In this document: positions 1 through 34,082 of the stretch, one piece after another
Numbering within the stretch: position 1 is the first letter of the stretch
How the letters are laid out: every line of letters begins with the position of its first letter
Virus record (IMG/VR): IMGVR_UViG_3300045988_014597
Coordinates: 1-34,082 of that record
Length of the DNA: 34,082 bases
Source of the DNA: a virus
Lineage: Duplodnaviria > Heunggongvirae > Uroviricota > Caudoviricetes
Direction: 5' to 3' (one strand)
Program-made: the position numbers and the translations under genes
Notes under the pieces: model-generated
What the model saw: the letters and a program-made list of their open reading frames with translations, nothing else
What the model was told of the DNA's origin: nothing
The model's database searches: none

Positions 1-23
1 CCCTATTATATTGGGGTGTGCAA
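1..23 (-). promoter_or_regulatory. Partial family B promoter (TTGCAC-N17-[TACTAT outside window]) pointing leftward out of the window
   Basis: Reverse complement of 1-23 is TTGCACACCCCAATATAATAGGG, nearly identical to the -35 and spacer of the promoter at 21236-21258. The -10 would lie just before position 1. Confidence 0.45.
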
Positions 24-130
24 GTAGTGTGCTAGAATAAGTTTGCGCCTAGTGTCGCACACGAAAAGCGGGTGGTTCCCGTCTGGCGCATTAACCTTAA
101 CCTGTAACCTCTTAACCAAAGGATTAAAGA

Positions 131-547
131 ATGAAACTTTCTGATTTTTATTTCGAAGAGAAAGCACTGGTGGGCAAGAAGATGCATATTCTCCTGCCAA
201 ATGGCGAAGACTCAGGTGAGTGGCTTAACGTCGTAAGTCCTGACGCCGATGTCGCCGTTAAAGCAGGGCGTGCTTTCATTATCGCGTACCGCCGCGGGTT
301 GGCGCGCTTTGAAGAACTGGAAAAAGCCGCCAAAGAATCCGGCGACTATACTGAATATAATCTGGCCATTAACGAACTAGCGGAAGACCTCAACCGACAA
401 CTCGCGGCAGAAGTCGTAAACGGCTGGAGCTTTGATGAGCCTTTCTCTAAAGAAGCATTTAACGAATTGCTGGACCAGTTCAAGGTATTAGGGACACAGG
501 TGGCCGCGTTCCATAACGCCGAGCGCAAAGCATTACAGGAAAAGTAG
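131..547 (+). CDS. Tail assembly chaperone (lambda gpG-like), 138 aa
   Basis: ORF directly upstream of the tape measure gene; an overlapping downstream frame is reachable by a -1 shift, the classic G/GT arrangement. Product assigned by synteny, not by motif. Confidence 0.55.
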   Translation: MKLSDFYFEEKALVGKKMHILLPNGEDSGEWLNVVSPDADVAVKAGRAFIIAYRRGLARFEELEKAAKESGDYTEYNLAINELAEDLNRQLAAEVVNGWSFDEPFSKEAFNELLDQFKVLGTQVAAFHNAERKALQEK

Positions 548-912
548 ACGCGCTGTACAGGTTCGCCACCTACGAGTTTGTGGATAAGCATAAAATCAGA
601 GAGTTTGATTCTATAGCTGACGGTCACGAACAGGCGCTTATCGCGATGGGTGTAATCGATAAGAAAAAACGTGCAGCGCGACGGGGCGGGCCAGAATGCC
701 CGCCCCTTTTTATATCCACCTTTGAGACGTATTGCGACATTAAGTTTACGCGACACGTGCGCGAGGACGCTGTAGTATTGTTCGCAAGAGAATCCGTTAC
801 GTGGCAAGACCTGAAAGCCTATCTCGATGTTACGCAAAAACAGCTTAGCCTGTTCGAGATAGACATTATCATGGGCTTAGAAGCAATCTTTGAAGGTAGA
901 AATCATGGCTGA
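541..912 (+). CDS. Frameshift extension of the tail assembly chaperone (gpT-like part of a G-T fusion)
   Basis: The -1 frame is open from 517 to the TGA at 910-912 and overlaps the tape measure start. Candidate slippery site GAAAAG at 539-544, immediately before the TAG stop at 545-547. Confidence 0.45.
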   Translation, partial: KVDALYRFATYEFVDKHKIREFDSIADGHEQALIAMGVIDKKKRAARRGGPECPPLFISTFETYCDIKFTRHVREDAVVLFARESVTWQDLKAYLDVTQKQLSLFEIDIIMGLEAIFEGRNHG

Positions 913-3331
913 TACCGCTAGCTTGATAGTACGAGTATCATCGACCGGCGTCGATAAAACCACATCCCAACTGAACGGGCTTACTAAGGCGGCGGGGGCG
1001 GCCGCCGCTGCCGTTGTCAGCCTGGAAACCGCCAAGCAGGTGTTCAGTGCGCTGGTGGCATCCCAGCGAAACTTCGATAAGCTGAACTCTGGCCTCATCA
1101 CGATGACCGGGAGCGCCGAGAATGCCGCTAAGGCTTTCAGCGTCCTGCAACAGTTCGCAAAAGAGACACCGTACGGGCTTAACCAGGCCGTAGAAGGGTT
1201 TACCAAGCTCGTGGCGCTGGGTCTCAACCCCAGCAAAGAGGCGTTAATCTCCTACGGCAACACTGCCGCGGCGATGGGCAAGGACCTTAATCAGATGATT
1301 GAGGCCGTAGCGGACGCCAGTACCTTTGAATTTGAGCGTCTGAAAGAGTTTGGTATCAAGTCTTCCCAACAGGCGGATACAGTTTCGTTCACGTTCCGCG
1401 GCGTAACAACCACGGTTAAAAAGAACTCCGAAGAGATTCAGAAATACCTGCTAAATATCGGTAACACTGATTTCGCCGGGGCGATGGAAACGCGCTCGAA
1501 GACCTTAGATGGTCAGTTATCGAGCCTGGCGGACTCCTTCGATGGCCTTGTTCTTGCCGTAGCGCAATCCGGTTTTGGCGACGCGGTAGGTGCGCAAGCG
1601 GCAACGGCGGAAGATGCTATCACGGCACTCACCGACGCTATCGCGTCTAATGAGATCGCCGCCACGCTCCAGGATTGGGTGACACTGTTCAATGAATCGT
1701 TCAAGTTTATTTCTGATGCCTTGAATGACCTGGCATATGACACTGAGAACAAATCCACAGATATGTCAGACTCGCTGGGAACTATCCCGGACGCTATCCG
1801 AGAGTGGCTGCCTGACATTCAGCAGACATTCCACGAGGTTATTGCGTGGTTCCAGCGCATTGACGACTACGCAGTAGCATTAGGTCAGACCCTTGCCGAT
1901 GTGTTTGACCCGAGCAAAACGGCGGCGCTCACATTTAAAAACCTGACCGCGGAGGCTGACGCAGCATACACTGCCAGTATAAAACGCGCAGAGGCCGAAT
2001 CACAGGCCATTACCAACAGGTCTAAGCAGCGTAAGAAAGAAATTGAGGAACAGCGCAAGCAGTACGACGAGCGCAAGAAGCAAGAAATTGACCTAGCCAG
2101 CCTTGTTAACGGAAAGGGCGGAAAGGGTGGAACTGGTGGGGCTGGAAGCACCAACGACAAAGACGCGAAAGCCGCCGCTAAGAAAGCGGAGCAATTGCGT
2201 AAACAGGCGCAAGATTATCTCGATACTCTGGCCCGCCAGAACAACGACGAGATAAAGGCTATTGACGCGCAAGAACAACAGAAACTTAAGGAGGCCGCAA
2301 AATATCGGAAAGAAGGGGCACTAACCGCCGAAGAATATGAAAAGGCAAAAACAGCGATAGTTCTTCAATACGGGCAAAAACGGCAAGAAGCTCTCGACAA
2401 AGAATTAGCCGAGGAGCAGAAAAAACTGCAACAAGGCGTAGCGGTGCTGGCGTCAATAGACCCTGTCGCTAACCTACAGCTTGAGCGGCAGAAGAGACTT
2501 GCAGTTATAGAGGAGTATGAGGCCCAAGAAAACTCAATACATGAAGTCGCGTTGCAGGCACGGGCGGAACTGGACAAGCAATATAACGATGGGCTGGCTG
2601 CCGCAGCTGAGGAGCGTTTCCGCAACCAGTCCGAGTGGAACAATATGCTTATGGATTCCCTCGACGCGGTGGGTGCTTCCGCGTCCAGCTCCATAGTCGG
2701 ACTTATTAATGGTACTCAGACCGCTAGCGAAGCAATGGCAAACCTCGGCAACGCAATCCTGTCATCGGTCGTTTCAGGGCTAACACAGATGGGGGTGGAG
2801 TACCTGAAAAACATGATTATAGGCCAAACGGCATCCGCGGCGACTATAGCGACAGCATCGGCTACCGGCGCGGCGATTGCTGCAGCGTATGCCCCCGCCG
2901 CGGCGATGGCTTCTCTGGCGTCATTTGGGGCTAACAGTGTTCCCGCTATGTCGGGCATCACAACCACGGTGGCGAGTACCCAAGCGTTGGCCTTAACTGG
3001 ATTTCGCGAACAGGGCGGGCAAATGAACGCGGGCGGCAGCTATCTTGTTGGCGAACGCGGCCCTGAGATTATCAGGATGCCAGGGGCCGGGCGCGCGGTG
3101 AACGCAAGCCAAACACGACAACAGTTAAATGGCAACAGTAGCAGAAATGGCGGTGATAACGTGACAATCGTCAACAACACCACCGGACGCGTTGATTCCG
3201 CCGTAACAGAACGTGATGACGAAGGGCGTTTACGTATTATAATCAGTGAAACAGTAGCGTCGCAGTTACAGGACAACAACTCACCGATTTCTAAAGCCCG
3301 CCGCTCTACTCGCGGTCGGCCGGGGTATTAA
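905..3331 (+). CDS. Tail tape measure protein
   Basis: Protein of about 800 aa, Ala/Gln/Glu/Lys-rich with coiled-coil character and a Gly-rich stretch (GKGGKGGTGGAG). Sits between chaperone and tail-tip genes. ATG at 905 preferred over the TTG at 890 used by the ORF track. Confidence 0.85.
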   Translation: MADTASLIVRVSSTGVDKTTSQLNGLTKAAGAAAAAVVSLETAKQVFSALVASQRNFDKLNSGLITMTGSAENAAKAFSVLQQFAKETPYGLNQAVEGFTKLVALGLNPSKEALISYGNTAAAMGKDLNQMIEAVADASTFEFERLKEFGIKSSQQADTVSFTFRGVTTTVKKNSEEIQKYLLNIGNTDFAGAMETRSKTLDGQLSSLADSFDGLVLAVAQSGFGDAVGAQAATAEDAITALTDAIASNEIAATLQDWVTLFNESFKFISDALNDLAYDTENKSTDMSDSLGTIPDAIREWLPDIQQTFHEVIAWFQRIDDYAVALGQTLADVFDPSKTAALTFKNLTAEADAAYTASIKRAEAESQAITNRSKQRKKEIEEQRKQYDERKKQEIDLASLVNGKGGKGGTGGAGSTNDKDAKAAAKKAEQLRKQAQDYLDTLARQNNDEIKAIDAQEQQKLKEAAKYRKEGALTAEEYEKAKTAIVLQYGQKRQEALDKELAEEQKKLQQGVAVLASIDPVANLQLERQKRLAVIEEYEAQENSIHEVALQARAELDKQYNDGLAAAAEERFRNQSEWNNMLMDSLDAVGASASSSIVGLINGTQTASEAMANLGNAILSSVVSGLTQMGVEYLKNMIIGQTASAATIATASATGAAIAAAYAPAAAMASLASFGANSVPAMSGITTTVASTQALALTGFREQGGQMNAGGSYLVGERGPEIIRMPGAGRAVNASQTRQQLNGNSSRNGGDNVTIVNNTTGRVDSAVTERDDEGRLRIIISETVASQLQDNNSPISKARRSTRGRPGY

Positions 3332-3334
3332 ACT

Positions 3335-3832
3335 ATGTCTTCTTTAAGATTCCCTATGTCCCTTCGTCCGATAGTGTCGAAGGGGTACTCCCAGACCAGG
3401 GGGAGTAATATCTGGCGCACCGAGGTTCAGGGCGGATTACCTCGTCAGGGGCGAGACACGTACTTTGAACCGGTGCCGATTAGCGTGACGCTCGTCGTAT
3501 CGTCTCTCGGTCGCCAGGCTTTCTATAGCTTCCTGAACAACATCGACGGCGGGGCGTCCTCGTTTATCATGCCGCATGATACGGGTATGGGTATCGAGGA
3601 CCACCAGGTACTTATCACGTCAACGATTAGTGACAGCACCGACGACGGCAAGAACTGGGTAATCTCGTTCACAGCAACAGCAGAACGCACAGCGATTCAG
3701 GAAGACACATGTCTTACGAAGAATCTTCCCGATTTGTTCGGCTGCTACGGCGATTGCTTAGGCGATTTCCTTAAAGCATACGGAGCTGCACAATCAACGT
3801 TTCCACGAATTTGGGACCCAATGCAATCATGA
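3335..3832 (+). CDS. Minor tail protein (lambda gpM-like / distal tail protein), 165 aa
   Basis: First gene after the tape measure in a lambda-like H-M-L-K-J order. Assigned by synteny and size. Confidence 0.55.
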   Translation: MSSLRFPMSLRPIVSKGYSQTRGSNIWRTEVQGGLPRQGRDTYFEPVPISVTLVVSSLGRQAFYSFLNNIDGGASSFIMPHDTGMGIEDHQVLITSTISDSTDDGKNWVISFTATAERTAIQEDTCLTKNLPDLFGCYGDCLGDFLKAYGAAQSTFPRIWDPMQS

Positions 3833-3942
3833 GCAGAAGCAAAGAATTAGTTAACGCCCATATGCGAGGGTGGTTTAATTATTGCCGTCTGCATAGCGAT
3901 ATAGAACGCGCATACCGCAGCGTTAAGAGAGCATATAAATGA
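3829..3942 (+). CDS. Small hypothetical protein, 37 aa
   Basis: ATG overlaps the upstream stop (ATGA) and its TGA overlaps the downstream ATG at 3939 (ATGA), suggesting translational coupling. Too short for the ORF track. Confidence 0.3.
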   Translation: MSRSKELVNAHMRGWFNYCRLHSDIERAYRSVKRAYK

Positions 3943-4454
3943 GCCAGGAATCAGTAGAAGCCGCCTATCGCCGTAAGCTGGCCTCGAATCCCGACGGCGA
4001 GATGGATTACATCACGTTGCAAATCAGCCACCCGTTGCTATCGAAGACGTACTATCTTGTGCGCGGGCTACAGGAACTCACGGCAACACTGGAGACGGGC
4101 GAAACAATCACGTTCGAACCAACCCCAATGGAAGCGTCGGGGGCGGCTAACAACAGTGATATGGACCAGACGACGACGTTTACTCTGCCGGATATTCTCA
4201 ATCAACTTGATGATGAGATGGATAAAATCCCTATGAGTAACACCGAGTTGCCTAAGTTCGTCTTCCGCCGTTACGTCAGCACCGACCTGTCTTATCCGGC
4301 TGACGGCCCGGTCGTGTACGAGTTACAGGCCATCAACCAGGAGAAAGGCGAGTTCTCCGCGGATGTCGGCACACCTATGCTGAACCAACGAAGCACTGGT
4401 ATACTGATGACACCTAAAGAGATACCGTTATTACGCGGCCTGTTGACCACATGA
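3939..4454 (+). CDS. Minor tail protein (lambda gpL-like), 171 aa
   Basis: Position in the tail-tip cluster; stop overlaps the next start. Confidence 0.55.
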   Translation: MSQESVEAAYRRKLASNPDGEMDYITLQISHPLLSKTYYLVRGLQELTATLETGETITFEPTPMEASGAANNSDMDQTTTFTLPDILNQLDDEMDKIPMSNTELPKFVFRRYVSTDLSYPADGPVVYELQAINQEKGEFSADVGTPMLNQRSTGILMTPKEIPLLRGLLTT

Positions 4455-4816
4455 ATATTAACGACTACACGGGCATACCTTACGACTTTCGTAAACGCAA
4501 TTGCTGGCATCACGTGCGCATTGTACGCGCGGATGCCGGGTTAGATACCCCGGCGTTCGATGTTACAAGCCCGACGGCAATTAACGAAGCGTTTGACGAA
4601 GGCCACCGTGACACGAAGGGGCTTACAAAAATAGATAAGCCTGAAAACTTCTGTGCGGTGCTTATGGGGTATCGCCGTGGTGGTCGTATCGTGTGGCACG
4701 CGGGAGTTTACTTCGACGGGATGGTGAGCCATTGCGAGCTTGCATCCCGTCAAGTACGGCTTGACAGGCTGGCGGACCTCAGAGACACGTACACGGAGAT
4801 TGAATTTTGGCGATAA
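4451..4816 (+). CDS. Tail-tip NlpC/P60-type peptidase (lambda gpK-like), 121 aa
   Basis: Cys/His pair typical of NlpC/P60 (RNCWHH ... WHAGVYFDGMVSHC). Sits between the L-like and J-like genes. Confidence 0.55.
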   Translation: MNINDYTGIPYDFRKRNCWHHVRIVRADAGLDTPAFDVTSPTAINEAFDEGHRDTKGLTKIDKPENFCAVLMGYRRGGRIVWHAGVYFDGMVSHCELASRQVRLDRLADLRDTYTEIEFWR

Positions 4817-7362
4817 TCCTGCACTACACGCGAAACGCTGATGGCGCTTTCGACCGTACAAAACACGTCGGGATGCCGATGGAGTTTGTTGTTAACCGTA
4901 TCCCTGACGGCGTGCCTGTGCGCGTCTACCTCGGTGAGATTGGTGATGATACTGACGTAACGGACGACTTCGATGCGCTTAAAGACGATGACGCGGTGTA
5001 CCATATTATTGAGGGTGCCGGTGGTGGGATAGGTAACGCCATTGGTAAGGTATTTGGTTTTATCCTTAAGCCAATTGCCAAGTTATTTGGCCTGAACAGG
5101 TCCACTAACGCCAACTACACGGCGATTAACAACCAGACAACGTCACCGAATAACAGCCTCACAGACCGCTCCAATAAGCCGCGCCCTTACGAGCGCTCCT
5201 ATGACATCTGCGGGACTGTACAGACAATCCCTAATGACCTGATGCAGACGTATAAGGCGTTCAACTCCACAGGCGCTTTGCTGGAGTATTCGTACTATGA
5301 CGCAGGGCGCGGGCATCTGCATATTGAGGCTGATGGCGTCACAGAGGGCGACACCCTGATAAGCGACATCACAGGCTCCTCTGTTGCCGTGTATGCGCCG
5401 TATACGTCGCCGAACAACACCACATCTCCGCAACTACAAATCGGTGACGTCATTGACCAGAAACTCTATGTGACATACTCCAACGACGACGTTGACGGTA
5501 TTGTATTGAAAGCGCCAAACGACATCGGGGCTAACCCAAGCGCCGGTGGCACCGCCAAACGTATTTCAACCACCGGCTACATCTACGACCCGTCAGGCGA
5601 CTCCGCTTTTTCTGAGTTTCTTAGCGTCGGTGATGTCGCGGTGCTGAGCAACTTTGATGTTAAGGACGTCACTAACCTGAACGGCTCGTTTGAGGTTTTA
5701 TATGTCGACGACTTTGAGGTTCGGTTGTACGTCGGGGATATAGGTAACTGGGGCAACCTTAATAGCGGAGAGACTTACGCACTTACAGAGCGTTCAGATA
5801 CGTTTATAGGCCCAAGCAACACGTACGATGTGTCTCTTACAGACTGGTACTACATGGTTCGCGGAGAGGTTGACCGGGTGCTAGCTAATGTTGCCGGGCA
5901 GAACGGCCTCTACAAATACGACGGCGGCTATAACCGCACCAGCGTAACCGTAGAACTCCAGTACCAGATGATTGACTCCCAACGTAACCCGTTGAGCGAT
6001 ATCTACACGGTACAGGCCACAATTACAGGCAATAATACTGACTACGTCGGCACGTCCATTTATGGGCAGTTACCGACAGCATCGCGCTTCCGCGCCCGTA
6101 TGCGCCGTGTGACTAATTTCGACAAGGACTACGACGGTACCGTAAGTGACGAGATAACCTTCATCAACCTGTATGGGCAGTCTCTTGACACAACCCCACA
6201 CTACGGCAACCGAACTACCGTACATTGCGCCCGTAAACAGACGCCGCGGGCCGCGAGTATCGATAACCCGGAACTGCGCATGATTGCAACCGAGATGTGC
6301 TACAAATATCTCGGTAATGGGGTATTCGATACGGTAATGACTCCGAACACGCAGGCGGTGCAGTCACTAATCAGACTGGCACGCGACCCCGCAGTTGGTA
6401 ATCTGGAACTGACAACGGCAAATATGGACAAGTTACTTTCCGTGCAGGAAGAGATTGAGTCCTATTTTGGTAGCGAATTAGCGGGGCAGTTCTGCTACAC
6501 GTTCGACGACTACGACACCACGATGCAGGACATCGTTCAGACTATAGCGGAAGCCGTGTTCTGCACCGCGTACCGTAAAGGCGCGGATATTATGCTGCGA
6601 TTCGACCGTCCGGTTGCTGGGCCTGAGATGGTGTTCACCCACCGCAGCAAAACGACCGGTACGGAGAAATGGACCCGCACGTTCAACGATTCGACAACCT
6701 ACGATAGCCTGTCATTCTCGTACATTGACCCTGATACTAACGTACAGGAAACGATTTATATCCCGGAAGAGCTAGGCGCAAATACGGAGGAATACGAATC
6801 AAAGGGCGTGCGCAACTATCAGCAGGCGTACTGGCTGGCGTGGCGTCGCTACCAACGCAATGCGTTAAGTAAAGTTGTCGTAGAGTTCGAAGCTACGGAA
6901 GAAGGCGCTCTCGCTACCCCGGGTGGCGTAATCAGCGTGGTTAAAGGTTCACGTATCGCACCCCAGGATGGTTATGTTGTTGCCGTTAATGGGCTTACAC
7001 TTACGCTGTCCCAGCCTGTTACGTTTACTCCCGGGGACGACCACGCCATCATCCTCAAGAAGCGCGACGGCTCTGTGCAGAGTATCTCTGTTATAAAAGG
7101 AAGCCATGACCGCGAGGTTATTATGCTATCTGCGCCGGAGGAGGCAATCTACACGGGGAATAGCGCACTAAAAACTGAGTTTTCATTCGGCAACGAAGCA
7201 AGGCATAATGCTCAGAAGATAGTTGTTTCTTCAATCGACCCTGGCGACGACCGCACGGTCAAGATTACTGGCTACAACTATGACGACGGATTCTATAAAT
7301 ACGACGGCGTCGCACCTTTAGGTCGCGGTTTCTCCGACGGATTCAGCAATGGTTTTAATTAA
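4807..7362 (+). CDS. Tail tip / host specificity protein (gpJ-like central fibre), 851 aa
   Basis: Large ORF after the K-like gene. Start uncertain: TTG at 4807 with GGAG upstream, or an internal ATG near 4873. Confidence 0.6.
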   Translation: MAIILHYTRNADGAFDRTKHVGMPMEFVVNRIPDGVPVRVYLGEIGDDTDVTDDFDALKDDDAVYHIIEGAGGGIGNAIGKVFGFILKPIAKLFGLNRSTNANYTAINNQTTSPNNSLTDRSNKPRPYERSYDICGTVQTIPNDLMQTYKAFNSTGALLEYSYYDAGRGHLHIEADGVTEGDTLISDITGSSVAVYAPYTSPNNTTSPQLQIGDVIDQKLYVTYSNDDVDGIVLKAPNDIGANPSAGGTAKRISTTGYIYDPSGDSAFSEFLSVGDVAVLSNFDVKDVTNLNGSFEVLYVDDFEVRLYVGDIGNWGNLNSGETYALTERSDTFIGPSNTYDVSLTDWYYMVRGEVDRVLANVAGQNGLYKYDGGYNRTSVTVELQYQMIDSQRNPLSDIYTVQATITGNNTDYVGTSIYGQLPTASRFRARMRRVTNFDKDYDGTVSDEITFINLYGQSLDTTPHYGNRTTVHCARKQTPRAASIDNPELRMIATEMCYKYLGNGVFDTVMTPNTQAVQSLIRLARDPAVGNLELTTANMDKLLSVQEEIESYFGSELAGQFCYTFDDYDTTMQDIVQTIAEAVFCTAYRKGADIMLRFDRPVAGPEMVFTHRSKTTGTEKWTRTFNDSTTYDSLSFSYIDPDTNVQETIYIPEELGANTEEYESKGVRNYQQAYWLAWRRYQRNALSKVVVEFEATEEGALATPGGVISVVKGSRIAPQDGYVVAVNGLTLTLSQPVTFTPGDDHAIILKKRDGSVQSISVIKGSHDREVIMLSAPEEAIYTGNSALKTEFSFGNEARHNAQKIVVSSIDPGDDRTVKITGYNYDDGFYKYDGVAPLGRGFSDGFSNGFN

Positions 7363-7374
7363 AGAGGACTCTAT

Positions 7375-9255
7375 ATGTCAAGCGGATGTGGTGACGTTTT
7401 AAGCCTGGCGGATTTACAAACCGCCAAGAAACACCAGATTTTCGAGGCCGAGGTTATCACGGGTAAGTCCGGTGGGGTTGCTGGTGGTGCTGATATTGAT
7501 TACGCGACCAATGCGGTTACGGGTCAGACGCAGAAGACACTCCCGGCGATACTGCGCGATACTGGGTTTTCTCCGGTATCGTGGGATTTTTCCACAGGCG
7601 GAACGTTAACAGTTAATGACCGCGACAAAGTGGTTTATGACCCTGTAAGCAAAACGTGGTATTCATACACCGGTACACTGCCGGTGACCGTTCCAGCTGG
7701 GTTTAACCCCGTGGGCAGTGCTGACTGGAAACCCCAGACGGACCCAGATTTGAGGGAAGAACTAGCGGATACCAGTAGTATTGTTAATGGTGATGCTTTA
7801 GTGGGAGTGCGCCAGCCTTTTGCCGGTGCTGTTTCCCGTACTCAGCATGATAAAAATAAAGAATATGTATCTGTTACTGATTTCATCACGCCGGGTGAGT
7901 CAGACTCTGCGGATAAGACTTACGCGTTCCAAGCGGCTGTCGACTCTCTTACATCTGCGGGTGGTGAAATTCACATTCCAAATGGTGGATTTTGGGTAGT
8001 AGAGGGTATTGTAACTCTTAATAAATCAGTAACTATAAGAGGGTCAGGGTCTACCCCAACTACGTTAATTAAAAAAAGTAACACAAATTCCACGTTTTTT
8101 AATGTGGCGGAGGAGTCATGCTCCATCCGCGACCTACGATTGATAGGTGCTGCGGGTTCTACCGGTGGTTTCGCGATCACAACGGCGACAAACGCAAGTC
8201 GTCTCCATATTGATAACGTGCAGATTCGAGCTACGCACAGTGGTATAAATCTTAAAGCAAATTTATTTTCGTTGTCACATATAGAAATCGTGGACATTAA
8301 CTCACCCGGTGGGGTAGGAATTGAGGTAGACCAATCCGGCGTAGTAGACGGGGTTGGCCTCATCACATCAACTGTTATACAGAACGGCGATGGTGTAGAA
8401 CCCTACGCAGGCATATTTCTAAGGCACGCTATCGGCATCCTTATATCTGATACTCAGTTGATGCAGGCAGGTAAAGCGATGGTAATGCAGCCCGGAGCTA
8501 CTCAGGGTGTCAGCTCTATAAAAATAGTTAATACATATTTTGATACATCAGATGATGGTGGGCTTTTTATTGATAATACCTCCGGCGGGGATATCTCCCG
8601 TATAACAATCGCCGATTCTTGGTTAGCAAGCAGTAAAAACAGTTCCGGGTTAGTTATTCAGGCCGGGTCCAATATCCGTGGCCTCAAAGTATCCTCTTGC
8701 GAATTCTATGACAGCATTACCGGATTAAACGTAGGTGATAATACTGTAGTGCAAAATTTAGACGTAAGTGATTGTGTGTTTTCTGGGCACACAGCCGCGG
8801 ATGTTTCAATAGGCACTAACGTTTCAAATTTCTCGTTCACTAATTGTCGTTCTGGTGCCCTAGGTGGTTTCGCCGCTTCCCCATTTGGGTTATATATAAA
8901 CCCTGGCTGCGGCAACTTTAGCGTAATAGGTAATGAATTCCATGCTATAAACGATGCATCATACCCCTCTAGCGGGGTACTTATCGCCGATAACCGCCAA
9001 TGGGGCTTCGCTCAGGTTACATATGACCCTCCCGTAATCGCTCCAGTAACAAGTATAGAGAGCACAATAGGTGTACCGGGGGCCAGGCCAGGCGATGTAG
9101 TTGATATATCGTTTACCACAGATTTACAGGGGGTTCTTCTCCTTGGTTGGGTATCTGGTAACGATGTTGTGTCGTTCAGGATGTTTAATAGCACAGGTGC
9201 TAATAGGGATTTAGGGGCAGGAATAATTAAGGCAAGAATAAAAAGAATGTCATAA
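7375..9255 (+). CDS. Tailspike / tail fibre with pectate-lyase-like right-handed beta-helix (putative depolymerase), 626 aa
   Basis: N-terminal region of about 130 aa followed by repetitive beta-helix-like segments (IRDLRLIG, NVQIRATHSG, SSCEFYDS, SDCVFSGHT). The 3' two thirds is visibly AT-richer than neighbours. Confidence 0.7.
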   Translation: MSSGCGDVLSLADLQTAKKHQIFEAEVITGKSGGVAGGADIDYATNAVTGQTQKTLPAILRDTGFSPVSWDFSTGGTLTVNDRDKVVYDPVSKTWYSYTGTLPVTVPAGFNPVGSADWKPQTDPDLREELADTSSIVNGDALVGVRQPFAGAVSRTQHDKNKEYVSVTDFITPGESDSADKTYAFQAAVDSLTSAGGEIHIPNGGFWVVEGIVTLNKSVTIRGSGSTPTTLIKKSNTNSTFFNVAEESCSIRDLRLIGAAGSTGGFAITTATNASRLHIDNVQIRATHSGINLKANLFSLSHIEIVDINSPGGVGIEVDQSGVVDGVGLITSTVIQNGDGVEPYAGIFLRHAIGILISDTQLMQAGKAMVMQPGATQGVSSIKIVNTYFDTSDDGGLFIDNTSGGDISRITIADSWLASSKNSSGLVIQAGSNIRGLKVSSCEFYDSITGLNVGDNTVVQNLDVSDCVFSGHTAADVSIGTNVSNFSFTNCRSGALGGFAASPFGLYINPGCGNFSVIGNEFHAINDASYPSSGVLIADNRQWGFAQVTYDPPVIAPVTSIESTIGVPGARPGDVVDISFTTDLQGVLLLGWVSGNDVVSFRMFNSTGANRDLGAGIIKARIKRMS

Positions 9256-9260
9256 AACTA

Positions 9261-9285
9261 AGGCCCCGTTTGGGGCCTTTTCTCT
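9261..9285. terminator. Bidirectional intrinsic terminator between convergent tail and replication modules
   Basis: AGGCCCC-GTTT-GGGGCCT hairpin flanked by an A-run upstream and a T-run downstream. Confidence 0.7.
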
Positions 9286-9424
9286 ACTCTTCAGATAACT
9301 TCTCCAGTACAAACGCCAGTTGCGCATTAGCGGCATCCCTCTGTTGCCGTAACCGCAGAACCTCTTCTTCAAGCTCCTTGATACGTTTTTGCAATGCTGG
9401 AATCGGGGCTATGATGTTCATCAT
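9284..9424 (-). CDS. Small coiled-coil hypothetical protein, 46 aa
   Basis: Reverse-strand ORF (MMNIIAPIPALQKRIKELEEEV...) whose ATG overlaps the stop of the upstream gene (ATGA). Too short for the ORF track. Confidence 0.3.
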   Translation of the reverse strand: MMNIIAPIPALQKRIKELEEEVLRLRQQRDAANAQLAFVLEKLSEE

Positions 9425-9612
9425 TCGAACTCCATAAAATCACCATTTACCGACTCTGTGTAAATTAGTCCTGTTCTATCATCGTAGCACGCACCCCAAC
9501 GATTGGCAGTGTTATCCATCACCACGAATTGCCCATCACCTTTGTACTCCGCAGCATAATAATTACCTTCATCGAAAACACCTATAGTAGAACTTACGCA
9601 AAACAGTTTCAT
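9421..9612 (-). CDS. Hypothetical protein, 63 aa
   Basis: ORF in the reverse-strand operon, contiguous with the helicase gene. Confidence 0.45.
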   Translation of the reverse strand: MKLFCVSSTIGVFDEGNYYAAEYKGDGQFVVMDNTANRWGACYDDRTGLIYTESVNGDFMEFE

Positions 9613-11033
9613 TTCTTACCTCGTCTCTTCATGTAATTAAGCAATTCTTCCTGTACTGATTTCTTCTCGTCGGTACGCGCGGCAACAACCTCGTCCAGCG
9701 TGTCTTTAGCGACGATGTGATAGAGGAACACCGGGCGCTCGTGGCCTGCCTGTTTCTGGCGTACGGGACCTATACGCTCGACAACCTGCAAATAGTGCTC
9801 AAGGTTCCAGCCTTGCGAGATGAACGCCAGATGATGCCCGCCGTCCTGTAAATTCAAACCATGGCCCGCTGACGCAGGATGTACGCATAGGATTTCGATT
9901 TCTCCACGGTTCCACGCTTCCATCTGCTTATTACCCTTAGCGCCTTTGGCGAATGCCTGGGCCTGCGGGAATCTCTTAAGGATGCGCTCCAGTTCGTGCT
10001 TAAACTGATAAGCCACAAGCAACGGCGCACCCTGTAACTCCTCGACAATGGACTCAAGCGCATCCAGTTTCGTGTCGTGCACTTTCTCCCAGTCTTTCGT
10101 TGCTTCTCCATCAGGCCCCGACACATACACGGCACCAGAAGCAATCTGCAGACACTTCGACGTCTTCGCCGCCGCGTTAGCCGCTTCAACTTCCCCGCTC
10201 TCGAGTTCCGCGAATAGCTTCTCCTCCATATCGATGTACGCCTGACGCGCTTTCTTCGGCAGGTCGATTTCAACCGGTACAATAATCGGCGCTTCACAGC
10301 CGAACCATTCGGCGGCGTCAATCGTGAGACTAATGTCCTTCATCTTCTGATGAATTTCATTATCTGCGCCCGGGCGTGCATGGTATTCACGGGCCATCGC
10401 TGACTTACCTTTCTGTACCGAGTTGAACCAGCGGTCGGTGAATGCTGTGTACGATGAACCAAGTCGCTCGCCTGCGTCGATAAACCAGTTCTGCCCCCAC
10501 AAGTCCTTGAGGCCGTTCGGTGATGGTGTACCTGTCAGGTTAATGAACCGCTTAACCTTACCGAACGCCACTTTACTAAGCGCCTTTGCCCGCTTGCTGC
10601 CGCCTGAACGGCTGCGGAATGATTTCAGCTTCGTGCTTTCATCGGCAACAATAACTGTAAAAGGCCAGTCGTCTTTGCCGTAGTAGTCAATCAGCCACTC
10701 GATAACTTCGTAGTTGGTACAAATCACATTGGCGTCAGACTCCAGCGCCGCGATACGGCGCTTCTCTGAACCTGTCGCATCTACGACATTCAGACACGGG
10801 AATTGCCATTTCTCTTGTTCTGCTGGCCATGTGCCGGACGCAACGCGCAGCGGGGCGAGTATTAACACGCGGTCATCGTCCGTAAGTTGCCCATTGCGAA
10901 ACAGGCGGTTGAGTACCCACATTGTCGACGAGGTCTTGCCGCCGCCCATACCGCACCAGATATTGCAACGTGGGTGCTGTAGTATAAACGACGTCATTAT
11001 TTTCTGGTACTCGCGCCTTTGAAACTTAGACAT
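9609..11033 (-). CDS. SNF2/DEAD-like ATP-dependent helicase, 474 aa
   Basis: Walker A CGMGGGKTS and a DExx box (VIVADEST), plus a C-terminal helicase region. Confidence 0.8.
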   Translation of the reverse strand: MSKFQRREYQKIMTSFILQHPRCNIWCGMGGGKTSSTMWVLNRLFRNGQLTDDDRVLILAPLRVASGTWPAEQEKWQFPCLNVVDATGSEKRRIAALESDANVICTNYEVIEWLIDYYGKDDWPFTVIVADESTKLKSFRSRSGGSKRAKALSKVAFGKVKRFINLTGTPSPNGLKDLWGQNWFIDAGERLGSSYTAFTDRWFNSVQKGKSAMAREYHARPGADNEIHQKMKDISLTIDAAEWFGCEAPIIVPVEIDLPKKARQAYIDMEEKLFAELESGEVEAANAAAKTSKCLQIASGAVYVSGPDGEATKDWEKVHDTKLDALESIVEELQGAPLLVAYQFKHELERILKRFPQAQAFAKGAKGNKQMEAWNRGEIEILCVHPASAGHGLNLQDGGHHLAFISQGWNLEHYLQVVERIGPVRQKQAGHERPVFLYHIVAKDTLDEVVAARTDEKKSVQEELLNYMKRRGKK

Positions 11034-11709
11034 GATTAGCCTCGTAAACTGCTTTTGCGAAACCCCGCGGAGTAAGGCTGCGGATTGTTTTTGTCCGCAC
11101 TGATTTACCGCCTAATTTATTGTGTTGGTCTGAGTACCCATCACCAACGGCAACACATGATTTAACGGGCATAACAAAACCGTTACCAGCCCAAATACAT
11201 GTCTTCTTAGGGTACGCGTCCCGAGGTTTTATGTATTCAGGGAACATTGGATGCGTGTCGTCTTCCGGTAAATACCCGCCGTATTCGTACGGATTGAATA
11301 CATAATCAGGCTTACGCCATAAAGACGAAAGAACGCTAACCGGGTTCTCAATCATATAAGGTACGTTGTACTTTTTAGCAAGACGCGCCGCCACTTTGCA
11401 TGTAATCACGGCCTCTACCTGAAACGTTGGATTCTTCTTCCGTTTCGTTTCGAAATGCGCAGCACCACTAACGGCTAAATCTGTGCACGGAGGGAACGCG
11501 AAAATAATATCCGGCGCAACGTCGAAGTCGAATTTATTATCAATCCACGCGTTTATATAGTGGATGTTCTCGTGTTCAACTTTCGAACCCAATCGCGCGT
11601 AGTCGCCGTGGTCGGCACCGTCGTAGTTGAAACAATAGCAAGTATGGCCCGCTTCTGCCCACGGTTGGGCCATGAGGCCCGAACCGTCGAACAATGACCA
11701 GATAATCAT
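11026..11709 (-). CDS. Compact DNA (cytosine-5) methyltransferase-like protein, 227 aa
   Basis: C5-methyltransferase signature order: motif I LFDGSG, PC motif FAFPPCTDLAVSG, ENV-like motif MIENP, C-terminal RSLTPRGFAKAV resembling motif IX. Very short, so the target-recognition domain must be minimal. Confidence 0.6.
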   Translation of the reverse strand: MIIWSLFDGSGLMAQPWAEAGHTCYCFNYDGADHGDYARLGSKVEHENIHYINAWIDNKFDFDVAPDIIFAFPPCTDLAVSGAAHFETKRKKNPTFQVEAVITCKVAARLAKKYNVPYMIENPVSVLSSLWRKPDYVFNPYEYGGYLPEDDTHPMFPEYIKPRDAYPKKTCIWAGNGFVMPVKSCVAVGDGYSDQHNKLGGKSVRTKTIRSLTPRGFAKAVYEANHV

Positions 11710-11897
11710 TTCAACACCAGAACTAACTCTTTACGTCCAAACGCCGTAACGTTACCGGTTACATCTTCGATAACCAGTTTACCGTTCGACTCGACGTATA
11801 CCGTATCAACGGCAACAGGACGACGTGTCTTAACGTTGAAAATCATGTCACCCGGTACGATGTCACGTGCTGGTTTGCGGTCGTATTCGTGTTTCAT
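11706..11897 (-). CDS. Hypothetical protein, 63 aa
   Basis: ORF directly downstream of a family A promoter, AAGGA-type RBS; stop overlaps the next start. Confidence 0.5.
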   Translation of the reverse strand: MKHEYDRKPARDIVPGDMIFNVKTRRPVAVDTVYVESNGKLVIEDVTGNVTAFGRKELVLVLK

Positions 11898-11908
11898 TTC
11901 TCAATTCC

Positions 11909-12214
11909 TTATATTGTTGGTGTATGACTACTATAATAGTTCGCTATTAGGTCGTCAACCTGTTTAAACGACCCGACGACAAAAACATTTGCGCCACGTT
12001 TGCGCATACGCTCATGTTCCCTCAGCTGGTGAGGGTCTGGCTTCGTATTTTCGTCTTTCTTAACCTCGACGAACCAGACGATGCCTCCGGGGAGAATTAC
12101 CAGGAGGTCAGGGGCCCCCACTCTATTTTCGTACGACAATTTGCGTACGAGGCCACCGAGGGCCTCAAATCGCTCTTTTGCGTATTTCTGGATGCGCCCC
12201 TCAGGCGTACTCAT
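11909..12214 (-). CDS. VRR-NUC domain nuclease (PD-(D/E)xK), about 101 aa
   Basis: GAPDLLVILPGG...FVEVKK pattern. ATG at 12214 preferred over the upstream alternative start used by the ORF track. Confidence 0.65.
   Translation of the reverse strand: MSTPEGRIQKYAKERFEALGGLVRKLSYENRVGAPDLLVILPGGIVWFVEVKKDENTKPDPHQLREHERMRKRGANVFVVGSFKQVDDLIANYYSSHTPTI
11929..11957 (-). promoter_or_regulatory. Family A sigma70-like promoter (TTGACG-N17-TATAGT) with embedded palindrome AATAG-N4-CTATT
   Basis: Reverse strand reads TTGACGACCTAATAGCGAACTATTATAGT; -35 at 11952-11957, -10 at 11929-11934, palindrome at 11934-11947. Confidence 0.6.
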
Positions 12215-12300
12215 AATACGCACCCCTCACGTTTCGTATGTTCAATACCGCAGCGCGGACAGATTCGACAGTCTTCTTCGTAGAACCAGTAAATTTTCAT
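12211..12300 (-). CDS. Small zinc-ribbon-like protein, 29 aa
   Basis: MKIYWFYEEDCRICPRCGIEHTKREGCVL, with a CxxCxxC cluster; ATGA overlaps at both ends. Confidence 0.3.
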   Translation of the reverse strand: MKIYWFYEEDCRICPRCGIEHTKREGCVL

Positions 12301-12428
12301 TCCAGCACCCACAGATAAATTGCGATGAACATGCCCAATATGGCAACCATCATGCCGTATTGACCCTCGTGACAGTAGATACCGGCGGCGAATCCCGCCA
12401 GTACCGCGATAATCAGTTTACTTGGCAT
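12297..12428 (-). CDS. Small membrane protein, 43 aa, two predicted hydrophobic helices
   Basis: MPSKLIIAVLAGFAAGIYCHEGQYGMMVAILGMFIAIYLWVLE; start overlaps the 3' end of the polymerase gene. Confidence 0.3.
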   Translation of the reverse strand: MPSKLIIAVLAGFAAGIYCHEGQYGMMVAILGMFIAIYLWVLE

Positions 12429-14589
12429 AACGTTTTAACTCCTGACCTTCCGCTACAAGAGGGAAGCCTTCTGCCCACTCAGGTAATTCACACATCAACC
12501 GCTCAAGTTCAGCCACATTGTATTCCGGCGTATCTGGTGTCTCACAGATAATTTCGTCGTGTACGTGAAGCACAATCGGATAGCCGTTAGCTTCTACATT
12601 CAGCAGCGCATTAGCCAGCAAATCACGGCATAGCGCCTGAGTGCAGTTTTCCACCAGTTTACCAGAGTAGGTGTACTGGAAGCCCCACTGACGGGTTAAC
12701 TGGTTCTCCCCCTGGTACTTGATACGCACGTTAGTAGACACCTTTCCGTCTTCGTCTGTCTCTTTCGACACGCTTAACCCGACTCCGGGGTATGACATAA
12801 CACGACCTGACGGCAACGTCATGCGCAACCACCAGCCAGCGACTTTGTTGCCGTTGATGTCTGTCTCCACGTTGCGCGAAAACTTAACGCCGCGCGGCCC
12901 TGCGGTGAACTCTTTACCTGGATTGCGGATAGCTGCCATAGCCGCATCTTCAATATCTCGCCAGAATTGGACTATTGCAGGATTAGCTTCCCGGTACATG
13001 CGTTTTAAAGCGTCACAGGTACGCCACACTTTCTTATCCAGAATATACGACGGTCGGTCATCCTTTTCGCCGGGTCTCGGCGGTCTCTTGGCTTCCTGAA
13101 TGCGTGCCCACTCATATCCGCGTGCGGTAGCGGCCCAGATGTGGTCAGGGAATGACCTGTCTAAAGTGCGGGTCATATCATTCAAATCAAGACCTAAGTT
13201 TTTAGCAAACGTGACGAAAGCACCTACACCCCCCGCGTAGCCGAGGCCCAGAACCATTGCTTTGGCTATTTGTCTTTGGTCCTTTGTTACAGCCTCGTAC
13301 GCAACGTTGAACACAGTTGATGCGAGTTTCTTATACACATCAACCCCGTTTACAAATACTTCTATTAAATCGTCTTCACCAGCCAGCCACGCTAAACCAC
13401 GGCCTTCGACGTTCGAGTAGTCGGCGACGACAAACTTATGCCCCACTTCCGGTATGATGCAGCTTCGCACCGTCGATGCCGTTAGCTTGGCTACATCGAA
13501 ACGGCGATGTGCACGGCCTTTAAGTAACGCTGAAATGCCTTTATCCAGTTCATCATCATGATAGTACCCGCGCGACTGGTTATGCGGCTGGAAGCCTTTA
13601 CCCGCAAACCGTAATGTACGCTTGGCCCCGCCATACTGGATGCAACCGCGGCGTCGGTCGTCAGAAGAACGGCCCAACAACAGTGGTCTATATTTCGTTG
13701 ACGCGGTAGACGCGGCCCCGAGGCGCATTTCGATAATCGTGCGAGCGTCGTCCGGTAAATCATCATCCGCCAGCAGGTCGTTAAGCGTAGACTTCTGCGC
13801 ATTGTGGATGCGGTGCGCTGGCGCAAGTTCACGCAGAATCGGAAGGAAGTCTTTACCAGTCAGCGAGCCGCCGTATTTGCGTTGGGCTTCTTCCTGTAAC
13901 TGTGCCTTGTGCTTCTCCACGGCTTCAATCGCGGCTTCCGCCAGTGCGACGTCAACCTTAAACCCCCTGTCATTGATTAACTGATCCAGTTCCAGTACAC
14001 GGTCCTCGAACTCGGAGTTACCCCACCGCGGCAGCTTATGGAACACTTCACGCATCGCAGTGATGTCACTCACGGCGTACTTGATGAACAGCGCCCATTC
14101 TTCCGGGTGTGTGTCCGCGGTGTAGCGGCGGATTTTGTAGTTCTTCGGTGTCGGTTTAGAGAAACGCTGAATCAGCGCCTTGCCGCGTTTATCTTTTGCG
14201 TTGTCCGCGGATACGCCAAGCACTTCACACAGCGCATCGAGTGACCCCGGCAGCGCGTGACGAAACGCCCAAATCATCGTATCAATGGTGTTGCTTACCG
14301 GAATATCAAAGCCCCAGCAGCGCTTCATGATTAGCCTGTCGAACATTGAGCCGTTATGCCACACCATCTTAATGCGGCTGTTCGGCTTCACCAGGCGGCG
14401 TAGAGCGCGGTGCAAATCTCCTGGCATGTCGCTGCTGTCGGTGCAATCCCATACCCGCACAGGTTCGTCGTCGAAAGCATATGTACAGATAAGCACTTCG
14501 GTAGTCGGGTGTTCGGCATAAGCGTAGGAGCCGACTTTCTTTAAATCGGCCTCGGAGAATGTTTCAAAGTCTAAGAACAGGTAACTCAT
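12418..14589 (-). CDS. DNA polymerase, family A (Pol I-like) with 3'-5' exonuclease domain, 723 aa
   Basis: Exo motifs FLDFETFS and YAVSDI; polymerase motif A VVADYSNVEGR, motif B RQIAKAMVLGLGYAGG, motif C VLHVHDEI. Confidence 0.93.
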   Translation of the reverse strand: MSYLFLDFETFSEADLKKVGSYAYAEHPTTEVLICTYAFDDEPVRVWDCTDSSDMPGDLHRALRRLVKPNSRIKMVWHNGSMFDRLIMKRCWGFDIPVSNTIDTMIWAFRHALPGSLDALCEVLGVSADNAKDKRGKALIQRFSKPTPKNYKIRRYTADTHPEEWALFIKYAVSDITAMREVFHKLPRWGNSEFEDRVLELDQLINDRGFKVDVALAEAAIEAVEKHKAQLQEEAQRKYGGSLTGKDFLPILRELAPAHRIHNAQKSTLNDLLADDDLPDDARTIIEMRLGAASTASTKYRPLLLGRSSDDRRRGCIQYGGAKRTLRFAGKGFQPHNQSRGYYHDDELDKGISALLKGRAHRRFDVAKLTASTVRSCIIPEVGHKFVVADYSNVEGRGLAWLAGEDDLIEVFVNGVDVYKKLASTVFNVAYEAVTKDQRQIAKAMVLGLGYAGGVGAFVTFAKNLGLDLNDMTRTLDRSFPDHIWAATARGYEWARIQEAKRPPRPGEKDDRPSYILDKKVWRTCDALKRMYREANPAIVQFWRDIEDAAMAAIRNPGKEFTAGPRGVKFSRNVETDINGNKVAGWWLRMTLPSGRVMSYPGVGLSVSKETDEDGKVSTNVRIKYQGENQLTRQWGFQYTYSGKLVENCTQALCRDLLANALLNVEANGYPIVLHVHDEIICETPDTPEYNVAELERLMCELPEWAEGFPLVAEGQELKRYAK

Positions 14590-14605
14590 TATTTTCGACC
14601 CCTAG

Positions 14606-14630
14606 TAAAAAGGCCCAATGAAGGGCCTTA
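14606..14630 (-). terminator. Intrinsic terminator between the SSB-like gene and the polymerase gene
   Basis: AGGCCC-AATGAA-GGGCCT hairpin with an A-run on the + strand, giving a U-tract on the reverse-strand transcript. Confidence 0.5.
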
Positions 14631-14648
14631 GTTAAATTGATTCAGATA

Positions 14649-15275
14649 TTAACGGCGACGACGTTCGCGGCGCGGTGCTTCATCTTCTTCGTCGTCTTCC
14701 AGGTCATCGACGCTTGCAGCGACTTTAGAACCGCCGAATGCTTTACCTTCGCCAACATATTTAATCGCCAGCAGGTTAACGCCGAGGACTTTGTATTTCT
14801 GGCTGAACCAGATTTCGACGCTTACGTTAGCGACGCAGCCGCTGTAAACCTGTTCACCTTCAATCTGTTCACCGTCCACATTGAAGTCCTGCTCTACCTG
14901 AGTCTCGCCTTTTTTAGAGGTTACAATCAGCGGCTGTTTCTGTGCCTTCGCTTTGAAGTAGAAGCCTTCCGGGAAGTCTTCAAACGGATTGTCGCGCTCG
15001 GCAATGTCTTTAATCGCGCATTTATCCATATGCTTGCCTTCGCCGTAGTTGGACTTCATCCATTTCTCGGCAGCGGCTGCACCTAACGCCTCTTCAACTA
15101 CAGCATAAACCGTGTCGTAGAGTGCGTCGATTTGAGCATGGTCAGGCGGCAGGATAATAGTCGCGCTGTATTGACCTTTAGTGATTGAGCCATCGTCGTT
15201 TTCACGGTCTTTTTCGCGTTCAAATACGTTAACCCAAGCAGTGTTTACTTTACGCAGATTTAATTTCAGTCCCAC
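14649..15275 (-). CDS. Putative ssDNA-binding protein (SSB-like, DUF2815-like) with a charged C-terminal tail, 208 aa
   Basis: Acidic C-terminus (DDLEDDEEDEA) followed by an Arg run; neighbours a DUF2800-type nuclease and Pol A, a common phage replication trio. Function inferred. Confidence 0.45.
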   Translation of the reverse strand: MGLKLNLRKVNTAWVNVFEREKDRENDDGSITKGQYSATIILPPDHAQIDALYDTVYAVVEEALGAAAAEKWMKSNYGEGKHMDKCAIKDIAERDNPFEDFPEGFYFKAKAQKQPLIVTSKKGETQVEQDFNVDGEQIEGEQVYSGCVANVSVEIWFSQKYKVLGVNLLAIKYVGEGKAFGGSKVAASVDDLEDDEEDEAPRRERRRR

Positions 15276-15338
15276 AGTTCAGCCCTCATTAAGTTTAGAT
15301 TTTAAGTTTACTCCGGGAACTGCCCGGCCAGTGATTTA

Positions 15339-15368
15339 ACTATAATAGCTTACTATTCAGGTTGTCAA
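15339..15368 (-). promoter_or_regulatory. Family A sigma70-like promoter (TTGACA-N18-TATAGT) with embedded palindrome GAATAG-N4-CTATT
   Basis: Reverse strand reads TTGACAACCTGAATAGTAAGCTATTATAGT; palindrome at 15344-15357. A CCGGG-N5-CCCGG hairpin at 15313-15327 lies in the 5' leader. Confidence 0.6.
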
Positions 15369-15372
15369 CACT

Positions 15373-16629
15373 TTATTCCAAATCTTCTTCACTAACCTGA
15401 TTCCACTCAGGCCGTTTGTCGTCCGCCGTTGCGACGCACGGCGCACCGGGCTTACGGGTAATGAAGTCTTTAAGTTCTTCTTCCGGTATGACTTTAACCG
15501 CTTCGGTTGGCGTCATGAGGACTTCTTTAGTCAGCTTGTTGCCGTAGAGTTCTGCCACTTTCTCCGCGTCTTTCCACGCACGATTACCGGGACGACCTTC
15601 AACGAGTTTGTACCCTGGCACTTTCTTGCCGGAGTGCAACGCGGTGGCCATAGCTTTTTCAACCTTGTCTATGTGCTGGCGCAACAACGGCAACTTCTCA
15701 TACTCGGCTACGAGTTGCTCTGGTGTCAGTTCCAGCTCAAAGTCGTCCTCCAGTTCTTCCGCCAGTACAGAATTAACCGTCTTTGTACGCGCGGCGCACT
15801 GTTCCGAGAACCGACACCACTGACAACCATCGACCGACGGCTTGAAGTCCGACGCTTTCAGGTTCTTCTTACCCCGAAAATACGCATCAAGAGCTAACAG
15901 CGCGCGTTTCTGTGCAAACTTAGCGAACAGTTCCAGACCTTCAACCGAAATGTCCCACTCCGACGCACCGCCAGCATACGGCTGAAAGATGACCAGACGA
16001 ACAACCGTGATGTTATAACGTCTCTTGAGTCGGCGATAAACACCGAGAGCGTAAAGCATAAGCTGCTTGTTTTCTTTCGCTTCGACACGGTGTCGCCCAG
16101 TTTTCAGGTCGCCGATAATTAGCATGTGCTCGTCGGTGTTAGCCAGTTCCTGAACGGCAACAAGGTCAGCGGTTCCGAACGTCTCAACGCCTTCATATCC
16201 CGGATGCAATACCTCGGTAAGATTGACGCGCATTTCCAGCTTGGCGTAAGTCGCTACGTCGATAATCGCTTTGCAGTAGTCGGTGTACTTGCGCACCTGC
16301 TCAATCATGCCCGTCGTAATCAGTACCGCACCTTTCATCGGGCTGATTAGGGCCTTAATCTGGCCTTTACCCTCATCCAGCACGTAAGCACCGACTTCAC
16401 GCTCTAACGGCAACGCGGTGCCTTTGATGTACTGGTTTAAATGGACCTCGGCAATAGTGTGGCATGCGGTTCCTGTAACGGCAGATTTACCAGACGCGTT
16501 AGGAATATCTTTTTCACACGCCAGTGACGCAGCGCATGACAGCCACTTTTTAGCGCCTGACGGTGACAGTAAGGCGTGTACATCGTTATTTCCGCCGCGA
16601 TCCTTTAAAATCATACCCTGCTCTCCCAC
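15373..16629 (-). CDS. PD-(D/E)xK nuclease of the Cas4/RecB-like family (DUF2800-like), 418 aa
   Basis: GDLKTG and QLMLYALG motifs, plus a four-cysteine arrangement (one N-terminal Cys and a C-terminal CQWCRFSEQC cluster) typical of Fe-S Cas4/AddB-type nucleases. Confidence 0.7.
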   Translation of the reverse strand: MGEQGMILKDRGGNNDVHALLSPSGAKKWLSCAASLACEKDIPNASGKSAVTGTACHTIAEVHLNQYIKGTALPLEREVGAYVLDEGKGQIKALISPMKGAVLITTGMIEQVRKYTDYCKAIIDVATYAKLEMRVNLTEVLHPGYEGVETFGTADLVAVQELANTDEHMLIIGDLKTGRHRVEAKENKQLMLYALGVYRRLKRRYNITVVRLVIFQPYAGGASEWDISVEGLELFAKFAQKRALLALDAYFRGKKNLKASDFKPSVDGCQWCRFSEQCAARTKTVNSVLAEELEDDFELELTPEQLVAEYEKLPLLRQHIDKVEKAMATALHSGKKVPGYKLVEGRPGNRAWKDAEKVAELYGNKLTKEVLMTPTEAVKVIPEEELKDFITRKPGAPCVATADDKRPEWNQVSEEDLE

Positions 16630-16883
16630 TGGTCAATTAAATGTCGTGTCTTATGGTCGCAATGCATAGCCCACCCATACATCGACTCGAAGACATAAAA
16701 GTCAGGTTTTGCGAAAGTCGTGCGCTTAATCTGCGACACGTGACGGCCTATATCTTTAGGTCGTGGTACTTTGCCTAAGTAAGCCATCTCTTCCATCAGG
16801 TGCGCACCGGACGGCGCACGCAACAGCCATAGCGCCTCTGTGTTATCTCGCCTGTCTACGGCGCGGTAGAGTTGGTAAATCAT
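16611..16883 (-). CDS. Hypothetical protein, 90 aa
   Basis: ORF in the operon, overlapping the downstream gene start. Confidence 0.45.
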   Translation of the reverse strand: MIYQLYRAVDRRDNTEALWLLRAPSGAHLMEEMAYLGKVPRPKDIGRHVSQIKRTTFAKPDFYVFESMYGWAMHCDHKTRHLIDQWESRV

Positions 16884-16925
16884 TCGGCGTCCCTCAGTTA
16901 AAGCGGCCAGAAGGCCGCCGGATAA

Positions 16926-17396
16926 CTATTCTTCTTCGAAATACTTGTTCTTGATTGCTGTCAGGCGTTCCAGATATTCAGCCAGGTCTTCGTCTTTAAT
17001 CGCGGCAATCTTCATCTTCTTACCGGTGAACTCTTCCAGCAGTTCATCGGAATCATCGCACGCGGCATCGCTTGGACCTTCGTTAATTGCATCGTCGATA
17101 GCCTGAATCTGGTCACGAAGAGACTGGTAATCGACTTCTTCTTTCTCTTCTTCCGGCTCTGGCGCAGGTTCCTCTACTTTAGCTTTACGCGGCTTGCGTT
17201 TCGGCTTCTCATCTTCCGCCGGTTTAGTATCGACGATGTCTTCACCTTCGACCGGGATTTCTTTTGTTGCTTCTTTCGCAACGGTGGTCTCGATTGTTGC
17301 GGTTTCAGCAACGACAACCTGTTTTGCACTGTTCTCGGCAATCAGTTCATGGGCAACTACGAAACGTTCCAGTAATACTAAGAATTTCTCTAACAT
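16926..17396 (-). CDS. Acidic hypothetical protein, 156 aa
   Basis: Strongly acidic central and C-terminal regions (EPAPEPEEEKEE, DDSDELLEEF). Confidence 0.55.
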   Translation of the reverse strand: MLEKFLVLLERFVVAHELIAENSAKQVVVAETATIETTVAKEATKEIPVEGEDIVDTKPAEDEKPKRKPRKAKVEEPAPEPEEEKEEVDYQSLRDQIQAIDDAINEGPSDAACDDSDELLEEFTGKKMKIAAIKDEDLAEYLERLTAIKNKYFEEE

Positions 17397-17406
17397 TTGG
17401 TTCTCT

Positions 17407-17562
17407 CCTGTTTATTTATACTTAACGGTTTTAACTAACTGGCCTGTCGCTTTGTCGAAGAAGCCAACACGATTGTTGCTTACGCGATAGCGTGCGGTTT
17501 CTTTAGTTCCAAATGCTATATCAAGGCCCAACAGAATCTTTGCTTTGCGGTTATTGGTCATT
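17407..17562 (-). CDS. Small hypothetical protein, 51 aa
   Basis: Reverse-strand ORF with a GGAGAG RBS, directly downstream of a family A promoter. Too short for the ORF track. Confidence 0.4.
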
Positions 17563-17593
17563 TTGTTTCTCTCCTCTCGTTTGGTATGGGCTA

Positions 17594-17623
17594 ACTATAA
17601 TAGCAAACTATTCATGTTGTCAA
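17594..17623 (-). promoter_or_regulatory. Family A sigma70-like promoter (TTGACA-N18-TATAGT) with embedded palindrome (T)GAATAG-N4-CTATT
   Basis: Reverse strand reads TTGACAACATGAATAGTTTGCTATTATAGT; palindrome at 17599-17612. Divergent from the HTH gene promoter. Confidence 0.6.
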
Positions 17624-17627
17624 TGGG

Positions 17628-17657
17628 CTTTTCTAAAATAATTAATATGGTACTATT
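17628..17657 (+). promoter_or_regulatory. Putative promoter of the XRE gene, with a degenerate palindrome AATAT-N4-CTATT over the -10 (TACTAT)
   Basis: TACTATTCAC at 17651-17660 matches the family B -10 and leader; the -35 is weak (CTTTTC). Confidence 0.35.
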
Positions 17658-17687
17658 CACATATCGGCTAACTAAGGAGTAATTGAC

Positions 17688-17903
17688 ATGCAACCATCTG
17701 AACTAGGCATCCGTGTAGAACAACGCCGCAAAGAACTCGGCATCTCCCAGCGCCGTCTGGCCGTCCTGGCTGGCGTTTCCCAGGGCGCAATTAACCAGCT
17801 GGCACTTGGGGTAACTCAGGACGTCCGCCCGGCGACGCTGTTCAAACTGGCGGAAGTGCTGCAAGTAGACGCCAAGTGGCTGGCGTTAGGTGAAGGGGCT
17901 TAA
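17688..17903 (+). CDS. XRE-family helix-turn-helix transcriptional regulator (Cro/CI-like), 71 aa
   Basis: LGISQRRLAVLAGVSQGAINQLALG helix-turn-helix; AAGGAG RBS; sole + strand gene inside the reverse-strand replication module. Confidence 0.85.
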   Translation: MQPSELGIRVEQRRKELGISQRRLAVLAGVSQGAINQLALGVTQDVRPATLFKLAEVLQVDAKWLALGEGA

Positions 17904-17918
17904 TGCCCCTTTCTTTTT
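17894..17918 (+). terminator. Intrinsic terminator after the XRE gene
   Basis: AGGGGC-TTAAT-GCCCCT hairpin followed by a T-run; the stop codon lies in the loop. Confidence 0.65.
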
Positions 17919-17920
17919 AT

Positions 17921-20188
17921 CTATTCTAAATCCTCCTCTGTCACCACCAGCATTTCATTCGGTTCGTATATTGTCTTCGGTATTTTGTTGTCCGTTATCC
18001 GGGTGTTCAGCCTGTAACGGCCCGGTATTATCTGATTGTTTTCGTCTGTTCCAGGTACAAGATACCCGGCCTCAACCATTTTCTTAATCTTCCCGCGTTC
18101 TATGGCTTCTTTGGAGTTAAACGCCTTCGCGTTGGGGTCAGACTGTGCCAGCTTATTCGCTGCGGCCACCGTGATACCTTCGTTGCCGTTGTAGGTTCCT
18201 TCGGCCAGTTCAAACGCTGCCAGTATCGTGGCCTCCGAACTGTTGACAGCGTTCTCTACGGTTTTGCGTACGTTTTCTTTACCTTCCTTTGTCAGCCCTT
18301 CTTCGCGCTCTTTCTCCTCGTCAGTTTTGAACGGTTCGAAGCCCCACGGCATTAACACAAGTGCCTTATGTGGTTCTGGCAGGTCCAGGTTTACGATTGC
18401 GCCGTATTCCTCTGTGTTACCCAGGAACTCAACCGCGCGATACTCTTTCGGCGGCGGTGCTTCGCGGAACTGTACCGACTCCAGAACCATGCCAACCGTC
18501 TTCTGCTGAGGCCCGTGCTTAAATTTCGAGTGGTATACGTTTATCTGTCGGTCGGTGGCGCGTTCGATTGTTAGTTCGACGTCAACACCAGCATACAACG
18601 CCCCACTGCCACGGGCTTTCTTTCCGCCTTTCGGTGTGTGGTGAACAACGCCTACCGCGGCTTTAGTCGCATCGCGTACTTCTTTCAGGATGGCGATAAC
18701 TTTACCCATGCCGATTGCCGTCGATGAACTGTTCTCGTCGAACTTATCAATCGTCAGGGCCAACGTCTGGTTAAGGGTGTCGAACGCAACCATGCCGATT
18801 GGTTCATCGCCAGCGGTTTCGCGCATTAGCTTAATCAGGCTTTTAAGTTTGCCGACCTCACCCATGTCGATGACATGTACGTAATCTTTACCTTCCTCGC
18901 CGTATTTAGCCGCGAGCGCGTCAATACGTGTACGCGTAGCGGCACCGCCCTCGCCGTCGATATAGAAATGGTGGCAACGCTGGGTGTCCGCCCCCGCAAA
19001 CCGGTATCCGGCGGCGCTAAGGTACATCATCCCCAGCGTATAGAATGATTTGTACGTGCCGGATTCCCCGACGATATCCCAGATACAATCCGACGGCATG
19101 TACCCTTCGACGACGAAATCAGCCTTTACCGGTTCCGGTAATTCGTCCCCCTCTGAGTCCTCGTCGTCTTCCAGGTCGTCCAGGCTGCATGAGACGGATT
19201 CACGCGCGCCCCAACCGATGGCCTCCGCGACTTCACTGAACGGCAGCCCGGTCGCATCGCACGCATATTTCCACACCTCTTTCGGCGACATGCCTTCGGT
19301 AGCCGTAATGTCGGTGTCGTGAATCATGGTCACGTTCGGCGCTTCGTATCCTTCACGCGGGAAGCACAGCAGGAAGTCGTCCGGGCGCGGGGTCGGGTCG
19401 CTGTAGTTCTCTGCGTGTTCCGGTGTAGCTGGCATCTTAAGGCCGCGTGGCGTCATGATACCGCCGTACTCAAACGCCAGTGCCTCGAACGCATCAGTAA
19501 ACGCGGTGCGCAGTTCTTCCGGTATCTGGTAATCAGATGCGCTGCTCACCTCGTAATCCGGGATGCCTTCCAGTAATTCGTCCGGGTCAATCAGGTCATT
19601 GCGACGCGACCAGATAACGGTAGAGCCGACCGGCGGCAGGTACATCGGCTGTGACAGAGTGAACCCGCTGCGGTCCGCGCCCATGCCTTTGAAGAAGTGC
19701 TCCAGCAATCCGTGGCGGGCGCGGATGATGTCACCGCCTTCGACAGGGCGGCCCAGCGGCATGACGACGCGAAAGCGCGGGGACTCGTCGGTATGTGATG
19801 CCGTGGTATAGAGGCACATCGCACGGCGGCTACGCTTAACCAGGCGCACCGCTTCCTGGTACTCTTCCGGCGTTGCGCTGTCAAAGTCCAGATACGCCAG
19901 CGATGATTTACTTACAGACGCATCACAGCGGTAAAAGAAGCCTTTACGCGCTTGCTTAAAGTCTCCAGTTTCCGGGTCTTTTACGGTGCTGTGCGTAGAG
20001 TCGCACGCGGCGGTGATATAGCCGGGTGCGGTCTTAGGGTTAATCCCGTCGCGAACGGCATCGAGCGGCTGAATTAACTCTTTCAGGCCGTCCAGGGTTG
20101 CCGTATGGGTGGTTCTGACGTTTATATCCTTTTTCTCTGCCCGCGCGTTGCGGCGGGACCACGAGTAGGATAAAATTACATCGGACAT
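17921..20188 (-). CDS. Bifunctional DNA primase/helicase (AEP primase-polymerase N-domain plus RecA-like helicase), 755 aa
   Basis: AEP-like LAYLDFDSA (DxD) and CLYTTASH motifs N-terminally; Walker A GESGTYKSF and Walker B-like MVAFDTLNQ centrally. Confidence 0.8.
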   Translation of the reverse strand: MSDVILSYSWSRRNARAEKKDINVRTTHTATLDGLKELIQPLDAVRDGINPKTAPGYITAACDSTHSTVKDPETGDFKQARKGFFYRCDASVSKSSLAYLDFDSATPEEYQEAVRLVKRSRRAMCLYTTASHTDESPRFRVVMPLGRPVEGGDIIRARHGLLEHFFKGMGADRSGFTLSQPMYLPPVGSTVIWSRRNDLIDPDELLEGIPDYEVSSASDYQIPEELRTAFTDAFEALAFEYGGIMTPRGLKMPATPEHAENYSDPTPRPDDFLLCFPREGYEAPNVTMIHDTDITATEGMSPKEVWKYACDATGLPFSEVAEAIGWGARESVSCSLDDLEDDEDSEGDELPEPVKADFVVEGYMPSDCIWDIVGESGTYKSFYTLGMMYLSAAGYRFAGADTQRCHHFYIDGEGGAATRTRIDALAAKYGEEGKDYVHVIDMGEVGKLKSLIKLMRETAGDEPIGMVAFDTLNQTLALTIDKFDENSSSTAIGMGKVIAILKEVRDATKAAVGVVHHTPKGGKKARGSGALYAGVDVELTIERATDRQINVYHSKFKHGPQQKTVGMVLESVQFREAPPPKEYRAVEFLGNTEEYGAIVNLDLPEPHKALVLMPWGFEPFKTDEEKEREEGLTKEGKENVRKTVENAVNSSEATILAAFELAEGTYNGNEGITVAAANKLAQSDPNAKAFNSKEAIERGKIKKMVEAGYLVPGTDENNQIIPGRYRLNTRITDNKIPKTIYEPNEMLVVTEEDLE

Positions 20189-20245
20189 ATTATAATTCCT
20201 TCAGCAAGTAATTTGGCCTCGGCGCCCTAACGTCGGGGCTTTCTT

Positions 20246-20695
20246 TTATTCAGCGTTTGGTACTGCAAGAGCATACACGCCATCCAGCACCTTAATCAAC
20301 AAACCTTTTTTACAAAGCCCGCGCATGGCGGTACAGACATCACCAAGATTAGTGACATCATCTTTTACCATGGCGTATACCGCACTAGGCGTAAAACGTT
20401 GTCCTTGCTGTTCAAGACATTTTCCATAGACTAATTTTTGTAACTCCGTAAGTTGGCCCTTCTCGGGAAAAGGAACGGATATAACATTGGATGGTTTCCC
20501 ACCTTTAACCCAATACAGGTACTTACTCCCATCATAAACACGGTCTATCTCCCCGAAATACCCAAGCAATGAAATCGCGGCGCTAATTGGCCCGTCGAGT
20601 TCTATTGCAGATTTAATGTCATGCAGTGACGCTCCCGGGTTCTCGGCTAATATCATATTTAACGATTTAAGAAACTCGTCTAAGTATTTATGCAT
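20246..20695 (-). CDS. Hypothetical protein, 149 aa, possibly winged-helix DNA-binding
   Basis: Second gene of the reverse-strand operon; C-terminal region resembles a winged helix. Weak assignment. Confidence 0.55.
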   Translation of the reverse strand: MHKYLDEFLKSLNMILAENPGASLHDIKSAIELDGPISAAISLLGYFGEIDRVYDGSKYLYWVKGGKPSNVISVPFPEKGQLTELQKLVYGKCLEQQGQRFTPSAVYAMVKDDVTNLGDVCTAMRGLCKKGLLIKVLDGVYALAVPNAE

Positions 20696-20831
20696 TCTTC
20701 TTAGCCTCTCTTAATTGTTTGCGATATGCATTGAAACATTCACGGCAATAACTGCGTGTGCCTTTTCTGTCATATCGTTTGAGGAATGCACCTTCTTCTT
20801 TTTCTTTCCTACACATCTGGCAAATCTTCAT
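20688..20831 (-). CDS. Small zinc-ribbon protein, 47 aa
   Basis: MKICQMCRKEKEEGAFLKRYDRKGTRSYCRECFNAYRKQLREAKKNA with two CxxC pairs; strong GAGGAG RBS; stop overlaps the downstream ATG. Confidence 0.45.
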   Translation of the reverse strand: MKICQMCRKEKEEGAFLKRYDRKGTRSYCRECFNAYRKQLREAKKNA

Positions 20832-20849
20832 CTAAATACTCCTCGGCGG

Positions 20850-20878
20850 TTGAAGTACCCAATATAATGGTACTTCAA
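20850..20878. promoter_or_regulatory. Perfect 10 bp inverted repeat flanking a TATAAT-containing core (candidate operator and bidirectional promoter core)
   Basis: TTGAAGTACC-CAATATAAT-GGTACTTCAA. Confidence 0.5.
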
Positions 20879-20889
20879 GCAAAAAGCAA
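20861..20889 (-). promoter_or_regulatory. Candidate sigma70 promoter (TTGCTT-N17-TATATT) for the reverse-strand replication operon
   Basis: Reverse strand: -35 from 20884-20889, -10 from 20861-20866. Confidence 0.4.
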
Positions 20890-20926
20890 CAACAAAGTTA
20901 CTAAGATACAAAAGATGCTACTGATA

Positions 20927-20955
20927 TTGACTTTTCACTGAAAATATGCTAAGCT
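20927..20955 (+). promoter_or_regulatory. Strong sigma70-like promoter with extended -10 (TTGACT-N17-TGC-TAAGCT), copy 1
   Basis: TTGACT at 20927-20932, TG at 20947-20948, TAAGCT at 20950-20955. Confidence 0.6.
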
Positions 20956-21037
20956 CCACCTGAGCTTGTGAAGTATGAACAAGCGACCGCGGTGCGGCAG
21001 GAGAACGGAGCGGTGCGTTAGCACTGAGTGTAGTGTC
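20927..21037 (+). repeat. Dispersed direct repeat R1 (promoter plus conserved leader), about 110 bp
   Basis: Aligns with 33971-34082. The first ~66 nt differ at 2 positions; the remainder has two single-base indels and more substitutions. Confidence 0.85.
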
Positions 21038-21155
21038 GCTGCCCGCATTCGGAAGGCCCATAGTCTATTGTTAATCCAGCCTAAATACCCAAGTCACTGA
21101 TAATTAAAAGTTTCTATAGTTGCCGTGAGCAATGTAGAGAGTACTTCACTCCGCT

Positions 21156-21177
21156 GGGGTGGGCTAACGCCCACCCC
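21156..21177 (+). other. GC-rich hairpin GGGGTGGGC-TAAC-GCCCACCCC
   Basis: Perfect 9 bp stem with a 4 nt loop. No immediate U-tract, so either a weak terminator or an RNA structural element downstream of R1. Confidence 0.4.
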
Positions 21178-21235
21178 CTGCGTTGCGTACTCTTTTAAGA
21201 AACGAAAGAATCACAACGGCAACGTAACTATTCTC

Positions 21236-21264
21236 TTGCACACCCCAACATAATAGGATACTAT
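21236..21264 (+). promoter_or_regulatory. Family B sigma70-like promoter (TTGCAC-N17-TACTAT) with embedded palindrome AATAG-N4-CTATT
   Basis: Palindrome at 21252-21265; the promoter, leader and start share about 63 of 66 positions with the reverse-strand copy near 33841-33904. Confidence 0.6.
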
Positions 21265-21298
21265 TCACTTATCGAAACGAGACATAAGGAATTTAGAA

Positions 21299-21517
21299 AT
21301 GAACAAAGCGACCGCAAGCGTAGTTTCCGCAATCAAAGAAGTTTACGGCATCGATATTTCAGAGCGCGTAATCATCGGTAATAAGCGCAACTTCTTTACG
21401 TTCGACACCGACGGAATGGATGAAAATGATTTTATCAACGTACAACGTTTCGCTAATGATAGAGGGCTTCGTAACGAGCCTGCAGGTTACAAGAAATTCG
21501 CTATCTACTTTAAATAA
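21299..21517 (+). CDS. Hypothetical protein, 72 aa
   Basis: First ORF after the family B promoter; AAGGA RBS. Confidence 0.6.
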   Translation: MNKATASVVSAIKEVYGIDISERVIIGNKRNFFTFDTDGMDENDFINVQRFANDRGLRNEPAGYKKFAIYFK

Positions 21518-21535
21518 GACAGAGGAGTGATGGTT

Positions 21536-21724
21536 ATGTTTAAGAAGGGTCAGTTGGTCAAAGCTGTAAATAGCAATTATTTCATTGTTGAAAGCGAGTC
21601 TGCAGTTTTTCCGAGGGCTTATAGAGTAAGTTTTATACGGGAAAGATTAGGAGCGGTAACTTGGTTCCGTGAAGATGAGCTAACACTCATCGGCAACAAT
21701 TTTAAATTCAAAGGGGCGAAGTGA
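21536..21724 (+). CDS. Hypothetical protein, about 62 aa
   Basis: GAGGAG RBS at 21522-21527; ATG at 21536 preferred over the GTG at 21527. Confidence 0.5.
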   Translation: MFKKGQLVKAVNSNYFIVESESAVFPRAYRVSFIRERLGAVTWFREDELTLIGNNFKFKGAK

Positions 21725-21978
21725 TGGAAGAATTAATTTGTATTGAATCTGGTCCAGATGTGCGGCATTGGTTTGTAAAAGGTAACAAGTATTCGTCAGG
21801 GGTATATTACGACGGCCGTCGATACGTTTTAGATGAAGACGGTGATGAATGGGACTTAGAGCAATCACATGGTGAAGCCTTTACCGTGAATTTCCTGGGC
21901 ACACCCGCCATAACATTCACAACGGCATCGAATCATGATGCTCGTGCCGATGACTCTGAGGGAGGTTGCCGTGGATAA
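21724..21978 (+). CDS. Hypothetical protein, about 84 aa
   Basis: ATG overlaps the upstream TGA. Confidence 0.5.
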   Translation: MEELICIESGPDVRHWFVKGNKYSSGVYYDGRRYVLDEDGDEWDLEQSHGEAFTVNFLGTPAITFTTASNHDARADDSEGGCRG

Positions 21979-22000
21979 TATTTTAATGGTGGAGGTTGAT

Positions 22001-22195
22001 ATGAGCCCGTATAACAAATTTCGCTTACGCCGTCTTGTTGGTGGTCTGCGCGCCGCCGAGTTTGGTGTTGAATGTTGGGAAAAGGCGAAATATACCCCAT
22101 GGAAGTCGTGGCATTTGGTTCATGCTAAGGCGGTAGCACAGTACCGTGAGTACAAGTTAAACAGTTTCCTTAAGCACCACGGGGTTGAGTTATGA
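22001..22195 (+). CDS. Hypothetical protein, 64 aa
   Basis: GGAGG RBS five nt upstream of ATG 22001. Confidence 0.45.
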   Translation: MSPYNKFRLRRLVGGLRAAEFGVECWEKAKYTPWKSWHLVHAKAVAQYREYKLNSFLKHHGVEL

Positions 22196-22353
22196 GAGAA
22201 GCATTTGAACGGTGGGCCGTCGTAGAGGGTCTGCCGGTTAACAAGGGTTCGAAGAAAGAGTACCTGACCGTTAAGACACGTCTTGCGTGGCGGGCGTGGA
22301 AAGCTGGTGTGCAATTTCGTGCTGGTGTAACAGGTGGTGTAACAGGTCAATAG
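22192..22353 (+). CDS. Small hypothetical protein, 53 aa
   Basis: ATGA overlap with the upstream stop; too short for the ORF track. Confidence 0.35.
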   Translation: MREAFERWAVVEGLPVNKGSKKEYLTVKTRLAWRAWKAGVQFRAGVTGGVTGQ

Positions 22354-22501
22354 GTTACTATTTGTCTTTGTGTCTTACGCTGCTACACAGCAGCGTACAA
22401 CTTTAACTTAGTGTCGTCAAAAGGCGACACTTTTCACCAAACGCAACAATCGAAGCGACTATTGCAGGAGATGCAACAATACAAACACCAATAAAATTTA
22501 C

Positions 22502-22530
22502 TTGCACACTGGGATAGAATAGACTACTAT
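22502..22530 (+). promoter_or_regulatory. Family B sigma70-like promoter (TTGCAC-N17-TACTAT) with embedded palindrome GAATAG-N4-CTATTC
   Basis: Palindrome at 22517-22532 overlaps the -10. Confidence 0.6.
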
Positions 22531-22561
22531 TCATTTACACGAACGAGAGGATAGACAGAAG

Positions 22562-22711
22562 ATGGTTACTTTGATGATTATGGAATTCGAAAACAGCGCT
22601 GCAACTTACCGCGAGATGACTATGGCGCAGGCGTACCATCTGGCATCAAACGGCAGCTTCTACAAGGCTCAAATCATCAATGAGTTCGGGGTAATTGACT
22701 ATGAATTTTAG
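22562..22711 (+). CDS. Small hypothetical protein, 49 aa
   Basis: First ATG after the promoter and leader; overlaps the next gene start. Confidence 0.4.
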   Translation: MVTLMIMEFENSAATYREMTMAQAYHLASNGSFYKAQIINEFGVIDYEF

Positions 22712-22973
22712 AAGATACACCGTTACCGTTGATTTTGAGGGGCTGGATTTGCCCCTCCCCAACAACTACCGGTATATAACCCGTGACCGTTTCGGGTTTA
22801 TTCAGGGGTGGCGTAACAAGCCGACAGACACTGAGTTCGGGATGTCGGGTGGTGAAGAGTTGCCGATCACGTTCGGGCACCAAAGTAGTAACGAAGAGCT
22901 TAAAACTGTGATTCGTAAGTATCGTCGCCGGGGTAAAACTGAACTTATCGCAATAACAGGCGCTGTTGAATAA
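22701..22973 (+). CDS. Hypothetical protein, 90 aa
   Basis: ATG at 22701 preferred over the TTG at 22695. Confidence 0.5.
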   Translation: MNFRRYTVTVDFEGLDLPLPNNYRYITRDRFGFIQGWRNKPTDTEFGMSGGEELPITFGHQSSNEELKTVIRKYRRRGKTELIAITGAVE

Positions 22974-22992
22974 ACGAGAGGAGAGACGGAAG

Positions 22993-23421
22993 ATGAGTAA
23001 CAAAAACGAAGTATTCGAGTACCTGATTGACCAGCTACGGCAGCAGGTAAATAAGAAAGATGTGACATCTTTCAATGTATCTGTGCAGATATCCGACCTT
23101 GATGAGGTCAAGCAGGTAGTCCACAACCTACAGCAGCATATCGCAGGTAAGGATGACGAAATACGTGCGCTGAAAGACAGTTTACGGCAGCAGGTAAATA
23201 ACAACCAGTGCGAAGACCTGGCGCATGAGGTGCAGTCACTTAAGAATCAGTTACGTGATGCGTCGGCGCTGGTGGCTGAGTTGCAGAAAGAACTTGATGT
23301 CGCGAATAGCACCGTAGCTCGTTTGAGTAAAGAGGGGGTACAGAGGTGCAACCATGTTTGGTACAGGTACAACTTAGGCGGCTACACTAAGATGTGCCTT
23401 AAATGCGGGCTAAAGAAATGA
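22993..23421 (+). CDS. Coiled-coil protein with C-terminal zinc ribbon, 142 aa
   Basis: Strong GAGAGGAGAG RBS; internal repeat LRQQVNK / LRQQVNN; C-terminal CNHVW...CLKCG. Confidence 0.55.
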   Translation: MSNKNEVFEYLIDQLRQQVNKKDVTSFNVSVQISDLDEVKQVVHNLQQHIAGKDDEIRALKDSLRQQVNNNQCEDLAHEVQSLKNQLRDASALVAELQKELDVANSTVARLSKEGVQRCNHVWYRYNLGGYTKMCLKCGLKK

Positions 23422-23621
23422 CCAGCATCTTATTTATCTGGGTACTGGCCGCGGGCCATATGCACCTAGCGGCAACAGAAACGTTTTACTCGATGGAGGC
23501 GTGCCAGTCAGCGGCACGCGCCGCGGAGAACGCGCACTTTCTGTTTCAGGGTGACAAGCCCAACGATTCAGAGGTACGCGCTATCTGCTCACCTAAGCGA
23601 CTTAGCAAACAGGAGAAGTGA
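23418..23621 (+). CDS. Small protein with hydrophobic N-terminus (possible signal peptide or membrane anchor), 67 aa
   Basis: MTSILFIWVLAAGHMHLAA; ATGA overlap with the upstream stop. An alternative ATG exists at 23403. Confidence 0.45.
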   Translation: MTSILFIWVLAAGHMHLAATETFYSMEACQSAARAAENAHFLFQGDKPNDSEVRAICSPKRLSKQEK

Positions 23622-23623
23622 TT

Positions 23624-23875
23624 ATGGTTGTACGATATGACTTAACAGAAGATTTTGCGGGTACAGTAGATATAACGCCTGTCCCGGACTCGCATGAAGG
23701 ACGTTATGTAAGCTACGAAGATTACGCGAAACTCGAAGCCGAACTTCTGGAAATAAAAGCTGCAGCCCGTTGTCTTGTGCGAGAAGCGAGTAAGGTGTAT
23801 AGCGATTATAGTGACGTTATAGCGCCTGAGTTTGTAGACCAGCAAACCATATACGAACTGGGCATTCTGCTATGA
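23624..23875 (+). CDS. Hypothetical protein, about 83 aa
   Basis: AGGAGAAG RBS upstream of ATG 23624. Confidence 0.5.
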   Translation: MVVRYDLTEDFAGTVDITPVPDSHEGRYVSYEDYAKLEAELLEIKAAARCLVREASKVYSDYSDVIAPEFVDQQTIYELGILL

Positions 23876-24165
23876 GCCTCGCAACGGACATCCTGGAACG
23901 AAGCGGCCTTGCGCCGCTGGCACCGAGAGCTAAAACACGGATACACAAGCGTCGCCGTAACGCGCTGTACCCTGAGATTCAGGCCAGACGCAAAGCGGTA
24001 CGCGCCTGTGGATTCCAGAACGGGAAGGCTGTGAACCTCGGTGAGTTTAAAACGCAGGAGCGCGCTGCAATCGCTAATCGGTTATTTAATTACTGGAAAT
24101 CGCTGGGATACGATGATATCCCGACGAAACCACAGAGGCGACAATACATCTGGCGTCATAAATAA
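23872..24165 (+). CDS. Hypothetical basic protein, 97 aa
   Basis: ATGA overlap with the upstream stop; Arg/Lys-rich. Confidence 0.5.
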   Translation: MSLATDILERSGLAPLAPRAKTRIHKRRRNALYPEIQARRKAVRACGFQNGKAVNLGEFKTQERAAIANRLFNYWKSLGYDDIPTKPQRRQYIWRHK

Positions 24166-24195
24166 ACCGTTATTAGGATAATTCCTACCCGTGGT

Positions 24196-24235
24196 ATCCT
24201 CCAGTTACTGCATACTTAATACGCACCTGGAGGAT
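24196..24235 (+). promoter_or_regulatory. Inverted repeat that could sequester the holin ribosome-binding site
   Basis: ATCCTCCAG (24196-24204) and CTGGAGGAT (24227-24235) can pair; the right arm contains the GGAGGA Shine-Dalgarno six nt before the TTG start at 24241. Confidence 0.4.
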
Positions 24236-24240
24236 TCATC

Positions 24241-24549
24241 TTGGATAAATTTACTGAAACAGTGACGGGGTGGCTTCTCGCTGCCGCACTAGCCGGAGGG
24301 GTAATCGGGCTACGACAACATAAGTCCGTTATTTCAGGCCCAATAGACGGCTTCTGCTTTATTGCAACAGGCTTCACCTGCGCCGTATTTGGTGCACCTC
24401 TTGCGGCCCAATGGTTTGGCATCACGGGCGACCGTGAAATCGCAGGCCTGGGCTTCATTATCGCTATTCTCTGGATGCCTATCTATTCCCGCCTTTCTGG
24501 CATCGTCGCCGGAGAATACATTGCACGTCGAGGAGGCCCGGATGAATGA
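24241..24549 (+). CDS. Holin-like membrane protein, 102 aa, TTG start
   Basis: Several hydrophobic segments; immediately upstream of a second membrane protein and the endolysin. Confidence 0.5.
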   Translation: MDKFTETVTGWLLAAALAGGVIGLRQHKSVISGPIDGFCFIATGFTCAVFGAPLAAQWFGITGDREIAGLGFIIAILWMPIYSRLSGIVAGEYIARRGGPDE

Positions 24550-24814
24550 GCTATTCTGGTTCGGTGGTATGCTGGCCATCGGAGGCACATCGCTGTTTAA
24601 TGTGTACCACCCCCGCGTTGACGACGGGCTATTCGGTCGGGTGCTCTATATCCTGACCGCTATTGTCTGCGCCGCCGGATGTATCCACCTGTTACAGGGC
24701 AGCATGTCACCTACGCTGCCCGAGACATTAATCACATTAGTTGCGCTGCGCCAGATTCGTCAGGCGTGGCTGTCATACGGAGGGCATAAGCGTGTCTCGA
24801 AACATTTCAGATAA
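24542..24814 (+). CDS. Second lysis-cassette membrane protein (holin or antiholin-like), 90 aa
   Basis: GGAGG RBS; two hydrophobic helices; overlaps both neighbours. Confidence 0.45.
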   Translation: MNELFWFGGMLAIGGTSLFNVYHPRVDDGLFGRVLYILTAIVCAAGCIHLLQGSMSPTLPETLITLVALRQIRQAWLSYGGHKRVSKHFR

Positions 24815-25298
24815 TGGATTGCAGTTCAAAAAAGCGTGGGAGAAGTTCCGCGGAACCGCTTACAAAGCCACAAAGAACGAAAAATACTGGACTATAGGCT
24901 GGGGCCATACCGGGCCGGATGTGTATGAAGGTCAGAAGATTACCGAAGGCCAGGGGCTTCTGCTACTGAACCGTGATATGCGGTGGGCTGTGAAAGCAGT
25001 CGACGAGGTAGCACACCCCTCACTGACCCAGGCCCAGTTTGATGCTGTTGTTGACCTGGTGTTTAACGCAGGAACCGGCGTTATCGCGGCTACTACCGGA
25101 ACCGGTAAGGCGCTACGGCAGGGTGACATCCCTACCTTACGGCATAAGTTGGGTCAGTTCATCAACCAACGCAACCCGAAAACAGGTAAACTCGAGCCTG
25201 TTCTCGGCTTGCGCCGCCGTACTGCGGGACGACTGGCCCTGTTCGACGGTAAGCCGTGGCAGGAGGCTGAGGCTATCGGACGCGCGGTGAAAGGTTGA
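24792..25298 (+). CDS. Endolysin, GH24 lysozyme (T4 / P22 gp19-like), about 168 aa
   Basis: WEKFRGTAYKATKNEKYWTIGWGH matches the lysozyme catalytic region (Glu, then about 8 residues, then TIGxGH). GTG start at 24792 with a GGAGGG RBS preferred. Confidence 0.8.
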   Translation: MSRNISDNGLQFKKAWEKFRGTAYKATKNEKYWTIGWGHTGPDVYEGQKITEGQGLLLLNRDMRWAVKAVDEVAHPSLTQAQFDAVVDLVFNAGTGVIAATTGTGKALRQGDIPTLRHKLGQFINQRNPKTGKLEPVLGLRRRTAGRLALFDGKPWQEAEAIGRAVKG

Positions 25299-25364
25299 CA
25301 CCTGAGACTAATCCGACGATACTTAAATCACCTCCTGTTCCACACCTCTACTCTCCAGTTTTAT

Positions 25365-25394
25365 CCCGGCCCTGACCCAGCCGGGATTTTTTTA
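25365..25394 (+). terminator. Intrinsic terminator after the lysis cassette
   Basis: CCCGG...CCGGG hairpin followed by ATTTTTTTA. Confidence 0.6.
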
Positions 25395-25415
25395 TCTATT
25401 TTCTGCAATGACTAG

Positions 25416-25444
25416 TTGACTATTACCATCGACCCTATTATATT
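25416..25444 (+). promoter_or_regulatory. Sigma70-like promoter (TTGACT-N17-TATATT)
   Basis: Leader ATCGACAACGAGAAC resembles the family B leaders; a degenerate palindrome ACTAG-N4-CTATT overlaps the -35. Confidence 0.5.
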
Positions 25445-25479
25445 TACTCCATCGACAACGAGAACGGAGTAGAGAGAAA

Positions 25480-25629
25480 ATGAAAATCACAGATATCGAA
25501 GCATTCAAAGACGCGCAACTGATGGCACGCATCGCCGTCAGCAACCTGAGCAACAGCATTCCGGCGGAAGCGTTCTGGTTCGCCGCGATGCAGACACTTA
25601 AAGCAGCTTATGCAGGAGAGAAGAAATGA
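25480..25629 (+). CDS. Small hypothetical protein, 49 aa
   Basis: First ATG after the promoter; ATGA overlap with the next gene. Confidence 0.4.
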   Translation: MKITDIEAFKDAQLMARIAVSNLSNSIPAEAFWFAAMQTLKAAYAGEKK

Positions 25630-25823
25630 AAGTTAAAGCCGCTAAAATTCTCTGGTTAGCCGCCCTTGACTATGTGACAGAGGGTAAAGTGTATGATGTA
25701 TACAACCCGACAGCTACTGGTTTCGGTTATATAGACTCCGACGACGACTGCCATATTTTCATAGACTTTGGTAACGATGACGGTGATGGTTTCCACGGCG
25801 TTAAATGGGAGGTTGTAGAATGA
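25626..25823 (+). CDS. Small acidic protein, 65 aa
   Basis: Asp-rich (DSDDDCHIFIDFGNDDGDGF). Confidence 0.5.
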   Translation: MKVKAAKILWLAALDYVTEGKVYDVYNPTATGFGYIDSDDDCHIFIDFGNDDGDGFHGVKWEVVE

Positions 25824-25981
25824 GTGAACAAGGCCCAATAAACCAACCATTACGAGTAGGTCGTAAAGTCAACCACACCCCGTTCCCGACACGTGAGGAA
25901 CTGATGAAACGCAACAGTTTTCCGGGGCCGGACAAGAACAAGTATCTAAATCGCATGTGGGGAGAGCGTAAAAATGACTGA
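25820..25981 (+). CDS. Small hypothetical protein, 53 aa
   Basis: Overlaps both neighbours; too short for the ORF track. Confidence 0.35.
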   Translation: MSEQGPINQPLRVGRKVNHTPFPTREELMKRNSFPGPDKNKYLNRMWGERKND

Positions 25982-26198
25982 CCGAGACTATGAAAAGATG
26001 ATGGTAGAGGCCGTTAACAGCGGCGTAGACATTAGCTACGTGATGCACGTCCTGAATACTAAAATCGCGGTAGCCGAGCAAATAGTTGAGTCGCTTTACG
26101 AGACACGCCGTGAACTAATTAACCGCTTCAACCTGAACAAAGGTGGCACCAATGCCATCGACACCGACAAAATTCCGGACCTGAACCTGGAGGATTAA
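25974..26198 (+). CDS. Hypothetical protein, 74 aa
   Basis: ATGA-type overlap with the upstream gene. Confidence 0.5.
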   Translation: MTDRDYEKMMVEAVNSGVDISYVMHVLNTKIAVAEQIVESLYETRRELINRFNLNKGGTNAIDTDKIPDLNLED

Positions 26199-26203
26199 CA
26201 AAA

Positions 26204-26503
26204 ATGAGTAGTAGCACATTAGATAAAATTGAAAAAATGCAGGTCATCCTGCGAAATATGAAATCAGACATTAAGCGACAGGACCGGTTGAATTCAATAA
26301 ACAGAATGGAACTAACTACGAAGCAAGCGCAGAAGCGCAATGCTGAAGCGGCATGGATAGCAATGGAACAGATTAAGCGCCGTCATGAATTGCATGCCTT
26401 GTCTGTTGAGTTGGGGTTTGCAGAACGAAGGGATGATTATAGCGCAATAGAGTTAACTGACGGATGGCATTGCTTTACTTACAAACCAAGAGAGCCAGAT
26501 TGA
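26204..26503 (+). CDS. Hypothetical protein, 99 aa
   Basis: ORF with a plausible start context. Confidence 0.55.
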   Translation: MSSSTLDKIEKMQVILRNMKSDIKRQDRLNSINRMELTTKQAQKRNAEAAWIAMEQIKRRHELHALSVELGFAERRDDYSAIELTDGWHCFTYKPREPD

Positions 26504-26602
26504 GCCACAAGAAATTTGCAATTAGCCGTGAGCACGCCGCCGTAGTGGCCGACGATATACGAGAAACGGCGTGGCTTGGTGATGGGATAGTGGGGTGATT
26601 AT

Positions 26603-26773
26603 ATGTTCAGTGACATCAACGCAGCAATAGAAGAAGCAATCTGGCGTCGCTACAACGGCGAACAGCAACGGCACTTCTGCCTGGTGCAACGGGGTAACAT
26701 GATTGCTGTAGTGCAGGACCGCGACAACAAATATCCGAATGCGATGTGGACAACGAGGAATTTCTTAGGATGA
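26603..26773 (+). CDS. Small hypothetical protein, 56 aa
   Basis: GGGGTGA RBS; stop overlaps the next ATG. Confidence 0.4.
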   Translation: MFSDINAAIEEAIWRRYNGEQQRHFCLVQRGNMIAVVQDRDNKYPNAMWTTRNFLG

Positions 26774-27006
26774 TTACCAGCATCCCAAACCTGATTAAAG
26801 AATACGGCACGATGGCCGAGACATGCCGACAAACCGGCATCAACGAAATGACGATTGCGAAGTACAGCAAAGACGTGAATTGCGAGCGCCACGTAATTTA
26901 TAACAACCGTCTTATGACGCATGTTAAGACAAGCCCGGTGCTATTCACGCGCCGTGGTATCACTAAAACTGAGCAACGCATCGCACGAGGGGAGAGCAGG
27001 GAATGA
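26770..27006 (+). CDS. Hypothetical protein with possible helix-turn-helix, 78 aa
   Basis: AETCRQTGINEMTIAKY resembles a DNA-binding helix-turn-helix. Confidence 0.45.
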   Translation: MITSIPNLIKEYGTMAETCRQTGINEMTIAKYSKDVNCERHVIYNNRLMTHVKTSPVLFTRRGITKTEQRIARGESRE

Positions 27007-27182
27007 TTATCTTGAAATTACTTAATAACATCGGTGACCTGGTGTTTTGGCTGTCGTTTCTGGTAGCTTTCACCGCCTATAGTGATGTATTTTACAATTT
27101 GCCGCGGTATATCTGGTGGCCCATGGTTTTAGGCATGGGGCTATCTGGTATCGCCGGAATCCTTTTGTGGGTTTTCAAATGA
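27003..27182 (+). CDS. Small membrane protein, 59 aa
   Basis: Two hydrophobic helices; ATGA overlap with the upstream gene. Confidence 0.4.
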   Translation: MIILKLLNNIGDLVFWLSFLVAFTAYSDVFYNLPRYIWWPMVLGMGLSGIAGILLWVFK

Positions 27183-27283
27183 GGCTGTTAATCGTCCCTA
27201 ACGCATGGGTTATCGCCGCAGCTAACGACCATTACGGCGGCGACGGTAAAAGAGCACCACGACACGGCCTATATAACTGATAC

Positions 27284-27306
27284 AAGCCCTCTACGGAGGG
27301 CTTTTC
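27284..27306 (+). terminator. Intrinsic terminator closing the small-gene block
   Basis: AAGCCCTC-TACG-GAGGGCTT hairpin followed by TTCT. Confidence 0.6.
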
Positions 27307-27401
27307 TGTACATCCTGCCCAATCCCCTTATATAATCCCTTTAGACGCGTAGGGCGCGTCTGGTGCGCTCTGATGATCAGACGCATATGCAAGGGGATTC
27401 T

Positions 27402-27947
27402 ATGAAGCTGAAACTTAAGCAGCCATCGCCAGAGGTGGTGCAAGCTGCACATGAAGAAGCTGTTAGCGCAAACCGTCGCCGTAAACGACCGCGCGGTAAA
27501 CAGAGCCTTTATCAATCGTCCCGTAACTCCGCTGCGCTGTGGGACCCGGACTATTGCGACGAATTGATTAGTTTCTTTGACCGCACGTCATGGGAACTTG
27601 TGCCCACGTCTAAGGGTGACGAACGTCCGCTGATTCAGGATAAGCCACCATCTCTGGCCCGCTTTGCCTTACACATCGGCGTCACTATCCCTATTATCAA
27701 GCTGTGGCTGCGTGAGATTCCCGCATTTGCAGAAGCCTGGGAGACCGCACAGGCGCTTGAAGAGGCGTACTTCACTGAGACCGGGGCCGCAGGCATCTCG
27801 GCTACGTTCGCTGCCGCGAAACTTGGCCTTGGCAAAGAGAAACCGGTTGAATCCACCGAAGAAACAGCACCAACCGAGATTATTTTTAGTGTTGCGGAGC
27901 CTGTAGGTAAAATCGTAACAACGAATATGGGCGAGGTAGAGGAATGA
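27402..27947 (+). CDS. Terminase small subunit, about 181 aa
   Basis: Immediately upstream of and overlapping the large terminase; basic N-terminal region. ATG at 27402 with an AAGGGGA RBS. Confidence 0.6.
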   Translation: MKLKLKQPSPEVVQAAHEEAVSANRRRKRPRGKQSLYQSSRNSAALWDPDYCDELISFFDRTSWELVPTSKGDERPLIQDKPPSLARFALHIGVTIPIIKLWLREIPAFAEAWETAQALEEAYFTETGAAGISATFAAAKLGLGKEKPVESTEETAPTEIIFSVAEPVGKIVTTNMGEVEE

Positions 27948-29194
27948 GTATTCAGCTATCCGCACCACAGGCACTGTTCCTGAATTGCGATAACAAATAC
28001 AAAGCCTATGTTGGAGGCTTCGGAAGCGGCAAGACATTTGTCGGCTGTCTGGACCTGCTTACGTTTATGCTCAAGCACCCCGGTACGCGCCTGGGCTACT
28101 TCGGCCCGACCTATCCCGCCATCCGTGACATCTTCTACCCAACATTCGAGGAAGCGGCTAACCTGCTCGGCCTTGATGTGCTGGTTAAATCCGGCGACAA
28201 AGAAGTCGTGGTTACTCGCGGTAAGACGGTGCTCGGGACCGTTATCTGCCGCTCTATGGATAACCCCGGCTCGATTGTGGGTTTCAAAATCGCCGCAGCA
28301 TGCGTGGATGAGCTGGACGTATTGAGTCGTGAGAAAGCTGAGCTGGCGTGGAACAAAATTGTGGCCCGTATGCGTCTGGTTATCCCAGGTGTAACTAACC
28401 ACATCTCCGTTACCACGACGCCGGAAGGGTTCAAGTTCGTCTACGCCAAGTTCAAGGAGAACCCGACACCGAGTTACTCGATGGTGCAGGCTTCCACACA
28501 TGAGAACGCGCGATTCCTGCCGCCGGATTACATTAGCTCGCTGACTGAGACTTACCCAGCACAGTTGATTAACGCGTATCTGAACGGTGAGTTCGTTAAC
28601 CTGACCTCCGGCAGCGTGTATTACGCATACGACCGCCGTAAGCACCGCAGCAAAGAGACAATTCAACCGGGAGACACTTTGTACATCGGGCAGGACTTCA
28701 ACGTTACGAAGAACGCCAGCGCTGTGTATGTGCAGCGTAAAGACGGCTGGCATGCGGTGGCTGAACTGAAAGGCCTGTTTGATACGCCAGACACCGTGCG
28801 CGTAATTACTGAGAAGTGGAAGTCACAAGGCCACCGCATCGTTGTTTACCCGGACGCCAGCGGCAAGAACCGCAAGACAAACTCGGCATCAATCTCAGAT
28901 ATTGCATTACTCCAGCAGGCCGGGTTCGATGTTCGCGCTAAATCCGCCAACCCCCCGGTTAAAGACCGTGTTTTAGCGGTGAATACCGCGCTGGAAAAAG
29001 GTAAGCTGTGGGTTAATGACCACCTATGTCCTGAGATAGCGAAGACGCTGGAGCAGCAGGCATACGACGATAACGGAGAGCCAGCTAAAGACGGCGTCAT
29101 TGACCATATGGCGGACGCTCTAGGCTATCCTGTAGTTTACGAGATGCCGGTGGTTAAACCAGTAATCAACATCCCGGTGACTTTCGCACTTTAA
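27944..29194 (+). CDS. Terminase large subunit, 416 aa
   Basis: Walker A GGFGSGKTF near the N-terminus; nuclease-sized C-terminal half; position before the portal gene. Confidence 0.9.
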   Translation: MSIQLSAPQALFLNCDNKYKAYVGGFGSGKTFVGCLDLLTFMLKHPGTRLGYFGPTYPAIRDIFYPTFEEAANLLGLDVLVKSGDKEVVVTRGKTVLGTVICRSMDNPGSIVGFKIAAACVDELDVLSREKAELAWNKIVARMRLVIPGVTNHISVTTTPEGFKFVYAKFKENPTPSYSMVQASTHENARFLPPDYISSLTETYPAQLINAYLNGEFVNLTSGSVYYAYDRRKHRSKETIQPGDTLYIGQDFNVTKNASAVYVQRKDGWHAVAELKGLFDTPDTVRVITEKWKSQGHRIVVYPDASGKNRKTNSASISDIALLQQAGFDVRAKSANPPVKDRVLAVNTALEKGKLWVNDHLCPEIAKTLEQQAYDDNGEPAKDGVIDHMADALGYPVVYEMPVVKPVINIPVTFAL

Positions 29195-29206
29195 GAGGAT
29201 TATTCA

Positions 29207-30679
29207 ATGTTAACTATGAACGGTCAGAATCAGGGTGTTAAGACTAAACACCGGGAGTGGCTGCATCACTTCGATAAATGGCAGAAGGTGCGCCATGCGC
29301 TTGAGGGAGACCTTATTCGCTATCTTCGCAACGTCGGAAAGAATGAGCCGGACCCGACCTACGCAGCCCAGCGCCAGGAAGAATACGAGAACGGTGCTAT
29401 CTGTTACAACTTCACTAAACGTACCCTGGCGGGGATGGTGGGGTCGGTGATGCGCAAAGACCCTGAGCAGATTATTCCGCCTGAGCTTGAGTATCTGTTA
29501 CGCAACGCCGACGGTTCCGGTGTCGGGCTGTGGCAGCACGCGCAAGACACGCTGATGGAGATTGACTCGGTGGGCCGTGGCGGGTTGCTGGTGGACGCCC
29601 CGGAGACAGCTGCGGCAACGGCCGCCGAACAGAACGCGGGGTTATTAAACCCGACAATCGCATTCTATACCGCGGAGAACATCATCAACTGGCGACTAAC
29701 CCGCATCGGCTCCGTTAACCGTGTGACGATGGTCGTGTTACGTGAGGTGTGGGAATACTCAGAACCGGGCGCAGAGTTCGAAACAAAATTCGGTGAGCAA
29801 TACCGTGTCCTCGATTTAATTGACGGGCGCTACCGCCAGCGCATTTACCGCTTCGATGCAGAAGGTGGCGCACAGGGTGAAGTAAAAGAAATATTCCCGG
29901 AACTTGGCGAACAGTTGCGCGGTAGAATCCCGTTCACGTTCATTGGGGCGAGCAACAACGATGCGACCATCGATGACGCTCCTTTGCTGCCGTTGGCTGA
30001 ACTTAATATCGGGCACTTCCGTAACAGTGCGGACAATGAAGAATCCAGCTTCGTTGTAGGCCAGCCCACTCTGTTCATCGCCCCCGGCGAGAACATGAGT
30101 ACGGAACAGTGGAAAGAAGCCAACCCTCACGGCGTGCGCATGGGGTCGCGCTCAGGCCATAACATCGGGTATGGCGGTAATGCGTTTCTGGTTCAGGCAG
30201 AGGAGAACAACCTGGCCAAACAGAACATGCTGGATAAAGAGAATCAGGCCATCCAGATTGGCGCGCAGCTTATCACCCCGACGCAGCAAATAACCGCTGA
30301 ATCAGCCCGCCTGCAACGAGGCGCCGACACGTCCGTTATGGCAACAATCGCACGGAACGTAAGCATGGCATATACCGATGCGTTGCGCTGGGTTGCTGCG
30401 ATGCTAGGGTTGAGTGAAGGCACAGAGATTGAGTTCAAACTTAACATGGAGTTCTTCCTGCAACCGATGACCGCTCAGGACCGTGCTCAGTGGATGGCGG
30501 ATATTAACGCGGGCCTGCTACCGGCTACCGCTTACTATGCGGCATTGCGTAAGGCTGGCGTAACTGACTGGACGGACGAGGACATTCAGAACGCTATAGA
30601 GGACGCTCCGTTGCCGTTGGGCGCGGTTACTCAGGTGGCGGGGGAGATTCCTCAGTCGGCGCAGCATCAACAGGAGTAA
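29207..30679 (+). CDS. Portal protein, 490 aa
   Basis: Size and position immediately after the large terminase; acidic C-terminal region. Confidence 0.75.
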   Translation: MLTMNGQNQGVKTKHREWLHHFDKWQKVRHALEGDLIRYLRNVGKNEPDPTYAAQRQEEYENGAICYNFTKRTLAGMVGSVMRKDPEQIIPPELEYLLRNADGSGVGLWQHAQDTLMEIDSVGRGGLLVDAPETAAATAAEQNAGLLNPTIAFYTAENIINWRLTRIGSVNRVTMVVLREVWEYSEPGAEFETKFGEQYRVLDLIDGRYRQRIYRFDAEGGAQGEVKEIFPELGEQLRGRIPFTFIGASNNDATIDDAPLLPLAELNIGHFRNSADNEESSFVVGQPTLFIAPGENMSTEQWKEANPHGVRMGSRSGHNIGYGGNAFLVQAEENNLAKQNMLDKENQAIQIGAQLITPTQQITAESARLQRGADTSVMATIARNVSMAYTDALRWVAAMLGLSEGTEIEFKLNMEFFLQPMTAQDRAQWMADINAGLLPATAYYAALRKAGVTDWTDEDIQNAIEDAPLPLGAVTQVAGEIPQSAQHQQE

Positions 30680-30684
30680 AATGG

Positions 30685-30706
30685 AAAGGCCCCATTATGG
30701 GGCTTT
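30685..30706. terminator. Bidirectional intrinsic terminator between the portal gene and the convergent methyltransferase gene
   Basis: AAAGGCCCC-ATTAT-GGGGCTTT; the methyltransferase stop codon lies in the loop. Confidence 0.65.
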
Positions 30707-31447
30707 AGCTTTATATGCTTCAGATATGCGTCTTCTGGCTATACGGAAGTAGTCGCGGTCTAGTTCCATACCTATAAACTTCCGGTTTGTGTTCGCACAC
30801 GCAACTCCGGTTGTCCCGCTACCCATACAGTTATCAAGAACTGTATCCCCTTCGTTTGTGTATGTTTTAATCAGGTATTCCATGAGTGCTACTGGCTTTT
30901 GTGTCGGGTGTACTGTGCCACCCTCATTATCAAAACGTAAAACAGAATCTGGGTATCCCGTTTGCGTCTGACGATACGTATCTTTGTGAGAAGGCCGGGT
31001 GTTAACGAAGGCCCTGTCTTTCCTAATATTGGTAAGGGTTACGTCACACTGCCTGACCCCTTGCGGGTTGTATGCCATACGGCGTTCACTTTTATTCGCT
31101 GTGGTCCCTTTGCTGAAAACCGCGATTTCCTCATGCCCTCTTAATGGCTTATTTTTAGCATTAAATACATCACCTTTTCTGCTCTTCACCCATATCCAGC
31201 AGTATTTAAACATATCCATATTTGACGCTATAAGGGCTGTGGTGAACGGCTGCGCACAGGTTAAAACTATAGCACCACGGCCCGTTATTATTCGGGAATA
31301 ATGAAACCATAGTTGGTCAAATGGAAGCACACTATCCCACTTACATGAAGTGGTGCCATAAGGTAAATCGCACAGTATAAGGTCGATACTTTTGTCCGGT
31401 ATGCCGGCCATCAACTCCAAACAATCCCCACGTTTCAAAGTAAACAC
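30695..31447 (-). CDS. DNA methyltransferase, N6-adenine / N4-cytosine family, 250 aa, GTG start
   Basis: Catalytic tetrapeptide region LILCDLPYG (a DPPY variant) N-terminal to the SAM motif VLDNCMGSGTTGVA; GGAGG RBS; own family B-type promoter. Confidence 0.8.
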   Translation of the reverse strand: MFTLKRGDCLELMAGIPDKSIDLILCDLPYGTTSCKWDSVLPFDQLWFHYSRIITGRGAIVLTCAQPFTTALIASNMDMFKYCWIWVKSRKGDVFNAKNKPLRGHEEIAVFSKGTTANKSERRMAYNPQGVRQCDVTLTNIRKDRAFVNTRPSHKDTYRQTQTGYPDSVLRFDNEGGTVHPTQKPVALMEYLIKTYTNEGDTVLDNCMGSGTTGVACANTNRKFIGMELDRDYFRIARRRISEAYKAKAP

Positions 31448-31475
31448 TTTAACACCTCCTGTTTAAGTTAGCAGA

Positions 31476-31504
31476 ATAGTACCCTATTATATTGGTGTCT
31501 GCAA
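31476..31504 (-). promoter_or_regulatory. Family B-type promoter (TTGCAG-N17-TACTAT) with embedded palindrome GAATAG-N4-CTATT, driving the methyltransferase
   Basis: Reverse strand reads TTGCAGACACCAATATAATAGGGTACTAT; palindrome at 31474-31488. Confidence 0.6.
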
Positions 31505-31548
31505 ATATTATTTTTATGCGTTACACTGTCGATACTACAGGAGGGCCT

Positions 31549-32592
31549 ATGAGCTTACTTACATCCTTAATCAGCCACCAGATATGGCTGCAACGCGCCG
31601 CATCCGGTGAAGTGAAAGACCTCACACCGTTCATTAAGGAGATGCGGGACGAAATCAAACGGCAGGTGCTGTTATTCGGCGACGATGGCCGTAGCACTGC
31701 GCGACTGAATAAACTGTTACGCGACCTCGAAGAAGCACTGACCGGGCTTACAGGTGACTGGCAAACAAAGCTGACAGAAGACCTTAAGGATCTGGCGGCG
31801 TATGAGGCTGAGTGGAATGTGAAGACACTGACCGCCAACGTTAACACGGAATTTGTTACACCTACCGCCGAACAGGTGTGGGCCGCTGCCGAGTTTCAGC
31901 CTCTGTCACTTAGTGACAAGCCTGTTGACTTCACTAAGCTGATGTCAGGTTGGGGTGAAGCGGAGGTCGCGCGCCTGGTAACTGGCGTTAAGATGGGCTT
32001 TGTACAGGGCCAGACAACGCGGCAGATTGTTAAAAGTGTTGTCGGCGCTGGCGGGCTGGCTGACATCTCCGAGCGTAACGCCGCTACAGTAATACGTACC
32101 GCACTGTCCCACGTATCCAACGAAGCCCGTAACGAGACGTACCGCCAGAACGACGACATCATCGAGAAATACGAGTGGGTGTCGACGCTGGACAGCCGTA
32201 CCAGTACGATTTGCAGGGCCAGAGACGGGATGACGTGGGAAATCGGTAAAGGTCCGAGGCCCCCAGCCCATCCGAATTGCCGAAGTACCACTGCGCCCGT
32301 AATCAGTTCGGAGTTCGACTTCCTCGATAAAGGCGCAAAACGCGCGGCTAAAGGCGCAGACGGCGGCACTCAGGTAAGCGCAGACACCACTTACTACGAG
32401 TTCCTGAAACAACAACCAGCGTGGTTTCAAGATGAAGCGCTCGGCCCGGTGCGAGGTAAGATTTTCCGTAACAGCGGTATAACGCCGGAAGAGTTTCGCG
32501 TAATATCTGTAGATGGTTTCGGGAATCCGCTGACGCTTAAGCAGATGGCGGAACTCGATAAACGTGTTGCTGATTATCTGAAAGGGGAATAA
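31549..32592 (+). CDS. Head morphogenesis protein (SPP1 gp7 / Mu F-like), about 347 aa
   Basis: C-terminal signature YEWVSTLDSRTSTICRARDGMTW...PPAHPNCRSTT; GGAGGG RBS before ATG 31549. Confidence 0.85.
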   Translation: MSLLTSLISHQIWLQRAASGEVKDLTPFIKEMRDEIKRQVLLFGDDGRSTARLNKLLRDLEEALTGLTGDWQTKLTEDLKDLAAYEAEWNVKTLTANVNTEFVTPTAEQVWAAAEFQPLSLSDKPVDFTKLMSGWGEAEVARLVTGVKMGFVQGQTTRQIVKSVVGAGGLADISERNAATVIRTALSHVSNEARNETYRQNDDIIEKYEWVSTLDSRTSTICRARDGMTWEIGKGPRPPAHPNCRSTTAPVISSEFDFLDKGAKRAAKGADGGTQVSADTTYYEFLKQQPAWFQDEALGPVRGKIFRNSGITPEEFRVISVDGFGNPLTLKQMAELDKRVADYLKGE

Positions 32593-33053
32593 TGATGGGC
32601 TTTTTCAAAGTAACTGATGTGCCGTCGCGTCGCGTAGTTCAGTACGCCCGAGTGTCTGGCTCTGGCGAGAACGTGGTATTTATTGAAGATGAAAGTGTAC
32701 TAGGCGCACCAGTAGACGATATGCCGTTTGCAGATAAAACCGGTATTGCGCTGCCAGCGGCGGGTATGCTTTACGAGATTCCGTATCTGGCAGACGCTGG
32801 CGACGTGTATTTCTCTGTGCAACCAAAAGATGCAGAACTGACCGATGGCAGCGCAACCATCACTGTCGAGGTTAAGGCGGGCAAAGCGCCGTATGTGCTG
32901 ACCTGGTACAAAGACGGTAAGGAAGTGGTAAATGCCCCGGAAGAGGCTTTGTCTCTGACGGTTAATGCAGTTGGTGAATACTTCGTTAAAGCCACCGATG
33001 CTGATGGTGTAGAGGCGGTAAGCAAAGCGGCGAAGGTTACTAAGCCAGAATGA
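32592..33053 (+). CDS. Ig-like domain protein, 153 aa
   Basis: C-terminal half resembles an Ig-like fold (ITVEVKAGKAPYVLTWYKDGKEV...EYFVKATDADG). Role as a decoration or structural protein not determinable. Confidence 0.5.
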   Translation: MMGFFKVTDVPSRRVVQYARVSGSGENVVFIEDESVLGAPVDDMPFADKTGIALPAAGMLYEIPYLADAGDVYFSVQPKDAELTDGSATITVEVKAGKAPYVLTWYKDGKEVVNAPEEALSLTVNAVGEYFVKATDADGVEAVSKAAKVTKPE

Positions 33054-33054
33054 T

Positions 33055-33077
33055 AAAAGGCCCCATTACGGGGCCTT
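33055..33077. terminator. Bidirectional intrinsic terminator
   Basis: AAAGGCCCC-ATTAC-GGGGCCTT, nearly identical to the hairpin at 30685-30706; the stop of the convergent reverse-strand gene lies in the loop. Confidence 0.65.
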
Positions 33078-33374
33078 AACTTTCCATACTTCCCTTAGCG
33101 CTACGAGTTTATGATTACCGATATCCCTTGATATTATTGAATCTGTAAAACCATTGAACCATGATTTCATCCAGTCAGACGTTCTGAAATCTGAGTATAG
33201 AATATGTATTGTTTGCGGGGCGTCTACATCGTAATGCTGGCACACATAAACACAACCGCTGGCGAATATAACAGCTTTAAACGTATCGTAGTCTTCTGAA
33301 TCCGGGAACTCGCTAGAGTCCCCGACAAGATATCTGTACGCGTATTTTTTAGTAGTCTTCTTTCTTTTCCGCAT
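33066..33374 (-). CDS. Hypothetical protein, 102 aa
   Basis: ORF in an AT-richer reverse-strand block; basic N-terminus. Confidence 0.5.
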   Translation of the reverse strand: MRKRKKTTKKYAYRYLVGDSSEFPDSEDYDTFKAVIFASGCVYVCQHYDVDAPQTIHILYSDFRTSDWMKSWFNGFTDSIISRDIGNHKLVALREVWKVKAP

Positions 33375-33383
33375 GGCGATTTC

Positions 33384-33623
33384 TCAGAAGTGTATTACTG
33401 GTTGTTTAAACTTCCAGTCACAATCTACCTGTTTAATAACGCCTTTCGCAACAAGGCTGTCTATGAACTCCTGACCTGAATTCGTCTTGTACCATGTATA
33501 TCTGTTCCCGACTTTTACGCCGGGTAGGCTATGGTACACAACACCGTCAACCACCATAAAAGAGACGCCGATAGTACCTTTTTCTGCATAGAGTTTTTTA
33601 CCCGCACTGCTCATGTAGCACAT
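33384..33623 (-). CDS. Hypothetical protein, 79 aa
   Basis: ORF in the same block. Confidence 0.5.
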   Translation of the reverse strand: MCYMSSAGKKLYAEKGTIGVSFMVVDGVVYHSLPGVKVGNRYTWYKTNSGQEFIDSLVAKGVIKQVDCDWKFKQPVIHF

Positions 33624-33655
33624 CTCCCACGTAGATAGTTAGTAAGGTAAGGCCC

Positions 33656-33841
33656 TTAGGCCTTACGAATTGTATACCCATACCCAAGGTAGCCGTTTTT
33701 CTCTTGCATAGCGGAGGCGCGAAGCAGAGCAGCATTCTCACCTTTAACTACGGCGACCACATAATCGGTAGCGTCCGGACCGTTTTCTACAACTTCATAC
33801 GCCTGTACGTTCTTGGTGGTAAGTTCATATGTGTTAGTCAT
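33656..33841 (-). CDS. Hypothetical protein, 61 aa
   Basis: Driven by a family B promoter and leader that matches the + strand cassette at 21236-21301. Confidence 0.55.
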   Translation of the reverse strand: MTNTYELTTKNVQAYEVVENGPDATDYVVAVVKGENAALLRASAMQEKNGYLGYGYTIRKA

Positions 33842-33875
33842 TTCTAAATTCCTTATCTCTCGTTTCGATAAGTGA

Positions 33876-33904
33876 ATAGTACCCTATTATGTTGGTGTGT
33901 GCAA
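33876..33904 (-). promoter_or_regulatory. Family B promoter (TTGCAC-N17-TACTAT) with embedded palindrome GAATAG-N4-CTATT
   Basis: Reverse strand reads TTGCACACACCAACATAATAGGGTACTAT; palindrome at 33874-33888. Confidence 0.6.
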
Positions 33905-33970
33905 ACTATTTATTTACCTATTCCAATTATCCCACTAAATTGTAAATGTTGGAATAAACTATTCGAATAG

Positions 33971-33999
33971 TTGACTTTTCACTAAAAATGTGCTAAGCT
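33971..33999 (+). promoter_or_regulatory. Strong sigma70-like promoter with extended -10 (TTGACT-N17-TGC-TAAGCT), copy 2
   Basis: Same architecture as 20927-20955; preceded by the perfect palindrome CTATTCGAATAG at 33959-33970. Confidence 0.6.
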
Positions 34000-34082
34000 C
34001 CACCTGAGCTTGTGAAGTATGAACAAGCGACCGCGGCGCGGGCAGGTAACGGAGCGGGACGTAAGTCCTGAGTGTAGTTACG
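33971..34082 (+). repeat. Dispersed direct repeat R2 (promoter plus conserved leader), truncated by the window end
   Basis: Aligns with 20927-21037. Confidence 0.85.

What the first reader, a model, noticed from the sequence alone, without database searches (positions are those of the whole stretch)
517..912. Candidate programmed -1 frameshift producing a tail chaperone G-T fusion
The chaperone ORF ends at TAG 545-547. The -1 frame is open from 517 to 912 and has no plausible own start with a ribosome-binding site. The sequence GAAAAG-TAG (539-547) places a lysine codon that can slip from AAG to AAA immediately before a stop codon, a known stimulatory context. The fusion would be about 260 aa and end inside the tape measure start region, as in lambda G/GT. 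The heptamer is not the canonical X-XXY-YYZ form, so this is a prediction.
Basis: partly seen in the sequence, partly recalled or inferred. Interest (0 to 1): 0.45.

Follow-up and report, generated by a model that had tools for sequence, protein, structure and literature searches.

The report
Tail chaperone G-T frameshift, already annotated

Summary
The window is a Kagunavirus (K1G-like E. coli siphophage, ~96% identical here). Every coordinate in the finding is correct. The chaperone ORF is 131-547 and ends in TAG. The -1 frame is open 517-912. GAAAAG-TAG lies at 539-547, and the 260-aa fusion ends 8 nt inside the tape measure gene.

A G-T type -1 frameshift is strongly supported by comparison:
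- In 61 related loci (14 clusters, down to 35% T identity), the -1 frame protein is conserved from the first codon after the slip site.
- No start codon is conserved there.
- A_AAG or A_AAA is followed at once by TAG/TAA in 13 of 14 clusters, while the codon before it varies (GAA, GGA, GCA, GTA, AAA, TCA).
- No conserved downstream RNA structure was found.

The same junction (..LQEK|VDALY..) is deposited for phage K1G (ADA82267.1), and PHROG 15027 models the fused protein. No experiment was found for this phage group, and annotation is inconsistent: one paper says the same sequence lacks a canonical slippery site.

Side observation: a 9-bp all-GC hairpin plus U-tract (683-716) sits inside the T frame. 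It looks like an intrinsic terminator, is conserved in position in Kagunavirus-like clades and is absent from Jerseyvirus.

The parts
119..123 (+). Shine-Dalgarno-like AAGGA, 7 nt upstream of the G start codon
   Evidence: Read directly from the sequence. CPT annotators mark a ribosome-binding site at the equivalent place in Shelanagig, Snoke and Shashou.
131..547 (+). G: tail assembly chaperone ORF, 138 aa, zero frame, ending in TAG
   Evidence: ORF list. Matches PF08748 Phage_TAC_4 and phrog_15027 positions 1-138. The exact sequence is present in public collections.
517..547 (+). Overlap in which both the zero frame and the -1 frame are open; any shift must happen here
   Evidence: TAA at 514-516 closes the -1 frame upstream. 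In close relatives with CGT instead of CGC the overlap shrinks to 15 nt, equivalent to window 530-544.
538..544 (+). Slip site G_GAA_AAG, with core tetramer A_AAG at 541-544; tRNA-Lys re-pairs from AAG to AAA
   Evidence: Read directly from the sequence. A_AAR is invariant in all 14 clusters while the preceding codon varies. RP180 carries the canonical G_GGA_AAG at this position (L038).
545..547 (+). Zero-frame stop TAG immediately 3' of the slip codon; candidate stimulator ('shifty stop')
   Evidence: A stop (TAG or TAA, never TGA) follows directly in 13 of 14 clusters. The overlapping Val codon is GTA in 12 of 13 clusters, against 27% GTA among Val codons elsewhere.
544..912 (+). T segment: 122 codons in the -1 frame plus TGA at 910-912, translated only as the C-terminal part of G-T. 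Fusion CDS = join(131..544,544..912), 260 aa
   Evidence: Matches PF23812 Phage_TAC_18 at E 1e-18 and phrog_15027 positions 139-259. Third-codon-position variability is about twice that of positions 1 and 2 from codon 1 onward. tblastn matches start at residue 1 in 492 of 494 phage records.
683..716 (+). Terminator-like element inside the T frame: hairpin GGGGCGGGC-CAGAAT-GCCCGCCCC (683-706) followed by TTTTTATATC
   Evidence: Top-ranked terminator-like site in the whole window. Free energy -22.5 kcal/mol, z = -3.1, matched by 0 of 200 shuffles. Found at the same position in 32 of 56 distinct relatives, with compensatory changes. Its function is untested.
905..3331 (+). Tape measure protein gene (ATG 905; Shine-Dalgarno-like GAAGG at 892-896), overlapping the end of T by 8 nt
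   Evidence: ORF list. TMP_3 match below Pfam's cut-off. The K1G annotation places the start at the equivalent ATG.

Best explanation
**What it is.** Genes G and T of this Kagunavirus form a lambda-type tail assembly chaperone pair, expressed by programmed -1 ribosomal frameshifting.

**How it works.** Most ribosomes translate 131-547 and terminate at TAG, giving the 138-aa G protein. A minority slip back one base at G_GAA_AAG_UAG (538-547). The single E. coli tRNA-Lys un-pairs from AAG (542-544) and re-pairs with AAA (541-543). The ribosome then reads GUA GAC GCG... and continues to TGA at 910-912. This makes a 260-aa G-T protein with the junction ...LQEK-VDALY...

**Signals.** The only conserved signals are the A_AAR tetramer and the stop codon directly after it. 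The most likely route is therefore slippage of peptidyl-tRNA-Lys in the P site while the A site waits on UAG. Partial tandem re-pairing of tRNA-Glu (GAA to GGA, with a middle G-U) may help in this phage.

**Role (by analogy with lambda).** G and the G part of G-T are inferred to coat the tape measure protein. The T part is inferred to recruit the tail tube protein. Neither is expected in the virion.

**Shown versus inferred.** Shown: the reading frames, their homology, and conservation of the site. Inferred: that slippage really occurs, how efficient it is, and which of the two routes is used.
For: **Sequence.** The frames and the motif are as described.

**Family membership.**
- G matches PF08748 and T matches PF23812.
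- Both halves map contiguously onto phrog_15027, as profile positions 1-138 and 139-259.

**Existing annotation.**
- The K1G joined CDS equals the fusion I predicted, exactly.
- fFiEco02 and Shelanagig are annotated as 'frameshift product'.

**Comparison of relatives.**
- In 61 loci (14 clusters at 80% T identity, down to 35% identity to the window), A_AAG or A_AAA is invariant.
- TAG or TAA follows directly in 13 of 14 clusters.
- Serratia phage Eta adds a further variant, UCA_AAG_UAG.
- Raoultella phage RP180, 96% identical, has the canonical lambda heptamer G_GGA_AAG.
- The overlap of the two frames is only 12-15 nt in several relatives.

**Coding signal in the T frame.**
- T codons 1-34 show entropy 0.66 / 0.61 / 1.33 at codon positions 1 / 2 / 3.
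- 6 of 17 diverse relatives have no ATG, GTG or TTG at all in those codons.

**No other stimulator.** No conserved downstream structure was found.

**Literature.**
- Z_ZZN is the minimal -1 site; A_AAG is the shiftiest tetramer in E. coli.
- E. coli has one tRNA-Lys for both AAA and AAG.
- G_GGA_AAG is highly shift-prone, and lambda G:GT is about 30:1 (PMC5009743; PMC4066793).
- Burkholderia phage KL1 is predicted to shift at GGGAAAC directly before its TGA (PMC3483164).
Against: - No experimental evidence (protein, reporter or ribosome profiling) was found for any Guernseyvirinae phage.
- G_GAA_AAG is not a canonical X_XXY_YYZ heptamer.
- In E. coli the A_AAG tetramer alone, without a stimulator, was barely above background: about 0.15% against 0.11% (PMC4066793). 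Efficiency here therefore depends on an untested stimulatory effect of the stop codon or of the GAA context.
- One relative (L060) has the stop one codon further downstream, so strict adjacency is not essential.
- Many GenBank records annotate T as a separate gene.
- The Shashou paper states that there is no canonical slippery sequence.
Confidence: 0.88

Rival explanations
1. T is a separate gene that starts translation on its own. Candidate starts are CTG 553 (using the AGGA of 537-540 as a ribosome-binding site, as some annotators assume), GTG 580 or ATG 646. No frameshift would be involved.
For: - Many records annotate a separate ORF starting 6 nt after the G stop. Examples are Bas74, PBSE191, wksl3, SP-101, Eta, Snoke and Shashou.
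- In Jerseyvirus that codon is TTG, and AGGA lies 12 nt upstream.
- The Shashou authors saw no canonical slippery sequence.
Against: - In this window the equivalent codon is CTG.
- GTG 580 has no Shine-Dalgarno match, and no start position is conserved.
- 6 of 17 diverse relatives have no ATG, GTG or TTG in the first 34 T codons.
- The residues before every candidate start (V-x-A-L...) are conserved and show third-position wobble.
- tblastn matches begin at T residue 1 in 492 of 494 records.
- The Met at 646 is replaced by Gln or Ile in several clades.
Confidence: 0.05
2. The long product comes from transcriptional slippage. RNA polymerase would add or drop an A in the A-run, so that a fraction of mRNAs carry G and T in one frame.
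For: Two distant clades have longer A-runs at the site: A6G in L062/L065 and A7 in L081-L085. Transcriptional slippage is a known alternative route to the same kind of fusion (review PMC5009743).
Against: - The run in this window and in most clades is only 3-4 A (GAAAAG, GCAAAG, GTAAAG, TCAAAG). From general knowledge, that is far shorter than the runs that support polymerase slippage.
- The conserved feature is A_AAR in a fixed frame plus an adjacent stop. That points to the ribosome, not the polymerase.
Confidence: 0.03
3. The shift is a classical tandem (P-site plus A-site) slip on the heptamer G_GAA_AAG, exactly as on lambda G_GGA_AAG. The adjacent stop codon would play no mechanistic role and would be there only to trim G. 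This is a rival for the route, not for the event.
For: - tRNA-Glu can re-pair with GGA through G-C, G-U and A-U pairs (inference from the sequence).
- G_GAA_AAG is the commonest variant, found in 6 of 14 clusters.
- RP180 has the fully canonical G_GGA_AAG.
- G_GGA_AAG is highly shift-prone in E. coli (PMC5009743).
- L060 keeps A_AAG but has its stop one codon later.
Against: - Several clades use C_GCA, G_GCA, G_GTA or G_TCA before AAG. There the P-site tRNA cannot re-pair in the -1 frame.
- The stop codon is kept adjacent through a synonymous choice of the overlapping Val codon: GTA in 12 of 13 clusters against 27% elsewhere.
Confidence: 0.3

Closest known systems
Escherichia phage K1G ORF22A/ORF22B (ADA82267.1 / YP_009168804.1, joined CDS 14890..15671). 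The same annotation exists in fKuEco01, fFiEco02 and Salmonella phage Shelanagig.
   Same: - ~96% nucleotide identity over this region.
- Identical CAG GAA AAG TAG site.
- Identical 260-aa product length and identical junction.
- Same position directly upstream of the tape measure gene.
   Different: Only a few amino-acid substitutions in G, for example H19 here against P19 in K1G. The exact fusion sequence of this window is not itself in the public collection.
Phage lambda G / G-T (-1 frameshift at G_GGA_AAG; Levin, Hendrix & Casjens 1993; Xu, Hendrix & Duda 2004)
   Same: - Two overlapping ORFs directly upstream of the tape measure gene.
- A -1 shift near the 3' end of G, at a Lys AAG codon.
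- The long form is a minor product needed with G for tail assembly (PMC5009743).
- No conserved downstream structure found here.
   Different: - The heptamer differs by one base (G_GAA_AAG against G_GGA_AAG), so it is not of X_XXY_YYZ form.
- The zero-frame stop is directly adjacent to the slip codon.
- The tail tube gene is not directly upstream. In K1G a four-gene cassette on the opposite strand lies between them.
- G and T fall in different Pfam families (TAC_4, TAC_18). Homology to lambda G or T was not tested.
Burkholderia phage KL1 gp18/gp19 (predicted -1 shift at GGGAAAC immediately upstream of the TGA stop)
   Same: A tail chaperone pair whose slip site abuts the zero-frame stop codon. 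One KL1 tail protein is similar to K1G tail proteins (PMC3483164).
   Different: KL1 has a canonical heptamer ending in AAC and a TGA stop. It also has an extra gene between the chaperones and the tape measure gene.
Tetramer/hexamer -1 sites of the NNA_AAG type: B. subtilis cdd (A_CGA_AAG) and IS1222 (G_CGA_AAG)
   Same: The slip rests on tRNA-Lys moving from AAG to AAA. The preceding codon does not re-pair canonically, and efficiency depends on the two 5' bases (PMC5009743).
   Different: Those cases are not described as relying on an adjacent stop codon. They occur in other gene contexts.

Membership tests
Tailed-phage tail assembly chaperone G/G-T programmed -1 frameshift (Xu, Hendrix & Duda 2004 class) | Two overlapping ORFs, the second in the -1 frame, directly upstream of the tape measure gene | tested here: met
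   G is 131-547. The -1 frame is open 517-912. The tape measure ATG is at 905.
Tailed-phage tail assembly chaperone G/G-T programmed -1 frameshift (Xu, Hendrix & Duda 2004 class) | A slippery sequence inside the overlap that lets tRNA re-pair in the -1 frame | tested here: met
   A_AAG lies at 541-544 within G_GAA_AAG. This is not a canonical X_XXY_YYZ heptamer, but it is a recognised Z_ZZN site (PMC4066793). It is conserved in all 14 clusters.
Tailed-phage tail assembly chaperone G/G-T programmed -1 frameshift (Xu, Hendrix & Duda 2004 class) | The downstream ORF lacks its own conserved start and is conserved as protein right up to the slip site | tested here: met
   No conserved start codon. 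Coding periodicity is present from T codon 1. tblastn matches start at residue 1.
Tailed-phage tail assembly chaperone G/G-T programmed -1 frameshift (Xu, Hendrix & Duda 2004 class) | The pair lies between the major tail (tube) gene and the tape measure gene (typical synteny) | tested here: not met
   The window starts 130 nt before G. In K1G, four genes on the opposite strand separate the tail tube gene from G: an ATP-binding protein, a polynucleotide kinase, an exonuclease and a superinfection immunity protein. Deviations from this synteny are known in accepted members (PMC3483164), so this feature is typical rather than strictly defining.
Tailed-phage tail assembly chaperone G/G-T programmed -1 frameshift (Xu, Hendrix & Duda 2004 class) | Both the short and the long protein are made from one start codon, at a low fixed ratio, and both are needed for tail assembly | not testable with these tools
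   No experimental data were found for Guernseyvirinae.
Pfam Phage_TAC_4 (PF08748) / Phage_TAC_18 (PF23812); PHROG 15027 | Score above the curated family threshold | tested here: met
   G scores 24.9 bits against a cut-off of 21.1. T scores 67.7 bits against a cut-off of 27. For phrog_15027, E is 5e-69 for G and 2e-69 for T, and the two map onto contiguous profile positions.
Stop-codon-stimulated P-site slippage ('shifty stop', Weiss et al. 1987) | Frameshift efficiency depends on a stop codon in the A site next to the slip codon | not testable with these tools
   Only indirect support. The stop is adjacent in 13 of 14 clusters, with a synonymous-codon bias (GTA in 12 of 13 against 27% elsewhere). 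One exception exists, L060.

The most novel reading that the evidence does not exclude
The strong terminator-like hairpin plus U-tract inside the T frame (683-716) may be a working intrinsic terminator or attenuator. Nearly all ribosomes leave the mRNA at the G stop codon, 136 nt upstream of the hairpin. The hairpin would therefore be free to form on most transcripts and could cut transcription before the tape measure gene. That would give many more G-only messages than tape measure messages. In the boldest version, a leading ribosome that has frameshifted into T would melt the hairpin. Transcription of the distal tail genes would then be coupled to the frameshift itself.
Probability: 0.15. 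Interest if true: 0.6.

Novelty: already known. Interest (0 to 1): 0.2.

Why it matters
For this window it matters mainly for correct annotation. The 544-912 ORF should be annotated as the C-terminal part of a joined CDS, join(131..544,544..912). It should not be annotated as a free-standing hypothetical protein with a CTG or GTG start.

There is a modest wider point. About 500 Guernseyvirinae-like phage genomes carry this gene pair and are annotated inconsistently. One published genome note states that the same sequence has no canonical slippery site. The comparison made here shows a simple rule for the whole group: A_AAR followed at once by UAG or UAA, with a free preceding codon. That makes the group a natural test set for stop-codon-assisted -1 slippage on a bare tetramer.

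Tried and rejected
- **Word-indexed protein search with the fusion.** It returned only 4 short hits and no fusion proteins. The exact-sequence look-up answered the question instead.
- **PDB sequence search with the fusion.** It gave only a spurious 0.003 hit, so there is no solved relative.
- **Rfam scan of the whole window.** No match.
- **Downstream stimulatory structure.** Folds of 545-600, 545-640 and 548-580 were no better than shuffles (z +0.5, -1.2, +1.1). RNAalifold on 17 diverse relatives predicted no pairs. A stem-loop or pseudoknot stimulator is therefore rejected. This is despite a GenBank note in Snoke and Shashou that cites PMID 25663216 for a predicted secondary structure.
- **Upstream Shine-Dalgarno-like stimulator.** None is visible in 515-537.
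- **Alternative slip site at CGC_AAA_G (524-530).** Rejected, because close relatives carry a -1 frame stop there (CGT AAA), which leaves only 530-544.
- **Literature.** Searches for Kagunavirus or Jersey phages plus frameshift found nothing. Xu et al. 2004 and Anany et al. 2015 are not held.
- **Hairpin 683-706 as a frameshift stimulator.** Rejected on distance: it starts 139 nt 3' of the last base of the slip site.

Full report
**1. What the window is**

Bases 100-1000 match 99 phage records. The best matches are Raoultella phage RP180 and Escherichia phages ST20 and K1G, at about 96% identity. All are Kagunavirus, subfamily Guernseyvirinae. Over 25 kb, coverage by the best relatives is about 72% at about 90% identity.

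**2. The observation**

- ORF 131-547 encodes 138 aa and ends CAG GAA AAG TAG, with TAG at 545-547.
- The -1 frame has TAA at 514-516 and is then open to TGA at 910-912.
- GAAAAG occupies 539-544.
- If tRNA-Lys moves from AAG (542-544) to AAA (541-543), the next codons are GTA GAC GCG CTG TAC...
- The product is then 138 + 122 = 260 aa. It ends 8 nt inside the tape measure gene (ATG 905).
- G matches Pfam Phage_TAC_4. The -1 frame segment matches Phage_TAC_18 at E 1e-18. Both frames therefore encode real tail chaperone domains.

The short motif is not remarkable in itself. AAAGTAR occurs 10 times in the window against 9.4 expected.

**3. It is already annotated**

- The RefSeq and GenBank records of K1G carry ORF22A (14890..15306) and ORF22B, a two-piece joined CDS 14890..15671.
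- I built the K1G fusion with the junction ...LQEK|VDALY.... An exact-sequence look-up returned ADA82267.1, YP_009168804.1 and two Finnish phage proteins.
- Salmonella phage Shelanagig carries the same annotation.
- PHROG 15027 is a 259-position profile. G aligns to positions 1-138 and T to positions 139-259.

**4. Comparative test of the frameshift**

A scan of viral contigs with a T-domain alignment gave 64 loci with 35-100% T identity. Of these, 61 were usable. They fall into 14 clusters at 80% T identity.

*Slip site and stop.*
- The zero frame ends in A_AAG or A_AAA in every cluster.
- In 13 of 14 clusters the next codon is TAG or TAA.
- The exception, L060, reads GCA AAG TTA TAG.
- The codon before the Lys codon varies: GAA (six clusters, including this window and Jerseyvirus), GCA, GTA and AAA.
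- GGA occurs in RP180, giving the canonical lambda heptamer G_GGA_AAG.
- TCA occurs in Serratia phage Eta.

*Codon choice.* The first T-frame codon, which overlaps the stop, is GTA in 12 of 13 Val-first clusters. GTA makes up only 27% of Val codons elsewhere in these G and T genes. The stop is therefore maintained by synonymous codon choice. The clusters are related by descent, so this is not a formal probability.

*Size of the overlap.* In several relatives the -1 frame is open for only 12-15 nt upstream of the junction. These include close relatives of the window in which CGC is CGT. That confines the shift to the last four or five codons of G.

*Coding signal.*
- In 17 diverse relatives, T codons 1-34 have column entropies of 0.66, 0.61 and 1.33 at codon positions 1, 2 and 3. 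This is the signature of translated sequence.
- The same pattern holds for the first 12 codons, upstream of the window's GTG 580.
- No start codon position is conserved.
- Six of the 17 have no ATG, GTG or TTG at all in those 34 codons.

*Other checks.* The Met at 646 is Gln or Ile in some clades. A tblastn search with T found 494 phage records, and 492 of them match over at least 80% of T; in all but one of the 60 records listed the match begins at residue 1.

**5. Stimulators**

- No downstream structure stands out in the window (z between +1.1 and -1.2).
- RNAalifold predicts no conserved pair in 126 nt across 17 relatives.
- No Shine-Dalgarno-like element lies 10-14 nt upstream.

*What the literature says.*
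- Z_ZZN is the minimal -1 site, and A_AAG is the shiftiest tetramer in E. coli. It reached 5.6% with a strong pseudoknot, but the tetramers as a group averaged only about 0.15% without one, against 0.11% for their no-motif controls (PMC4066793).
- E. coli has a single tRNA-Lys for AAA and AAG.
- The two bases 5' of A_AAG modulate efficiency.
- G_GGA_AAG is highly shift-prone.
- Lambda needs G:GT of about 30:1 (PMC5009743).

*Conclusion on the route.* A bare tetramer is weak, and the only other conserved element is the adjacent stop. I therefore favour slippage of peptidyl-tRNA-Lys in the P site while UAG awaits release factor 1. In this phage, tRNA-Glu re-pairing GAA to GGA through a central G-U may add to it. 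This split between routes is inference. A reporter assay with stop-codon and RF1 variants would decide it.

**6. Rivals**

- *Independent initiation of T.* Many records annotate it this way. It would need a CTG start here, and it is contradicted by the conservation upstream of every candidate start.
- *Transcriptional slippage.* It is unlikely with a run of only four A.

**7. State of knowledge**

I found no experimental demonstration for any Guernseyvirinae phage.

Annotation practice is split. The genome note for phage Shashou says the ORF between the chaperone and the tape measure gene has 'no canonical slippery sequence' (PMC6776780). Yet Shashou has exactly the same CAG GAA AAG TAG as this window.

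Burkholderia phage KL1 offers a published parallel, with a predicted slip site placed directly before the stop (PMC3483164).

**8. Side observation inside the finding's coordinates**

*The element.* At 683-706 lies GGGGCGGGC-CAGAAT-GCCCGCCCC, followed by TTTTTATATC.
- It is the top-ranked terminator-like site in the whole window.
- Its free energy is -22.5 kcal/mol, with z = -3.1. That is more stable than the intergenic terminator-like hairpins at 17892 and 20215.
- It lies in the T frame and encodes RRGGPECPPLFI.

*Conservation.*
- A hairpin plus T-run occurs at the same T position (nt ~132-140) in 32 of 56 distinct relatives.
- These cover the K1G and K1H clades and several single-contig clades.
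- It includes one clade (L079, L080) that lacks the GPECP motif.
- By contrast, the G region has such a site in 2 of 56 loci, and the first 400 nt of the tape measure gene in 4 of 56.
- All Jerseyvirus loci lack it.

*Covariation.*
- The outer stem pairs change together between clades, for example GGC/GCC against AAG/CTT against ACG/CGT. These changes involve amino-acid replacements.
- In the formal count, 74% of cells are paired, against 66% in shuffles (0 of 500 shuffles reach the observed value).
- The slid-register control is not clean, because the arms are homopolymer-rich.

*Interpretation.* Most ribosomes leave the mRNA at 547, so this hairpin would usually be free of ribosomes. A role as a terminator or attenuator that sets G message above tape measure message is plausible. 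It is untested.

**9. Verdict**

The feature is a known, already annotated member of the G/G-T frameshift class. Interest is low. Two footnotes are modest: the family-wide A_AAR-stop rule, and the hairpin inside T.

Noticed in passing
window 683-716 (+): A perfect 9-bp all-GC hairpin (GGGGCGGGC/GCCCGCCCC, 6-nt loop) followed by TTTTTATATC lies inside the T reading frame. Its free energy is -22.5 kcal/mol, the strongest terminator-like site in the window. The element is kept at the same position, with compensatory stem changes, in Kagunavirus-like clades and is absent from Jerseyvirus.
   Followed up: partly
window 11-38 (+): A possible extended -10 promoter for the chaperone and tape measure operon: TTGGGG, a 16-nt spacer, then TGcTAGAAT. 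It lies in the 130-nt gap that follows a divergently transcribed superinfection-immunity gene in relatives. The consensus scan missed it because the -35 hexamer matches only 3 of 6.
   Followed up: no
upstream of window 1; K1G record 12327-14722 (L089 6328-8723): In K1G a four-gene cassette on the opposite strand separates the tail tube gene from G/G-T. It encodes an ATP-binding protein, a polynucleotide kinase, a DNA repair exonuclease and a superinfection immunity protein. The usual tube-G-T-tape measure synteny is therefore broken.
   Followed up: partly
K1G record 9965-10716 (L089 3966-4717), outside the window: K1G carries a second joined, frameshift-type CDS, ORF14A/14B, annotated as 'tail completion or Neck1 protein'. 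The equivalent region is not in this window.
   Followed up: no
window 7375-9255 (+): The 626-aa tailspike candidate has only weak Pfam matches (Tail_spike_N and DUF4957). It is much shorter than the ~984-aa K1G protein at this position (ORF27, 'tail protein'). Together with ~72% coverage by K1-type relatives, this suggests a different receptor specificity.
   Followed up: partly
window 905-3331 (+): The tape measure protein is 808 aa here against 757 aa in K1G. It contains a Gly/Lys-rich stretch, GKGGKGGTGGAGS.
   Followed up: no
window 30686-30706 (+) / 30703-30689 (-), and 33077-33057 (-), 9279-9260 (-): Typical intergenic AAGGCCCC...GGGGCCTT terminator-like hairpins. One of them looks bidirectional, sitting between convergent ORFs.
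   Followed up: no
L038 (Raoultella phage RP180) junction; equivalent to window 538-544: RP180, 96% identical to the window, reads CAG GGA AAG TAG. This is the canonical lambda heptamer G_GGA_AAG and differs by a single A-to-G change that turns Glu into Gly in G.
   Followed up: yes

Follow-up and report, generated by a model that had tools for sequence, protein, structure and literature searches.

The tailspike gene at positions 7375–9255 (plus strand, 626 amino acids) of the 34,082-nucleotide stretch of viral DNA analyzed here, referred to as the window, very probably joins a Kagunavirus anchor to an imported beta-helix receptor module that was recombined between conserved flanks and still carries the codon signature of its donor pool. 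The window itself represents a Kagunavirus-type siphovirus (Guernseyvirinae) of the E. coli type. In the proposed model, codons 1–126 encode a genus-specific anchor, presumably fastening a tailspike trimer to the J-like tail-tip hub, and codons 127–626 would make up the imported module, in which a neck is followed by a right-handed beta-helix and then by a C-terminal beta-sandwich. The most likely function of this module is to bind and cleave an enterobacterial surface polysaccharide (O-antigen or capsule), by which it would set the host range. Recombination would have taken place between two flanks, with the end of the anchor (closing in NPVGSADWKPQTDPDLR) on the left and the stop codon with its terminator hairpin on the right, and the AT-rich synonymous usage may be the unameliorated mark of a Gamaleyavirus/Ackermannviridae donor pool of ∼43–45% GC, from which the module would have moved into Kagunavirus.

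Genomic context and edges of the cassette

Over positions 1–25000, the window shows ∼90% nucleotide identity across ∼70% to the E. coli phages ST20, K1G, and K1ind2/3, among others, and its gene order of J-like hub, tailspike, small reverse-strand ORFs, and SNF2-type helicase is syntenic with that of eight annotated relatives. The 851-aa J-like tail tip or hub protein (4807–7362, plus strand; phrog_469, E 9e-253) adjoins the tailspike on its 5′ side. The tailspike protein is identical to NCBI nr record DAU91358.1, titled “MAG TPA: tailspike protein [Caudoviricetes sp.].” Its N-terminal anchor (aa 1–126; 7375–7752, plus strand) is common to the genus Kagunavirus and matches phrog_29731, “tail spike protein” (E 9e-50), with a further match of PF18668 Tail_spike_N to residues 77–112 that scores under its cut-off. 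The 103 isolated-phage records that align to the gene, almost all of them Escherichia or Kagunavirus, match only its nucleotides 1 to ∼378, at ∼80–93% identity, and by its anchor the protein thus belongs with the Kagunavirus tailspikes.

The left recombination joint (7703–7756, plus strand), located from alignments, blastn breakpoints, and the GC3 change point, is formed by conserved DNA that codes for NPVGSADWKPQTDPDLR. This block is common to Kagunavirus, Gamaleyavirus, and Ackermannviridae anchors, and similarity stops directly 3′ of it. Similarity by blastn is lost at 7745–7755 in seven of the eight relatives and at 7863 in KMB36, and it returns at 9252–9256 in all eight. The right joint (9253–9279, plus strand), identified by alignment, blastn, and a terminator scan, consists of the stop codon TAA and a G+C-rich, terminator-like hairpin, AAGGCCCC-loop-GGGGCCTT, that occupies 9260–9279, is conserved, and sits at a convergent gene junction. 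The first backbone gene past the cassette is a conserved 46-aa ORF (9284–9424, minus strand) with ∼90% nucleotide identity to relatives and an annotated homologue of 45–46 aa in ST20, KMB36, Golestan, and others, and both flanks of the cassette run on into syntenic Kagunavirus genes. The tailspikes of the relatives have total lengths of 599–848 aa, and their C-parts, beyond the neck, share no detectable similarity with that of the window protein. The anchor therefore tracks phage taxonomy, in contrast to the C-terminal domain, and homology breaks off sharply, as expected of a modular tailspike. Minus-strand ORFs within the tailspike gene (e.g., 7971–8366) overlap a conserved, well-folding coding frame and are regarded as spurious; no such gene is called inside the tailspike range of L001, a closely related contig described below.

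Codon usage of the module

The homology break at the left boundary coincides with a break in composition. Codons 1–126 (7375–7752) have a backbone-like GC of 0.529 and GC3 of 0.532, and codons 127–626 (7753–9255) fall to 0.450 and 0.381, compared with 0.520 and 0.603 in the J-like gene and a GC of 0.505 for the entire window. These values bear out the AT-richer remainder with different codon choice that had been proposed in an earlier note on this DNA, and the profile steps at nt 7755 and is not flat, flatness having been named there as evidence against a swap. The same note had placed the boundary at about 7780–7790; a shift within the gene is indeed present, but its true position is 7752–7755. 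The maximum-likelihood GC3 change point within the gene falls after codon 127 (nt 7755), with a 2-lnL support interval of codons 105–150 and a permutation p of ∼0.04, and Fisher tests on GC3 separate the module from the anchor (p = 0.003) and from the J-like gene (p = 3e-15). Windows of 1503 nt that are equally AT-rich make up 4.5% of all such windows in the 34 kb and cluster at three sites, namely the tailspike module, 20.0–21.3 kb, and ∼32.5 kb.

Amino-acid content was rejected as the source of the AT-richness, since the shift lies in synonymous codon choice: the module protein recoded with backbone codon usage has an expected GC of 0.523 and GC3 of 0.576, against the observed 0.451 and 0.382 (z = -9.0). 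The anchor shows no deviation from the backbone (z = -1.6). In the module, none of 29 leucine codons is CTG, and ATA (43% vs. 18%), AGA plus AGG (45% vs. 10%), and GAT (73% vs. 33%) are all used more often than in the backbone.

An alternative cause for this usage, considered quite unlikely, is that AT-rich codons are an intrinsic, selected trait of beta-helix tailspike domains, serving for example to slow translation for co-translational folding, and do not reflect foreign origin. All eight Kagunavirus relatives, whose C-terminal modules are unrelated, likewise have AT-richer C-parts (GC 0.42–0.476), and rare-codon clusters that pause translation have been demonstrated in the P22 tailspike (PMC2565806). 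Moreover, the homologous modules on contigs L002 and L003 have GC3 values of 0.245 and 0.292, below every neighbouring gene even on the AT-rich L003 backbone, and composition alone therefore points to no single donor. However, the tailspike C-parts of phages ZQ2 (Gamaleyavirus) and PC3 (Ackermannviridae), with GC of 0.425–0.453 and GC3 of 0.40–0.41, equal their own backbones, which indicates that AT enrichment is not inherent in beta-helix modules. They also equal the module of the window, whose composition thus looks like a signature of that donor pool. The drop in GC and GC3 is, in addition, uniform along the 1.5 kb, not clustered, and sets in exactly at the homology breakpoint. An intrinsic trait would in any case concern only the cause of the composition, as the swap itself rests on homology.

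Fold, candidate active site, and number of receptor-binding proteins

The imported module begins with a neck or linker (aa 127–163; 7753–7863, plus strand) resembling that of the Sf6 tailspike, to which residues 121–170 align (2vbe/7sg7, E 3e-8); it is 36–45% identical to the necks of many tailspikes, and residues 123–161 have low pLDDT in the monomer model. The model of the module is a right-handed parallel beta-helix whose nearest structures are the Sf6, CBA120 TSP3, and HK620 tailspikes. Its body (aa 164–539; 7864–8991, plus strand) is the presumed glycan-binding and glycan-cleaving domain. The C-terminal beta-sandwich (aa ∼545–626; 9007–9252, plus strand) was delimited from model strands 545–625, which reach a pLDDT of 92–96 in the full model; folded alone, the domain gives a six-stranded sandwich with a pLDDT of 72. 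Searched on its own against the PDB, it has no significant match, with weak ones (E > 0.1) to C-terminal domains of Klebsiella phage depolymerases, a pyocin fibre, and lectins, and it has no Pfam match.

The same gene region had been described in the earlier note as a pectate-lyase-like beta-helix depolymerase. The beta-helix tailspike fold holds, whereas “depolymerase” and “pectate-lyase-like” would apply to the modeled fold only. PF12708 (Pectate_lyase_3) and PF13229 (Beta_helix) both fall below threshold on the window protein, and precomputed matches to them exist in the homologues P0005 and P0008–P0010. A cap motif aligns with AlgE4 in a profile comparison (E 2e-5). Across phmmer and profile searches of PDB sequences, alignment with solved enzymes reaches no further than the neck and the cap at the N-terminal end of the helix, and would fit hydrolase, lyase, and epimerase chemistry alike. 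The helix-body homology with catalytic acids that marks Sf6-type endorhamnosidases is not detected in these searches, significant similarity to Sf6 being limited to aa 121–267 and a second HMMER stretch being non-significant (i-E-value 160). Nine acidic residues, E304, D319, D325, E342, D390, E443, D446, D455, and D476, are invariant in homologues of 41–98% identity and are, from sequence conservation, candidate catalytic residues only.

A distinctly improbable reading of the module is that of a non-enzymatic beta-helix adhesin that binds its glycan and does not cleave it. This conflicts with the enzymatic nature of the closest relatives in structure and sequence, the tailspikes of Sf6, CBA120 TSP3, HK620, and Det7, and of the tailspikes of Kagunavirus isolates studied to date, as well as with the invariance of so many acidic residues among divergent homologues. 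Glycan cleavage by the module is accordingly favored as its probable activity, with an O-antigen or a capsule as the likely substrate.

A second receptor-binding protein had also been suggested on the basis of the J-like protein, and this suggestion is not supported. Residues 570–832 of the J-like protein align with positions 594–848 of the 1565-position profile of phrog_31, “central tail fiber J,” and it has weak Pfam matches to Phage-tail_3 and FNIII-A_GpJ, but the protein stops at aa 851, ∼700 positions before the end of the lambda-J-type profile, and is without the distal fibre or receptor-binding part of lambda J. For Kagunavirus isolates, a published study comes to the conclusion that the tailspike, whose gene immediately follows that of the J-like hub on which the protein is mounted, is their only receptor-binding protein, with O-antigen as the essential receptor (PMC11990801).

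Carriers of the module and comparison with known tailspikes

The earlier proposal of a conserved anchor joined to a horizontally exchanged module is supported independently of composition: homology with relatives breaks off sharply on either side of the module, copies of 97–99% identity recur on two or more further backbones or anchors, more distant ones follow several other N-termini, and the fold is that of a beta-helix tailspike. Contig L001, which is divergent and Kagunavirus-like, is near-identical to the window over a tract at 7582–9292 (plus strand) that marks recent exchange. It differs by 11 mismatches in 7591–9255 (99.3% identity) and by none between 7582 and 8075. Outside the tract, identity drops to 85% in 7375–7590, to 72.5% across the J-like gene, and to 94% on the downstream side, and the module is thus far closer than its flanks (99.3% vs. 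72–85%), as in a recent transfer. Co-linearity of the whole protein with homologues in close relatives had been named as an argument against exchange; the sole fully co-linear homologue is L001, and its divergent backbone argues for transfer, not against it. Protein P0012 carries the module at ∼97.5% protein identity from aa 111 on, behind an anchor 90–92% identical to those of phages PC3 and PH4 (155 kb) and ZQ2 (72 kb); judged from this anchor, its backbone is probably Gamaleyavirus or Ackermannviridae.

More distant versions of the module, at 45–79% identity, stand behind differing N-termini in P0002–P0010, including, in a prophage resembling P22, a head-binding domain of the P22 type (P0007, 57% identity). 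One distant carrier is another siphovirus, which among isolated phages is most closely related to Klebsiella, Escherichia, and Shigella phages of 46–48 kb, and another lies in a Pantoea agglomerans genome. A 58%-identical tailspike of prophages occurs in genomes of E. coli and Citrobacter braakii (WP_251362785.1, WP_250151667.1, and WP_141894941.1). Among the matches listed from a representative library, the first residue of the module lies between positions 2 and 646 of the carrier protein, and the C-terminal beta-sandwich also occurs singly or repeated in other proteins. No isolated phage was found to carry the module (best match 26–27% identity), no module DNA was detected by blastn in 5,426 complete E. 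coli genomes, and the helix body falls into no PHROG family. In a scan of genome contigs with the module alignment for a prophage or host source, the matches listed comprise four distant beta-helix loci, and the IMG/VR scan gave only distant or partial relatives.

These carriers bear on two further explanations, both extremely improbable. Vertical inheritance of the C-part, with fast divergence under diversifying selection and no replacement, would fit the rapid evolution of receptor-binding regions and the 36–45% identity that the first 80–100 residues of the C-part still show to other tailspikes; it is effectively refuted by the abrupt breaks, a few nucleotides wide at both ends, and by the 97–99% identical copies on other anchors and backbones, and it also sits poorly with the switch of codon usage at the same point and with relatives’ tailspikes that vary in length and lose similarity past the neck. 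Chimeric metagenome assembly, with two phages joined through the conserved WKPQTDPDLR motif, conceivable for a window that comes from a metagenome (source samples such as ERZ27235529), for a sequence known from assemblies only, and for a motif common to several phage families, is rejected, as L001 has the same architecture on a divergent backbone with both junctions intact, the identical 626-aa protein occurs on four contigs and in independent sources (JGI/IMG, Logan, ENA, and NCBI nr), and both flanks of the cassette continue into syntenic Kagunavirus genes.

With import of the module into a Kagunavirus anchor retained as the preferred explanation, the 97–99% copies on two diverged Kagunavirus backbones and one Gamaleyavirus/Ackermannviridae-type anchor, all with one shared joint of ∼55 nt, invite a speculative and rather unlikely extension. 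The module might represent a previously unsampled glycan specificity, perhaps a non-hydrolytic one (lyase or epimerase, the best fold match being the alginate epimerase AlgE4), now spreading across three families of enterobacterial gut phages. If this were so, the joint and the stop-and-hairpin would together act as a universal docking pair of natural origin that moves receptor modules among siphoviruses, podoviruses, and myoviruses. The swap in any case constitutes a clean, base-pair-resolved natural example of host-range change, by a textbook route, in O-antigen- or capsule-dependent siphoviruses. The cassette edges (WKPQTDPDLR joint; stop codon and hairpin) can directly serve as design rules for receptor swaps in Kagunavirus chassis, which were proposed earlier as small synthetic-biology phages. 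The module is without a cultured-phage representative, and the catalogue that pairs serogroups with receptor-binding domains would gain one specificity from the identity of its glycan.

Among the pectin lyase-like right-handed beta-helix enzymes, the A-module of the mannuronan C5-epimerase AlgE4 (2pyg), GH28 polygalacturonases, PL6 lyases, and GH110 galactosidases are 10–17% identical to the module, share no catalytic motif with it by sequence, and work as free enzymes of cells, not as trimers bound to a virion. The nearest solved relatives, Sf6, CBA120 TSP3, and HK620, are O-antigen glycosidases. The best solved match is gp14 of Shigella phage Sf6, an endorhamnosidase (PDB 2vbe, 2vbk, 4urr, and 7sg7; sequence aa 121–267, E 3e-16; Foldseek E 4e-14), which shares the neck motif DL..LA...GDA.(I/V)GV.QP...AV.RTQHDKNKE..S..DF, the beta-helix, and the C-terminal beta domain. 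In structural alignment, by contrast, the helix body is only 17–18% identical, and the N-terminal domain is a P22-type head-binding domain in Sf6 and a Kagunavirus anchor in the window.

Occurrence of one receptor-binding domain across morphotypes is known from the tailspikes of the podovirus P22, the siphovirus 9NA, and the myovirus Det7, and Pas and colleagues in 2023 reportedly found a receptor-binding domain shared by Gamaleyavirus and Kuttervirus subtypes. The module of the window behaves alike, standing on siphovirus (window and L001), Gamaleyavirus/Ackermannviridae-type (P0012), and P22 head-binding (P0007) anchors. It differs from these cases in being of another module family, in near-identical copies that point to very recent spread, and in having no isolated carrier. 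A close parallel is offered by other Kagunavirus tailspikes (the K1G/K1ind endosialidase, the O16-specific Bas70–76 of the BASEL collection, and the subtypes of Pas et al., 2023), which occupy the same genomic slot on the same anchor (PMC10408124, PMC11990801), likewise break after ...QTDPDLR, and likewise have a conserved 3′ stop-plus-hairpin and AT-richer C-parts, whereas no isolated phage, Kagunavirus or other, has a C-terminal part related to the last 500 aa of the window protein. Tailspike anchors group according to phage genus, receptor-binding domains group according to the serogroup of the host, and transfer between genera extends to Kagunavirus (PMC10408124). The present finding therefore leaves current understanding unchanged, in that modular tailspikes with exchanged receptor-binding domains, those of Kagunavirus among them, are already documented; what is new here is this one module.

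Gene neighbourhood and the J-like protein

Across positions 1-25000, the closest matches to the window are Escherichia coli siphoviruses of the genus Kagunavirus (ST20, K1G, K1ind2/3, phiWAO78-1, and others), which align at ~90% identity over ~70% of this span, while hundreds of Salmonella Jerseyvirus-type phages form more distant matches. The local gene order, comprising a DUF1833 tail protein, a 121-aa ORF (annotated as an endopeptidase in relatives), a J-like protein (4807-7362, 851 aa), the tailspike (7375-9255, 626 aa), two small reverse-strand ORFs, and an SNF2-type helicase, is the same in eight annotated relatives. The exact 626-aa protein is present in NCBI nr (DAU91358.1, titled 'MAG TPA: tailspike protein [Caudoviricetes sp.]'), is recorded on four contigs, and occurs in several independent sources. 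The window accordingly represents an uncultivated Kagunavirus-like phage. Between a conserved 46-aa ORF and the helicase lies a variable small-gene slot (9422-9604), holding a 63-aa ORF (9421-9612, minus strand) with no PHROG match; it is alignable to KMB36, Ro145c2, and EM1, and not to ST20, Golestan, fFiEco02, BUCT789, fFiEco03, or L001, a second Kagunavirus-like contig from another sample.

The J-like protein aligns to the hub region of a lambda-J-type profile (positions 594-848 of 1565) and stops there, so the distal fibre and receptor-binding portion are missing. In the BASEL study, the dependence of Kagunavirus isolates on O-antigen was complete (PMC11990801). With only the hub part matched and this complete dependence in isolates, nothing here supports the suggestion of the earlier note that the J-like protein may be a second receptor-binding protein, although a second receptor is still conceivable. 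The centre of the J-like gene (about 5430-6100, aa ~208-432) is mosaic among relatives regardless of their tailspike module type, being 86-90% identical to ST20, KMB36, and fFiEco02, and unaligned or 68-77% identical to L001, Golestan, Ro145c2, EM1, BUCT789, and fFiEco03.

Borders and spread of the exchanged module

When the tailspike gene was compared with 50,697 phage records by megablast, 103 records matched, all limited to the first ~378 nt at roughly 80-93% identity. Alignment of positions 3000-12000 by blastn with the eight Kagunavirus loci, whose tailspikes measure 599-848 aa, placed the left homology break at 7745-7755, except in KMB36, where similarity extends through the neck to 7863, and the return of similarity at 9252-9256 in all eight. 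The final common codons on the left are CAG ACn GAC CCn GAT TTn (QTDPDL); on the right, the stop codon is the exact point where similarity restarts, and downstream of it lies a conserved hairpin, AAGGCCCC-loop-GGGGCCTTTT (9260-9279), that is terminator-like by consensus scan and sits at the convergent junction with the reverse-strand genes. From these two breaks, the replaced unit is 7753-9252, precisely the C-terminal 500 codons.

The left joint, NPVG(S/N)ADWKPQTDP(D/N)LR, corresponds to a ~55-nt DNA block (about 7703-7756) whose conservation extends across Kagunavirus, Gamaleyavirus, and Ackermannviridae anchors; sequences diverge directly 3' of it. This block is the likely substrate for homologous recombination on the left, with the stop codon and hairpin serving on the right within the genus. 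In the 9260-9279 hairpin and its homologues in L001 and the eight relatives, the stems are invariant and the 4-nt loops vary; the GTTT loop of the window, L001, and fFiEco02 is the reverse complement of AAAC in ST20 and Golestan, which would be consistent with an inverted palindrome or with recombination inside it. Another terminator-like element, a 12-bp-stem hairpin followed by a T-run, lies inside the anchor coding region (7555-7583) and ends exactly at the start (7582) of a 99-100% identical tract common to L001, possibly by coincidence.

A search of 5.8 billion proteins recovered ten relatives of aa 127-626, with homology running from the DPDLREELA neck to the final residue and mutually unrelated N-termini upstream. 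P0007 carries a P22-type head-binding domain (PF09008) and is encoded by a P22-like prophage, where genes for gp7/gp20/gp16-type ejection proteins precede it and an acyltransferase gene follows; P0004 belongs to a different siphovirus, which among isolates is closest to 46-48 kb phages of Klebsiella, Escherichia, and Shigella; P0009 derives from a Pantoea agglomerans genome; and P0005, like the E. coli protein P0013, has another N-terminus again. In a 50%-identity representative library, the module family comprises 29 clusters at E <= 1e-30 and 323 at E <= 1e-10. The earlier proposal of a conserved N-terminal anchor joined to an exchanged C-terminal domain is borne out by the two homology breaks and by these other anchors.

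Identity between L001 and the window is 72.5% in the J-like gene, 85% in 7375-7590, and 94% downstream, and it reaches 99.3% in 7591-9255 (11 mismatches, none of them in 7582-8075). P0012, a cluster-mate of the window protein, is ~97.5% identical to it from window residue 111 on, and its anchor shows 90-92% identity to the anchors of two 155-kb phages, PC3 (filed under Ackermannviridae) and PH4, and of the 72-kb Gamaleyavirus ZQ2. In both cases the module has moved recently.

Composition and origin of the module

Codons 1-126 of the tailspike gene (7375-7752) have a GC of 0.529 and a GC3 of 0.532, against 0.450 and 0.381 in codons 127-626 (7753-9255), 0.520 and 0.603 in the adjacent J-like gene, and a window mean GC of 0.505. 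Only 4.5% of 1503-nt windows across the 34 kb, in three places, are equally AT-rich, and Fisher tests separated module from anchor (p = 0.003) and from the J-like gene (p = 3e-15). A maximum-likelihood two-segment model placed the GC3 change point after codon 127 (nt 7755; support interval codons 105-150; permutation p ~0.04). When the module's amino-acid sequence was rewritten with codon frequencies taken from seven neighbouring genes of the backbone, GC and GC3 were expected to be 0.523 and 0.576, far above the observed 0.451 and 0.382 (z = -9.0), while the anchor was within expectation (z = -1.6). The AT-richness is therefore a synonymous effect and no by-product of beta-helix amino-acid content. 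The AT-richer remainder and different codon choices described in the earlier note were thus correct, as was a break inside the gene, though the boundary lies at 7752-7755, ~30 nt upstream of its estimate.

Elsewhere in the window, stretches with a GC of 0.40-0.44 occur at 17200-17800, 31000-31600, 33000-34000, and 20000-21800. The last, the largest, coincides with a GC-skew switch and with clustered small ORFs on both strands, in the interval that separates a 755-aa reverse-strand gene from forward-strand genes; it may act as a divergent control region or hold accessory genes. An unusually strong AT skew (0.42-0.51) spans ~600 nt of the plus strand at 2001-2600.

The C-parts of all eight relatives, unrelated to the module, are also AT-richer (GC 0.42-0.476, vs. 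0.51-0.54 in their anchors), and the phenomenon is therefore general in the genus rather than peculiar to this phage. Tailspike C-parts of ZQ2 and PC3 have a GC of 0.425-0.453 and a GC3 of about 0.40, equal to their own backbones and to the window's module. The simplest reading is that Kagunavirus (~51-52% GC) would obtain receptor modules from a circulating pool, carried by phages of ~43-45% GC that have the same joint. Alternatively, and with some remaining plausibility, beta-helix domains could be selected for rare codons, so that AT-richness would not mark foreign origin. Rare-codon pause sites have been demonstrated in the P22 tailspike (PMC2565806), and homologous modules on a P22-like prophage contig (L002, 57% identical) and an AT-rich backbone (L003) are AT-richer (GC3 0.245 and 0.292) than all neighbouring genes; the matching composition of C-part and backbone in ZQ2 and PC3, however, lends this explanation no support. 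The case for the module swap is built on homology and holds whatever the cause of the composition.

Predicted structure, function, and relation to known tailspikes

In an AlphaFold2 model built from an 11-sequence alignment (mean pLDDT 80.7), residues ~55-120 form the small, beta-rich core of the anchor (pLDDT 52-81) and are followed by the neck (aa 123-161), which is modelled at low confidence. Residues ~165-540 build a long right-handed parallel beta-helix (pLDDT mostly 82-97), and a beta-sandwich (aa ~545-626, pLDDT 92-96) makes up the C-terminus. The top PDB match by Foldseek was the Sf6 tailspike (E 4e-14), followed by the CBA120 TSP3 and HK620 tailspikes, all O-antigen glycosidases. Sequence likeness is limited to the neck and first coils for Sf6 (aa 121-267, E 3e-16) and to the cap motif for AlgE4; no PHROGs family covers the helix body, and Pfam gave nothing above cut-offs for the tailspike. 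Among many residues invariant in homologues of 41-98% identity, E304, D319, D325, E342, Y344, H351, D390, E443, and D446, within the motifs GVG(I/V)(E/R)(V/I)DQ.GV.DGVG, EPYAG, Y(F/L)D(T/S)S, and EFYD, are candidate groove residues for binding or catalysis. The ~75-aa beta-sandwich (9007-9252), with no Pfam family and no significant PDB fold match, recurs alone or in tandem in many otherwise unrelated proteins, including 24 matched stretches in P0079 (3365 aa).

The architecture of an anchor with an imported beta-helix module, and the swap itself, are very probable, and enzymatic cleavage of polysaccharide by the module is a likely prediction. The tailspike would be trimeric, its anchor docking on the J-like hub, and the beta-helix would bind and cleave enterobacterial O-antigen or capsule, bringing the virion to the membrane. 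Acyltransferases of known serotype-converting phages modify O-antigen, and an acyltransferase gene adjoins the homologous tailspike in the P22-like prophage; if its product does likewise, this would hint, by analogy, at O-antigen as the target class. In L002 this Acyl_transf_3 gene (7882-9033, minus strand), located after the tailspike, is very AT-rich (GC 0.355). Farther along is a CbtA/CbeA-type island whose identity to E. coli is only about 88%, so the host is probably not E. coli proper.

The receptor-binding domain subtype of the module has no isolated-phage representative, the best match reaching 26-27% identity. In tailspikes, a genus-conserved anchor is known to be joined to a receptor-binding domain that is exchanged horizontally and groups by host serogroup; the pattern has been described in eight genera of E. 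coli phages, among them Kaguna-, Gamaleya-, and Kuttervirus (PMC10408124). The locus is a textbook instance of this modularity, to which it makes a modest addition: each border of the cassette is placed with an accuracy of a few nucleotides, and the presence of near-identical modules on three different backbones or anchors suggests a recent spread.

Follow-up and report, generated by a model that had tools for sequence, protein, structure and literature searches.

A 34,082-nucleotide window of phage DNA (the whole stretch that was analysed) carries a gene for a 227-residue protein. As judged from its sequence, this is a genuine, short phage DNA cytosine-C5 methyltransferase of a known orphan Dcm-like family, and it is very probably an active, SAM-dependent enzyme. 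The gene is ordinary, not new: more than 1,500 phage genomes already have the family annotated, and formation of 5-methylcytosine (5mC) has been shown for a relative 57% identical. For the window protein itself, activity, target sequence and biological role are inferred.

The gene and its family

The gene and its conserved elements are as follows.

11026..11709, minus strand: C5-cytosine methyltransferase-like gene, orphan phage Dcm-like; an ATG-started ORF of 227 aa
11677-11694, minus strand: motif I, LFDGSG (residues 6-11)
11485-11496, minus strand: motif IV, FPPC, with the catalytic Cys75 (residues 72-75)
11341-11349, minus strand: motif VI, ENP (residues 121-123)
11203-11208, minus strand: K168/K169, in the motif VIII region
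11059-11082, minus strand: C-terminal RSLTPRGF (residues 210-217; checked by hand)

An earlier note on this DNA had described a 227-residue product with four of these sequences (LFDGSG, FPPC, ENP, RSLTPRGF) in that order, and all four are indeed present in the ORF. The first three fall in the canonical order of motifs I (FxGxG), IV (PC) and VI (ENV), here F7-D-G-S-G11, P74-C75 and E121-N122-P123. Across the wider short phage family, motif I reads F/Y-D-x-T/S-G. Conservation was scored among 116 diverse representatives with mutual identity of at most about 62%: residues C75, E121, N122 and P123 are kept in 109-114 of the 116, and these four together with K168 and R210 are each present in at least 90%. 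Two further motifs are not recognisable in the protein: motif VIII (QxRxR), where the segment reads R163-D-A-Y-P-K168-K169-T170, with lysines and a threonine replacing the arginines; and motif X (GN). DNMT3A has an arginine (GRS) at the position of the motif X asparagine, and still uses SAM.

Profile searches, which the earlier note had proposed, place the protein in PHROG 757, "DNA methyltransferase" (E 7.5e-87, residues 1-226). The Pfam family PF00145 scores 16.4 bits against a cut-off of 22 (E 0.0064, residues 3-101 only), and so stays below its gathering threshold. Pfam scans of C-terminal fragments, aimed at deciding between motifs IX and X for RSLTPRGF, gave no match; NCBIfam gave no match to the protein; and PDB sequences yielded nothing significant, whether the query was the protein alone or a profile built from 33 or from 116 sequences. 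Homologues number 7,184 at E<=1e-3 and fall into 2,043 clusters at 50% identity. The protein is found in 1,523 phage records, in 1,475 of which the match covers at least 80% of its length. Given the PHROG 757 match, these homologues and clusters, and the conserved catalytic residues, the ORF lies far beyond chance. The novelty implied by the earlier note does not survive, since proteins 98% identical already carry a cytosine C5 methyltransferase annotation. The family is routine in the Guernseyvirinae, Dhillonvirus, Drexlerviridae, Vequintavirinae and other phages.

Published work bears on two relatives. The first, bas06_0055 of phage KarlJaspers (Bas06), is a 711-bp gene whose 236-aa product is 57% identical to the window protein over its full length (E 4e-96). 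In phage K42, near-identical to KarlJaspers, loss of the dcm-like gene allows escape from retron Ec86; expression of K42 Dcm raises 5mC on the Ec86 msDNA, measured by LC-MS against a standard, and triggers the retron (bioRxiv 10.1101/2023.08.16.553469). The same study made an inactive K42 variant by mutating C82, E128, K175 and K176 together. All four residues are conserved here, as C75, E121, K168 and K169. The K42/KarlJaspers enzyme and the window protein are alike in compact single-domain size, conserved residues, and location in an early or replication block near a helicase. They differ in their phages: the former belongs to the Drexlerviridae, the latter to the Guernseyvirinae (Kagunavirus). 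They differ also in local arrangement, in that two small ORFs separate the KarlJaspers gene from a different helicase, whereas the window gene overlaps an SNF2 helicase gene.

The second relative, gp52 of Pantoea phage AAS23, is 54% identical to the window protein. Its authors obtained a 99.7% HHpred match to Shigella Dcm and, after digests with a set of restriction enzymes, EcoRII among them, reported the virion DNA to be Dcm-methylated, a result to which the host's own Dcm may have contributed, as it was not excluded.

Fold without a canonical target-recognition domain

The modelled protein has the C5-methyltransferase catalytic-domain fold, in agreement with the earlier note, and its closest structural neighbours are the DNMT3 enzymes. 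The protein is also, as had been claimed, far shorter than typical enzymes (227 aa, against 327 for M.HhaI and 472 for E. coli Dcm). This shortness is a family trait: most of the 150 cluster representatives listed are 200-260 aa long.

The canonical arrangement, in which a target-recognition domain lies between motifs VIII and IX and is followed by IX and X, was not found. Only residues 176-227, about 50 in all, follow the motif VIII strand, and they form a loop and three short helices in which RSLTPRGF is the sole conserved element. This leaves no room for a canonical target-recognition domain; the earlier note had allowed for a minimal one. The family profile was compared, through hhalign, with M.HhaI, DNMT3A, E. 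coli Dcm and a small canonical alignment. (The M.HhaI, DNMT3A and Dcm sequences were checked against the PDB; the small alignment also included M.HaeIII, as an approximate sequence.) Motifs I, IV and VI pair consistently in these comparisons, and the C-terminal 60 residues pair inconsistently and with low confidence. One sequence alignment sets RSLTPRGF against motif IX of E. coli Dcm, at low confidence, whereas another, at odds with it, pairs the same segment with the DNMT3A recognition loop.

Known systems help to place the protein. It is 100-245 residues shorter than the canonical PF00145 enzymes (M.HhaI, M.HaeIII and E. coli Dcm) and, unlike them, has neither a separate small domain nor a target-recognition domain. 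In DNMT3A and DNMT3B some 100 residues separate motif VIII from motif X, whereas about 40 do so in the window protein; DNMT3 acts as a DNMT3-DNMT3L tetramer that reads CpG, and its identity to the window protein is only 11-17%. The family might be a prokaryotic-virus branch akin to the DNMT3 catalytic domain.

Position in the replication operon

The window comes from a siphophage of the Kagunavirus type and is about 91% identical in nucleotide sequence to Raoultella phage RP180, which has a gene at the same place annotated as DNA methyltransferase. Neighbouring and related features in the window are these.

9609..11033, minus strand: SNF2-family helicase gene, directly downstream (PF00176, E 2.4e-12; PHROG 62, E 3e-168)
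11706..11897, minus strand: conserved 63-aa ORF of unknown function, directly upstream (PHROG 4879, E 5e-46, full length)
11909..12223, minus strand: small endonuclease or Holliday-junction-resolvase-like gene, two genes upstream (PHROG 93, PHROG 5702)
9260..9279, no strand assigned: G+C-rich hairpin with a T tract, terminator-like (8 pairs, 6 of them G-C)
30695..31447, minus strand: second, unrelated DNA methyltransferase gene, beta-class N6/N4, 250 aa (PF01555, E 2.1e-28; PHROG 67, E 1.4e-78)

The gene sits, as the earlier note had it, inside the leftward replication operon. It was further said to be translationally coupled between the SNF2 helicase and a nuclease gene. On the helicase side the two genes do overlap: the helicase ATG (at 11033) reaches into the 3' end of the methyltransferase gene by 8 nt. 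On the other side, the immediate upstream neighbour is the 63-aa ORF, and the nuclease gene lies one gene further. The TGA of the 63-aa ORF overlaps the methyltransferase ATG (as ATGA), so translational coupling of these two is possible. The nuclease assignment comes from PHROG 93, "endonuclease" (E 8.4e-34), and PHROG 5702, "Holliday junction resolvase" (E 2.1e-20); a Pfam scan of this product gave no match. The hairpin lies at the meeting point of the leftward replication operon with the rightward tail operon and is likely, from its sequence and position, to terminate the transcript to which the methyltransferase gene belongs. No comparably strong terminator-like site is present within 11026-11900.

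An obligatory partnership with the neighbouring SNF2 helicase, in the manner of DNMT5, was considered, but the evidence does not make the helicase a requirement. The order of the genes and the kind of helicase vary from one phage family to another, in Phapecoctavirus no helicase lies close by, and K42 Dcm, expressed from a plasmid, is active on its own.

The second methyltransferase gene is inserted antisense between portal-like and head-morphogenesis-like genes. Its match to the PF01555 N6_N4_Mtase family bears out the statement that the window encodes two DNA-modification enzymes. Phage homologues above 65% amino acid identity were not found for its product; relatives match the flanks only.

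Activity, site selection and role

On the mechanism expected for the family, Cys75 in the PPC of motif IV would attack C6 of a flipped-out cytosine, and Glu121 in the ENP of motif VI would protonate N3. SAM would be held by the N-terminal Rossmann half (F7-D-G-S-G, N28 and D63), and its methyl group would pass to C5. The basic K168/K169 segment may stand in for the motif VIII arginines. With no more than a loop and three short helices left after the motif VIII strand, DNA recognition would have to use loops of the catalytic domain, possibly with oligomerisation as in DNMT3. Expressed as part of the leftward replication operon, the enzyme would modify replicated phage DNA, and host DNA and msDNA incidentally. 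Its most probable target would be the Dcm site, CCWGG.

The earlier note had suggested minimal specificity. Limited published data point instead to CCWGG. Literature searches turned up no study that maps the methylome or the specificity of these short phage enzymes directly, and the K42 study assumed CCWGG by analogy, backed only by msDNA mutagenesis (bioRxiv 10.1101/2023.08.16.553469). It is conceivable, if on balance doubtful, that the protein is an active C5-methyltransferase whose specificity is shorter, relaxed or structure-dependent rather than strict duplex CCWGG, taking in, for example, CCW/CWG-type subsites, hairpin DNA or single-stranded DNA. Such behaviour is what one would expect of an enzyme that has no target-recognition domain, there being so few residues after the motif VIII strand, and the nearest structural neighbours, the DNMT3 enzymes, read CpG only. 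Genome-wide specificity mapping, absent from the literature found, leaves room for this reading, and the K42 enzyme offers a hint in its favour. K42 Dcm triggered Ec86 in dcm+ MG1655, where msDNA from the empty-vector control was low in 5mC, and the enzyme alone was toxic (bioRxiv 10.1101/2023.08.16.553469). The phage enzyme methylated msDNA that host Dcm largely did not, which hints that its substrate range differs from that of host Dcm.

Three observations argue the other way. Changing either C of the msDNA CCTGG abolishes defence (bioRxiv 10.1101/2023.08.16.553469); the AAS23 authors concluded from restriction digests that methylation was of the Dcm type; and the more than 2,000 clusters are strongly conserved, including all non-catalytic loops, which fits a single defined target. 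There is a minor chance that the family truly has no recognition domain and either recognises its site by unusual means, with loops of the catalytic domain or a dimer like that of DNMT3, or is looser than Dcm, with a preference for hairpin or replicating DNA. The looser option would explain both the methylation of retron msDNA by the phage enzyme but not by host Dcm, and the toxicity.

A catalytically dead protein, or one that mainly binds DNA or regulates, is very unlikely, as is an enzyme that acts on RNA in the manner of DNMT2: the catalytic Cys, the ENP and the SAM-binding half are strongly conserved; the active K42/KarlJaspers enzyme also carries the Asn (CFNYDDADHG); and the K42 enzyme acts on DNA.

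The earlier note had also raised a repurposed fold with another chemistry. The 57%-identical K42 homologue, whose product is 5mC by LC-MS against a standard, and the retention of the four mutated residues speak against it. The specific version considered, a CmoX-like carboxymethyltransferase that uses host carboxy-SAM to start cytosine hypermodification, is most improbable and was rejected on its motif, its missing companions and the 5mC of the homologue. (CmoX was compared by description.) The crystallised CmoX chain has 372 aa (PDB 8YF3), a SPPC motif, and an Arg350 that replaces the motif X Asn and binds the carboxylate, and its gene adjoins cmoA and an amide ligase gene (PMC12783734). The window protein has 227 aa and FPPC (its family, F/W/Y-PPC), with conserved R210 and R215 in a C-terminal segment on which alignments disagree. 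Genes for cmoA, amide ligase, TET and glycosyltransferase are absent from the scanned window ORFs and from RP180.

With an active cytosine-C5 methyltransferase as the preferred reading, an anti-restriction role is plausible: methylation of CCWGG would shield the phage from restriction enzymes that cut this site. In the BASEL study, resistance to restriction did not follow in any simple way from the presence of genes of this kind. The window holds 55 CCWGG sites, against 48.6 +/- 6.5 expected; the sites are not depleted, a result compatible with protected sites yet uninformative on protection.

As a discovery the gene carries little weight, since it is a routinely annotated phage gene with a close characterised homologue. 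How a 227-residue enzyme selects its site without a target-recognition domain would make a reasonable project in structural enzymology, one that might yield a cytosine methyltransferase module of very small size, programmable or open to fusion. As for the phage itself, its DNA is probably 5mC-modified. If so, work with it would have to allow for this in restriction mapping, in cloning with mcrBC+ strains, and in bisulfite or nanopore base-calling. The same CCWGG methylation would expose the phage to sensing systems of the retron Ec86 type, and both Ec86 (Eco1)-type defence and modification-dependent nucleases may be effective against it.

The gene and its neighbourhood

An ORF scan of the window assigns the methyltransferase 227 codons and an ATG start. 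Its product carries four motifs in the order given by an earlier note: L6-F-D-G-S-G11; F72-P-P-C75; E121-N-P123; and R210-S-L-T-P-R-G-F217. That note also placed the gene between an SNF2 helicase and a nuclease. The helicase does lie downstream, but a small gene intervenes before the nuclease.

Features of the window discussed here
9260-9279, no strand: G+C-rich hairpin (8-bp stem) with T tract
9609..11033, minus: SNF2 helicase, downstream; its ATG lies 8 nt inside the methyltransferase ORF
11026..11709, minus: methyltransferase, 227-codon ATG ORF, PHROG 757
11706..11897, minus: conserved small ORF of unknown function (63 codons, 63 aa), directly upstream; PHROG 4879, E 5e-46
11909..12223, minus: endonuclease/resolvase-like gene, one gene beyond the small ORF; PHROG 93 and 5702
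30695..31447, minus: N6/N4 methyltransferase; PF01555, E 2.1e-28

The methyltransferase start shares bases with the TGA of the 63-codon ORF (ATGA, 11706-11709). Between about 20.7 kb and 9.28 kb every gene is oriented leftward, and a strong hairpin with a T tract (9260-9279) closes the block. The rightward tail-spike gene, which ends at 9255, and the leftward replication operon meet exactly at this hairpin, which with its T tracts is probably a bidirectional terminator.

A 2.7-kb stretch around the gene matches 461 records, including Raoultella phage RP180, Escherichia phages SZH-1, UTEC10 and JSSK01, and many Salmonella Jersey-like phages, at 88-91% nucleotide identity. RP180, a Kagunavirus (Guernseyvirinae), has the same gene order (helicase, "DNA methyltransferase", resolvase, DNA polymerase); by sequence, therefore, the window is a Kagunavirus-type siphophage. 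The RP180 interval corresponding to the 63-aa ORF (22102-22319) has no annotated feature, though the PHROG 4879 family is conserved.

The separate N6/N4 methyltransferase announced in the earlier note is borne out by its PF01555 match. It is a beta-class enzyme (motifs CDLPYG and HPTQKP). Its gene is antisense, with a portal-like gene (29207-30679) on one side and a Mu-F-like head-morphogenesis gene (31492-32592) on the other. In Kagunavirus relatives the two flanking regions align at 88-91% nucleotide identity, but the gene itself goes unmatched; its top homologue among 50,697 phage records, in Stenotrophomonas phage CUB19, is 64.8% identical. The gene looks like a lineage-specific insertion. 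Alongside it, GATC is nearly missing from the window: seven sites (1654, 8175, 13983, 16599, 22865, 27375 and 31789), where dinucleotide shuffles predict 110 +/- 10.5 and a Markov model 114.8 (z about -10). The count of CTAG is also reduced (22 versus 53.7 expected, z -4.3).

A compact family and its fold

Against curated sequence families the C5 protein is only marginally recognisable: Pfam PF00145 scores 16.4 bits, below its cut-off of 22, over residues 3-101 only; NCBIfam gives no match; and no PDB chain is matched significantly, whether by the protein alone or by profiles built from 33 or 116 family members. Membership in the phage family PHROG 757, "DNA methyltransferase", is unambiguous (E 7.5e-87, full length). 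By tblastn, 1,523 of 50,697 phage records carry a homologue (Escherichia 576, Klebsiella 521, Salmonella 109, and others). The closest, in Salmonella phage skrot, is 98.2% identical and annotated "putative DNA cytosine C5 methyltransferase". In a large protein collection there are 7,184 homologues, and an exhaustive representative search returned 2,043 clusters. Lengths of 200-260 aa predominate among the 150 listed representatives; shortness is therefore a stable family trait and not the result of truncation.

The compact domain also occurs fused within helicase-type proteins of 1,100-1,400 aa from uncultured phages (BFVD A0A6J5SE15, 1397 aa, and A0A6J5NPY6, 1126 aa; 24-26% identity, TM 0.64-0.65). 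Two metagenomic proteins (P0260, P0262), each about 400 aa long and eukaryote-like or giant-virus-like in appearance, carry it behind long low-complexity, acidic N-terminal extensions.

In the predicted secondary structure, an alternating strand/helix core runs to a strand at 170-175. Beyond it the chain has just a loop (176-191) followed by three short helices, at 192-199, 204-210 and 215-225, in keeping with the earlier suggestion of room for only a minimal target-recognition domain. In the M.HhaI and DNMT3A sequences, both checked against the PDB, motifs VIII and X are separated by about 135 and about 100 residues respectively, whereas only about 40 lie between K168 and R210 here. The protein has neither a separate small domain nor a conventional target-recognition domain.

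Among 116 representatives at or below about 62% identity, the near-invariant residues are G21, P73, C75, G82, K89, A100, E121, N122, P123, P140, D164, Y166, K168, T170, W173, P181, R210, P214 and G216. The catalytic Cys and ENP are strongly constrained, as are loops 131-181 and 200-217, which must stand in for a recognition domain. Ser replaces the Cys at position 75 in five representatives. The acidic motif II position (28) is Asp in 103 of the 116 and Asn in the window protein, as also in the experimentally active KarlJaspers-type enzyme.

The family profile aligns best with DNMT3A (E 2.2e-4; M.HhaI, 0.12; Dcm, 0.59), matching the structural ranking, in which DNMT3 enzymes are nearest, though the differences are small; it has the spellings SLFDG and PCxDL in common with DNMT3. 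Whether RSLTPRGF represents canonical motif IX, motif X or the DNMT3A recognition loop differs between profile alignments, which conflict and are low-confidence there. A more novel reading, with unconventional or relaxed site recognition and possible kinship to the DNMT3 catalytic domain, is rather improbable.

Activity, target and alternatives

The closest experimental evidence comes from phage K42, a KarlJaspers/Bas06-like member of the Drexlerviridae whose Dcm is reported in a preprint to trigger retron Ec86 (10.1101/2023.08.16.553469). All four K42 escape mutants had the 711-bp dcm gene disrupted or potentially disrupted, and expressing it arrested growth only of retron-bearing cells. By LC-MS, 5mC in msDNA was high with K42 Dcm and low with empty vector or a combined C82A, E128A, K175A, K176A variant. 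Defence was lost when the msDNA stem-loop CCTGG was changed, and a Dcm of this kind is encoded by 34 of the 35 phages sensitive to Ec86 (10.1101/2023.08.16.553469). KarlJaspers (MZ501090) bas06_0055, 711 bp and annotated "Dcm-like C5 cytosine methyltransferase", is 57% identical to the window protein over its full length (E 4e-96); its C82, E128, K175 and K176 align with C75, E121, K168 and K169. Pantoea phage AAS23 gp52, 54% identical, has a 99.7% HHpred match to Shigella Dcm, and its authors concluded that virion DNA is Dcm-methylated, from a restriction panel including EcoRII that does not exclude host methylation (PMC8004638). A Kagunavirus transcriptome has a C-5 cytosine methylase gene expressed alongside the polymerase. 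The BASEL paper found such methyltransferases abundant in Drexlerviridae, with no simple relation to restriction resistance.

The window protein is very probably an active 5mC-forming DNA methyltransferase. It would be a SAM-dependent orphan enzyme using standard Cys-addition, in which C75 is the nucleophile, E121 donates the proton to N3 and the N-terminal half binds SAM. Made from the replication operon, it would act on freshly replicated phage DNA. Its target is slightly more likely than not the inner C of CCWGG. Confidence here is lower because specificity is taken by analogy with host Dcm; because support consists only of msDNA mutagenesis and digests not excluding host methylation; and because the K42 enzyme is toxic and methylated msDNA that MG1655 Dcm left largely unmethylated (10.1101/2023.08.16.553469). 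CCWGG counts in the window (55 sites, 48.6 +/- 6.5 expected) are neutral on this question.

The only rival with real support, an active enzyme of relaxed or structure-dependent specificity, seems rather improbable. The conservation pattern and the homologue's activity on DNA make it unlikely that the enzyme is dead or methylates RNA. An obligatory, DNMT5-like partnership with the SNF2 helicase is unsupported, since neighbourhoods vary between phage families (helicase then methyltransferase in Dhillonvirus; a different helicase 0.7 kb off in Drexlerviridae; primase/helicase in Henunavirus; no helicase nearby in Phapecoctavirus) and the K42 enzyme works alone.

Neither the gene nor its annotation or activity class is new; the window contributes one further Kagunavirus copy.

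Follow-up and report, generated by a model that had tools for sequence, protein, structure and literature searches.

What occupies the 203-nt interval between the DNA polymerase gene and the VRR-NUC nuclease gene of this phage, and is it coding? The window, i.e., the whole 34,082-nt stretch of DNA that was analysed, belongs to a Guernseyvirinae siphophage of the Kagunavirus/Jerseyvirus type, as assigned by megablast of the region. The region matched 449 GenBank phage records, all of them Kagunavirus/Jerseyvirus relatives, with Escherichia phage phiWAO78-1 as the top match (90.7% identity). The first-pass annotation had filled the interval with two micro-ORFs, read as a two-helix membrane peptide and a CxxC...C zinc ribbon, and held that such exact tiling, with ATGA overlaps at every junction, was unlikely by chance. 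Both ORFs were found where they had been placed (12297-12428, here p43, and 12211-12300, here p29).

Layout of the interval and its junctions

The polymerase, p43, p29 and VRR-NUC genes are all encoded on the minus strand. The features of the locus, in the order of transcription, are as follows.

12418..14589, minus strand: family-A DNA polymerase gene, 723 aa, upstream neighbour of p43 (Pfam DNA_pol_A, E=4e-22; labelled DNA polymerase in relatives)
12439..12442, minus strand: GGAG Shine-Dalgarno-like motif, 10 nt 5' of the p43 ATG and within the polymerase coding sequence (read from the sequence)
12297..12428, minus strand: p43, ORF of 43 codons, MPSKLIIAVLAGFAAGIYCHEGQYGMMVAILGMFIAIYLWVLE (phrog_10404)
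12297..12300, minus strand: ATGA overlap of the p43 TGA stop and the p29 ATG start (read from the sequence)
12211..12300, minus strand: p29, Cys/His-rich ORF of 29 codons, MKIYWFYEEDCRICPRCGIEHTKREGCVL (phrog_38225)
12247..12261, minus strand: p29 codons 14-18, C-P-R-C-G zinc-knuckle-like motif, followed by H21 and C27 (column counts over 54 loci)
12223..12228, minus strand: GAGGGG Shine-Dalgarno-like motif (p29 codons 25-26), 8 nt 5' of the next ATG (read from the sequence, conserved in relatives)
12211..12214, minus strand: ATGA overlap of the p29 TGA stop and the VRR-NUC ATG at 12214 (read from the sequence)
11909..12214, minus strand: VRR-NUC nuclease or Holliday-junction-resolvase-type gene, 101 aa, downstream of p29 (PDB 4qbn, phrog_93)

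The nuclease ORF matches PDB 4qbn ("Nuclease", E=5e-52), 4qbo (E=1e-8) and 4qbl ("VRR-NUC") as well as phrog_93 (E=1.4e-33), and its translation shows the PD-(D/E)xK motif as GAPDLL...VEVKK. Its Pfam VRR_NUC match lies under the cut-off (E=0.003, 17.8 against 23.8 bits).

ATGA overlaps are present at the p43/p29 and p29/VRR-NUC junctions but not at the polymerase/p43 junction, contrary to what had been proposed for all of them. The polymerase ends in KRYAK-TAA with its stop codon at 12420..12418, and the p43 ATG lies 8 nt ahead of this stop (ATGCCAAGTAA), so that the two genes overlap by 11 nt (12418..12428). The minus-strand replication operon runs in the order polymerase, p43, p29, VRR-NUC, a 63-aa gene, a methylase and an SNF2 helicase, and the tight packing attributed to it is evident from the junction coordinates: of the eight consecutive junctions across 9284-14589, seven are overlaps (five of 4 nt, one of 8 nt and one of 11 nt) and one is a gap of 11 nt. 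Sites resembling promoters were identified at 15368..15339 and 17623..17594; a strong terminator lies at 9279..9260, with no further strong signal between them.

We shuffled the 203-nt interval 20,000 times with dinucleotide composition preserved and native flanks kept, and scored chains of ORFs of at least 20 codons that bridge the gap. Such a chain arose in 28% of the shuffles when any start codon was allowed; the figure fell to 17% when only ATG counted as a start and to 3% when gaps were disallowed as well. The argument from improbable tiling is thus not borne out, and exact tiling is weak evidence of coding on its own. Because short ORFs tile shuffled intervals this often (3-28%), the case for genes must rest on comparative evidence.

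Both frames are under purifying selection

IMG/VR supplied 50 Guernseyvirinae loci for the comparison, GenBank supplied further ones, and 54 loci entered the selection analysis. In pairwise Nei-Gojobori estimates over unique sequences, dN/dS was 0.21 for p43 (pN 0.052, pS 0.215) and 0.076 for p29 (pN 0.045, pS 0.417); the last 100 codons of the polymerase gave 0.097 (pN 0.111, pS 0.608) and VRR-NUC gave 0.15 (pN 0.093, pS 0.436). In the two alternative frames, dN/dS ranged from 1.1 to 3.2. Third codon positions were 2.5-6.6 times as diverse in nucleotides as positions 1 and 2. After exclusion of the codons that are overlapped or carry ribosome-binding sites, the values were 0.20 for p43 (bootstrap 0.08-0.26) and 0.077 for p29 (bootstrap 0.03-0.20). 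Since the low dN/dS and the codon periodicity appear only in the proposed frames, they argue for the coding status of both ORFs.

p29 was identified in all 54 Guernseyvirinae loci and, by tblastn, in 445 GenBank phage records (443 near full length), and p43 in 224 such records (222 near full length). In 47 loci p43 encodes 43 aa, and a protein search returned 62 homologue clusters with 77-98% identity, nearly all of exactly 43 aa. All 62 clusters come from phage contigs of about 43 kb or fragments. Rare variants in the databases (P0001, P0058, P0060, P0062 and P0063) comprise three frameshift fusions of the p43 N-terminal part with p29 (P0060, P0062 and P0063), one stop-loss and one truncation; in these it is p43 that is hit, and the p29 sequence is unaffected. 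The sole record with a broken p29 is that of phage M01, whose polymerase is also fragmented, which suggests sequencing errors. The first-pass annotation had named conservation and synonymous substitution across related phages as its check, and frameshifts or stops in relatives as grounds for doubt. The comparison showed purifying selection comparable to that on the flanking enzymes, and both frames are intact in almost all relatives.

More distant phages that have the polymerase/VRR-NUC pair lack both p43 and p29. The polymerase and VRR-NUC genes are adjacent in Dhillonvirus "welsh", an HNH gene sits between them in phiEap-2, and unrelated genes do so in the IMG/VR loci L055-L083.

If p43 and p29 were open by chance, within a non-coding spacer or a regulatory RNA, the frequent tiling of the shuffled 203-nt gap would be accounted for, as would the several GenBank records in which one or both ORFs lack annotation. 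This explanation does not fit codon periodicity and low dN/dS in the proposed frames only, nor the retention of length and frame in hundreds of genomes. A regulatory RNA is further disfavoured by the absence of an Rfam match and by ordinary RNA folding (z = -0.42), and we regard chance frames as scarcely credible. A tandem-repeat search of the region gave no relevant repeat.

The conserved sequence could also belong to a 156-aa ORF on the plus strand (12081..12551), which covers the whole region in the window and would make the micro-ORFs its shadows. Of 47 related loci, 38 have one to four stop codons in this frame, and the ORF would overlap the polymerase and VRR-NUC genes antisense; we give it next to no weight, less than any other explanation considered here.

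Purifying selection, conserved length and position, and conserved start/stop overlaps thus characterise both ORFs. The central proposal of real small genes chained by start/stop overlaps is supported by the dN/dS values, by frame integrity and by the kept overlaps, and p43 and p29 are very likely genuine protein-coding genes, probably translationally coupled, within the minus-strand replication operon.

Loss of p43, retention of p29 and probable translational coupling

Seven loci lack a separate p43 or p29 and encode instead a single ORF of 33-36 aa that starts at the p43 ATG and reads MLSKLII followed by YYF(R/H)EEDCRICPRCGIEHTKREGC... In unfused relatives of the SETP7 type, two copies of the octamer TGATTATC lie 116 nt apart, one in p43 codons 5-7 and the other in p29 codons 1-3. 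The fused form is the exact product of a 116-nt deletion between these 8-bp TGATTATC repeats, which joins p29 in frame to the p43 start. The deletion would drop the membrane peptide and leave p29 expressed from the p43 initiation region. With a dN/dS of 0.04 (over only four unique sequences), the fused ORF is under purifying selection. The tblastn counts put the number of Jerseyvirus records without p43 at more than 200, and roughly half of the lineages have lost the gene by this deletion. Because the deletion clade loses p43 yet keeps p29, p29 is the constant element of the locus and p43 an accessory, dispensable one.

The same clade bears on whether p29 is mainly the C-terminal part of a larger product, produced when ribosomes read through the polymerase stop or undergo a programmed frameshift out of p43. 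The polymerase and p29 lie in one frame, in which 41 of 47 loci have no further stop codon between the polymerase TAA and the end of p29, and the rare fusions P0060, P0062 and P0063 join the two micro-ORFs. An open alternative frame would, however, be expected opposite T-rich hydrophobic codons; the shared frame has an extra stop in six loci, and no canonical slippery heptamer was seen at the junction. The polymerase frame is unconstrained across p43 (dN/dS 1.9), and the deletion clade has p29 in the frame of the p43 start rather than that of the polymerase, so that such a fusion is not a conserved mechanism. As the main source of p29, it is highly improbable.

Every one of the 47 loci has a GGAG or GAGG motif 6-10 nt 5' of the p43 ATG, and the motif occurs in three unrelated upstream contexts, including two loci with an HNH endonuclease gene that replaces the polymerase end. 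Initiation of p43 at this ATG may occur de novo or by ribosomes that have finished the polymerase. The p29 start has weak Shine-Dalgarno complementarity only (GGGTG / TGGA), and its junction with p43 reads ATGA in 45 relatives and GTGA in the remaining two of the 47. A weak ribosome-binding site combined with a start that overlaps the p43 stop fits reinitiation by terminating ribosomes, and p29 is probably translated mainly in this way.

At the other end of p29, the GAGGGG motif and an ATGA or GTGA overlap are kept ahead of all seven types of downstream ORF in relatives. The ORFs that start at the p29 stop are VRR-NUC, a 50-aa ORF with two transmembrane segments, a 64-aa ORF, its 63-aa variant, 23-aa or 25-aa ORFs with one transmembrane segment, and a 165-aa HNH endonuclease. 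Where an ORF is inserted, its junction with VRR-NUC is ATGA, GTGA, TAATG or TGATG. The end of p29 would thus supply a ribosome-binding site to the following gene, whose start overlaps the p29 stop. Stop/start overlap or abutment, as expected of a coupled gene chain, is found here and conserved among relatives, and from this junction geometry p43, p29 and VRR-NUC are probably translationally coupled.

These signals raise the question of whether p29 is chiefly a cis-acting leader ORF, with a peptide that is inactive in trans or acts only as a nascent regulator. The GAGGGG motif at its 3' end and the stop that overlaps the next start across seven downstream types would be expected of such a leader, as would a length of just 29 codons with no homologue or fold match. 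Against this, codons 3-23 of p29 carry neither an overlap nor a ribosome-binding site, yet show a dN/dS of 0.077 with a pS of 0.43. The invariant residues include a Cys/His pattern typical of metal sites, and ribosome delivery as such needs no fixed amino-acid sequence; a role as a nascent regulatory peptide stays conceivable. We therefore consider a pure leader unlikely, while rating it above the other alternatives, and favour p29 as a gene for a functional peptide. Conservation of E25 and G26 could partly stem from the embedded ribosome-binding site and not from the protein.

Predicted products and known counterparts

p29 aligns with phrog_38225 at E=2.5e-22, its residues 1-28 matching positions 5-32 of the 36-position profile. 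C14, C27 and thirteen further residues are invariant over the 54 loci, and sixteen are invariant in an alignment of 19 distinct peptide variants. Column counts are 54 for C14 and C27, 53 for P15, C17 and G18, 52 for H21 and 48 for C11, the last being R or F in six of the 54 loci. The likely metal-ligand set, judged from these columns, is C14, C17, H21 and C27 around one CPxCG knuckle. Of the proposed zinc ribbon, the single CPxCG knuckle is retained; C11 is replaceable, and the ribbon fold found no backing in families, solved structures or models. Zinc ribbons are defined by two CxxC(G) knuckles that provide four ligands, and H21 with C27 forms no CxxC pair in p29. Profile matches in PDB cover only the six-residue stretch ICPRCG (E 0.35-5; knuckles of S27ae, RpoM and Nop10) and fall short of zinc-ribbon similarity. 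There was no match in Pfam at E<=0.1 and none in NCBIfam or PADLOC. A single-sequence AlphaFold2 model had a pLDDT of 60 and contained no secondary structure, and was uninformative on the beta-hairpin that such folds have around the metal site. A phmmer search with a 33-aa GTG-extended form against 1.84 billion representatives returned its own family and one low-complexity repeat protein only. The motif is hence best described as zinc-knuckle-like, not as a demonstrated zinc ribbon. Dhillonvirus has no p29, and its polymerase C-terminus, inspected for a zinc motif, contained none. Because p29 is universal and always directly follows the polymerase or p43, whatever comes after it, we tentatively suggest that it may be a metal-binding mini-protein for the replication/recombination module.

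p43 aligns with phrog_10404 at E=1.7e-31, all of its 43 residues pairing with the 43 profile positions. Two stretches of it are hydrophobic, residues 5-19 (15 residues, Kyte-Doolittle 2.38) and 26-42 (17 residues, 2.52), and the polar loop HEGQYG joins them; this loop, G12, Y18 and Y24 are conserved among homologues. The AlphaFold2 model from a 58-sequence alignment places helices at 2-20 and 22-42 with a mean pLDDT of 80. Hydropathy and model both agree with the two-helix membrane peptide proposed at first reading, and p43 is predicted to form a membrane two-helix hairpin. In a fold search of the model against viral structures (BFVD), no match fell below E=1; the matches, of which the best had E=1.2, were generic helical hairpins, and a T4-type "acridine resistance protein" appeared at E=5.3 only. 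At the sensitivity used, no similarity was detected between p43 and the 50-aa ORF with two transmembrane segments of relatives, and the two are not paralogues at that level.

Three other assignments of p43 were considered and set aside. A Pfam EMC6 match under the cut-off (E=5e-4) was taken as hydrophobic-hairpin noise. A lipoprotein reading of …AAGIYC was rejected because C19 is R or Y in several homologues and a Tyr at position -1 does not suit a lipobox. A holin or pinholin is disfavoured by the placement in the replication operon, by the C-terminus YLWVLE without a basic tail and by absence from about half of the related phages. As p43 is dispensable and the adjoining slot holds other small membrane peptides in relatives, it might, with low confidence, be an accessory inner-membrane hairpin of a host-interaction type.

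A broader reading would combine these elements: p29 would bind zinc as a subunit of the polymerase/resolvase module, its 3' end would form a fixed socket for translation, and p43 would be one of several interchangeable membrane peptides, with a host-interaction role such as exclusion. We regard this combination as possible, though doubtful. If it is true, any ORF landing at the p29 junction would gain a ribosome-binding site and a coupled start, which would explain the hotspot that exchanges at least seven micro-genes and homing-endonuclease genes among Guernseyvirinae.

Both proteins are already known, as they are annotated in relatives as hypothetical proteins (phiWAO78-1 gp46/gp45, Bas70_0041/0040 and VSe101 gp39/gp38) and catalogued in PHROGs with unknown function; a literature search for the two ORFs found no paper. 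Small ORFs with conserved ATGA coupling are common in phage operons, and the finding leaves current views unchanged. p29 is unannotated in the type phage Jersey, in Ent1, K1ind2 and many other records, and at least two records label it "3-hydroxyanthranilate 3,4-dioxygenase", for which there is no family support. Correction of these annotations would be useful, given that p29 is universal in Jerseyvirus/Kagunavirus phages, many of which are candidates for therapy or biocontrol. The locus also provides a well-sampled case of phage genes of fewer than 50 codons under strong purifying selection, and, with its natural deletion, a tractable system in which to test translational coupling and the function of small proteins.

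Compared with the members of phrog_10404 (43 aa) and phrog_38225 (up to 36 aa) in relatives, the two ORFs of the window have the same position, lengths and overlaps, with 86-100% amino-acid identity. The layout here is minimal, a 29-aa p29 followed by VRR-NUC, and is common to loci L008 and L011, whereas many relatives carry a 32-aa form of p29 or extra ORFs after it.

Small zinc-finger proteins are known from other phages, such as Com of Mu (62 aa) and Ogr of P2 and Delta of P4 (about 72 aa). p29 resembles these, and the knuckles of S27ae, RpoM and Nop10, in having CPxCG followed by Cys/His residues in a very short polypeptide. It differs from the phage proteins in being half their size, with one canonical knuckle instead of two, and in having no relatives outside Guernseyvirinae.

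Small inner-membrane proteins made with early or replication genes include T4 Imm and Ac and phi29 p1 and p16.7. p43 differs from these in having no sequence or significant fold similarity to them and no soluble domain. It is like them in being short, hydrophobic and encoded among early/replication genes outside a lysis cassette, and it is like accessory exclusion-type genes in being dispensable in part of the lineage.

Coupling by overlapping stop and start codons (ATGA, TAATG) is found in bacterial operons at trpE-trpD and trpB-trpA and in many phage gene clusters. Unlike in the trp pairs, the polymerase and p43 overlap by 11 nt and p43 has its own GGAG, and coupling at the present locus is a prediction. 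The locus shares with these operons the 4-nt ATGA overlap and the weak ribosome-binding site of the downstream gene, p29, in a geometry that is kept across hundreds of genomes.

Diversity and possible recombination around p43

The gene of the predicted two-helix membrane peptide, p43 (12297-12428, minus strand), has a synonymous diversity (pS, from pairwise Nei-Gojobori estimates) of 0.22, approximately half of the 0.42-0.61 seen in the Cys/His-rich gene p29, VRR-NUC and the last 100 polymerase codons. RNA folding analysis of the p43 region revealed no unusual structure. The low pS of p43 possibly reflects a recent spread by recombination, or gene conversion linked to homing. Over its last 100 residues (window 12421-12720, minus strand), the polymerase shows a bimodal identity to the related phage loci L001-L054 (92-100% vs 70-82%), unlike p43 and p29, which are uniformly similar. 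This difference suggests a mosaic recombination boundary close to the polymerase 3' end.

The p43-p29 pair is flanked on either side by HNH homing-endonuclease insertions, and the side differs among relatives:

HNH genes in related loci
L009, L024: HNH gene between polymerase and p43
L045/L050: HNH gene after p29
L051/L088 (Jersey): truncated remnant of an HNH gene
L084 (phiEap-2), 2103-2582: HNH gene

In phiEap-2, the HNH gene begins at the same start, with its 11-nt overlap, as p43 (MLS.L...). The 3' ends of the polymerase and of p29 look like homing or insertion hotspots.

Rare p43 variants and annotation of p29

Five database homologues (P0060, P0062, P0063, P0001 and P0058) are rare natural variants. 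Among them are 1-nt frameshifts in p43 that run into the p29 frame and generate p43N-p29 fusions of 72-73 aa, a stop-loss extension of p43 to 73 aa and a truncation of p43 to 39 aa; these could be genuine polymorphisms or could stem from errors in assembly. The p29 homologue is named "3-hydroxyanthranilate 3,4-dioxygenase" in two GenBank records (PV040721.1, BUCT825, and OQ442786.1, JSSK01), a label without Pfam support, and lacks annotation in KF148055.1 (Jersey), HE775250.1 (Ent1), NC_041898.1 (K1ind2) and many Jerseyvirus records.

Opposite-strand frames and other small ORFs of the operon

Two plus-strand ORFs lie antisense in the region of VRR-NUC, p29, p43 and the polymerase end:

12081-12551, plus strand: 156-aa ORF
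12014-12283, plus strand: 89-aa ORF

The 156-aa frame is broken by stops in 38 of the 47 relatives and is therefore a shadow ORF.

Further small ORFs and signals were found on the minus strand:

9260-9279, minus strand: strong terminator, immediately beyond the 46-aa ORF
9284..9424, minus strand: 46-aa ORF, abundant in heptad-like charged residues
9421..9612, minus strand: 63-aa ORF near the end of the same operon
11706-11897, minus strand: 63-aa ORF, next after VRR-NUC
11958..11930, minus strand: promoter-like site within the 3' end of VRR-NUC

Directly ahead of the terminator, the 63-aa and 46-aa ORFs end the operon via ATGA stop/start overlaps. The 63-aa ORF following VRR-NUC is a member of the conserved family phrog_4879 (E=5e-46), and the site equivalent to the promoter-like one carries a promoter annotation in phage Jersey.

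Follow-up and report, generated by a model that had tools for sequence, protein, structure and literature searches.

A 14-bp palindrome dispersed over Kagunavirus promoters as a candidate operator, probably of a small Cro-like XRE protein

Closest described repressor systems

The Cro protein of phage 434 is a 71-residue, single-domain HTH_3 protein that acts on the operators of OR and OL (ACAA-N6-TTGT), which are 14 bp long and in which the outer bases are conserved and the central ones vary. The 434 operators overlap the -10 and -35 elements of early promoters, and their expected role is to lower early transcription during lytic growth. A different arrangement is found for the C1 protein of phage P1, which uses many single operators scattered genome-wide, each overlapping the promoter of an early or replicative function. 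The C1 sites are asymmetric, 17 bp in length, and bound by a monomer, and the protein maintains lysogeny. In the Qin prophage, DicA is a 135-residue protein consisting of an N-terminal HTH_3 domain, with a helix reading SHVSVSQW, and a C-terminal domain; its operator region is TTGTTAGT-N4-ACTAACAA.

Here, we analyse a stretch of 34,082 nucleotides of phage DNA (the window) in which the palindrome AATAG-N4-CTATT, AATAGNNNNCTATT, recurs on predicted promoters and in which a 71-residue XRE protein of the HTH_3 family is encoded. The XRE protein is like 434 Cro in its length and single-domain organization, and the palindrome, or dyad, is like the 434 operators in its length, its conserved outer bases and variable centre, and its overlap with promoter elements. 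The half-sites are different, however (ACAA in 434, AATAG here), and so are most contact positions of the recognition helix, which reads QGAINQ in XRE and QQSIQL at the aligned positions of 434 Cro (QQSIEQ in the 434 repressor). Unlike 434, this phage has no partner CI repressor, no tripartite OR/OL, and no lysogeny, and its candidate operators are single sites dispersed over seven to nine promoters of a virulent genome. The mode of action proposed below for XRE is that of a lambdoid Cro in lytic growth, but in the absence of a CI partner. In combining one small regulator with dispersed operators, the proposal also resembles the C1 system, although C1 is unrelated in sequence to XRE, maintains lysogeny, and recognizes asymmetric sites. 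The N-terminal domain of DicA is about 42% identical to XRE, but its C-terminal domain and its helix set it apart, and its operator region is unrelated to AATAG-N4-CTATT; the "DicA" annotation given to the XRE protein in relatives reflects a resemblance at domain level only. Cross-talk with DicA was considered and rejected, the operators of the dicA-dicC region of E. coli K-12 being unrelated.

The repeat itself is already known. Seven PHIRE "phage promoters" with the consensus tgAATAGTa-ccTATTat-T were reported in phage fBC-Eco01 and ascribed to a phage RNA polymerase (PMC9825357), and seven PHIRE promoters were also reported in phage Golestan (PMC7203180). The fBC-Eco01 consensus is one of the two promoter families described below (family B) read on the opposite strand. 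Both papers are silent on dyad symmetry, on sigma-70 hexamers, and on a link to the XRE protein (PMC9825357, PMC7203180). The papers searched yielded no interpretation of the motif as an operator and no experimental work on the XRE protein. Few phages of E. coli and Salmonella are isolated as frequently as the Guernseyvirinae for use in therapy and biocontrol, and the gene regulation of this group is essentially unstudied. We regard the result as a sound but fairly ordinary piece of regulatory inference, concerning a Cro-type repressor and its operators, in phages that are under-studied but of practical importance.

The palindrome on predicted promoters

A sequence search with the 15-23 kb region of the window matched about 450 phage records, the best being Escherichia phage vB_EcoS_fPoEco01 at about 90% identity. 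The matched records belong to the genera Kagunavirus and Jerseyvirus (Guernseyvirinae, Sarkviridae), which are virulent siphophages with genomes of about 43 kb, and by these matches the window is assigned to a Kagunavirus, a virulent phage of E. coli. The arrangement of its genes is given in Table 1 together with all copies of the palindrome. Intergenic DNA makes up about 8.7% of the window.

Table 1. Genes and palindrome copies in the window. All promoters, with their -35 and -10 elements and the genes assigned to them, are sequence predictions rather than mapped transcription starts.
Feature	Position	Strand	Remarks
Tail genes	1-9255	+	
Replication block	9421-17561	leftward	SNF2 helicase, methylase-like, resolvase-like nuclease, family A DNA polymerase, Enc34-type ssDNA-binding protein, DUF2800 nuclease
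Exact palindrome AATAGTTCGCTATT	11935-11948	- (promoter)	family A; -35 TTGACG 11958-11953; -10 TATAGT 11935-11930; predicted to drive a 63-aa gene, the methylase-like gene, and the SNF2 helicase gene
Exact palindrome	15344-15357	- (promoter)	family A; -35 TTGACA 15368-15363; -10 TATAGT 15344-15339; predicted to drive the ssDNA-binding protein and DNA polymerase genes
Exact palindrome	17599-17612	- (promoter)	family A; -35 TTGACA 17623-17618; -10 TATAGT 17599-17594; predicted to drive small genes and the DUF2800 nuclease gene; back-to-back with the XRE promoter
Imperfect copy AATATGGTACTATT, one mismatch	17644-17657	+	on the predicted promoter of the XRE gene; extended -10 (TGgTACTAT), TG 17648-17649 and TACTAT 17651-17656; poor -35
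XRE gene	17688-17903	+	71 aa, XRE/HTH_3, 434-Cro-like, candidate repressor
Helicase-primase operon	17921-20831	leftward	
Exact palindrome	21252-21265	+	family B; -35 TTGCAC 21236-21241; -10 TACTAT 21259-21264; heads the first rightward early operon
Small early genes, lysis genes, terminase, portal	21299-30679	rightward	
Exact palindrome	22349-22362	not assigned	-10-like TACTAT, no -35
Exact palindrome	22518-22531	+	family B; -35 TTGCAC 22502-22507; -10 TACTAT 22525-22530
One-mismatch copy ACTAGTTGACTATT	25411-25424	+	overlaps the -35 of TTGACT (25416-25421)-17-TATATT (25439-25444)
DNA methyltransferase gene	30695-31447	leftward	cassette antisense inside the rightward structural operon
Exact palindrome	31475-31488	-	family B; -35 TTGCAG 31504-31499; -10 TACTAT 31481-31476; predicted to drive the DNA methyltransferase gene
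Three small genes	33066-33841	leftward	cassette embedded among structural genes
Exact palindrome	33875-33888	-	family B; -35 TTGCAC 33904-33899; -10 TACTAT 33881-33876; predicted to drive the three small leftward genes
One-mismatch copy AATAGTTGACTTTT	33966-33979	+	overlaps the -35 of TTGACT (33971-33976)-17-TAAGCT (33994-33999)

A preliminary description of the window had noted the palindrome in at least eight promoters, and its recurrence there is borne out by counting. Eight exact copies are present in 34 kb where shuffled sequence gives an expectation of 0.01, and the enrichment test that had been suggested returned no shuffle among 100 with as many. If one mismatch is allowed, the count is 11 against 0.75 expected, and the three additional copies all lie in promoter regions. 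No other palindrome with 5-mer arms and a gap of 0 to 10 bp occurs more than twice in the window. All eight exact sites have the two-fold symmetric form 5-N4-5, 14 bp in total, which is the operator length of the 434 type. An occurrence at similar frequency in coding sequence, which would have spoken against an operator, is not seen, because six of the exact sites are wholly intergenic, the site at 11935 lies within the last codons of the resolvase-like gene (ORF 11909-12223, minus strand), and that at 22349 overlaps the stop codon of ORF 22192-22353. The list of sites given earlier is right in substance, with some positions off by one or padded (11934-47 is corrected to 11935-48, 22517-32 to 22518-31, and 31474 and 33874 to 31475 and 33875), and it had missed the exact copy at 22349.

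Seven of the exact copies overlap the spacer or the -10 element of predicted promoters of the sigma-70 type, which fall into two unrelated families having the dyad as their sole common feature. Almost all predicted early and DNA-metabolism promoters of the phage thus carry the element on their core. Family A, on the minus strand, has the form TTGAC(A/G)-17/18-TATAGT and includes the three best sigma-70 matches between 9 and 28 kb (10-11 of 12 positions). The palindrome fills its spacer from -25 to -12, and the last T of the palindrome is the first T of the -10 element. Family B has the form TTGCA(C/G)-17-TACTAT; its dyad lies at -19 to -6, so that the -10 element is located within the right half-site. 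The family B promoters are paralogous along about 60 bp, including the 5' leader, and since the paralogy extends over their whole length, part of their likeness is shared ancestry. As the sites are located upstream of the predicted transcription starts, an RNA-level explanation of the repeat was rejected; a search of the window against Rfam also gave no match.

Conservation and divergence of the half-sites

For comparison, 58 loci around XRE homologues from IMG/VR were used together with the complete genomes of K1G, Ent3, FSL SP-031, VSiA, and Shemara. Orthologous promoters were aligned by BLAST of their flanks, and the sites were thus not picked for the motif. In each of the Kagunavirus and Jerseyvirus loci examined, the dyad ranks first among the palindromes. 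Across 19-39 Kagunavirus loci, minor-allele fractions are 0-1.4% in the half-sites, 8-17% in the central N4, and 1-6% in the flanks. Both half-sites of the 17599 site are exact in 39 of 39 Kagunavirus orthologues, while its N4 occurs in six forms (CGAA, TGAA, CTAA, CAAA, CTAG, and CGAG). The window can also be compared with the related locus L031, from which it differs at 26% of the third codon positions of the helicase-primase; all half-sites shared by the two are intact, where about five changes would be expected if they were unconstrained, and N4 differs. Constraint is weaker at the 22349 site, since 4 of the 11 orthologous loci have a degenerate version of it. At the 17644 copy, the imperfection is itself kept, with the left half reading AATAT in 39 of 39 Kagunavirus loci, 27 of which have one identical 38-mer.

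Part of the conservation of the right half-site is due to the polymerase, since this half overlaps the -10 element. The left half-site of family A falls within the spacer, a stretch that RNA polymerase does not contact in a base-specific manner, and it is invariant. The half-sites, on these comparisons, are under selective constraint beyond the contacts made by polymerase.

The position of the dyad relative to the -10 element is also variable. In addition to the two registers of families A and B, a Jerseyvirus promoter has the dyad in a third, from -22 to -9. In the genus Cornellvirus, AATAG-N4-CTATT is absent from the loci and genomes examined, and its place is taken, in three genomes and at three orthologous promoters, by TATTA-N6-TAATA. 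Both half-sites are changed symmetrically, and with respect to the -10 element the register has moved by 3 bp. Outside these genera, the outgroup Serratia phage Scapp contains the same XRE-replication module without a repeated palindrome, and in a scan of IMG/VR for AATAGNNNNCTATTATAGT, the contigs with multiple matches were all Guernseyvirinae, while single matches look like chance.

A varied register fits occlusion of polymerase and not its activation. The operator reading follows from this together with the constrained half-sites, the variable N4, and the symmetric change in Cornellvirus, and the proposal that the dyad is the site of a dimeric protein occluding RNA polymerase, i.e., a repressor operator, is well supported by the comparative evidence. 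A dimeric DNA-binding protein had been suggested earlier on the grounds of a symmetric site across nearly every promoter; the suggestion now has behind it half-sites that do not vary while N4 drifts, the differing registers, and the paired change in Cornellvirus.

Candidate binders and a model of early promoter shut-off

The XRE protein matches the Pfam family HTH_3 (PF01381) over residues 11-65 with E = 1.2e-12 and 48.1 bits against a cut-off of 23, and its match in PHROGs is a transcriptional repressor. Its best relative of solved structure is 434 Cro (1zug; E = 1.8e-6, residues 6-68 aligned to 4-64 of the chain). Gln32 of XRE, at the start of the recognition helix, aligns with the conserved glutamine of the Q28/Q29 region and is invariant in all Guernseyvirinae XRE proteins. 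The geometry of the protein fits that of the dyad, because 434 Cro, of the same length, uses 14-bp operators. The XRE gene forms a monocistronic unit that ends in a terminator hairpin (17892-17912). None of the loci examined from Kagunavirus, Jerseyvirus, and Cornellvirus lacks it, and it always stands back-to-back with a dyad-bearing promoter. It had been described as lying between divergent palindrome-bearing promoters; this is loosely put, as XRE stands back-to-back with the 17599 promoter and the promoter of XRE itself carries a degenerate copy only, in this phage as in each genus, as expected for a weaker autoregulation. XRE had been called the only recognizable DNA-binding regulator, and no other clear one was found with Pfam and PHROGs among about 40 ORFs of the window; these searches gave hints of two further proteins only, one NinH-like and below threshold (26746-27006), the other a Zn-ribbon protein of 47 aa.

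The three genera present three variants of the recognition helix and three of the operator. QGAINQ in Kagunavirus is found with nAATAG-N4-CTATTn, QSLITH in Jerseyvirus with TAATAG-N4-CTATTA, in which the outer T and A are fixed in both promoter families, and QSAISH in Cornellvirus with TATTAk-N4-sTAATA. The match of helix to operator extends over three lineages only, and the Kagunavirus and Jerseyvirus operators have a common core half-site despite their differing helices; the two XRE proteins are about 50% identical and differ at 4 of 5 variable positions within the six-residue recognition stretch. The covariation is therefore not clean, as the Jerseyvirus helix is closer to that of Cornellvirus than to that of Kagunavirus, yet Jerseyvirus has the AATAG core in common with Kagunavirus; it agrees with XRE as the binder but does not discriminate between candidates. 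On balance, we favour by a modest measure the view that the dyad is the operator of a phage-encoded dimeric repressor, most probably the 71-aa XRE protein. Taken by itself, the choice of XRE as the best available candidate binder is one that we make with slightly better than middling confidence. The preliminary description had combined an operator with its assignment to XRE, and of these the operator is carried by the comparative data, while the assignment still has the standing that it was given then, with XRE now the best candidate.

If the operator were bound by another phage protein, either a small early protein or the AlpA-like HTH protein of relatives, XRE would regulate something else. 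We consider this unlikely. Most relatives encode an AlpA/excisionase-like HTH protein of 56-60 aa upstream of the helicase-primase gene (the AlpA/MerR-like proteins PE1_050 of fPoEco01 and gp45 of Ent3 are examples). Conservation of this protein is about 80% from Kagunavirus to Jerseyvirus, two genera that have the dyad in common and differ in their XRE helices, and it is absent from all Cornellvirus loci examined, where the dyad is lacking. In the K1B4 transcriptome, an AlpA-like HTH gene is among four early genes (PMC12645636), and many small ORFs of the window have no annotation. However, the window and L031 both lack the AlpA-like gene and have a 149-aa protein and the 47-aa Zn-ribbon protein in its place. 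Since their half-sites are nevertheless kept, at the third-position divergence given above, the AlpA-like protein is not needed for the constraint, and the AlpA/MerR-like HTH as binder was rejected on this ground; nor did Pfam and PHROGs detect a further DNA-binding domain in the ORFs scanned. The dyad might also be bound by a transcription factor of the host, E. coli or Salmonella, serving host sensing or host defence; the conservation of the sites across phages of two related hosts agrees with this. We hold it to be highly improbable: Jerseyvirus and Cornellvirus both infect Salmonella and have different dyads, the operators of Qin DicA are unrelated, and clusters of the motif in IMG/VR are confined to Guernseyvirinae genomes. 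We know of no enterobacterial regulator with an AATAG-N4-CTATT site.

Two further explanations concern the promoters themselves. The dyad could be a positive, phage-specific promoter element, either recognized by a polymerase, as the published PHIRE label implies (PMC9825357, PMC7203180), or bound by a factor that recruits or reprograms the host RNA polymerase; the non-canonical -35 element of family B (TTGCAC) and the coincidence of the right half-site with the -10 element agree with such a role. We judge it distinctly improbable. The scanned ORFs of the window and the gene tables annotated for relatives contain no phage RNA polymerase, and the family A promoters are near-consensus sigma-70 promoters (11 of 12 positions) that need no activator. 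A fixed contact with polymerase is incompatible with a register that varies by 3 and 6 bp, promoter recognition does not involve two-fold symmetry, and the stretch from -25 to -6 is a location for repressors and not activators. An activator of the MerR type would need a spacer of 19-20 bp, where the spacers here are 17-18 bp, and the phage of the window lacks the MerR/AlpA-like HTH protein that relatives encode. Slighter still is the chance that the dyad marks a private promoter class, used by host RNA polymerase through a dimeric phage factor that might be XRE acting positively, in which case a phage that has no polymerase of its own would possess a genuine new type of promoter in the form of the PHIRE "phage promoters". 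The dyad could also have no separate function and be a by-product of promoter duplication and of -10-like sequence on both strands, as the roughly 60-bp paralogy of family B and the overlap of CTATT with the -10 element might suggest. This, too, has very little probability in our view, given that families A and B are unrelated apart from the dyad, the left half-site is invariant while the flanking spacer and N4 drift, the change in Cornellvirus is symmetric, and the imperfect copy on the XRE promoter is itself conserved.

Under the favoured reading, with the dyad as an operator of XRE, the following course of events may be envisaged. Host sigma-70 RNA polymerase would fire the strong early and DNA-metabolism promoters of families A and B, and XRE would be made from its own monocistronic unit, with a promoter that combines an extended -10 element with a weak -35. 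As it accumulates, the XRE dimer would bind the spacer or -10 element of at least seven promoters and turn them down by steric block of the polymerase, and a weaker, later autorepression would follow from the imperfect copy that is conserved on the promoter of XRE itself. The promoters at 31475 and 33875 are antisense in the late structural operon, so their continued firing would collide with late rightward transcription, and their late silencing would also relieve transcriptional interference. We infer three things here, namely that XRE is the binder, that its effect is repression, and the time at which it would act.

Expression data come from RNA-seq of the Kagunavirus K1B4, which is the only Kagunavirus transcriptome and has a time resolution too coarse for shut-off (PMC12645636). 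In this dataset, a "specific DNA binding" gene, 004, belongs to a class that peaks after the earliest genes (PMC12645636); gene 004 is taken to be XRE because it is adjacent to gene 005, which encodes an AAA domain.

If the model is true, the shut-off of early and replication promoters could be explained by a single Cro-like protein of 71 aa acting on one operator of 14 bp, as could the silencing of the leftward cassettes within the late operon, and the published label of "phage RNA polymerase promoter" would be corrected. Synthetic biology would also gain from the XRE-operator pair a repressor/operator set that is compact and portable and comes in three natural variants of specificity, and XRE would be a probable essential timing gene to be considered in the engineering of Guernseyvirinae phages.

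Apart from the copy on the XRE promoter, the one-mismatch copies are those at 25411 and 33966. The 25411 site lies downstream of the lysis genes; its imperfection is kept in Kagunavirus, and its Jerseyvirus counterpart is AATAGTTGACTAGT. Directly upstream of the 33966 copy, an everted CTATTcgAATAG is also present.

Module exchange upstream of the helicase-primase genes

Relative to most Kagunaviruses, which carry an AlpA/excisionase-like helix-turn-helix (HTH) protein and its neighbour upstream of the helicase-primase genes, the window has a 149-aa and a 47-aa protein in their place, an exchange common only to the window and IMG/VR locus L031 (90% amino acid identity). The 47-aa protein is a CxxC...CxxC zinc-ribbon; the 149-aa protein has no family match, and from its sequence it looks like two winged-helix-like repeats. 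At the promoter of the helicase-primase operon, the place of the AATAG-N4-CTATT dyad, the candidate operator, is taken by another inverted repeat with perfect arms, TTGAAGTACC-N9-GGTACTTCAA, which is also found in L031 with one base different, within the 9-nt loop. Since this repeat is common to the window and L031 and other sequences occupy the promoter in phages with the AlpA-like HTH module, a module-specific regulator is suggested by these sequence comparisons.

Coordinates of the features (window positions unless a phage is named)
Feature	Position	Strand	Remark
Resolvase/endonuclease-like gene	11909-12223	minus	phrog_93, 8e-34
Swapped module	20246-20831	minus	149-aa and 47-aa zinc-ribbon proteins
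Perfect inverted repeat	20850-20878		on helicase-primase operon promoter
Helicase-primase operon promoter, TTGCTT-17-TATATT	-35 20889-20884; -10 20866-20861	minus	
TTGACT-17-TAAGCT and conserved downstream sequence, copy 1	20925-21120	plus	promoter-like sequence
Same, other copy	33970-34082	plus	promoter-like sequence; continues past window end
Same, K1G counterpart	L003 4404-4600		
Direct repeat GGTGTAACAGGT GGTGTAACAGGT	22320-22348		directly upstream of promoter-less dyad 22349
Everted half-sites CTATTcgAATAG	33959-33970		
Ent3 intein-related, DNA polymerase/helicase genes	L002 25318-27783; 28377-31475		

Dyads and half-sites in their surroundings

Intergenic AATAG/CTATT pentamers number 28 across the whole window against 5.8 expected, and additional ones, the everted pair CTATTcgAATAG among them, are concentrated at 33900-33980, where the promoter at 33875 and the TTGACT promoter diverge. 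An entire family A promoter (TTGAC(A/G)-17/18-TATAGT), dyad included, lies within the final ~17 codons of the resolvase/endonuclease-like gene and serves the downstream operon; coding sequence and candidate operator are thus co-constrained there. The motif GGTGTAACAGGTC-AATAG is kept in the 11 loci that have site 22349.

A repeated promoter-like element and inteins in relatives

Two copies of TTGACT-17-TAAGCT, each followed by ~150 nt of conserved sequence (CCACCTGAGCTTGTGAAGTATGAACAAGCGACCGCGG...), are present in the window phage; the Kagunavirus K1G has a single copy, upstream of spanin and head genes. Copy 1 extends up to a hairpin (21160-21181) and contains no convincing ORF. The sequence has no Rfam match, and its predicted folding does not exceed that of shuffled sequence (z = -0.35); a role as leader of a late promoter is possible.

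The window DNA polymerase (12418-14589, 723 aa) is without an intein. Inteins are found in the DNA polymerase genes of Jerseyvirus Ent3 and Kagunavirus fPoEco01, and the helicase gene of Ent3 contains one too.

Follow-up and report, generated by a model that had tools for sequence, protein, structure and literature searches.

A conserved inverted repeat around the -10 hexamer of a predicted leftward replication promoter in a Kagunavirus-like phage: a candidate cassette-specific operator

The head of the leftward replication operon in the phage DNA studied here carries an inverted repeat of 10-N9-10 structure at positions 20850–20878. We propose, with moderate confidence, that this palindrome is a single, cassette-specific operator placed around the -10 hexamer of the predicted leftward promoter P_L, where a protein encoded in the same cassette would bind and occlude the promoter. 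The sequence analyzed (here called the window) is a stretch of 34,082 nucleotides from a Kagunavirus-like (Guernseyvirinae) siphophage of E. coli, and it matches 226 GenBank records of E. coli and Salmonella phages. An earlier note on this DNA described a perfect 10-bp inverted repeat about 50 bp upstream of the rightward promoter R1, overlapping what it took as the best promoter candidate for the replication operon on the reverse strand. Our results agree with this description: the two arms are 100% complementary, they bracket the -10 hexamer of P_L, and the -35 hexamer of R1 begins 49 bp to the right of the palindrome. Coordinates of the features are collected in Table 1.

Table 1. Palindrome, predicted promoter elements, adjacent genes and AATAG-type sites in the window.
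Feature	Position	Strand	Sequence	Remarks
Upstream (promoter-proximal) arm	20869..20878	.	GGTACTTCAA	= TTGAAGTACC on the - strand; lies between the two P_L hexamers, at about -24 to -15 (assuming +1 near 20854)
Spacer of the palindrome	20860..20868		CAATATAAT on +, ATTATATTG on -	9 bp; holds the -10 hexamer
Downstream arm	20850..20859	.	TTGAAGTACC on +	From sequence; about -5 to +5 of P_L, predicted transcription start included
P_L -10 hexamer	20861..20866	-	TATATT	Predicted; read from sequence
P_L -35 hexamer	20884..20889	-	TTGCTT	Predicted; 17 bp upstream of the -10 hexamer
RBS	20839..20842	-	GGAG	7 nt ahead of the ATG of the first gene; conserved
First leftward gene	20688..20831	-		47-aa CxxC...CxxC Zn-ribbon protein with basic C-terminal helix; from translation
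Second gene	20246..20695	-		149-aa orphan protein with two predicted winged-helix domains; from translation
AATAG-N4-CTATT sites	11935, 15344, 17599, 17644, 21252, 22349, 22518, 25411, 31475, 33875, 33966			Several promoter-like

On the minus strand to the left of the palindrome, the 47-aa gene is followed by the overlapping 149-aa gene and by the primase-helicase gene, and beyond the latter lie genes for an exonuclease, a Gp2.5-like SSB, a family-A DNA polymerase, a methyltransferase and an SNF2 helicase. P_L would start this leftward early or replication unit, whose first members encode the Zn-ribbon protein, the 149-aa winged-helix protein and the primase-helicase. In a related phage, RNA-seq places an HTH gene, K1B4_008, among the early genes and an AAA gene, K1B4_005, among the middle genes (PMC12645636). 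By gene order we take K1B4_008 to correspond to the first gene of the leftward unit, and we take K1B4_005 to be the helicase-primase. Two leftward promoter-like sites of the AATAG type are located further downstream of P_L, at 15337–15368 and 17592–17623. A G+C-rich hairpin at 20215–20240, between the 149-aa and primase-helicase genes, has a T-run only on the plus strand, antisense to both genes; it could be a stop for antisense transcription, or separate early from later genes as a site of processing or attenuation.

The hexamers of P_L and their spacing, which falls in the 16–18 bp range, are those of a sigma-70-type promoter. The -35 hexamer TTGCTT agrees with the consensus TTGACA at 3 of 6 positions and the -10 hexamer TATATT agrees with its consensus at 5 of 6. 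Because the -35 hexamer has only three matches, P_L is missing from a generic promoter and terminator scan with a threshold of 9 of 12 matching positions. The terminator part of the scan does not list the palindrome, and no U-run or T-run follows the stem on either strand; we therefore rejected an intrinsic terminator as a description of the palindrome. Among related phages, the distance between the -35 and -10 hexamers is exactly 17 bp in 25 of 25 loci, which comprise three unrelated downstream sequences, and the -35 hexamer reads TTGC(T/C/A)T in every locus examined. At the -10 position, relatives with the Zn-ribbon gene have TATCTT, TATATT or TATAGT, and those with a different cassette containing an HTH gene have TATACT. 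Specifically, six Kagunaviruses with the HTH cassette (L002 and L006–L010) carry TTGCTT and TATACT, locus L012 carries TTGCCT and TATATT, and L025, the most divergent relative, carries TTGCAT and TATAGT, in all cases with 17 bp in between. This comparison strongly backs P_L as a predicted promoter for the host RNA polymerase, and we consider the assignment well supported. P_L does not fit the MerR type of promoter, in which the dyad lies within an over-long spacer of 19–20 bp: its hexamers are 17 bp apart, and its dyad reaches beyond the -10 hexamer. The TATAAT on the plus strand (20863–20868, within the palindrome spacer), which had been regarded as the core of the element, turns out to be incidental, as relatives have GATAAT or GATAGC there and the conserved -10 hexamer reads on the minus strand.

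The palindrome is the sole perfect inverted repeat with arms of at least 10 bp and a spacer of at most 20 bp in the 34-kb window. One or more such repeats are present in 41% of dinucleotide shuffles of the window, at a mean of 0.79 per shuffle. Consequently, the palindrome alone is not beyond chance, and its significance rests on its position and conservation. The half-site is not enriched in the window, with 27 occurrences at up to two mismatches compared to 27.8 expected. The window and the complete genome of the related phage ST20 each contain the dyad a single time, and in neither of them are there extra copies of the palindrome or half-sites beyond chance. An exact-arm search of IMG/VR returned only one true relative and one unrelated A+T-rich phage. 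In the contig of the latter (L004, IMGVR_UViG_3300023313_000018), the same arms surround a different spacer at 11467–11495, within a 63-aa ORF, and we take this match as a product of chance. A search with the core pattern in 185,579 species genomes yielded 45 matches in unrelated bacteria, which is approximately the chance level by our own rough estimate of a few tens, and none of the matches was enterobacterial, which argues against a host regulon site. To our knowledge, none of the consensus sites of LexA, CRP, FNR, Fur, DnaA and IHF fits the palindrome. A literature search with the half-site sequence returned only primers and shRNAs.

Conservation was assessed in 18 loci, representing 14 distinct sequences, that contain both the Zn-ribbon and the 149-aa genes; they include the GenBank phages ST20 and GZMU_E2010, one IMG/VR contig, and metagenomic contigs. 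Among the 14 distinct relatives, 1 of the 20 columns in the arms is variable compared to 38 of 106 other intergenic columns. This difference is significant (p = 0.007 by Fisher’s exact test). The upstream arm is invariant in 14 of 14 relatives, and the only change in the downstream arm affects its outermost base in one of the 14 (L021). The spacer is variable at 4 of its 9 positions in the 14 aligned relatives, or at 5 of 9 when L025 is counted. Six spacer variants were found, which read ATTATATTG, ATTATCTTG, ATTATCTTA, GCTATCTTA, ATTATATTA and AGTATAGTG on the minus strand. In all six, spacer positions 3, 4, 5 and 8 are T, A, T and T (TATnnT on the minus strand), and these invariant bases are the -12, -11, -10 and -7 positions of the -10 hexamer.

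Most of these relatives are close (76–97% protein identity), which limits the power of the conservation analysis, and the argument leans on the two divergent loci L012 and L025. In L025 the upstream flank is 59% and the leader 50% identical to the window, which is approximately what an optimized alignment of random sequences would give. The palindrome is nevertheless identical at 24 of 29 positions in this locus, with 9 of 10 bases kept in the upstream arm and 8 of 10 in the downstream arm, and both the 9-bp spacer and the -35/-10 register are unchanged. The Zn-ribbon gene of L025 is 74% identical to that in the window and its protein is 83% identical. Judged from these alignments, it is well supported that the arms are constrained more than the surrounding non-coding DNA. 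Two features expected of an operator are found here: the dyad overlaps the core promoter, and the half-sites appear to be selected independently of the spacer.

The distribution of the palindrome follows that of the genes downstream. It is present in 19 of 19 loci with the Zn-ribbon gene, L025 included, and absent from the six inspected relatives with the HTH cassette (L002, L006–L010). In the HTH cassette, a 56–62-aa Xis/MerR-like HTH gene and one or two small genes replace the Zn-ribbon and 149-aa genes. Of the 226 GenBank records with a match to the region, just 2 have the Zn-ribbon cassette. From 20877 to the right, most Kagunaviruses match the window at approximately 90% identity; to the left they have an unrelated cassette. 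The mosaic homology breakpoint is located at about 20877–20884, within or next to the -35 hexamer of P_L and just outside the right arm of the palindrome. The head of the operon can be described as a swappable regulatory cassette, in which the -35 hexamer is common and the -10 hexamer with its dyad is exchanged together with the first two genes. No dyad of this sort was found when P_L of the HTH-type cassettes was searched, so we do not extend the operator model to every cassette. The suggestion in the earlier note that the palindrome is the binding site of a second regulator is in line with these results, as the arms are conserved, there is one copy only, and among the inspected loci the element accompanies one particular pair of downstream genes and no other.

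From this arrangement we infer that a protein binds the palindrome, that it is one encoded in the cassette, and that repression is the effect. A dimeric phage protein from the same exchangeable cassette would bind both 10-bp arms. The bound dimer would cover P_L from about -24 to +5, including the -10 hexamer and the start site, and RNA polymerase would be excluded from the promoter. The outcome could be negative autoregulation (feedback) or a temporal, early shut-off of P_L and the first genes of the replication unit.

The two genes at the head of the operon provide the candidates for the binding protein. Comparisons of the 47-aa gene among relatives give 3–12 synonymous and 0–4 non-synonymous codon differences per comparison, and judged from these counts the protein is clearly under purifying selection as a stand-alone product. 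Its AF2 model consists of a zinc ribbon and a basic helix (pLDDT 83). Searches of Pfam, PHROGs, NCBIfam and PDB assigned it to no significant family and matched it to no known transcription factor. In PHROG it weakly matches the zinc-binding N-terminus of HNH/EndoVII nucleases (E between 1e-5 and 3e-4); its distant relatives are the N-termini of HNH proteins, with 43–51% identity over about 35 residues; and the best structural match by TM score, to the N-terminal region of PacI, is not significant (TMq 0.73, E 4.6). The 149-aa protein has no match in Pfam, PHROG, NCBIfam or PDB sequences, and an exhaustive HMMER search of 1.8 billion representatives returned close homologues only and no distant ones. 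The mean pLDDT of its AF2 model is 66, with a confident C-terminal winged helix and a low-confidence N-terminal part, and its fold matches are weak (E ≥ 0.01) and fall on wHTH domains of the Fur, MecI/BlaI, ArsR and PhoB types. These models make DNA-binding folds plausible for both proteins.

The first 42 residues encoded by the second gene of L025 have no similarity to the 149-aa protein, nor did we detect homology to this protein in any second gene, whether of L025 or of the other cassettes. Since L025 retains the Zn-ribbon protein and the dyad while its second gene differs, this single case favors the Zn-ribbon protein as the partner of the palindrome. The 47-aa protein is therefore probably the better candidate for the binder and the 149-aa protein the second. 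We advance only tentatively, as a possibility on the doubtful side, the fuller notion that the 47-aa Zn-ribbon protein represents an undescribed type of phage repressor, which would bind the 10-N9-10 site as a dimer, autoregulate its own operon, and move with its operator as one Guernseyvirinae cassette that replaces the Xis/MerR-like HTH gene. If the 47-aa protein does bind, it would add a new DNA-binding regulator of very small size, with an apparent origin in the zinc module of a nuclease; if it is not the binder, the palindrome would be an ordinary operator. The transcription programme of the Kagunavirus/Guernseyvirinae group is almost unmapped, and the model would supply a promoter, an operator and a regulator at the point where the replication genes begin in these virulent, therapeutically used coliphages.

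Other explanations of the palindrome have to be weighed against the operator. It could be a site associated with a replication origin, where a cassette-specific initiator such as the 149-aa protein binds beside an A+T-rich tract and transcription from P_L or R1 helps to open the DNA. The location would suit such a role, as the palindrome is found where the replication genes begin and two promoters diverge, and adjoins a conserved A-rich tract (20879–20926), with the gene for the tandem winged-helix protein next to the primase-helicase gene. The homology breakpoint just outside the right arm also fits, and the initiator/origin cassettes of lambdoid phages, in which the two travel together, provide a precedent. 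The earlier note named a recombination site as another possibility, for which the breakpoint could likewise count although only a single repeat is present. However, an origin of the iteron type would have several initiator sites, and only one dyad was found in the window and the whole ST20 genome, without an iteron array, DnaA boxes or a second genome copy. The dyad is moreover centred exactly on the conserved -10 hexamer, a placement required of an operator but not of an origin, and it is kept in L025, whose second gene begins with unrelated sequence. A minimum of the cumulative GC skew near 21 kb merely tracks the switch in gene strand. We consider an origin unlikely. We assign a similarly low probability to the notion that the palindrome has no separate function and is either a chance repeat at an ordinary promoter or the site of a host factor, and that it looks conserved because the relatives are close. 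The frequency of such repeats in the shuffled windows and the lack of half-site enrichment are consistent with this notion, as is the identity of over 83% that most relatives show in the neighbouring gene; yet the arms vary much less than the non-coding DNA nearby, and they persist in L025 despite its nearly random flanks.

The remaining explanation, which we regard as less likely still, is that base pairing between the two arms underlies the function of the palindrome, either as a leader stem-loop at the 5' end of a leftward mRNA that starts further upstream or as a cruciform or single-stranded DNA hairpin. Leader stem-loops can serve in stability, processing or translation control. The predicted RNA hairpin has a folding energy of -20.4 kcal/mol in a 70-nt context (z = -3.6) and the predicted DNA hairpin one of -9.7 kcal/mol (z = -6.0); the spacer is A+T-rich as well, and a weak leftward promoter-like match is present upstream (20972–20943). 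That match, however, decays to CACATT in most relatives, and the start predicted for P_L lies inside the downstream arm, so that the mRNA would lack the stem. The loop would hold the invariant TATnnT with a -35 hexamer at 17 bp, and a loop needs neither. The palindrome also shows neither of the marks of a structured RNA: no relative has a compensatory double change, the one-sided changes in the arms break pairs (the terminal base in L021; positions 1, 4 and 10 in L025), and a search of 20000–22000 at E ≤ 1 gave no Rfam match. The operator remains the explanation that we favor.

The region to the right of the palindrome contains elements of a different kind. R1 is a strong rightward promoter (TTGACT-17-TAAGCT, 20927–20955) and is followed by a conserved non-coding structured RNA; promoter and RNA together span 20927–21180, and a second copy at 33971–34082 is truncated by the end of the window. 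The two copies are direct repeats, 88% identical over 108 nt, and the region matches the 226 Guernseyvirinae records. The hairpins of the R1 RNA show compensatory changes at 6 pairs over 9 sequences (e.g., GTGC/GCAC, GGGC/GCCC and GGAC/GTCC), a coding role is ruled out by 1-nt indels, and the region has no Rfam match in the 20000–22000 search (E ≤ 1). A G+C hairpin at 21155–21177 may end the RNA. The location of the copies after early promoters recalls cis-acting antitermination RNAs such as put of HK022, an analogy that could bear on their function. The start of the R1 RNA, ATGAACAAGCGACCGC (20975–20990), approximately repeats the start of a 72-aa ORF, ATGAACAAAGCGACCGC (21299–21315), and the likeness could be a remnant of duplication or an element of pairing or mimicry. 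Nine metagenomic (Logan) contigs (L012, L014, L015, L017, L018, L020–L022 and L024) terminate inside the R1 repeat, 125–220 bp upstream of the Zn-ribbon gene, probably because assembly broke at this two-copy element.

The same genome contains another set of palindromes that overlap promoters. The window has 8 exact copies of AATAG-N4-CTATT and 3 copies with one mismatch, compared to 0.75 expected. A “phage promoter” motif, tgAATAGTa-ccTATTat-T, was reported by PHIRE analysis in the Kagunavirus fBC-Eco01 (PMC9825357), and by its sequence the AATAG-N4-CTATT element is this published motif. The Kagunavirus literature that we searched describes only promoters of this PHIRE/AATAG type. A gene for a 71-aa Cro/CI-type HTH_3 protein (17688–17903, plus strand) is flanked by two AATAG sites and is found subfamily-wide, in 484 records. 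The protein is the obvious candidate for the binder of the AATAG sites, and its distribution matches that of the universal AATAG sites and not that of the cassette-specific palindrome. A 67-nt inverted repeat with 96% complementarity (21236–21302 and 33838–33904, 12.5 kb apart) consists of a duplicated AATAG-type promoter, leader and first gene codons in opposite directions. The palindrome at P_L was described at the outset as distinct from the AATAG elements, and the latter indeed form a set of their own: they have a 5-N4-5 structure, 8–11 copies and a subfamily-wide distribution, whereas the palindrome is single, cassette-specific, of 10-N9-10 structure and different in sequence. The differences in copy number and distribution indicate that the two palindromes belong to different control circuits.

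Among known systems, Ogr of P2 and Delta of P4 are zinc-finger activators of late genes, which act at TGT-N12-ACA sites near -55. The resemblance consists in a small zinc-binding phage protein at a promoter dyad, with binding predicted in the present case, but the dyad described here is centred on the -10 hexamer and not near -55. The Ogr/Delta system was rejected as an identification, as the 47-aa protein has no Pfam match, Ogr_Delta included, and its site is on the -10 hexamer. The 47-aa protein likewise resembles the N-terminal Zn-ribbon of phage nucleases of the HNH and endonuclease VII types; unlike these nucleases, it is a stand-alone protein without the HNH catalytic motif, and a nuclease function is not implied.

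The closest parallels are operators that overlap the -10 hexamer and start site of sigma-70 promoters, such as the trp operator bound by TrpR, the LexA boxes, the KorA operators of IncP plasmids, and the operators of Cro/CI-type phage regulators. The palindrome shares with them a dyad on the core promoter and a single site near the gene of a small DNA-binding protein, and by analogy with them exclusion of RNA polymerase and autoregulation would be expected. It differs from them in sequence and in length, since at 29 bp (10-N9-10) it exceeds the operators typical of small dimers, and the candidate binder, a 47-aa Zn-ribbon protein or a tandem winged-helix protein, differs from the folds of Cro/CI, LexA and TrpR. 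Most likely, therefore, the palindrome is a promoter-embedded operator, a well-known kind of control element, served by a binding protein that has not been described previously.

Follow-up and report, generated by a model that had tools for sequence, protein, structure and literature searches.

The window, the whole stretch of 34,082 nucleotides analyzed here, carries two copies (R1 and R2) of a repeated segment. BLAST of the R1 region placed it in the Kagunavirus/Jerseyvirus group (Guernseyvirinae), the K1G- and Jersey-like virulent siphophages of Escherichia and Salmonella, and by this sequence similarity it is assigned to a Kagunavirus, that is, a K1G/Jersey-like siphophage. The genome closest to it is PV845598. 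Many phages of the group were isolated for therapy or biocontrol. The gene order was derived from the open reading frames (ORFs), PHROG matches and the annotation of K1G, and no tRNA or tmRNA genes were found in the window. The genes are arranged as follows:

131-9255, + strand: tail genes
9609-20831, - strand: replication genes
3' of R1 and before the terminase, + strand: small early genes, holin, endolysin and more small genes
27363-29194: terminase, 5' of the portal gene
29207-30679: portal, 3' of the terminase
between the portal and the head morphogenesis genes, - strand: methyltransferase
31492-33053: head morphogenesis and Hoc-like genes
33066-33841, - strand: small gene cassette between the Hoc-like gene and R2

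In complete relatives the order 3' of R2 is a GC hairpin, the Rz/Rz1 spanins, the scaffold, the major capsid protein and other virion genes.

A promoter and leader repeated at two sites

An earlier note on this DNA had described a segment of ~110 bp that occurs twice in the same orientation. A repeat search of the window confirmed the duplication, returning a direct repeat of 108 nt (20927-21034 in R1 and 33971-34078 in R2) with 88% ungapped identity, which is beyond chance for a repeat of this length in 34 kb. The extent given for the unit was too short, as the conserved core reaches 21070. The features at the head of the two copies, read from the sequence, are:

20927-20932, + strand: -35 hexamer TTGACT of the R1 promoter, at which the repeat starts exactly
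20947-20955, + strand: extended -10 element TG-c-TAAGCT of R1 (TG at 20947-20948, TAAGCT at 20950-20955), with a 17-nt spacer from the -35 hexamer
33971-33999, + strand: R2 promoter, TTGACT (-35 at 33971-33976), 17 nt and TG-c-TAAGCT, supported also by the repeat
33952-33972: dyads abutting the R2 -35 hexamer, GAATA-N3-TATTC and the palindrome AACTATTCGAATAGTT centered at -41.5

The -35 hexamer of R1 and R2 matches the consensus at five of six positions, and TTGACT heads the copies in the 44 loci matched by the promoter pattern. The promoter had been called near-consensus, which is correct for the -35 hexamer, the spacer and the TG extension but not for the -10 hexamer, which agrees with TATAAT at three of six positions and is absent from a consensus scan. 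In the fBC-Eco01 record the equivalent site is annotated as 'predicted Host promoter1' (L001, 3216-3244, the promoter-pattern match).

Direct reading of the two copies bore out what had been noticed further downstream. The sequence is identical in both from the -10 hexamer through 20992, the hairpin GCTTGT-N9-ACAAGC is present at 20964-20984 and 34008-34028, and the subsequent divergence consists of substitutions and two single-base indels (GCGG-CAGG versus GCGGGCAGG, and GGAGAACGG versus GGT-AACGG). R1 and R2 are each a sigma-70-type promoter fused to a non-coding leader RNA of ~108 nt.

Dyad symmetries at about -48 and -41.5 are found at R2 and not at R1, and Jersey retains GAATA-CTT-TATTC at the same distance. 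The R2 promoter may be regulated, with the leader common to both sites.

The leader folds into two hairpins and a tail

A covariance model built from 25 variants matched R1 at 20961-21070 (119 bits, E 1.7e-31) and R2 at 34005-34082 (87.6 bits), the window end cutting R2 at model position 78 of 109. The parts of the leader are:

20962-21070, + strand: leader RNA core of R1, sequence type B (covariance model and fold; start at ~20962 predicted)
34006-34082, + strand: leader RNA of R2, sequence type A, with P1 at 34008-34028
20964-20984, + strand: P1, a 6-bp hairpin with a loop of 9 nt, right at the 5' end of the predicted transcript (fold)
20987-21052, + strand: P2, a long irregular hairpin composed of P2a, P2b, a purine-rich internal loop and the apical P3 (fold and alignments)
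21011-21026, + strand: P3, the apical hairpin of P2
21053-21070, + strand: single-stranded tail, AAGGSCC...UAUUG (alignments)

Across the sequence types P1 is a hairpin of 5-8 bp whose first base lies 4-8 nt past the -10 hexamer (predicted transcript position about +1 to +3), and a linker of 1-2 nt joins it to P2. The P1 loop is not conserved across types and differs in types D and E. At the base of P2, P2a (CCG-C-GGNGCG / CGCN'UU-CGG) is invariant and contains, in order, the pairs C-G, C-G and G-C, a bulged C, and the pairs G.U, G.U, N-N', G-C, C-G and G-C. P2b varies in helix sequence and in bulge position, and the internal loop of P2 is asymmetric and purine-rich, its 3' strand being AGYGUA in types A, B, D and E. 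The tail, AAGGG-N7-9-UAUUG, is kept in types A-E, with variable sequence between its two motifs and single-base variants in a few copies; the window's own R1 has AAGGC in place of AAGGG. Together, the P2 base and the tail make up the near-invariant ACCG-C-GGNGCG ... CGCN'UU-CGG-AAGGG ... UAUUG. The stem-loop first noticed in the leader was P1, which is real, and the leader is indeed structured, but its main conserved and covarying part is the long P2, which had gone unseen.

The full-length fold suggested that the P1 loop (AGUAUG) pairs with the tail (CAUACU) as a pseudoknot or closing helix. This pairing was rejected because the commonest tail variants (CAUAGU and CAAAGU) and the loop variants break it, and because it is absent in types D and E.

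Covariation across sequence types

Six sequence types (A, A', B, C, D and E) share one fold, with compensatory changes. Separate folding of types A, A', B, C, D and E1 gave the same architecture each time, and the minimum-energy folds of E2 and E3 differ. Pairing and covariation were counted over few independent lineages and in alignments fitted to the model, so that the following counts support the fold and not each pair statistically: in the model-guided alignment of types A-D, 95.3% of the cells were standard pairs, versus 32-40% with the 3' partners slid by 1-3 columns, five pairs were altered on both sides, and the covariation score was 0.174, versus 0.066 +/- 0.007 in shuffles (0 of 500 reached it); in types A-E, P1 and P2a were 99.9% paired, versus 29-38% in the slid controls, and the four doubly changed pairs comprised three P1 pairs (in type E) and N-N' (C-G, U-A and A-U). 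Pair 33:95 of alignment A2 was seen as C-G, U-A and A-U.

The P3 stem occurs in five versions (GGGAC/GUCCU, CGGAC/GUCCG, GGUGC/GCACU, CACG/CGUG and GUGCC/GGCAC), to which type E adds GGGCG/CGCCC. The P1 stem in types A-D changes to G.U only. These changes from A-U to G.U, together with the two invariant tandem G.U pairs, indicate that the structure sits on the + strand RNA. Among the variable sites of type A, 11 of the 15 are unpaired. The pairing and covariation tests agree with the earlier proposal that conservation acts at the RNA level on a unit of promoter plus transcript-proximal structured leader, and the relatives keep the leader structure as well as the promoter hexamers.

No gathering-level match to Rfam 15 was obtained in the window, and R1, R2 (in its Bas72 version) and the Jersey copy gave only chance-level matches. 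Literature searches on Kagunavirus/Jerseyvirus transcription, MB78 promoters and antitermination RNA elements turned up no description of the element. The leader is a new, well-supported and previously undescribed structured RNA family of the Guernseyvirinae.

The leader is not conserved as a coding sequence

An ORF that begins at an ATG in the P1 loop encodes 36 aa in type A, 9 aa in type A', 41 aa in type B (R1, 20975-21100) and 19-22 aa in type C, and it is annotated as a hypothetical protein in Bas72, fBC-Eco01 and other records. A small protein of 36-41 aa made from this ATG, which the ORFs of R1 and type A and the annotations in several records would favor, has next to no chance of being the conserved product. 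The ATG is missing in type D and is a GTG in the type A variant L045, no ATG-initiated ORF lies near the 5' end of the type E transcript, and stops come early in types A' (after 9 codons) and C (after 19-22). The reading frame of the conserved block TTCGGAAGG differs between types, and the variable sites of type A fall on codon positions 1:2:3 in the ratio 7:3:3, with no third-position excess. The ATG is buried in the hairpin loop and has no Shine-Dalgarno sequence.

The earlier conclusion that the conservation is not protein-coding is borne out by these results, but one argument offered for it was wrong. The indels said to break the R1 frame in R2 are +1 and -1, 7 nt apart, and restore the frame; the frame shift between the R1 and R2 ORFs is due solely to a third indel, which lies past the end of the window. 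The hypothetical-protein annotations over the leader are most likely wrong.

Distribution and history of the copies

More than 100 copies were assembled from phage records, one metagenome scan and scans of IMG/VR with exact patterns. The covariance model found exactly two copies in the window and in PV845598, one in K1G and one in Jersey. A search of phage genomes for the core, which had been suggested earlier, identified types A-D in 181 GenBank records, 43 of which carry it at two places, and the divergent type E was found in 269 Salmonella phage records, among them the old MB78 fragment X87092, whose record has no annotation for it. About 460 records encode a capsid protein at least 90% identical to that of K1G (five more capsid relatives, outside the set of collected copies, are at 60-90% identity), and comparison of this number with the about 450 records that contain the element suggests that it is close to universal in the subfamily.

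Outside the group, the strict motif scan of metagenomes recovered only phage contigs of ~40-45 kb, which belong to the same group. A looser scan of 100,044 genomes gave 24 matches, about the chance number by our own estimate, and only one of the 24 (L104) scores with the model and is probably a mis-binned phage contig. The element had no match among 5,426 E. coli genomes, and a host origin or mimicry was rejected on this ground.

Every genome examined has a copy, of type A/A' or E, at the R2 site, between the Hoc-like gene and the hairpin that precedes the spanin, and in about 450 phage records this copy lies ahead of the Rz spanin/scaffold/capsid operon. The R1 site, which is the early-right promoter, is filled in some of the genomes only, and its copy is then of type B, C or D. 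K1G has at this site an unrelated consensus promoter (TTGACA-17-TAAAAT) and leader, and shares the sequence downstream (window 21093 onward). The R2 copy is ancestral and the R1 copy secondary. The two copies always differ in sequence type in the 16 IMG/VR contigs that have both. Exchange between the sites does occur, since L039 has a type B core at the R2 site, and one metagenome genome carries the loop variant GAGGUAUGA in both copies.

Hairpins and terminators around the two copies

Downstream of the R1 leader lie two further features:

21093-21121, + strand: second, weaker block of R1/R2 similarity, GTCACTGATAATTAAAAGTTTCTATAGTT versus TTTACTGAGATTACGCCGTTTCTATGTTT in R2 of relatives (alignment)
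21119-21223, + strand: structured block 3' of the R1 leader, terminator-like and not canonical (fold)

The R2 version of the weaker block is annotated as 'predicted Host promoter2' in fBC-Eco01, and the block is not kept in type C or type E contexts. The structured block contains an outer helix (GUUGCCG/CGGCAAC), a GC hairpin (21156-21177) and a U-run (21193-21196). It is present in K1G behind the unrelated promoter, and type C genomes swap its interior and keep the outer helix.

At all R2 loci a GC hairpin precedes the spanin start by ~25 nt, an interval that contains just the ribosome-binding site, and no promoter was found between this hairpin and the first gene. The hairpin is a terminator by annotation in fBC-Eco01 and by score in K1G (4619-4638); its Jerseyvirus form is GCCCGGC-UUAC-GCCGGGC, followed by UUAGCGUAU without a U-run. 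A bidirectional terminator closes the Hoc-like gene (window 33057-33077; K1G 4324-4341), and we infer from this upstream terminator that R2 is the only evident promoter for the late operon. The late region has additional + strand terminators (K1G 7010-7031, 12303-12322 and 15442-15465; window 683-706), placed downstream of the capsid gene, where the first block ends, and within the frameshift region of the tail chaperone.

In 34 distinct loci, the stretch from the R2 -35 hexamer to the hairpin has a mean pairwise identity of 93-98%, the flanking spanin and scaffold genes are 80-94% identical, and the region upstream of R2 is highly variable. The cassette of promoter plus core (-35 to about +108) is found ahead of three unrelated downstream hairpins, suggesting that its action is not tied to a particular hairpin and arguing against an attenuator. 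A separate promoter region, which lacks this leader, serves the tail operon, yet that operon contains a strong terminator. The tail-operon leader (window 36-133) was considered as a diverged paralogue and was rejected (model -1 bits, fold z-score -0.26).

Comparison with known regulatory elements

The put element of phage HK022 is ~74 nt long and forms two stem-loops, with putL running from +3; it is factor-independent and binds the beta' zinc-binding domain (PMC9378689). Judged by analogy, of the known systems it comes closest, both in layout and in working principle. Like put, the leader belongs to the nascent transcript and lies immediately 3' of a sigma-70 promoter (putL at +3, the leader at about +1 to +3, as predicted). 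Each forms a pair of neighboring stem-loops that contain bulges and internal loops, which in the leader are supported by covariation, and each occurs in two copies per genome behind two promoters (for the leader, in the window's lineage), with terminators and long operons downstream and no N or Q recognizable in the phage (here among 30 ORFs scanned). The leader differs from put in its greater length of ~108 nt, in P1, a short simple hairpin where put stem I has a triplex, in its presence in virulent siphophages at the late operon rather than at early operons, and in its second copy, which is not universal.

The analogy to put drawn in the earlier note is thus apt for position and outline, which resemble those of putL, and does not extend to sequence or model similarity. 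Against the HK022 immunity region, the covariance model of the element with filters off returned noise only (best 3.8 bits, E 6.7), and the scores of local alignments of types A-E to putL, which was located via a published primer, were reached by 25-234 of 500 shuffles. Homology to putL or putR was rejected, both methods being negative.

The R2 unit also resembles the lambda PR'-qut-6S-tR' arrangement, in which a promoter, an untranslated leader of ~190 nt and a hairpin or terminator precede the late genes for lysis and structure. Lambda Q exerts its effect via DNA, with a sigma-dependent pause, and no fold is conserved in the lambda leader RNA. Unlike the lambda Q leader, the element has a fold that covaries and no conserved -10-like pause motif, the AAGTAT in the P1 loop of types A-C being replaced by GAGATATC in type D and by TTC in type E, and no Q-like protein was found among 30 ORFs scanned.

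Lambdoid nut sites are likewise cis RNA sites found twice per genome behind two promoters and have a small hairpin with a GNRA-like loop, to which GUAA in P3 of type A corresponds. The element is far larger than nut, its P3 loop and stem are its least conserved parts, and no N-like protein was identified among the 30 ORFs. Antitermination requires a factor at nut sites and none with put RNA. The best strings for boxA (CGCUCUUA / GCUCUUUAACAA) in three leader types had 2-5 mismatches and lay at non-homologous positions, with none conserved, and the best strings for the ops element GGCGGTAGnnTG, through which RfaH acts, had 2-4 mismatches on the non-template strand of the leader and were not conserved between types.

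Thirty ORFs of the window, 22 of them in the early region or flanking R1 or R2, were compared with PHROGs (all 30) and Pfam (ten), and no match to any antiterminator family, Q and N included, was obtained. Most of the small ORFs among them matched families of unknown function only or had no match. N proteins are poorly conserved and hard to recognize.

Possible functions of the leader

We infer the transcription start, the driving of the late operon by the R2 promoter, termination at the downstream hairpins and a possible antitermination activity. The reading that we tentatively favor is that the leader is a cis-acting element that modifies the RNA polymerase transcribing it, as a put-like processive antiterminator with or without a factor; we regard this as quite possible, though short of probable. 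The leader would fold while being transcribed from the host-type promoter, and the nascent leader would either remain on its own polymerase or load a factor onto it. The polymerase so modified would resist pausing and termination, and transcription would then pass the GC hairpin or terminator between the leader and the first gene and also internal terminators, such as that after the major capsid gene.

Control of elongation fits the position of the leader at the 5' end, its linkage to a promoter and its place before hairpins and long operons with internal terminators. Also in keeping with it are the portability of the cassette, the invariance of the helix base and tail, and the absence of any recognizable antiterminator protein among the 30 ORFs. 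The invariant P2a base and the tail are a plausible contact surface. Other observations weaken the antitermination reading. The hairpins are not canonical in the Jerseyviruses, where they have no U-run, or at R1, where the structure is complex, suggesting that read-through of a leader terminator is not a universal requirement. In K1G- and Jersey-like phages the promoter and leader that serve the early-right operon are unrelated to these, the tail operon lacks the element though it has a strong terminator, and a constitutive antiterminator right before a terminator provides no obvious regulation.

A stronger form of the antitermination reading, which we consider rather unlikely, is that the leader represents a second, evolutionarily unrelated family of autonomous antiterminator RNAs that work like put. 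Virulent siphophages of Escherichia and Salmonella (Guernseyvirinae) would rely on it to transcribe their late operon of ~20 kb, the host RNA polymerase being unmodified and a phage antiterminator protein dispensable. The P2a base and tail would then contact the polymerase, and the cassette would be portable to other promoters, as at R1.

Two alternatives that place the function in the RNA itself appear improbable to a similar degree. In one, the leader serves RNA processing or stability, with P1 blocking 5'-end-dependent decay and the ~28-bp P2 acting as an RNase III signal, like the T7 R sites, that trims the leader and so governs how stable the downstream message is or how well it is translated. 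P1 is found at +1 to +3 in every type with its sequence and loop free, like a structural 5' cap hairpin, the core is G-rich (39 G versus 23 C), which is unfavorable for Rho loading, and the long P2 with its asymmetric internal loop resembles phage RNase III sites such as those of T7 and of the lambda N leader. T7-type signals, too, are irregular hairpins of ~25-30 bp whose internal loop is asymmetric; they recur in the genome and sit in phage mRNA that is polymerase II-independent and host-transcribed. RNase III sites and 5' stabilizers require little primary sequence, however, whereas the P2a base, the bulged C, the tandem G.U pairs and the tail are near-invariant even though every other helix has been replaced. 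This strong sequence conservation at the helix base and tail and the fixed linkage to a promoter and a 5'-terminal hairpin distinguish the element from the T7-type signals, and the tie of the cassette to its own promoter would be unexplained. In the other, R1 and R2 would produce one or more stand-alone small RNAs, abundant and trans-acting, of ~190-235 nt, that bind host or phage RNA or protein as a regulator, sponge or anti-defense decoy. The combination of promoter, conserved core and exchangeable terminator hairpins has the look of such a cassette, the K1G R2 unit closes with a scored terminator, the entire R2 unit including the spacer is 93-98% conserved, and loop variants common to both copies in one genome (L075/L076) suggest concerted evolution. 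Isolating R2, whose hairpin is 25 nt from the spanin start, would however strip the late genes of their only promoter-like element, and the Jerseyvirus hairpins have no U-run. No complementary target of at least 12 nt was found within the window and no match in the host, and the candidate seeds, the P1 and P3 loops, differ between types and even inside one genome.

We strongly doubt that the leader is a sensor or attenuator that binds a ligand or a protein and decides whether the downstream hairpin forms, in a riboswitch-like or protein-mediated manner. A conserved aptamer-like fold 5' of a hairpin and a ribosome-binding site, with a conserved purine-rich internal loop, would be expected of it, but the spacer between core and hairpin is ~70-90 nt, three unrelated hairpins follow the one core with no core-hairpin covariation, and neither a convincing alternative pairing nor an Rfam match was found. 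Attenuator pairing between the leader and the hairpin was rejected, with only 5 bp possible at R2 and different hairpins at R1. Less probable again is a site that acts as DNA, either a lambda Q-type loading site, made up of a binding element and a sigma-dependent pause, at a late promoter with a terminator, or an origin or primer-forming transcript. The succession of promoter, ~190-nt leader, hairpin or terminator and late genes matches the lambda layout, an inverted repeat (AAGCTC-N5-GAGCTT) extends across -10 to +8, and the RNA is G-rich. The strand-specific G.U pairs and the compensatory changes nevertheless indicate pairing in RNA, the -10-like AAGTAT is missing from types D and E, no Q family protein was found among the 30 ORFs, and the location of R2 amid head genes would be odd for an origin.

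Implications for the phage group

The annotation of many records, which place a hypothetical protein over the leader, is corrected by this analysis, and a late promoter and leader are defined for a subfamily whose transcription program is undescribed. To our knowledge, processive antitermination by RNA alone is known essentially from one phage group (HK022 put), plus the bacterial EAR-type leaders. If the antitermination reading is true, an unrelated RNA would do the same job in about 450 sequenced virulent phages, which would mean that this solution evolved more than once, and the leader would be a second natural RNA with which to study how a nascent transcript reprograms E. coli RNA polymerase. 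Even if its function is RNA processing or that of a small RNA, the leader is a well-supported new structured RNA family.

Leader copies within one genome

We compared the leader RNA copies of two-copy genomes at loci L010/L011, L012/L013, L014, L015/L016, L025, L039/L056, L075/L076 and others. The two copies of a genome were always of unlike sequence types (A+B, A+C or A+D), differing by compensatory changes, which may reflect selection against recombination between direct repeats 13 kb apart. Conversion between copies was occasionally observed: the R2 site of L039 contained a type B core, and L075/L076 contained a common loop variant.

Elements adjoining the R2 and R1 promoters

Dyad symmetries were detected in the sequence adjoining the -35 element of R2, the copy at the window end.

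33952-33972: dyad symmetries adjoining the R2 -35 (also at about 7245-7258 of locus L126)

One is a GAATA-N3-TATTC dyad centred near -48, and the other is a 16-bp perfect palindrome, AACTATTCGAATAGTT, centred at -41.5 relative to the predicted start. GAATA-CTT-TATTC was also present in Jersey at an unchanged distance from the promoter, and comparison of R1 with R2 revealed neither the dyad nor the 16-bp palindrome at R1. These results suggest that the late promoter R2 is under the control of a regulator.

R1 is flanked by two other features.

20688-20831, minus strand: 47-aa CxxC...CxxC zinc-ribbon ORF, first gene of the leftward operon, adjoining R1
21119-21223: conserved structured block separating the R1 leader from the promoter that follows (K1G, L003: 36925-37030)

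The zinc-ribbon ORF had only weak PHROG matches, to N-terminal parts of HNH, EndoVII and Lar-like proteins, and is replaced in K1G and Jersey by an AlpA/excisionase-like HTH gene at the corresponding position. The structured block consists of a GC hairpin (21156-21177) enclosed by an outer helix (GUUGCCG/CGGCAAC), plus a short U-run. In type C genomes the outer helix is retained and the interior is swapped for other sequence, and in K1G the block lies behind an unrelated promoter. The block may be a terminator, an insulator or a further RNA element.

Other promoters and a terminator

The motif GAATAGTAnCCTATTAT occurs seven times in the window, versus 0.02 copies expected by chance.

15342, 17597, 17642, 21250 and 22516, minus strand: GAATAGTAnCCTATTAT
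31474 and 33874, plus strand: GAATAGTAnCCTATTAT

Every copy sits within a promoter resembling TTGCAC-N17-TACTAT whose 5' UTR is conserved, and two copy-containing segments, 21236-21302 and 33838-33904, are 96% complementary. These promoters are the PHIRE-predicted "phage promoters" of fBC-Eco01 (PMC9825357), although no RNA polymerase gene was seen in the phage. The palindrome inside the motif looks like an operator.

Two elements were located inside gene blocks.

683-706, plus strand: very strong canonical intrinsic terminator, nine G-C pairs then TTTTT (K1G, L003: 15442-15465)
25295-25481, plus strand: cluster of good sigma-70-like promoters (TTGACA-17-GATACT, TTGACT-17-TATATT)

The terminator lies within the frameshift region of the tail assembly chaperone and precedes the tape measure gene, and therefore tail gene expression requires polymerase read-through. 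The promoter cluster occupies the gap 3' of the endolysin gene, lacks an R-type leader and is a predicted additional transcription start within the rightward gene block.

The MB78 copy

An unannotated leader copy was found in Salmonella phage MB78.

X87092 (L139), 830-1060: type E leader copy between ORFs p21 and p11.5

This record is a 1990s "late gene" fragment, and earlier studies of MB78 late transcription may bear on the leader element.

Follow-up and report, generated by a model that had tools for sequence, protein, structure and literature searches.

In T4-type phages, a repeated early promoter termed PeSL carries an inverted repeat between or over its -35 and -10 elements and ends in a Shine-Dalgarno (SD) sequence and a start codon (PMC2839356, Arbiol et al. 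2010; PMC4122927, Comeau et al. 2014). PeSLs precede variable ORFans and have been proposed as agents of modular shuffling (PMC2839356; PMC4122927). The arrangement described here was found in a window of 34,082 nucleotides, which is the whole stretch of viral DNA that was analysed, and which contains a 67-nt inverted repeat. We consider it likely that this repeat represents two copies of a class I early promoter cassette conserved among the Guernseyvirinae, together with the mode of regulation and of gene exchange proposed below. PeSL and cassette are both repeated, sigma-70-like early promoter motifs, the latter being predicted at five loci at the heads of co-oriented genes; both end in an SD sequence and a downstream start codon, both precede variable genes of unknown function, and both bound indels or replacements between close relatives. 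Moreover, both are proposed to offer homology for shuffling that brings along its own expression signals. For T4-like phages, such a swapping of the genes behind the cassettes has been described before.

The two systems differ, however, in several respects. PeSLs occur in about 50 copies in the hyperplastic regions of a T4-like myovirus, whereas a genome of the 44-kb siphovirus described here has only five copies of the cassette, all at fixed loci; these copies lie on both strands and are split by essential genes. Instead of a stable G/C stem-loop terminator, the cassette contains an operator-like, A/T-rich palindrome of 5-bp arms with a 4-nt centre, and the true terminators are located at the far end of each accessory island. 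Because the cargo genes are not flanked by two direct copies, excision of mini-circles in the style of PeSL is not expected here. Although the cassette operates in the manner of a PeSL, it falls outside the PeSL family. The SAS/ESAS elements of Cluster K mycobacteriophages are motifs of 13 bp that are associated with translation and lack a promoter; they are similar in that a conserved short sequence directly precedes the start codons of many unrelated genes within one phage group. In contrast, the copies described here have the whole promoter, operator, and leader in common.

According to megablast, the window is a fragment of a Kagunavirus (Guernseyvirinae) genome; the best record is vB_EcoS-K1_SXAU_B4 (about 90% identity at a query coverage of 74%). 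The Kagunavirus group consists of virulent E. coli siphoviruses with highly mosaic genomes of about 44 kb. The gene map was taken from the annotated relatives Bas70, SHAK7858, phiWAO78-1, and K1G. The replication block is oriented leftward and spans 9.4-20.7 kb of the window, small early genes run rightward from 21.3 kb on into the lysis, terminase, and portal genes, and the remaining rightward structural cluster is broken up by short leftward islands. A scan of the window for tRNA and tmRNA genes found none, and a search of the whole window against Rfam at gathering thresholds gave nothing meaningful.

The repeat finder reported two inverted arms of 67 nt with 96% complementarity (21236-21302 and 33838-33904), and direct comparison of the plus strand of the former with the minus strand of the latter gave 64/67 identical bases. 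The original prediction had put the near-identity from the -35 element through the ATG at about 63 of 66 positions; this number is exact up to the ATG, and the next base adds one further match. The similarity starts precisely at TTGCAC and stops one base past the ATG, and both flanks are unrelated. A 29-nt probe with at most three mismatches detected only two sites in the window, compared with 0.00 expected from 100 shuffles. Thus, the claim that the likeness goes beyond generic promoter hexamers holds. That the repeat is a chance resemblance of such hexamers, or an assembly artefact which doubled a short segment, can be dismissed, as a match of 64/67 with sharp edges stands against an expectation of 0, and dozens of genomes that were sequenced independently carry these copies at identical loci. 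An ORF of 72 aa (21299-21517), which matches phrog_7673, begins at the ATG 21299; another of 61 aa, on the minus strand (33656-33841), begins at the ATG 33841. BLASTP of the two proteins gave no alignment with E ≤ 100. Hence the downstream coding sequences are unrelated, as had been stated, and this lack of similarity rules out diverged paralogues behind a conserved upstream region. The first bases of the window had been read as a leftward copy, and indeed bases 1-26 are a third copy of the cassette, clipped by the window start; positions 2-24 match 21235-21257 in inverted orientation (96%).

In cassette A (21236..21302, plus strand), the -35 element TTGCAC (21236-21241) is separated by a 17-bp spacer from the -10 element TACTAT (21259-21264). 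A 14-bp palindrome of the form AATAG-N4-CTATT, here AATAGGATACTATT (21252-21265), overlaps the class I -10 element. The SD sequence AAGGA (21286-21290) sits 8 nt upstream of the ATG (21299), and the identity of the copies extends through the ATG. The order TTGCAC, 17 bp, TACTAT and, about 30 nt further on, a strong SD sequence and a start codon defines class I. Cassette A heads a long rightward operon of small early genes. Cassette E2 (22502..22564, plus strand; -35 at 22502-22507, palindrome at 22518-22531), whose leader ends at the ATG 22562, is the second promoter of the early region. Cassette B (33838..33904, minus strand; -35 at 33904-33899, palindrome at 33875-33888, ATG at 33841-33839) has the same leader as A and drives a leftward three-gene island, which is flanked by the head-decoration gene and the spanin leader. 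Cassette D (31445..31507, minus strand; -35 TTGCAG at 31504-31499, palindrome at 31475-31488, GTG start at 31447) lies between the portal and head-morphogenesis genes; its leader differs (GCTAACTTAAACAGGAGG...), and it drives an N6/N4 DNA methyltransferase gene. The clipped cassette C (1..26, minus strand) was assigned by its flank 'agcacactac', which relatives also have at locus C; this locus separates the tail tube gene from the tail chaperone gene. The cassette points left, divergent from the tail assembly chaperone gene (131-547). In addition, a degenerate class I copy (about 17625-17687, plus strand) forms the promoter region of a gene for a Cro-like protein, which is described below. A mismatch-tolerant scan of the window and the complete relatives gave four or five copies per genome, which can be told apart by their locus-specific upstream flanks. 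The three loci named in the original prediction are all real, but they are an undercount: there are five loci, plus three promoters of a second class. The cassettes would head five transcription units, namely the rightward early operon (A, E2) and the leftward accessory islands (B, D, C).

An alignment of 62 copies from 16 genomes gave the invariant pattern TTGC..AC....A.A.AATAG..TACTATTCA; the information content falls after TCA. A BLAST search with the 72-nt cassette found 415 places in 234 phage records, all of them Guernseyvirinae, which infect Escherichia, Salmonella, Raoultella, Serratia, Klebsiella, and Shigella. In most relatives, the first 54 nt of the cassette are matched at 100%, and the sequences diverge beyond. 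Among 596 Gb of prokaryotic genomes, the core motif gave 23 scattered single matches, which is the level expected by chance, and none of these was in enterobacteria; mimicry of a host promoter and a prophage origin are thereby ruled out. Class I agrees with the sigma-70 consensus at about 8/12 positions, and a simple promoter scan did not flag it. Host RNA polymerase would fire the class I promoters early; they may need a phage factor.

The palindrome AATAG-N4-CTATT occurs in eight exact copies in the window, compared with 0.01 expected. Four belong to class I copies, three to the second promoter class (class II), and a lone one is found at 22349. The class II promoters all lie on the minus strand. 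The first (17594..17623), which is divergent from the Cro-like gene, consists of TTGACA, an 18-bp spacer containing the palindrome AATAGTTTGCTATT (17599), and TATAGT; the second (15339..15368) has the same palindrome (15344) and drives the operon of the ssDNA-binding protein and the DNA polymerase; the third (11930..11958) reads TTGACG ... AATAGCGAACTATT (11935) ... TATAGT, and the gene behind it, which starts at 11897, shares the SD module ATAAGGAATTGAGAAATG. The class II combination TTGACA-18-TATAGT, which drives leftward replication operons, agrees with the sigma-70 consensus at 11/12 positions. Across genomes, the palindrome was found in 6-9 promoters per genome. In both classes its half-sites never change, whereas the centre varies (GGGT, GGAT, GACT, CGAA, TTAG, TTCG, CAGA, CTAG, CGGG), and its offset from the -35 element differs between class I and class II. 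Invariant half-sites, a free centre, and a shifting offset argue for the site of a dimeric DNA-binding protein rather than for polymerase contacts.

A candidate for this protein is encoded next to the first class II promoter. The gene at 17688..17903 (plus strand) codes for a 71-aa HTH_3 protein (PF01381, 1.2e-12), which has 434 Cro as its best homologue of solved structure (E 1.8e-6; both proteins have 71 aa). It is present in 15/15 complete genomes with 96-99% aa identity. Its own promoter region contains AATATGGTACTATT at 17644-17657 and a TGn extended -10 element, and the divergent promoter region as a whole holds two palindrome sites 45 bp apart. 434 Cro binds 14-bp operators, in which the outer bases are conserved and the centre is variable. 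The likeness comprises the 71-aa HTH_3 regulator and the 14-bp palindromes that overlap promoters, including the divergent pair by the regulator gene. There are also differences: the sequence of the half-sites is not the same, the sites are spread over 6-9 promoters of a virulent phage whereas those of 434 are clustered in the immunity region, and no CI-type partner repressor was identified here. From the sequences, we infer that the 71-aa Cro-like protein has the palindrome as its operator and serves to turn off promoters of both classes. By binding to the palindrome, the protein would shut off class I and the three class II replication promoters. Such a constraint is proposed to be the cause of the near-invariance of spacer and -10 element; the extreme conservation of the core is thus probably also functional. 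In RNA-seq data of the closest relative, which have no start-site resolution, a gene with an HTH domain is one of four early genes (PMC12645636).

The same motif has been noticed before: the report on phage fBC-Eco01 gives seven 'phage promoters', which were found by means of PHIRE and have the consensus tgAATAGTa-ccTATTat-T (PMC9825357). Both this label and the imperfect fit of class I to the sigma-70 consensus would suit promoters that are served by a phage-specific RNA polymerase or sigma factor. We regard this explanation as scarcely credible, as the annotations of the four relatives Bas70, SHAK7858, phiWAO78-1, and K1G list neither an RNA polymerase nor a sigma gene, and as a palindrome at differing offsets from ordinary -35/-10 pairs suits an operator better. 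The label 'phage RNA polymerase promoters' (PMC9825357) was rejected on the ground that a phage polymerase gene is not annotated.

For the analysis of the genes behind the cassettes, the sample was extended by 87 IMG/VR loci with an exact core and by nine complete genomes. Copies were assigned to loci by means of a longer flank, and the first downstream proteins were clustered. Behind 159 promoter copies, 36 first-gene clusters were found, which bears out the notion of a portable cassette of promoter, 5' untranslated region, and start codon placed before differing genes. The number of clusters was 2-3 at locus A, 3-4 at C, 8 at D, 11 at B, and 15 at E2. Loci B and D have six clusters in common, namely MITTVI, MTHKFK, MTNTYE, MAKYSN, the methyltransferase, and MFKEKD. 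MNKATA, the gene of locus A, is also found at locus B of CR01; a further copy, at locus D of BCH953P1, was assigned by a short flank and is less secure. Variants of the -35 region (TTGCACAC, TTGCAGAC, TTGCGCAC; CC or AC; ACC) are common to B and D but not to A and C, and this distribution points to exchange between loci B and D. The mapping of a single crossover from SNPs in cassette B gave no unique joint; the -35 variants are shuffled between B and D.

A few types of leader occur behind one and the same promoter core, and each of them is common to unrelated cargos. The leader of cassettes A and B (U1, AAACGAGASATAAGGAATTTAGAAATG) is used with MNKATA, MTNTYE, and MAKYSN. As the fusion of MTNTYE with its leader also occurs in three other genomes, it predates this phage. 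A leader beginning with GTTAACTTAAACAGGAG... is combined with about eight cargos, the spacer between SD sequence and ATG being cargo-specific, and the E2 leader is common to 15 different first genes. The SD module of U1 also serves a gene driven by a class II promoter (11881-11912). The leaders are patchworks of 8-10-nt blocks, and the joints to the cargo, as far as the sequences indicate, fall within the spacer from SD sequence to ATG or coincide with the ATG. Folding of four predicted leaders gave no secondary structure (z-scores -0.2 to +1.3), and we therefore abandoned the idea of a riboswitch or an attenuator.

T4 RegA acts on early mRNAs, and by analogy the shared leader of 30 nt might be a translational operator for a phage repressor or a small RNA. 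Compatible with this idea are the occurrence of the U1 leader in front of at least three unrelated cargos, the reuse of its SD module behind a class II promoter, and the E2 leader before as many as 15 first genes. We nevertheless deem a translational operator quite improbable: several leader types follow the same core, the distance between SD sequence and ATG varies with the cargo in the commonest type, a candidate for an RNA-binding regulator or a complementary RNA was not found, and the leaders are unstructured and have no match in Rfam.

The transfer of genes between loci is illustrated best by the islands B and D. Island B (33055..33915, minus strand) has a length of 861 bp and consists of a bidirectional terminator hairpin (33057-33077), three small genes (33066-33374, 33384-33623, 33656-33841), and cassette B. 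Island D (30685..31516, minus strand) contains a terminator hairpin (30686-30706), the methyltransferase gene (30695-31447), and cassette D. Each island is thus predicted to be bounded by a class I cassette on one side and by a hairpin with a T-tract on the other; these G/C-rich terminator hairpins are 0.25-0.9 kb away from the cassette. The GC content of the islands is 0.439 and 0.451, that of the window 0.505, and that of the structural genes 0.515. In K1G, both loci are empty except for the terminator hairpin: the portal and head-morphogenesis genes are adjacent, as they are in Bas70 and SHAK7858, and so are the decoration gene and the spanin leader.

Morons are a concept of Juhala and Hendrix, developed for lambdoid and HK97-like phages. 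Islands B and D resemble them, as they are inserted between genes that are adjacent in relatives, are found in only part of the genomes, carry their own predicted promoter and terminator, and have a lower GC content; with respect to sequence, they qualify as morons. They differ in that their promoters reproduce the early promoter of the phage itself almost exactly and their terminator ends are alike; furthermore, the phage is virulent, so that expression from a prophage is irrelevant.

The islands that SXAU_B4 and phiWAO78-1 carry at locus D share 90% and 87% identity, respectively, with the whole of island B. In comparisons with these and other genomes, homology to the local flank of locus B resumes at 33855-33873, i.e. 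within the promoter. At the other end, 30685-30712 and 33055-33083 of the window both map to a single 29-nt stretch of SXAU_B4 (9704-9732), and the terminator ends of the two islands are 84% identical over 37 nt, which cover the last codons of two unrelated genes. The methyltransferase of locus D was found at locus B in another contig. We regard the whole of island B as the exchangeable unit. The original prediction of a footprint of modular recombination at promoters is supported by this relocation of islands among relatives; recombination as such is what we infer from the comparison.

These observations support recombination at a portable expression cassette, so far as it can be read from the sequences. 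A shared promoter and leader of 40-70 bp and a similar terminator hairpin would bound each island, and homologous recombination, be it between co-infecting relatives or paralogous loci, would swap the cargo and keep its expression correct. A Gp2.5-like annealing protein and an exonuclease, both annotated in relatives, could carry out the exchange. Homologous exchange accounts for the spread of cargo-leader fusions, but not for the first joining of a cargo at or near the ATG. As the copies are inverted, the near-identity of A and B is not due to a simple reciprocal exchange within one genome; a direct recombination of A with B would invert 12.5 kb and not move a gene. A more far-reaching version can be put forward tentatively, as a possibility we do not favor outright: cassette and bidirectional terminator might constitute homology arms ('sockets'), by means of which annealase and exonuclease exchange early accessory genes across the Guernseyvirinae, and the identity of the leaders would then be maintained, at least in part, for recombination and not for expression. 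The cargo of such sockets would comprise methyltransferase, superinfection-exclusion, and other probable anti-defence genes. This would be reminiscent of integrons with their pool of gene cassettes, yet it would operate by homologous and not by site-specific recombination.

Alternatively, the copies could be nothing but members of a regulon, whose identity is due to purifying selection on promoter, operator, and ribosome binding site, the cargo having arrived by unrelated illegitimate insertions. The invariant half-sites with their variable centre and the recurrence of the palindrome in a second promoter class do signal functional constraint, and breakpoints are no more enriched at the cassettes than at other promoter regions (see below). 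We judge this alternative to be rather unlikely on its own, since it does not explain why the same cargo with the same leader is found at different loci in different genomes, why the homology to a donor-type island and the homology to the local flank overlap within promoter and terminator, or why six cargo families and the -35 variants are common to B and D, the latter being absent from A and C. In addition, the leaders are identical up to the ATG without an obvious regulatory reason and are unstructured.

The original prediction had proposed a search for recombination breakpoints among related genomes. We compared the window by means of BLAST with 15 complete genomes, which gave 532 alignment ends. 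In the four usable class I cassettes (±20 nt), 23 ends were found compared with 6.6 expected, which is an enrichment of about 3.5-fold (permutation p = 0.04, determined against random positions). Breakpoints are thus enriched at the cassettes, as proposed, but the enrichment is not peculiar to them: class II promoter regions, with 18 and 15 ends, are at least equally rich in them. The cassettes are sites of mosaic joining, but the data do not show them to be hotter than regulatory intergenic regions elsewhere in this family, which is mosaic throughout. A recombination hot spot is not claimed, the enrichment in 15 genomes being only modest. The case for exchange rests on the relocation of islands and on the overlap of homologies in promoter and terminator, and not on the density of breakpoints.

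If exchange at the cassettes and control by the Cro-like protein are true, the regulatory map of these phages consists of an early and a middle promoter class, one operator, and one Cro-like regulator. Phage therapy and biocontrol make wide use of the Guernseyvirinae subfamily. Five fixed, naturally permissive slots for accessory genes, already equipped with expression signals, would be obvious sites for the engineering of payloads in Kagunavirus and Jerseyvirus, and would mark where to seek new anti-defence genes. Moreover, the idea of promoter-mediated modular shuffling introduced with PeSL would then reach small siphoviruses.

A further repeat adjoins cassettes A and B. This direct repeat of 108 nt, D1 (20927-21034 and 33971-34078; 88% identical), contains a separate promoter (TTGACT, 17 bp, TAAGCT), a conserved structured RNA of about 115 nt, and, 60-90 nt further on, an intrinsic terminator. 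In 17 diverse sequences, 97.9% of the cells of the RNA structure were paired, compared with 31-43% for slid partners, and four pairs showed compensatory changes; column 38/97, for example, is occupied by CG in nine, UA in five, and AU in three sequences. The apical hairpin occurs with five different stem sequences. A small ORF is annotated in D1, and its ATG is lost in one variant. With E ≤ 10, no Rfam family matched the D1 RNA in 20900-21320; the RNA is apparently undescribed. As promoter, structured RNA, and terminator head late-gene transcription units, the arrangement suggests, as a lead, that D1 might be a cis-acting antitermination leader which lets late transcription cross the opposing islands. 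The put RNA of HK022 and the PR'-6S arrangement of lambda are suggested analogues. A copy of D1 ahead of the spanin-capsid-tail operon was found in 15/15 complete relatives and, truncated, at the end of the window. The copy ahead of promoter A is present in the window and in 4/15 relatives; in other genomes, three alternative modules of promoter, leader, and terminator occupy this position.

The approximately 440 nt upstream of promoter A (corresponding to window 20800-21235), the class I promoter at the head of the rightward early operon, are polymorphic among the 15 complete relatives (L002-L007, L095-L103). Across 16 genomes this region is occupied by four alternative modules, each combining a strong promoter with a hairpin-rich leader and a terminator. 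One motif, AACG(R)GC-hairpin-(G)AGTGTWG, is common to two module types, and some leaders contain a variable (CTCA)n tract.

The direct repeat D1 is present in the window as a first copy at 20927-21190 (+) and a second one at 33971-34082 (+), which is cut off by the window end. Its promoter (TTGACT-17-TAAGCT) is followed by a structured and conserved RNA, about 115 nt in length, whose long, irregular helix shows compensatory changes and whose apical hairpin covaries; 3' of this RNA lies an intrinsic terminator (21155-21185). A small ORF has been annotated across D1; in one variant its ATG is lost. The element had no match in Rfam. A D1 copy precedes the spanin-capsid-tail operon in all 15 complete relatives, and the truncated copy is found at the end of the window. 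D1 possibly acts as an antitermination leader of the put or 6S type in late transcription. Within the D1 RNA, ATGAACAAGCGACCGC (20975-20990, +) matches ATGAACAAAGCGACCGC at the gene start of cassette A (21299-21315, +) at 16 of 17 positions with one indel; the two stretches are located on the same strand, 324 nt apart. Recombination between the two regulatory elements, D1 and cassette A, may have left this match behind.

At window 20246-20831 (-), two overlapping genes encode proteins of 149 and 47 residues. By tblastn (E <= 1e-5), neither matched any of the 15 complete relatives; the equivalent position in relatives is occupied by an Xis-like HTH gene. For the 149-residue protein, no family match was obtained; the smaller one is zinc-ribbon-like with four cysteines and weakly matches PHROG families of endonuclease VII, HNH and Lar-like proteins.

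The terminator hairpins of the leftward accessory-gene islands D (30685-30721) and B (33056-33092) are 84% identical over 37 nt. Two genes that are unrelated elsewhere have their final codons (...K-A-P-stop) in this common stretch; therefore, the stop codon lies within the hairpin loop.

A lone copy of the palindrome that overlaps the -10 region of class I promoters, AATAGGTTACTATT, is located at 22349-22362 (+, within 22325-22362) and lacks a -35 hexamer. It is directly preceded by two tandem copies of GGTGTAACAGGT at the end of ORF 22192-22353. The lone palindrome is retained in SXAU_B4 but not in the other genomes checked.

Two public annotations are probably erroneous. For the 72-residue product of the first early gene (21299-21517), the label "internal head protein" (phrog_7673) is unlikely to be right because the gene heads the early operon. 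SHAK7858 (OR594183.1) is filed under Autographiviridae/Kayfunavirus, yet its genome is collinear with Kagunavirus.
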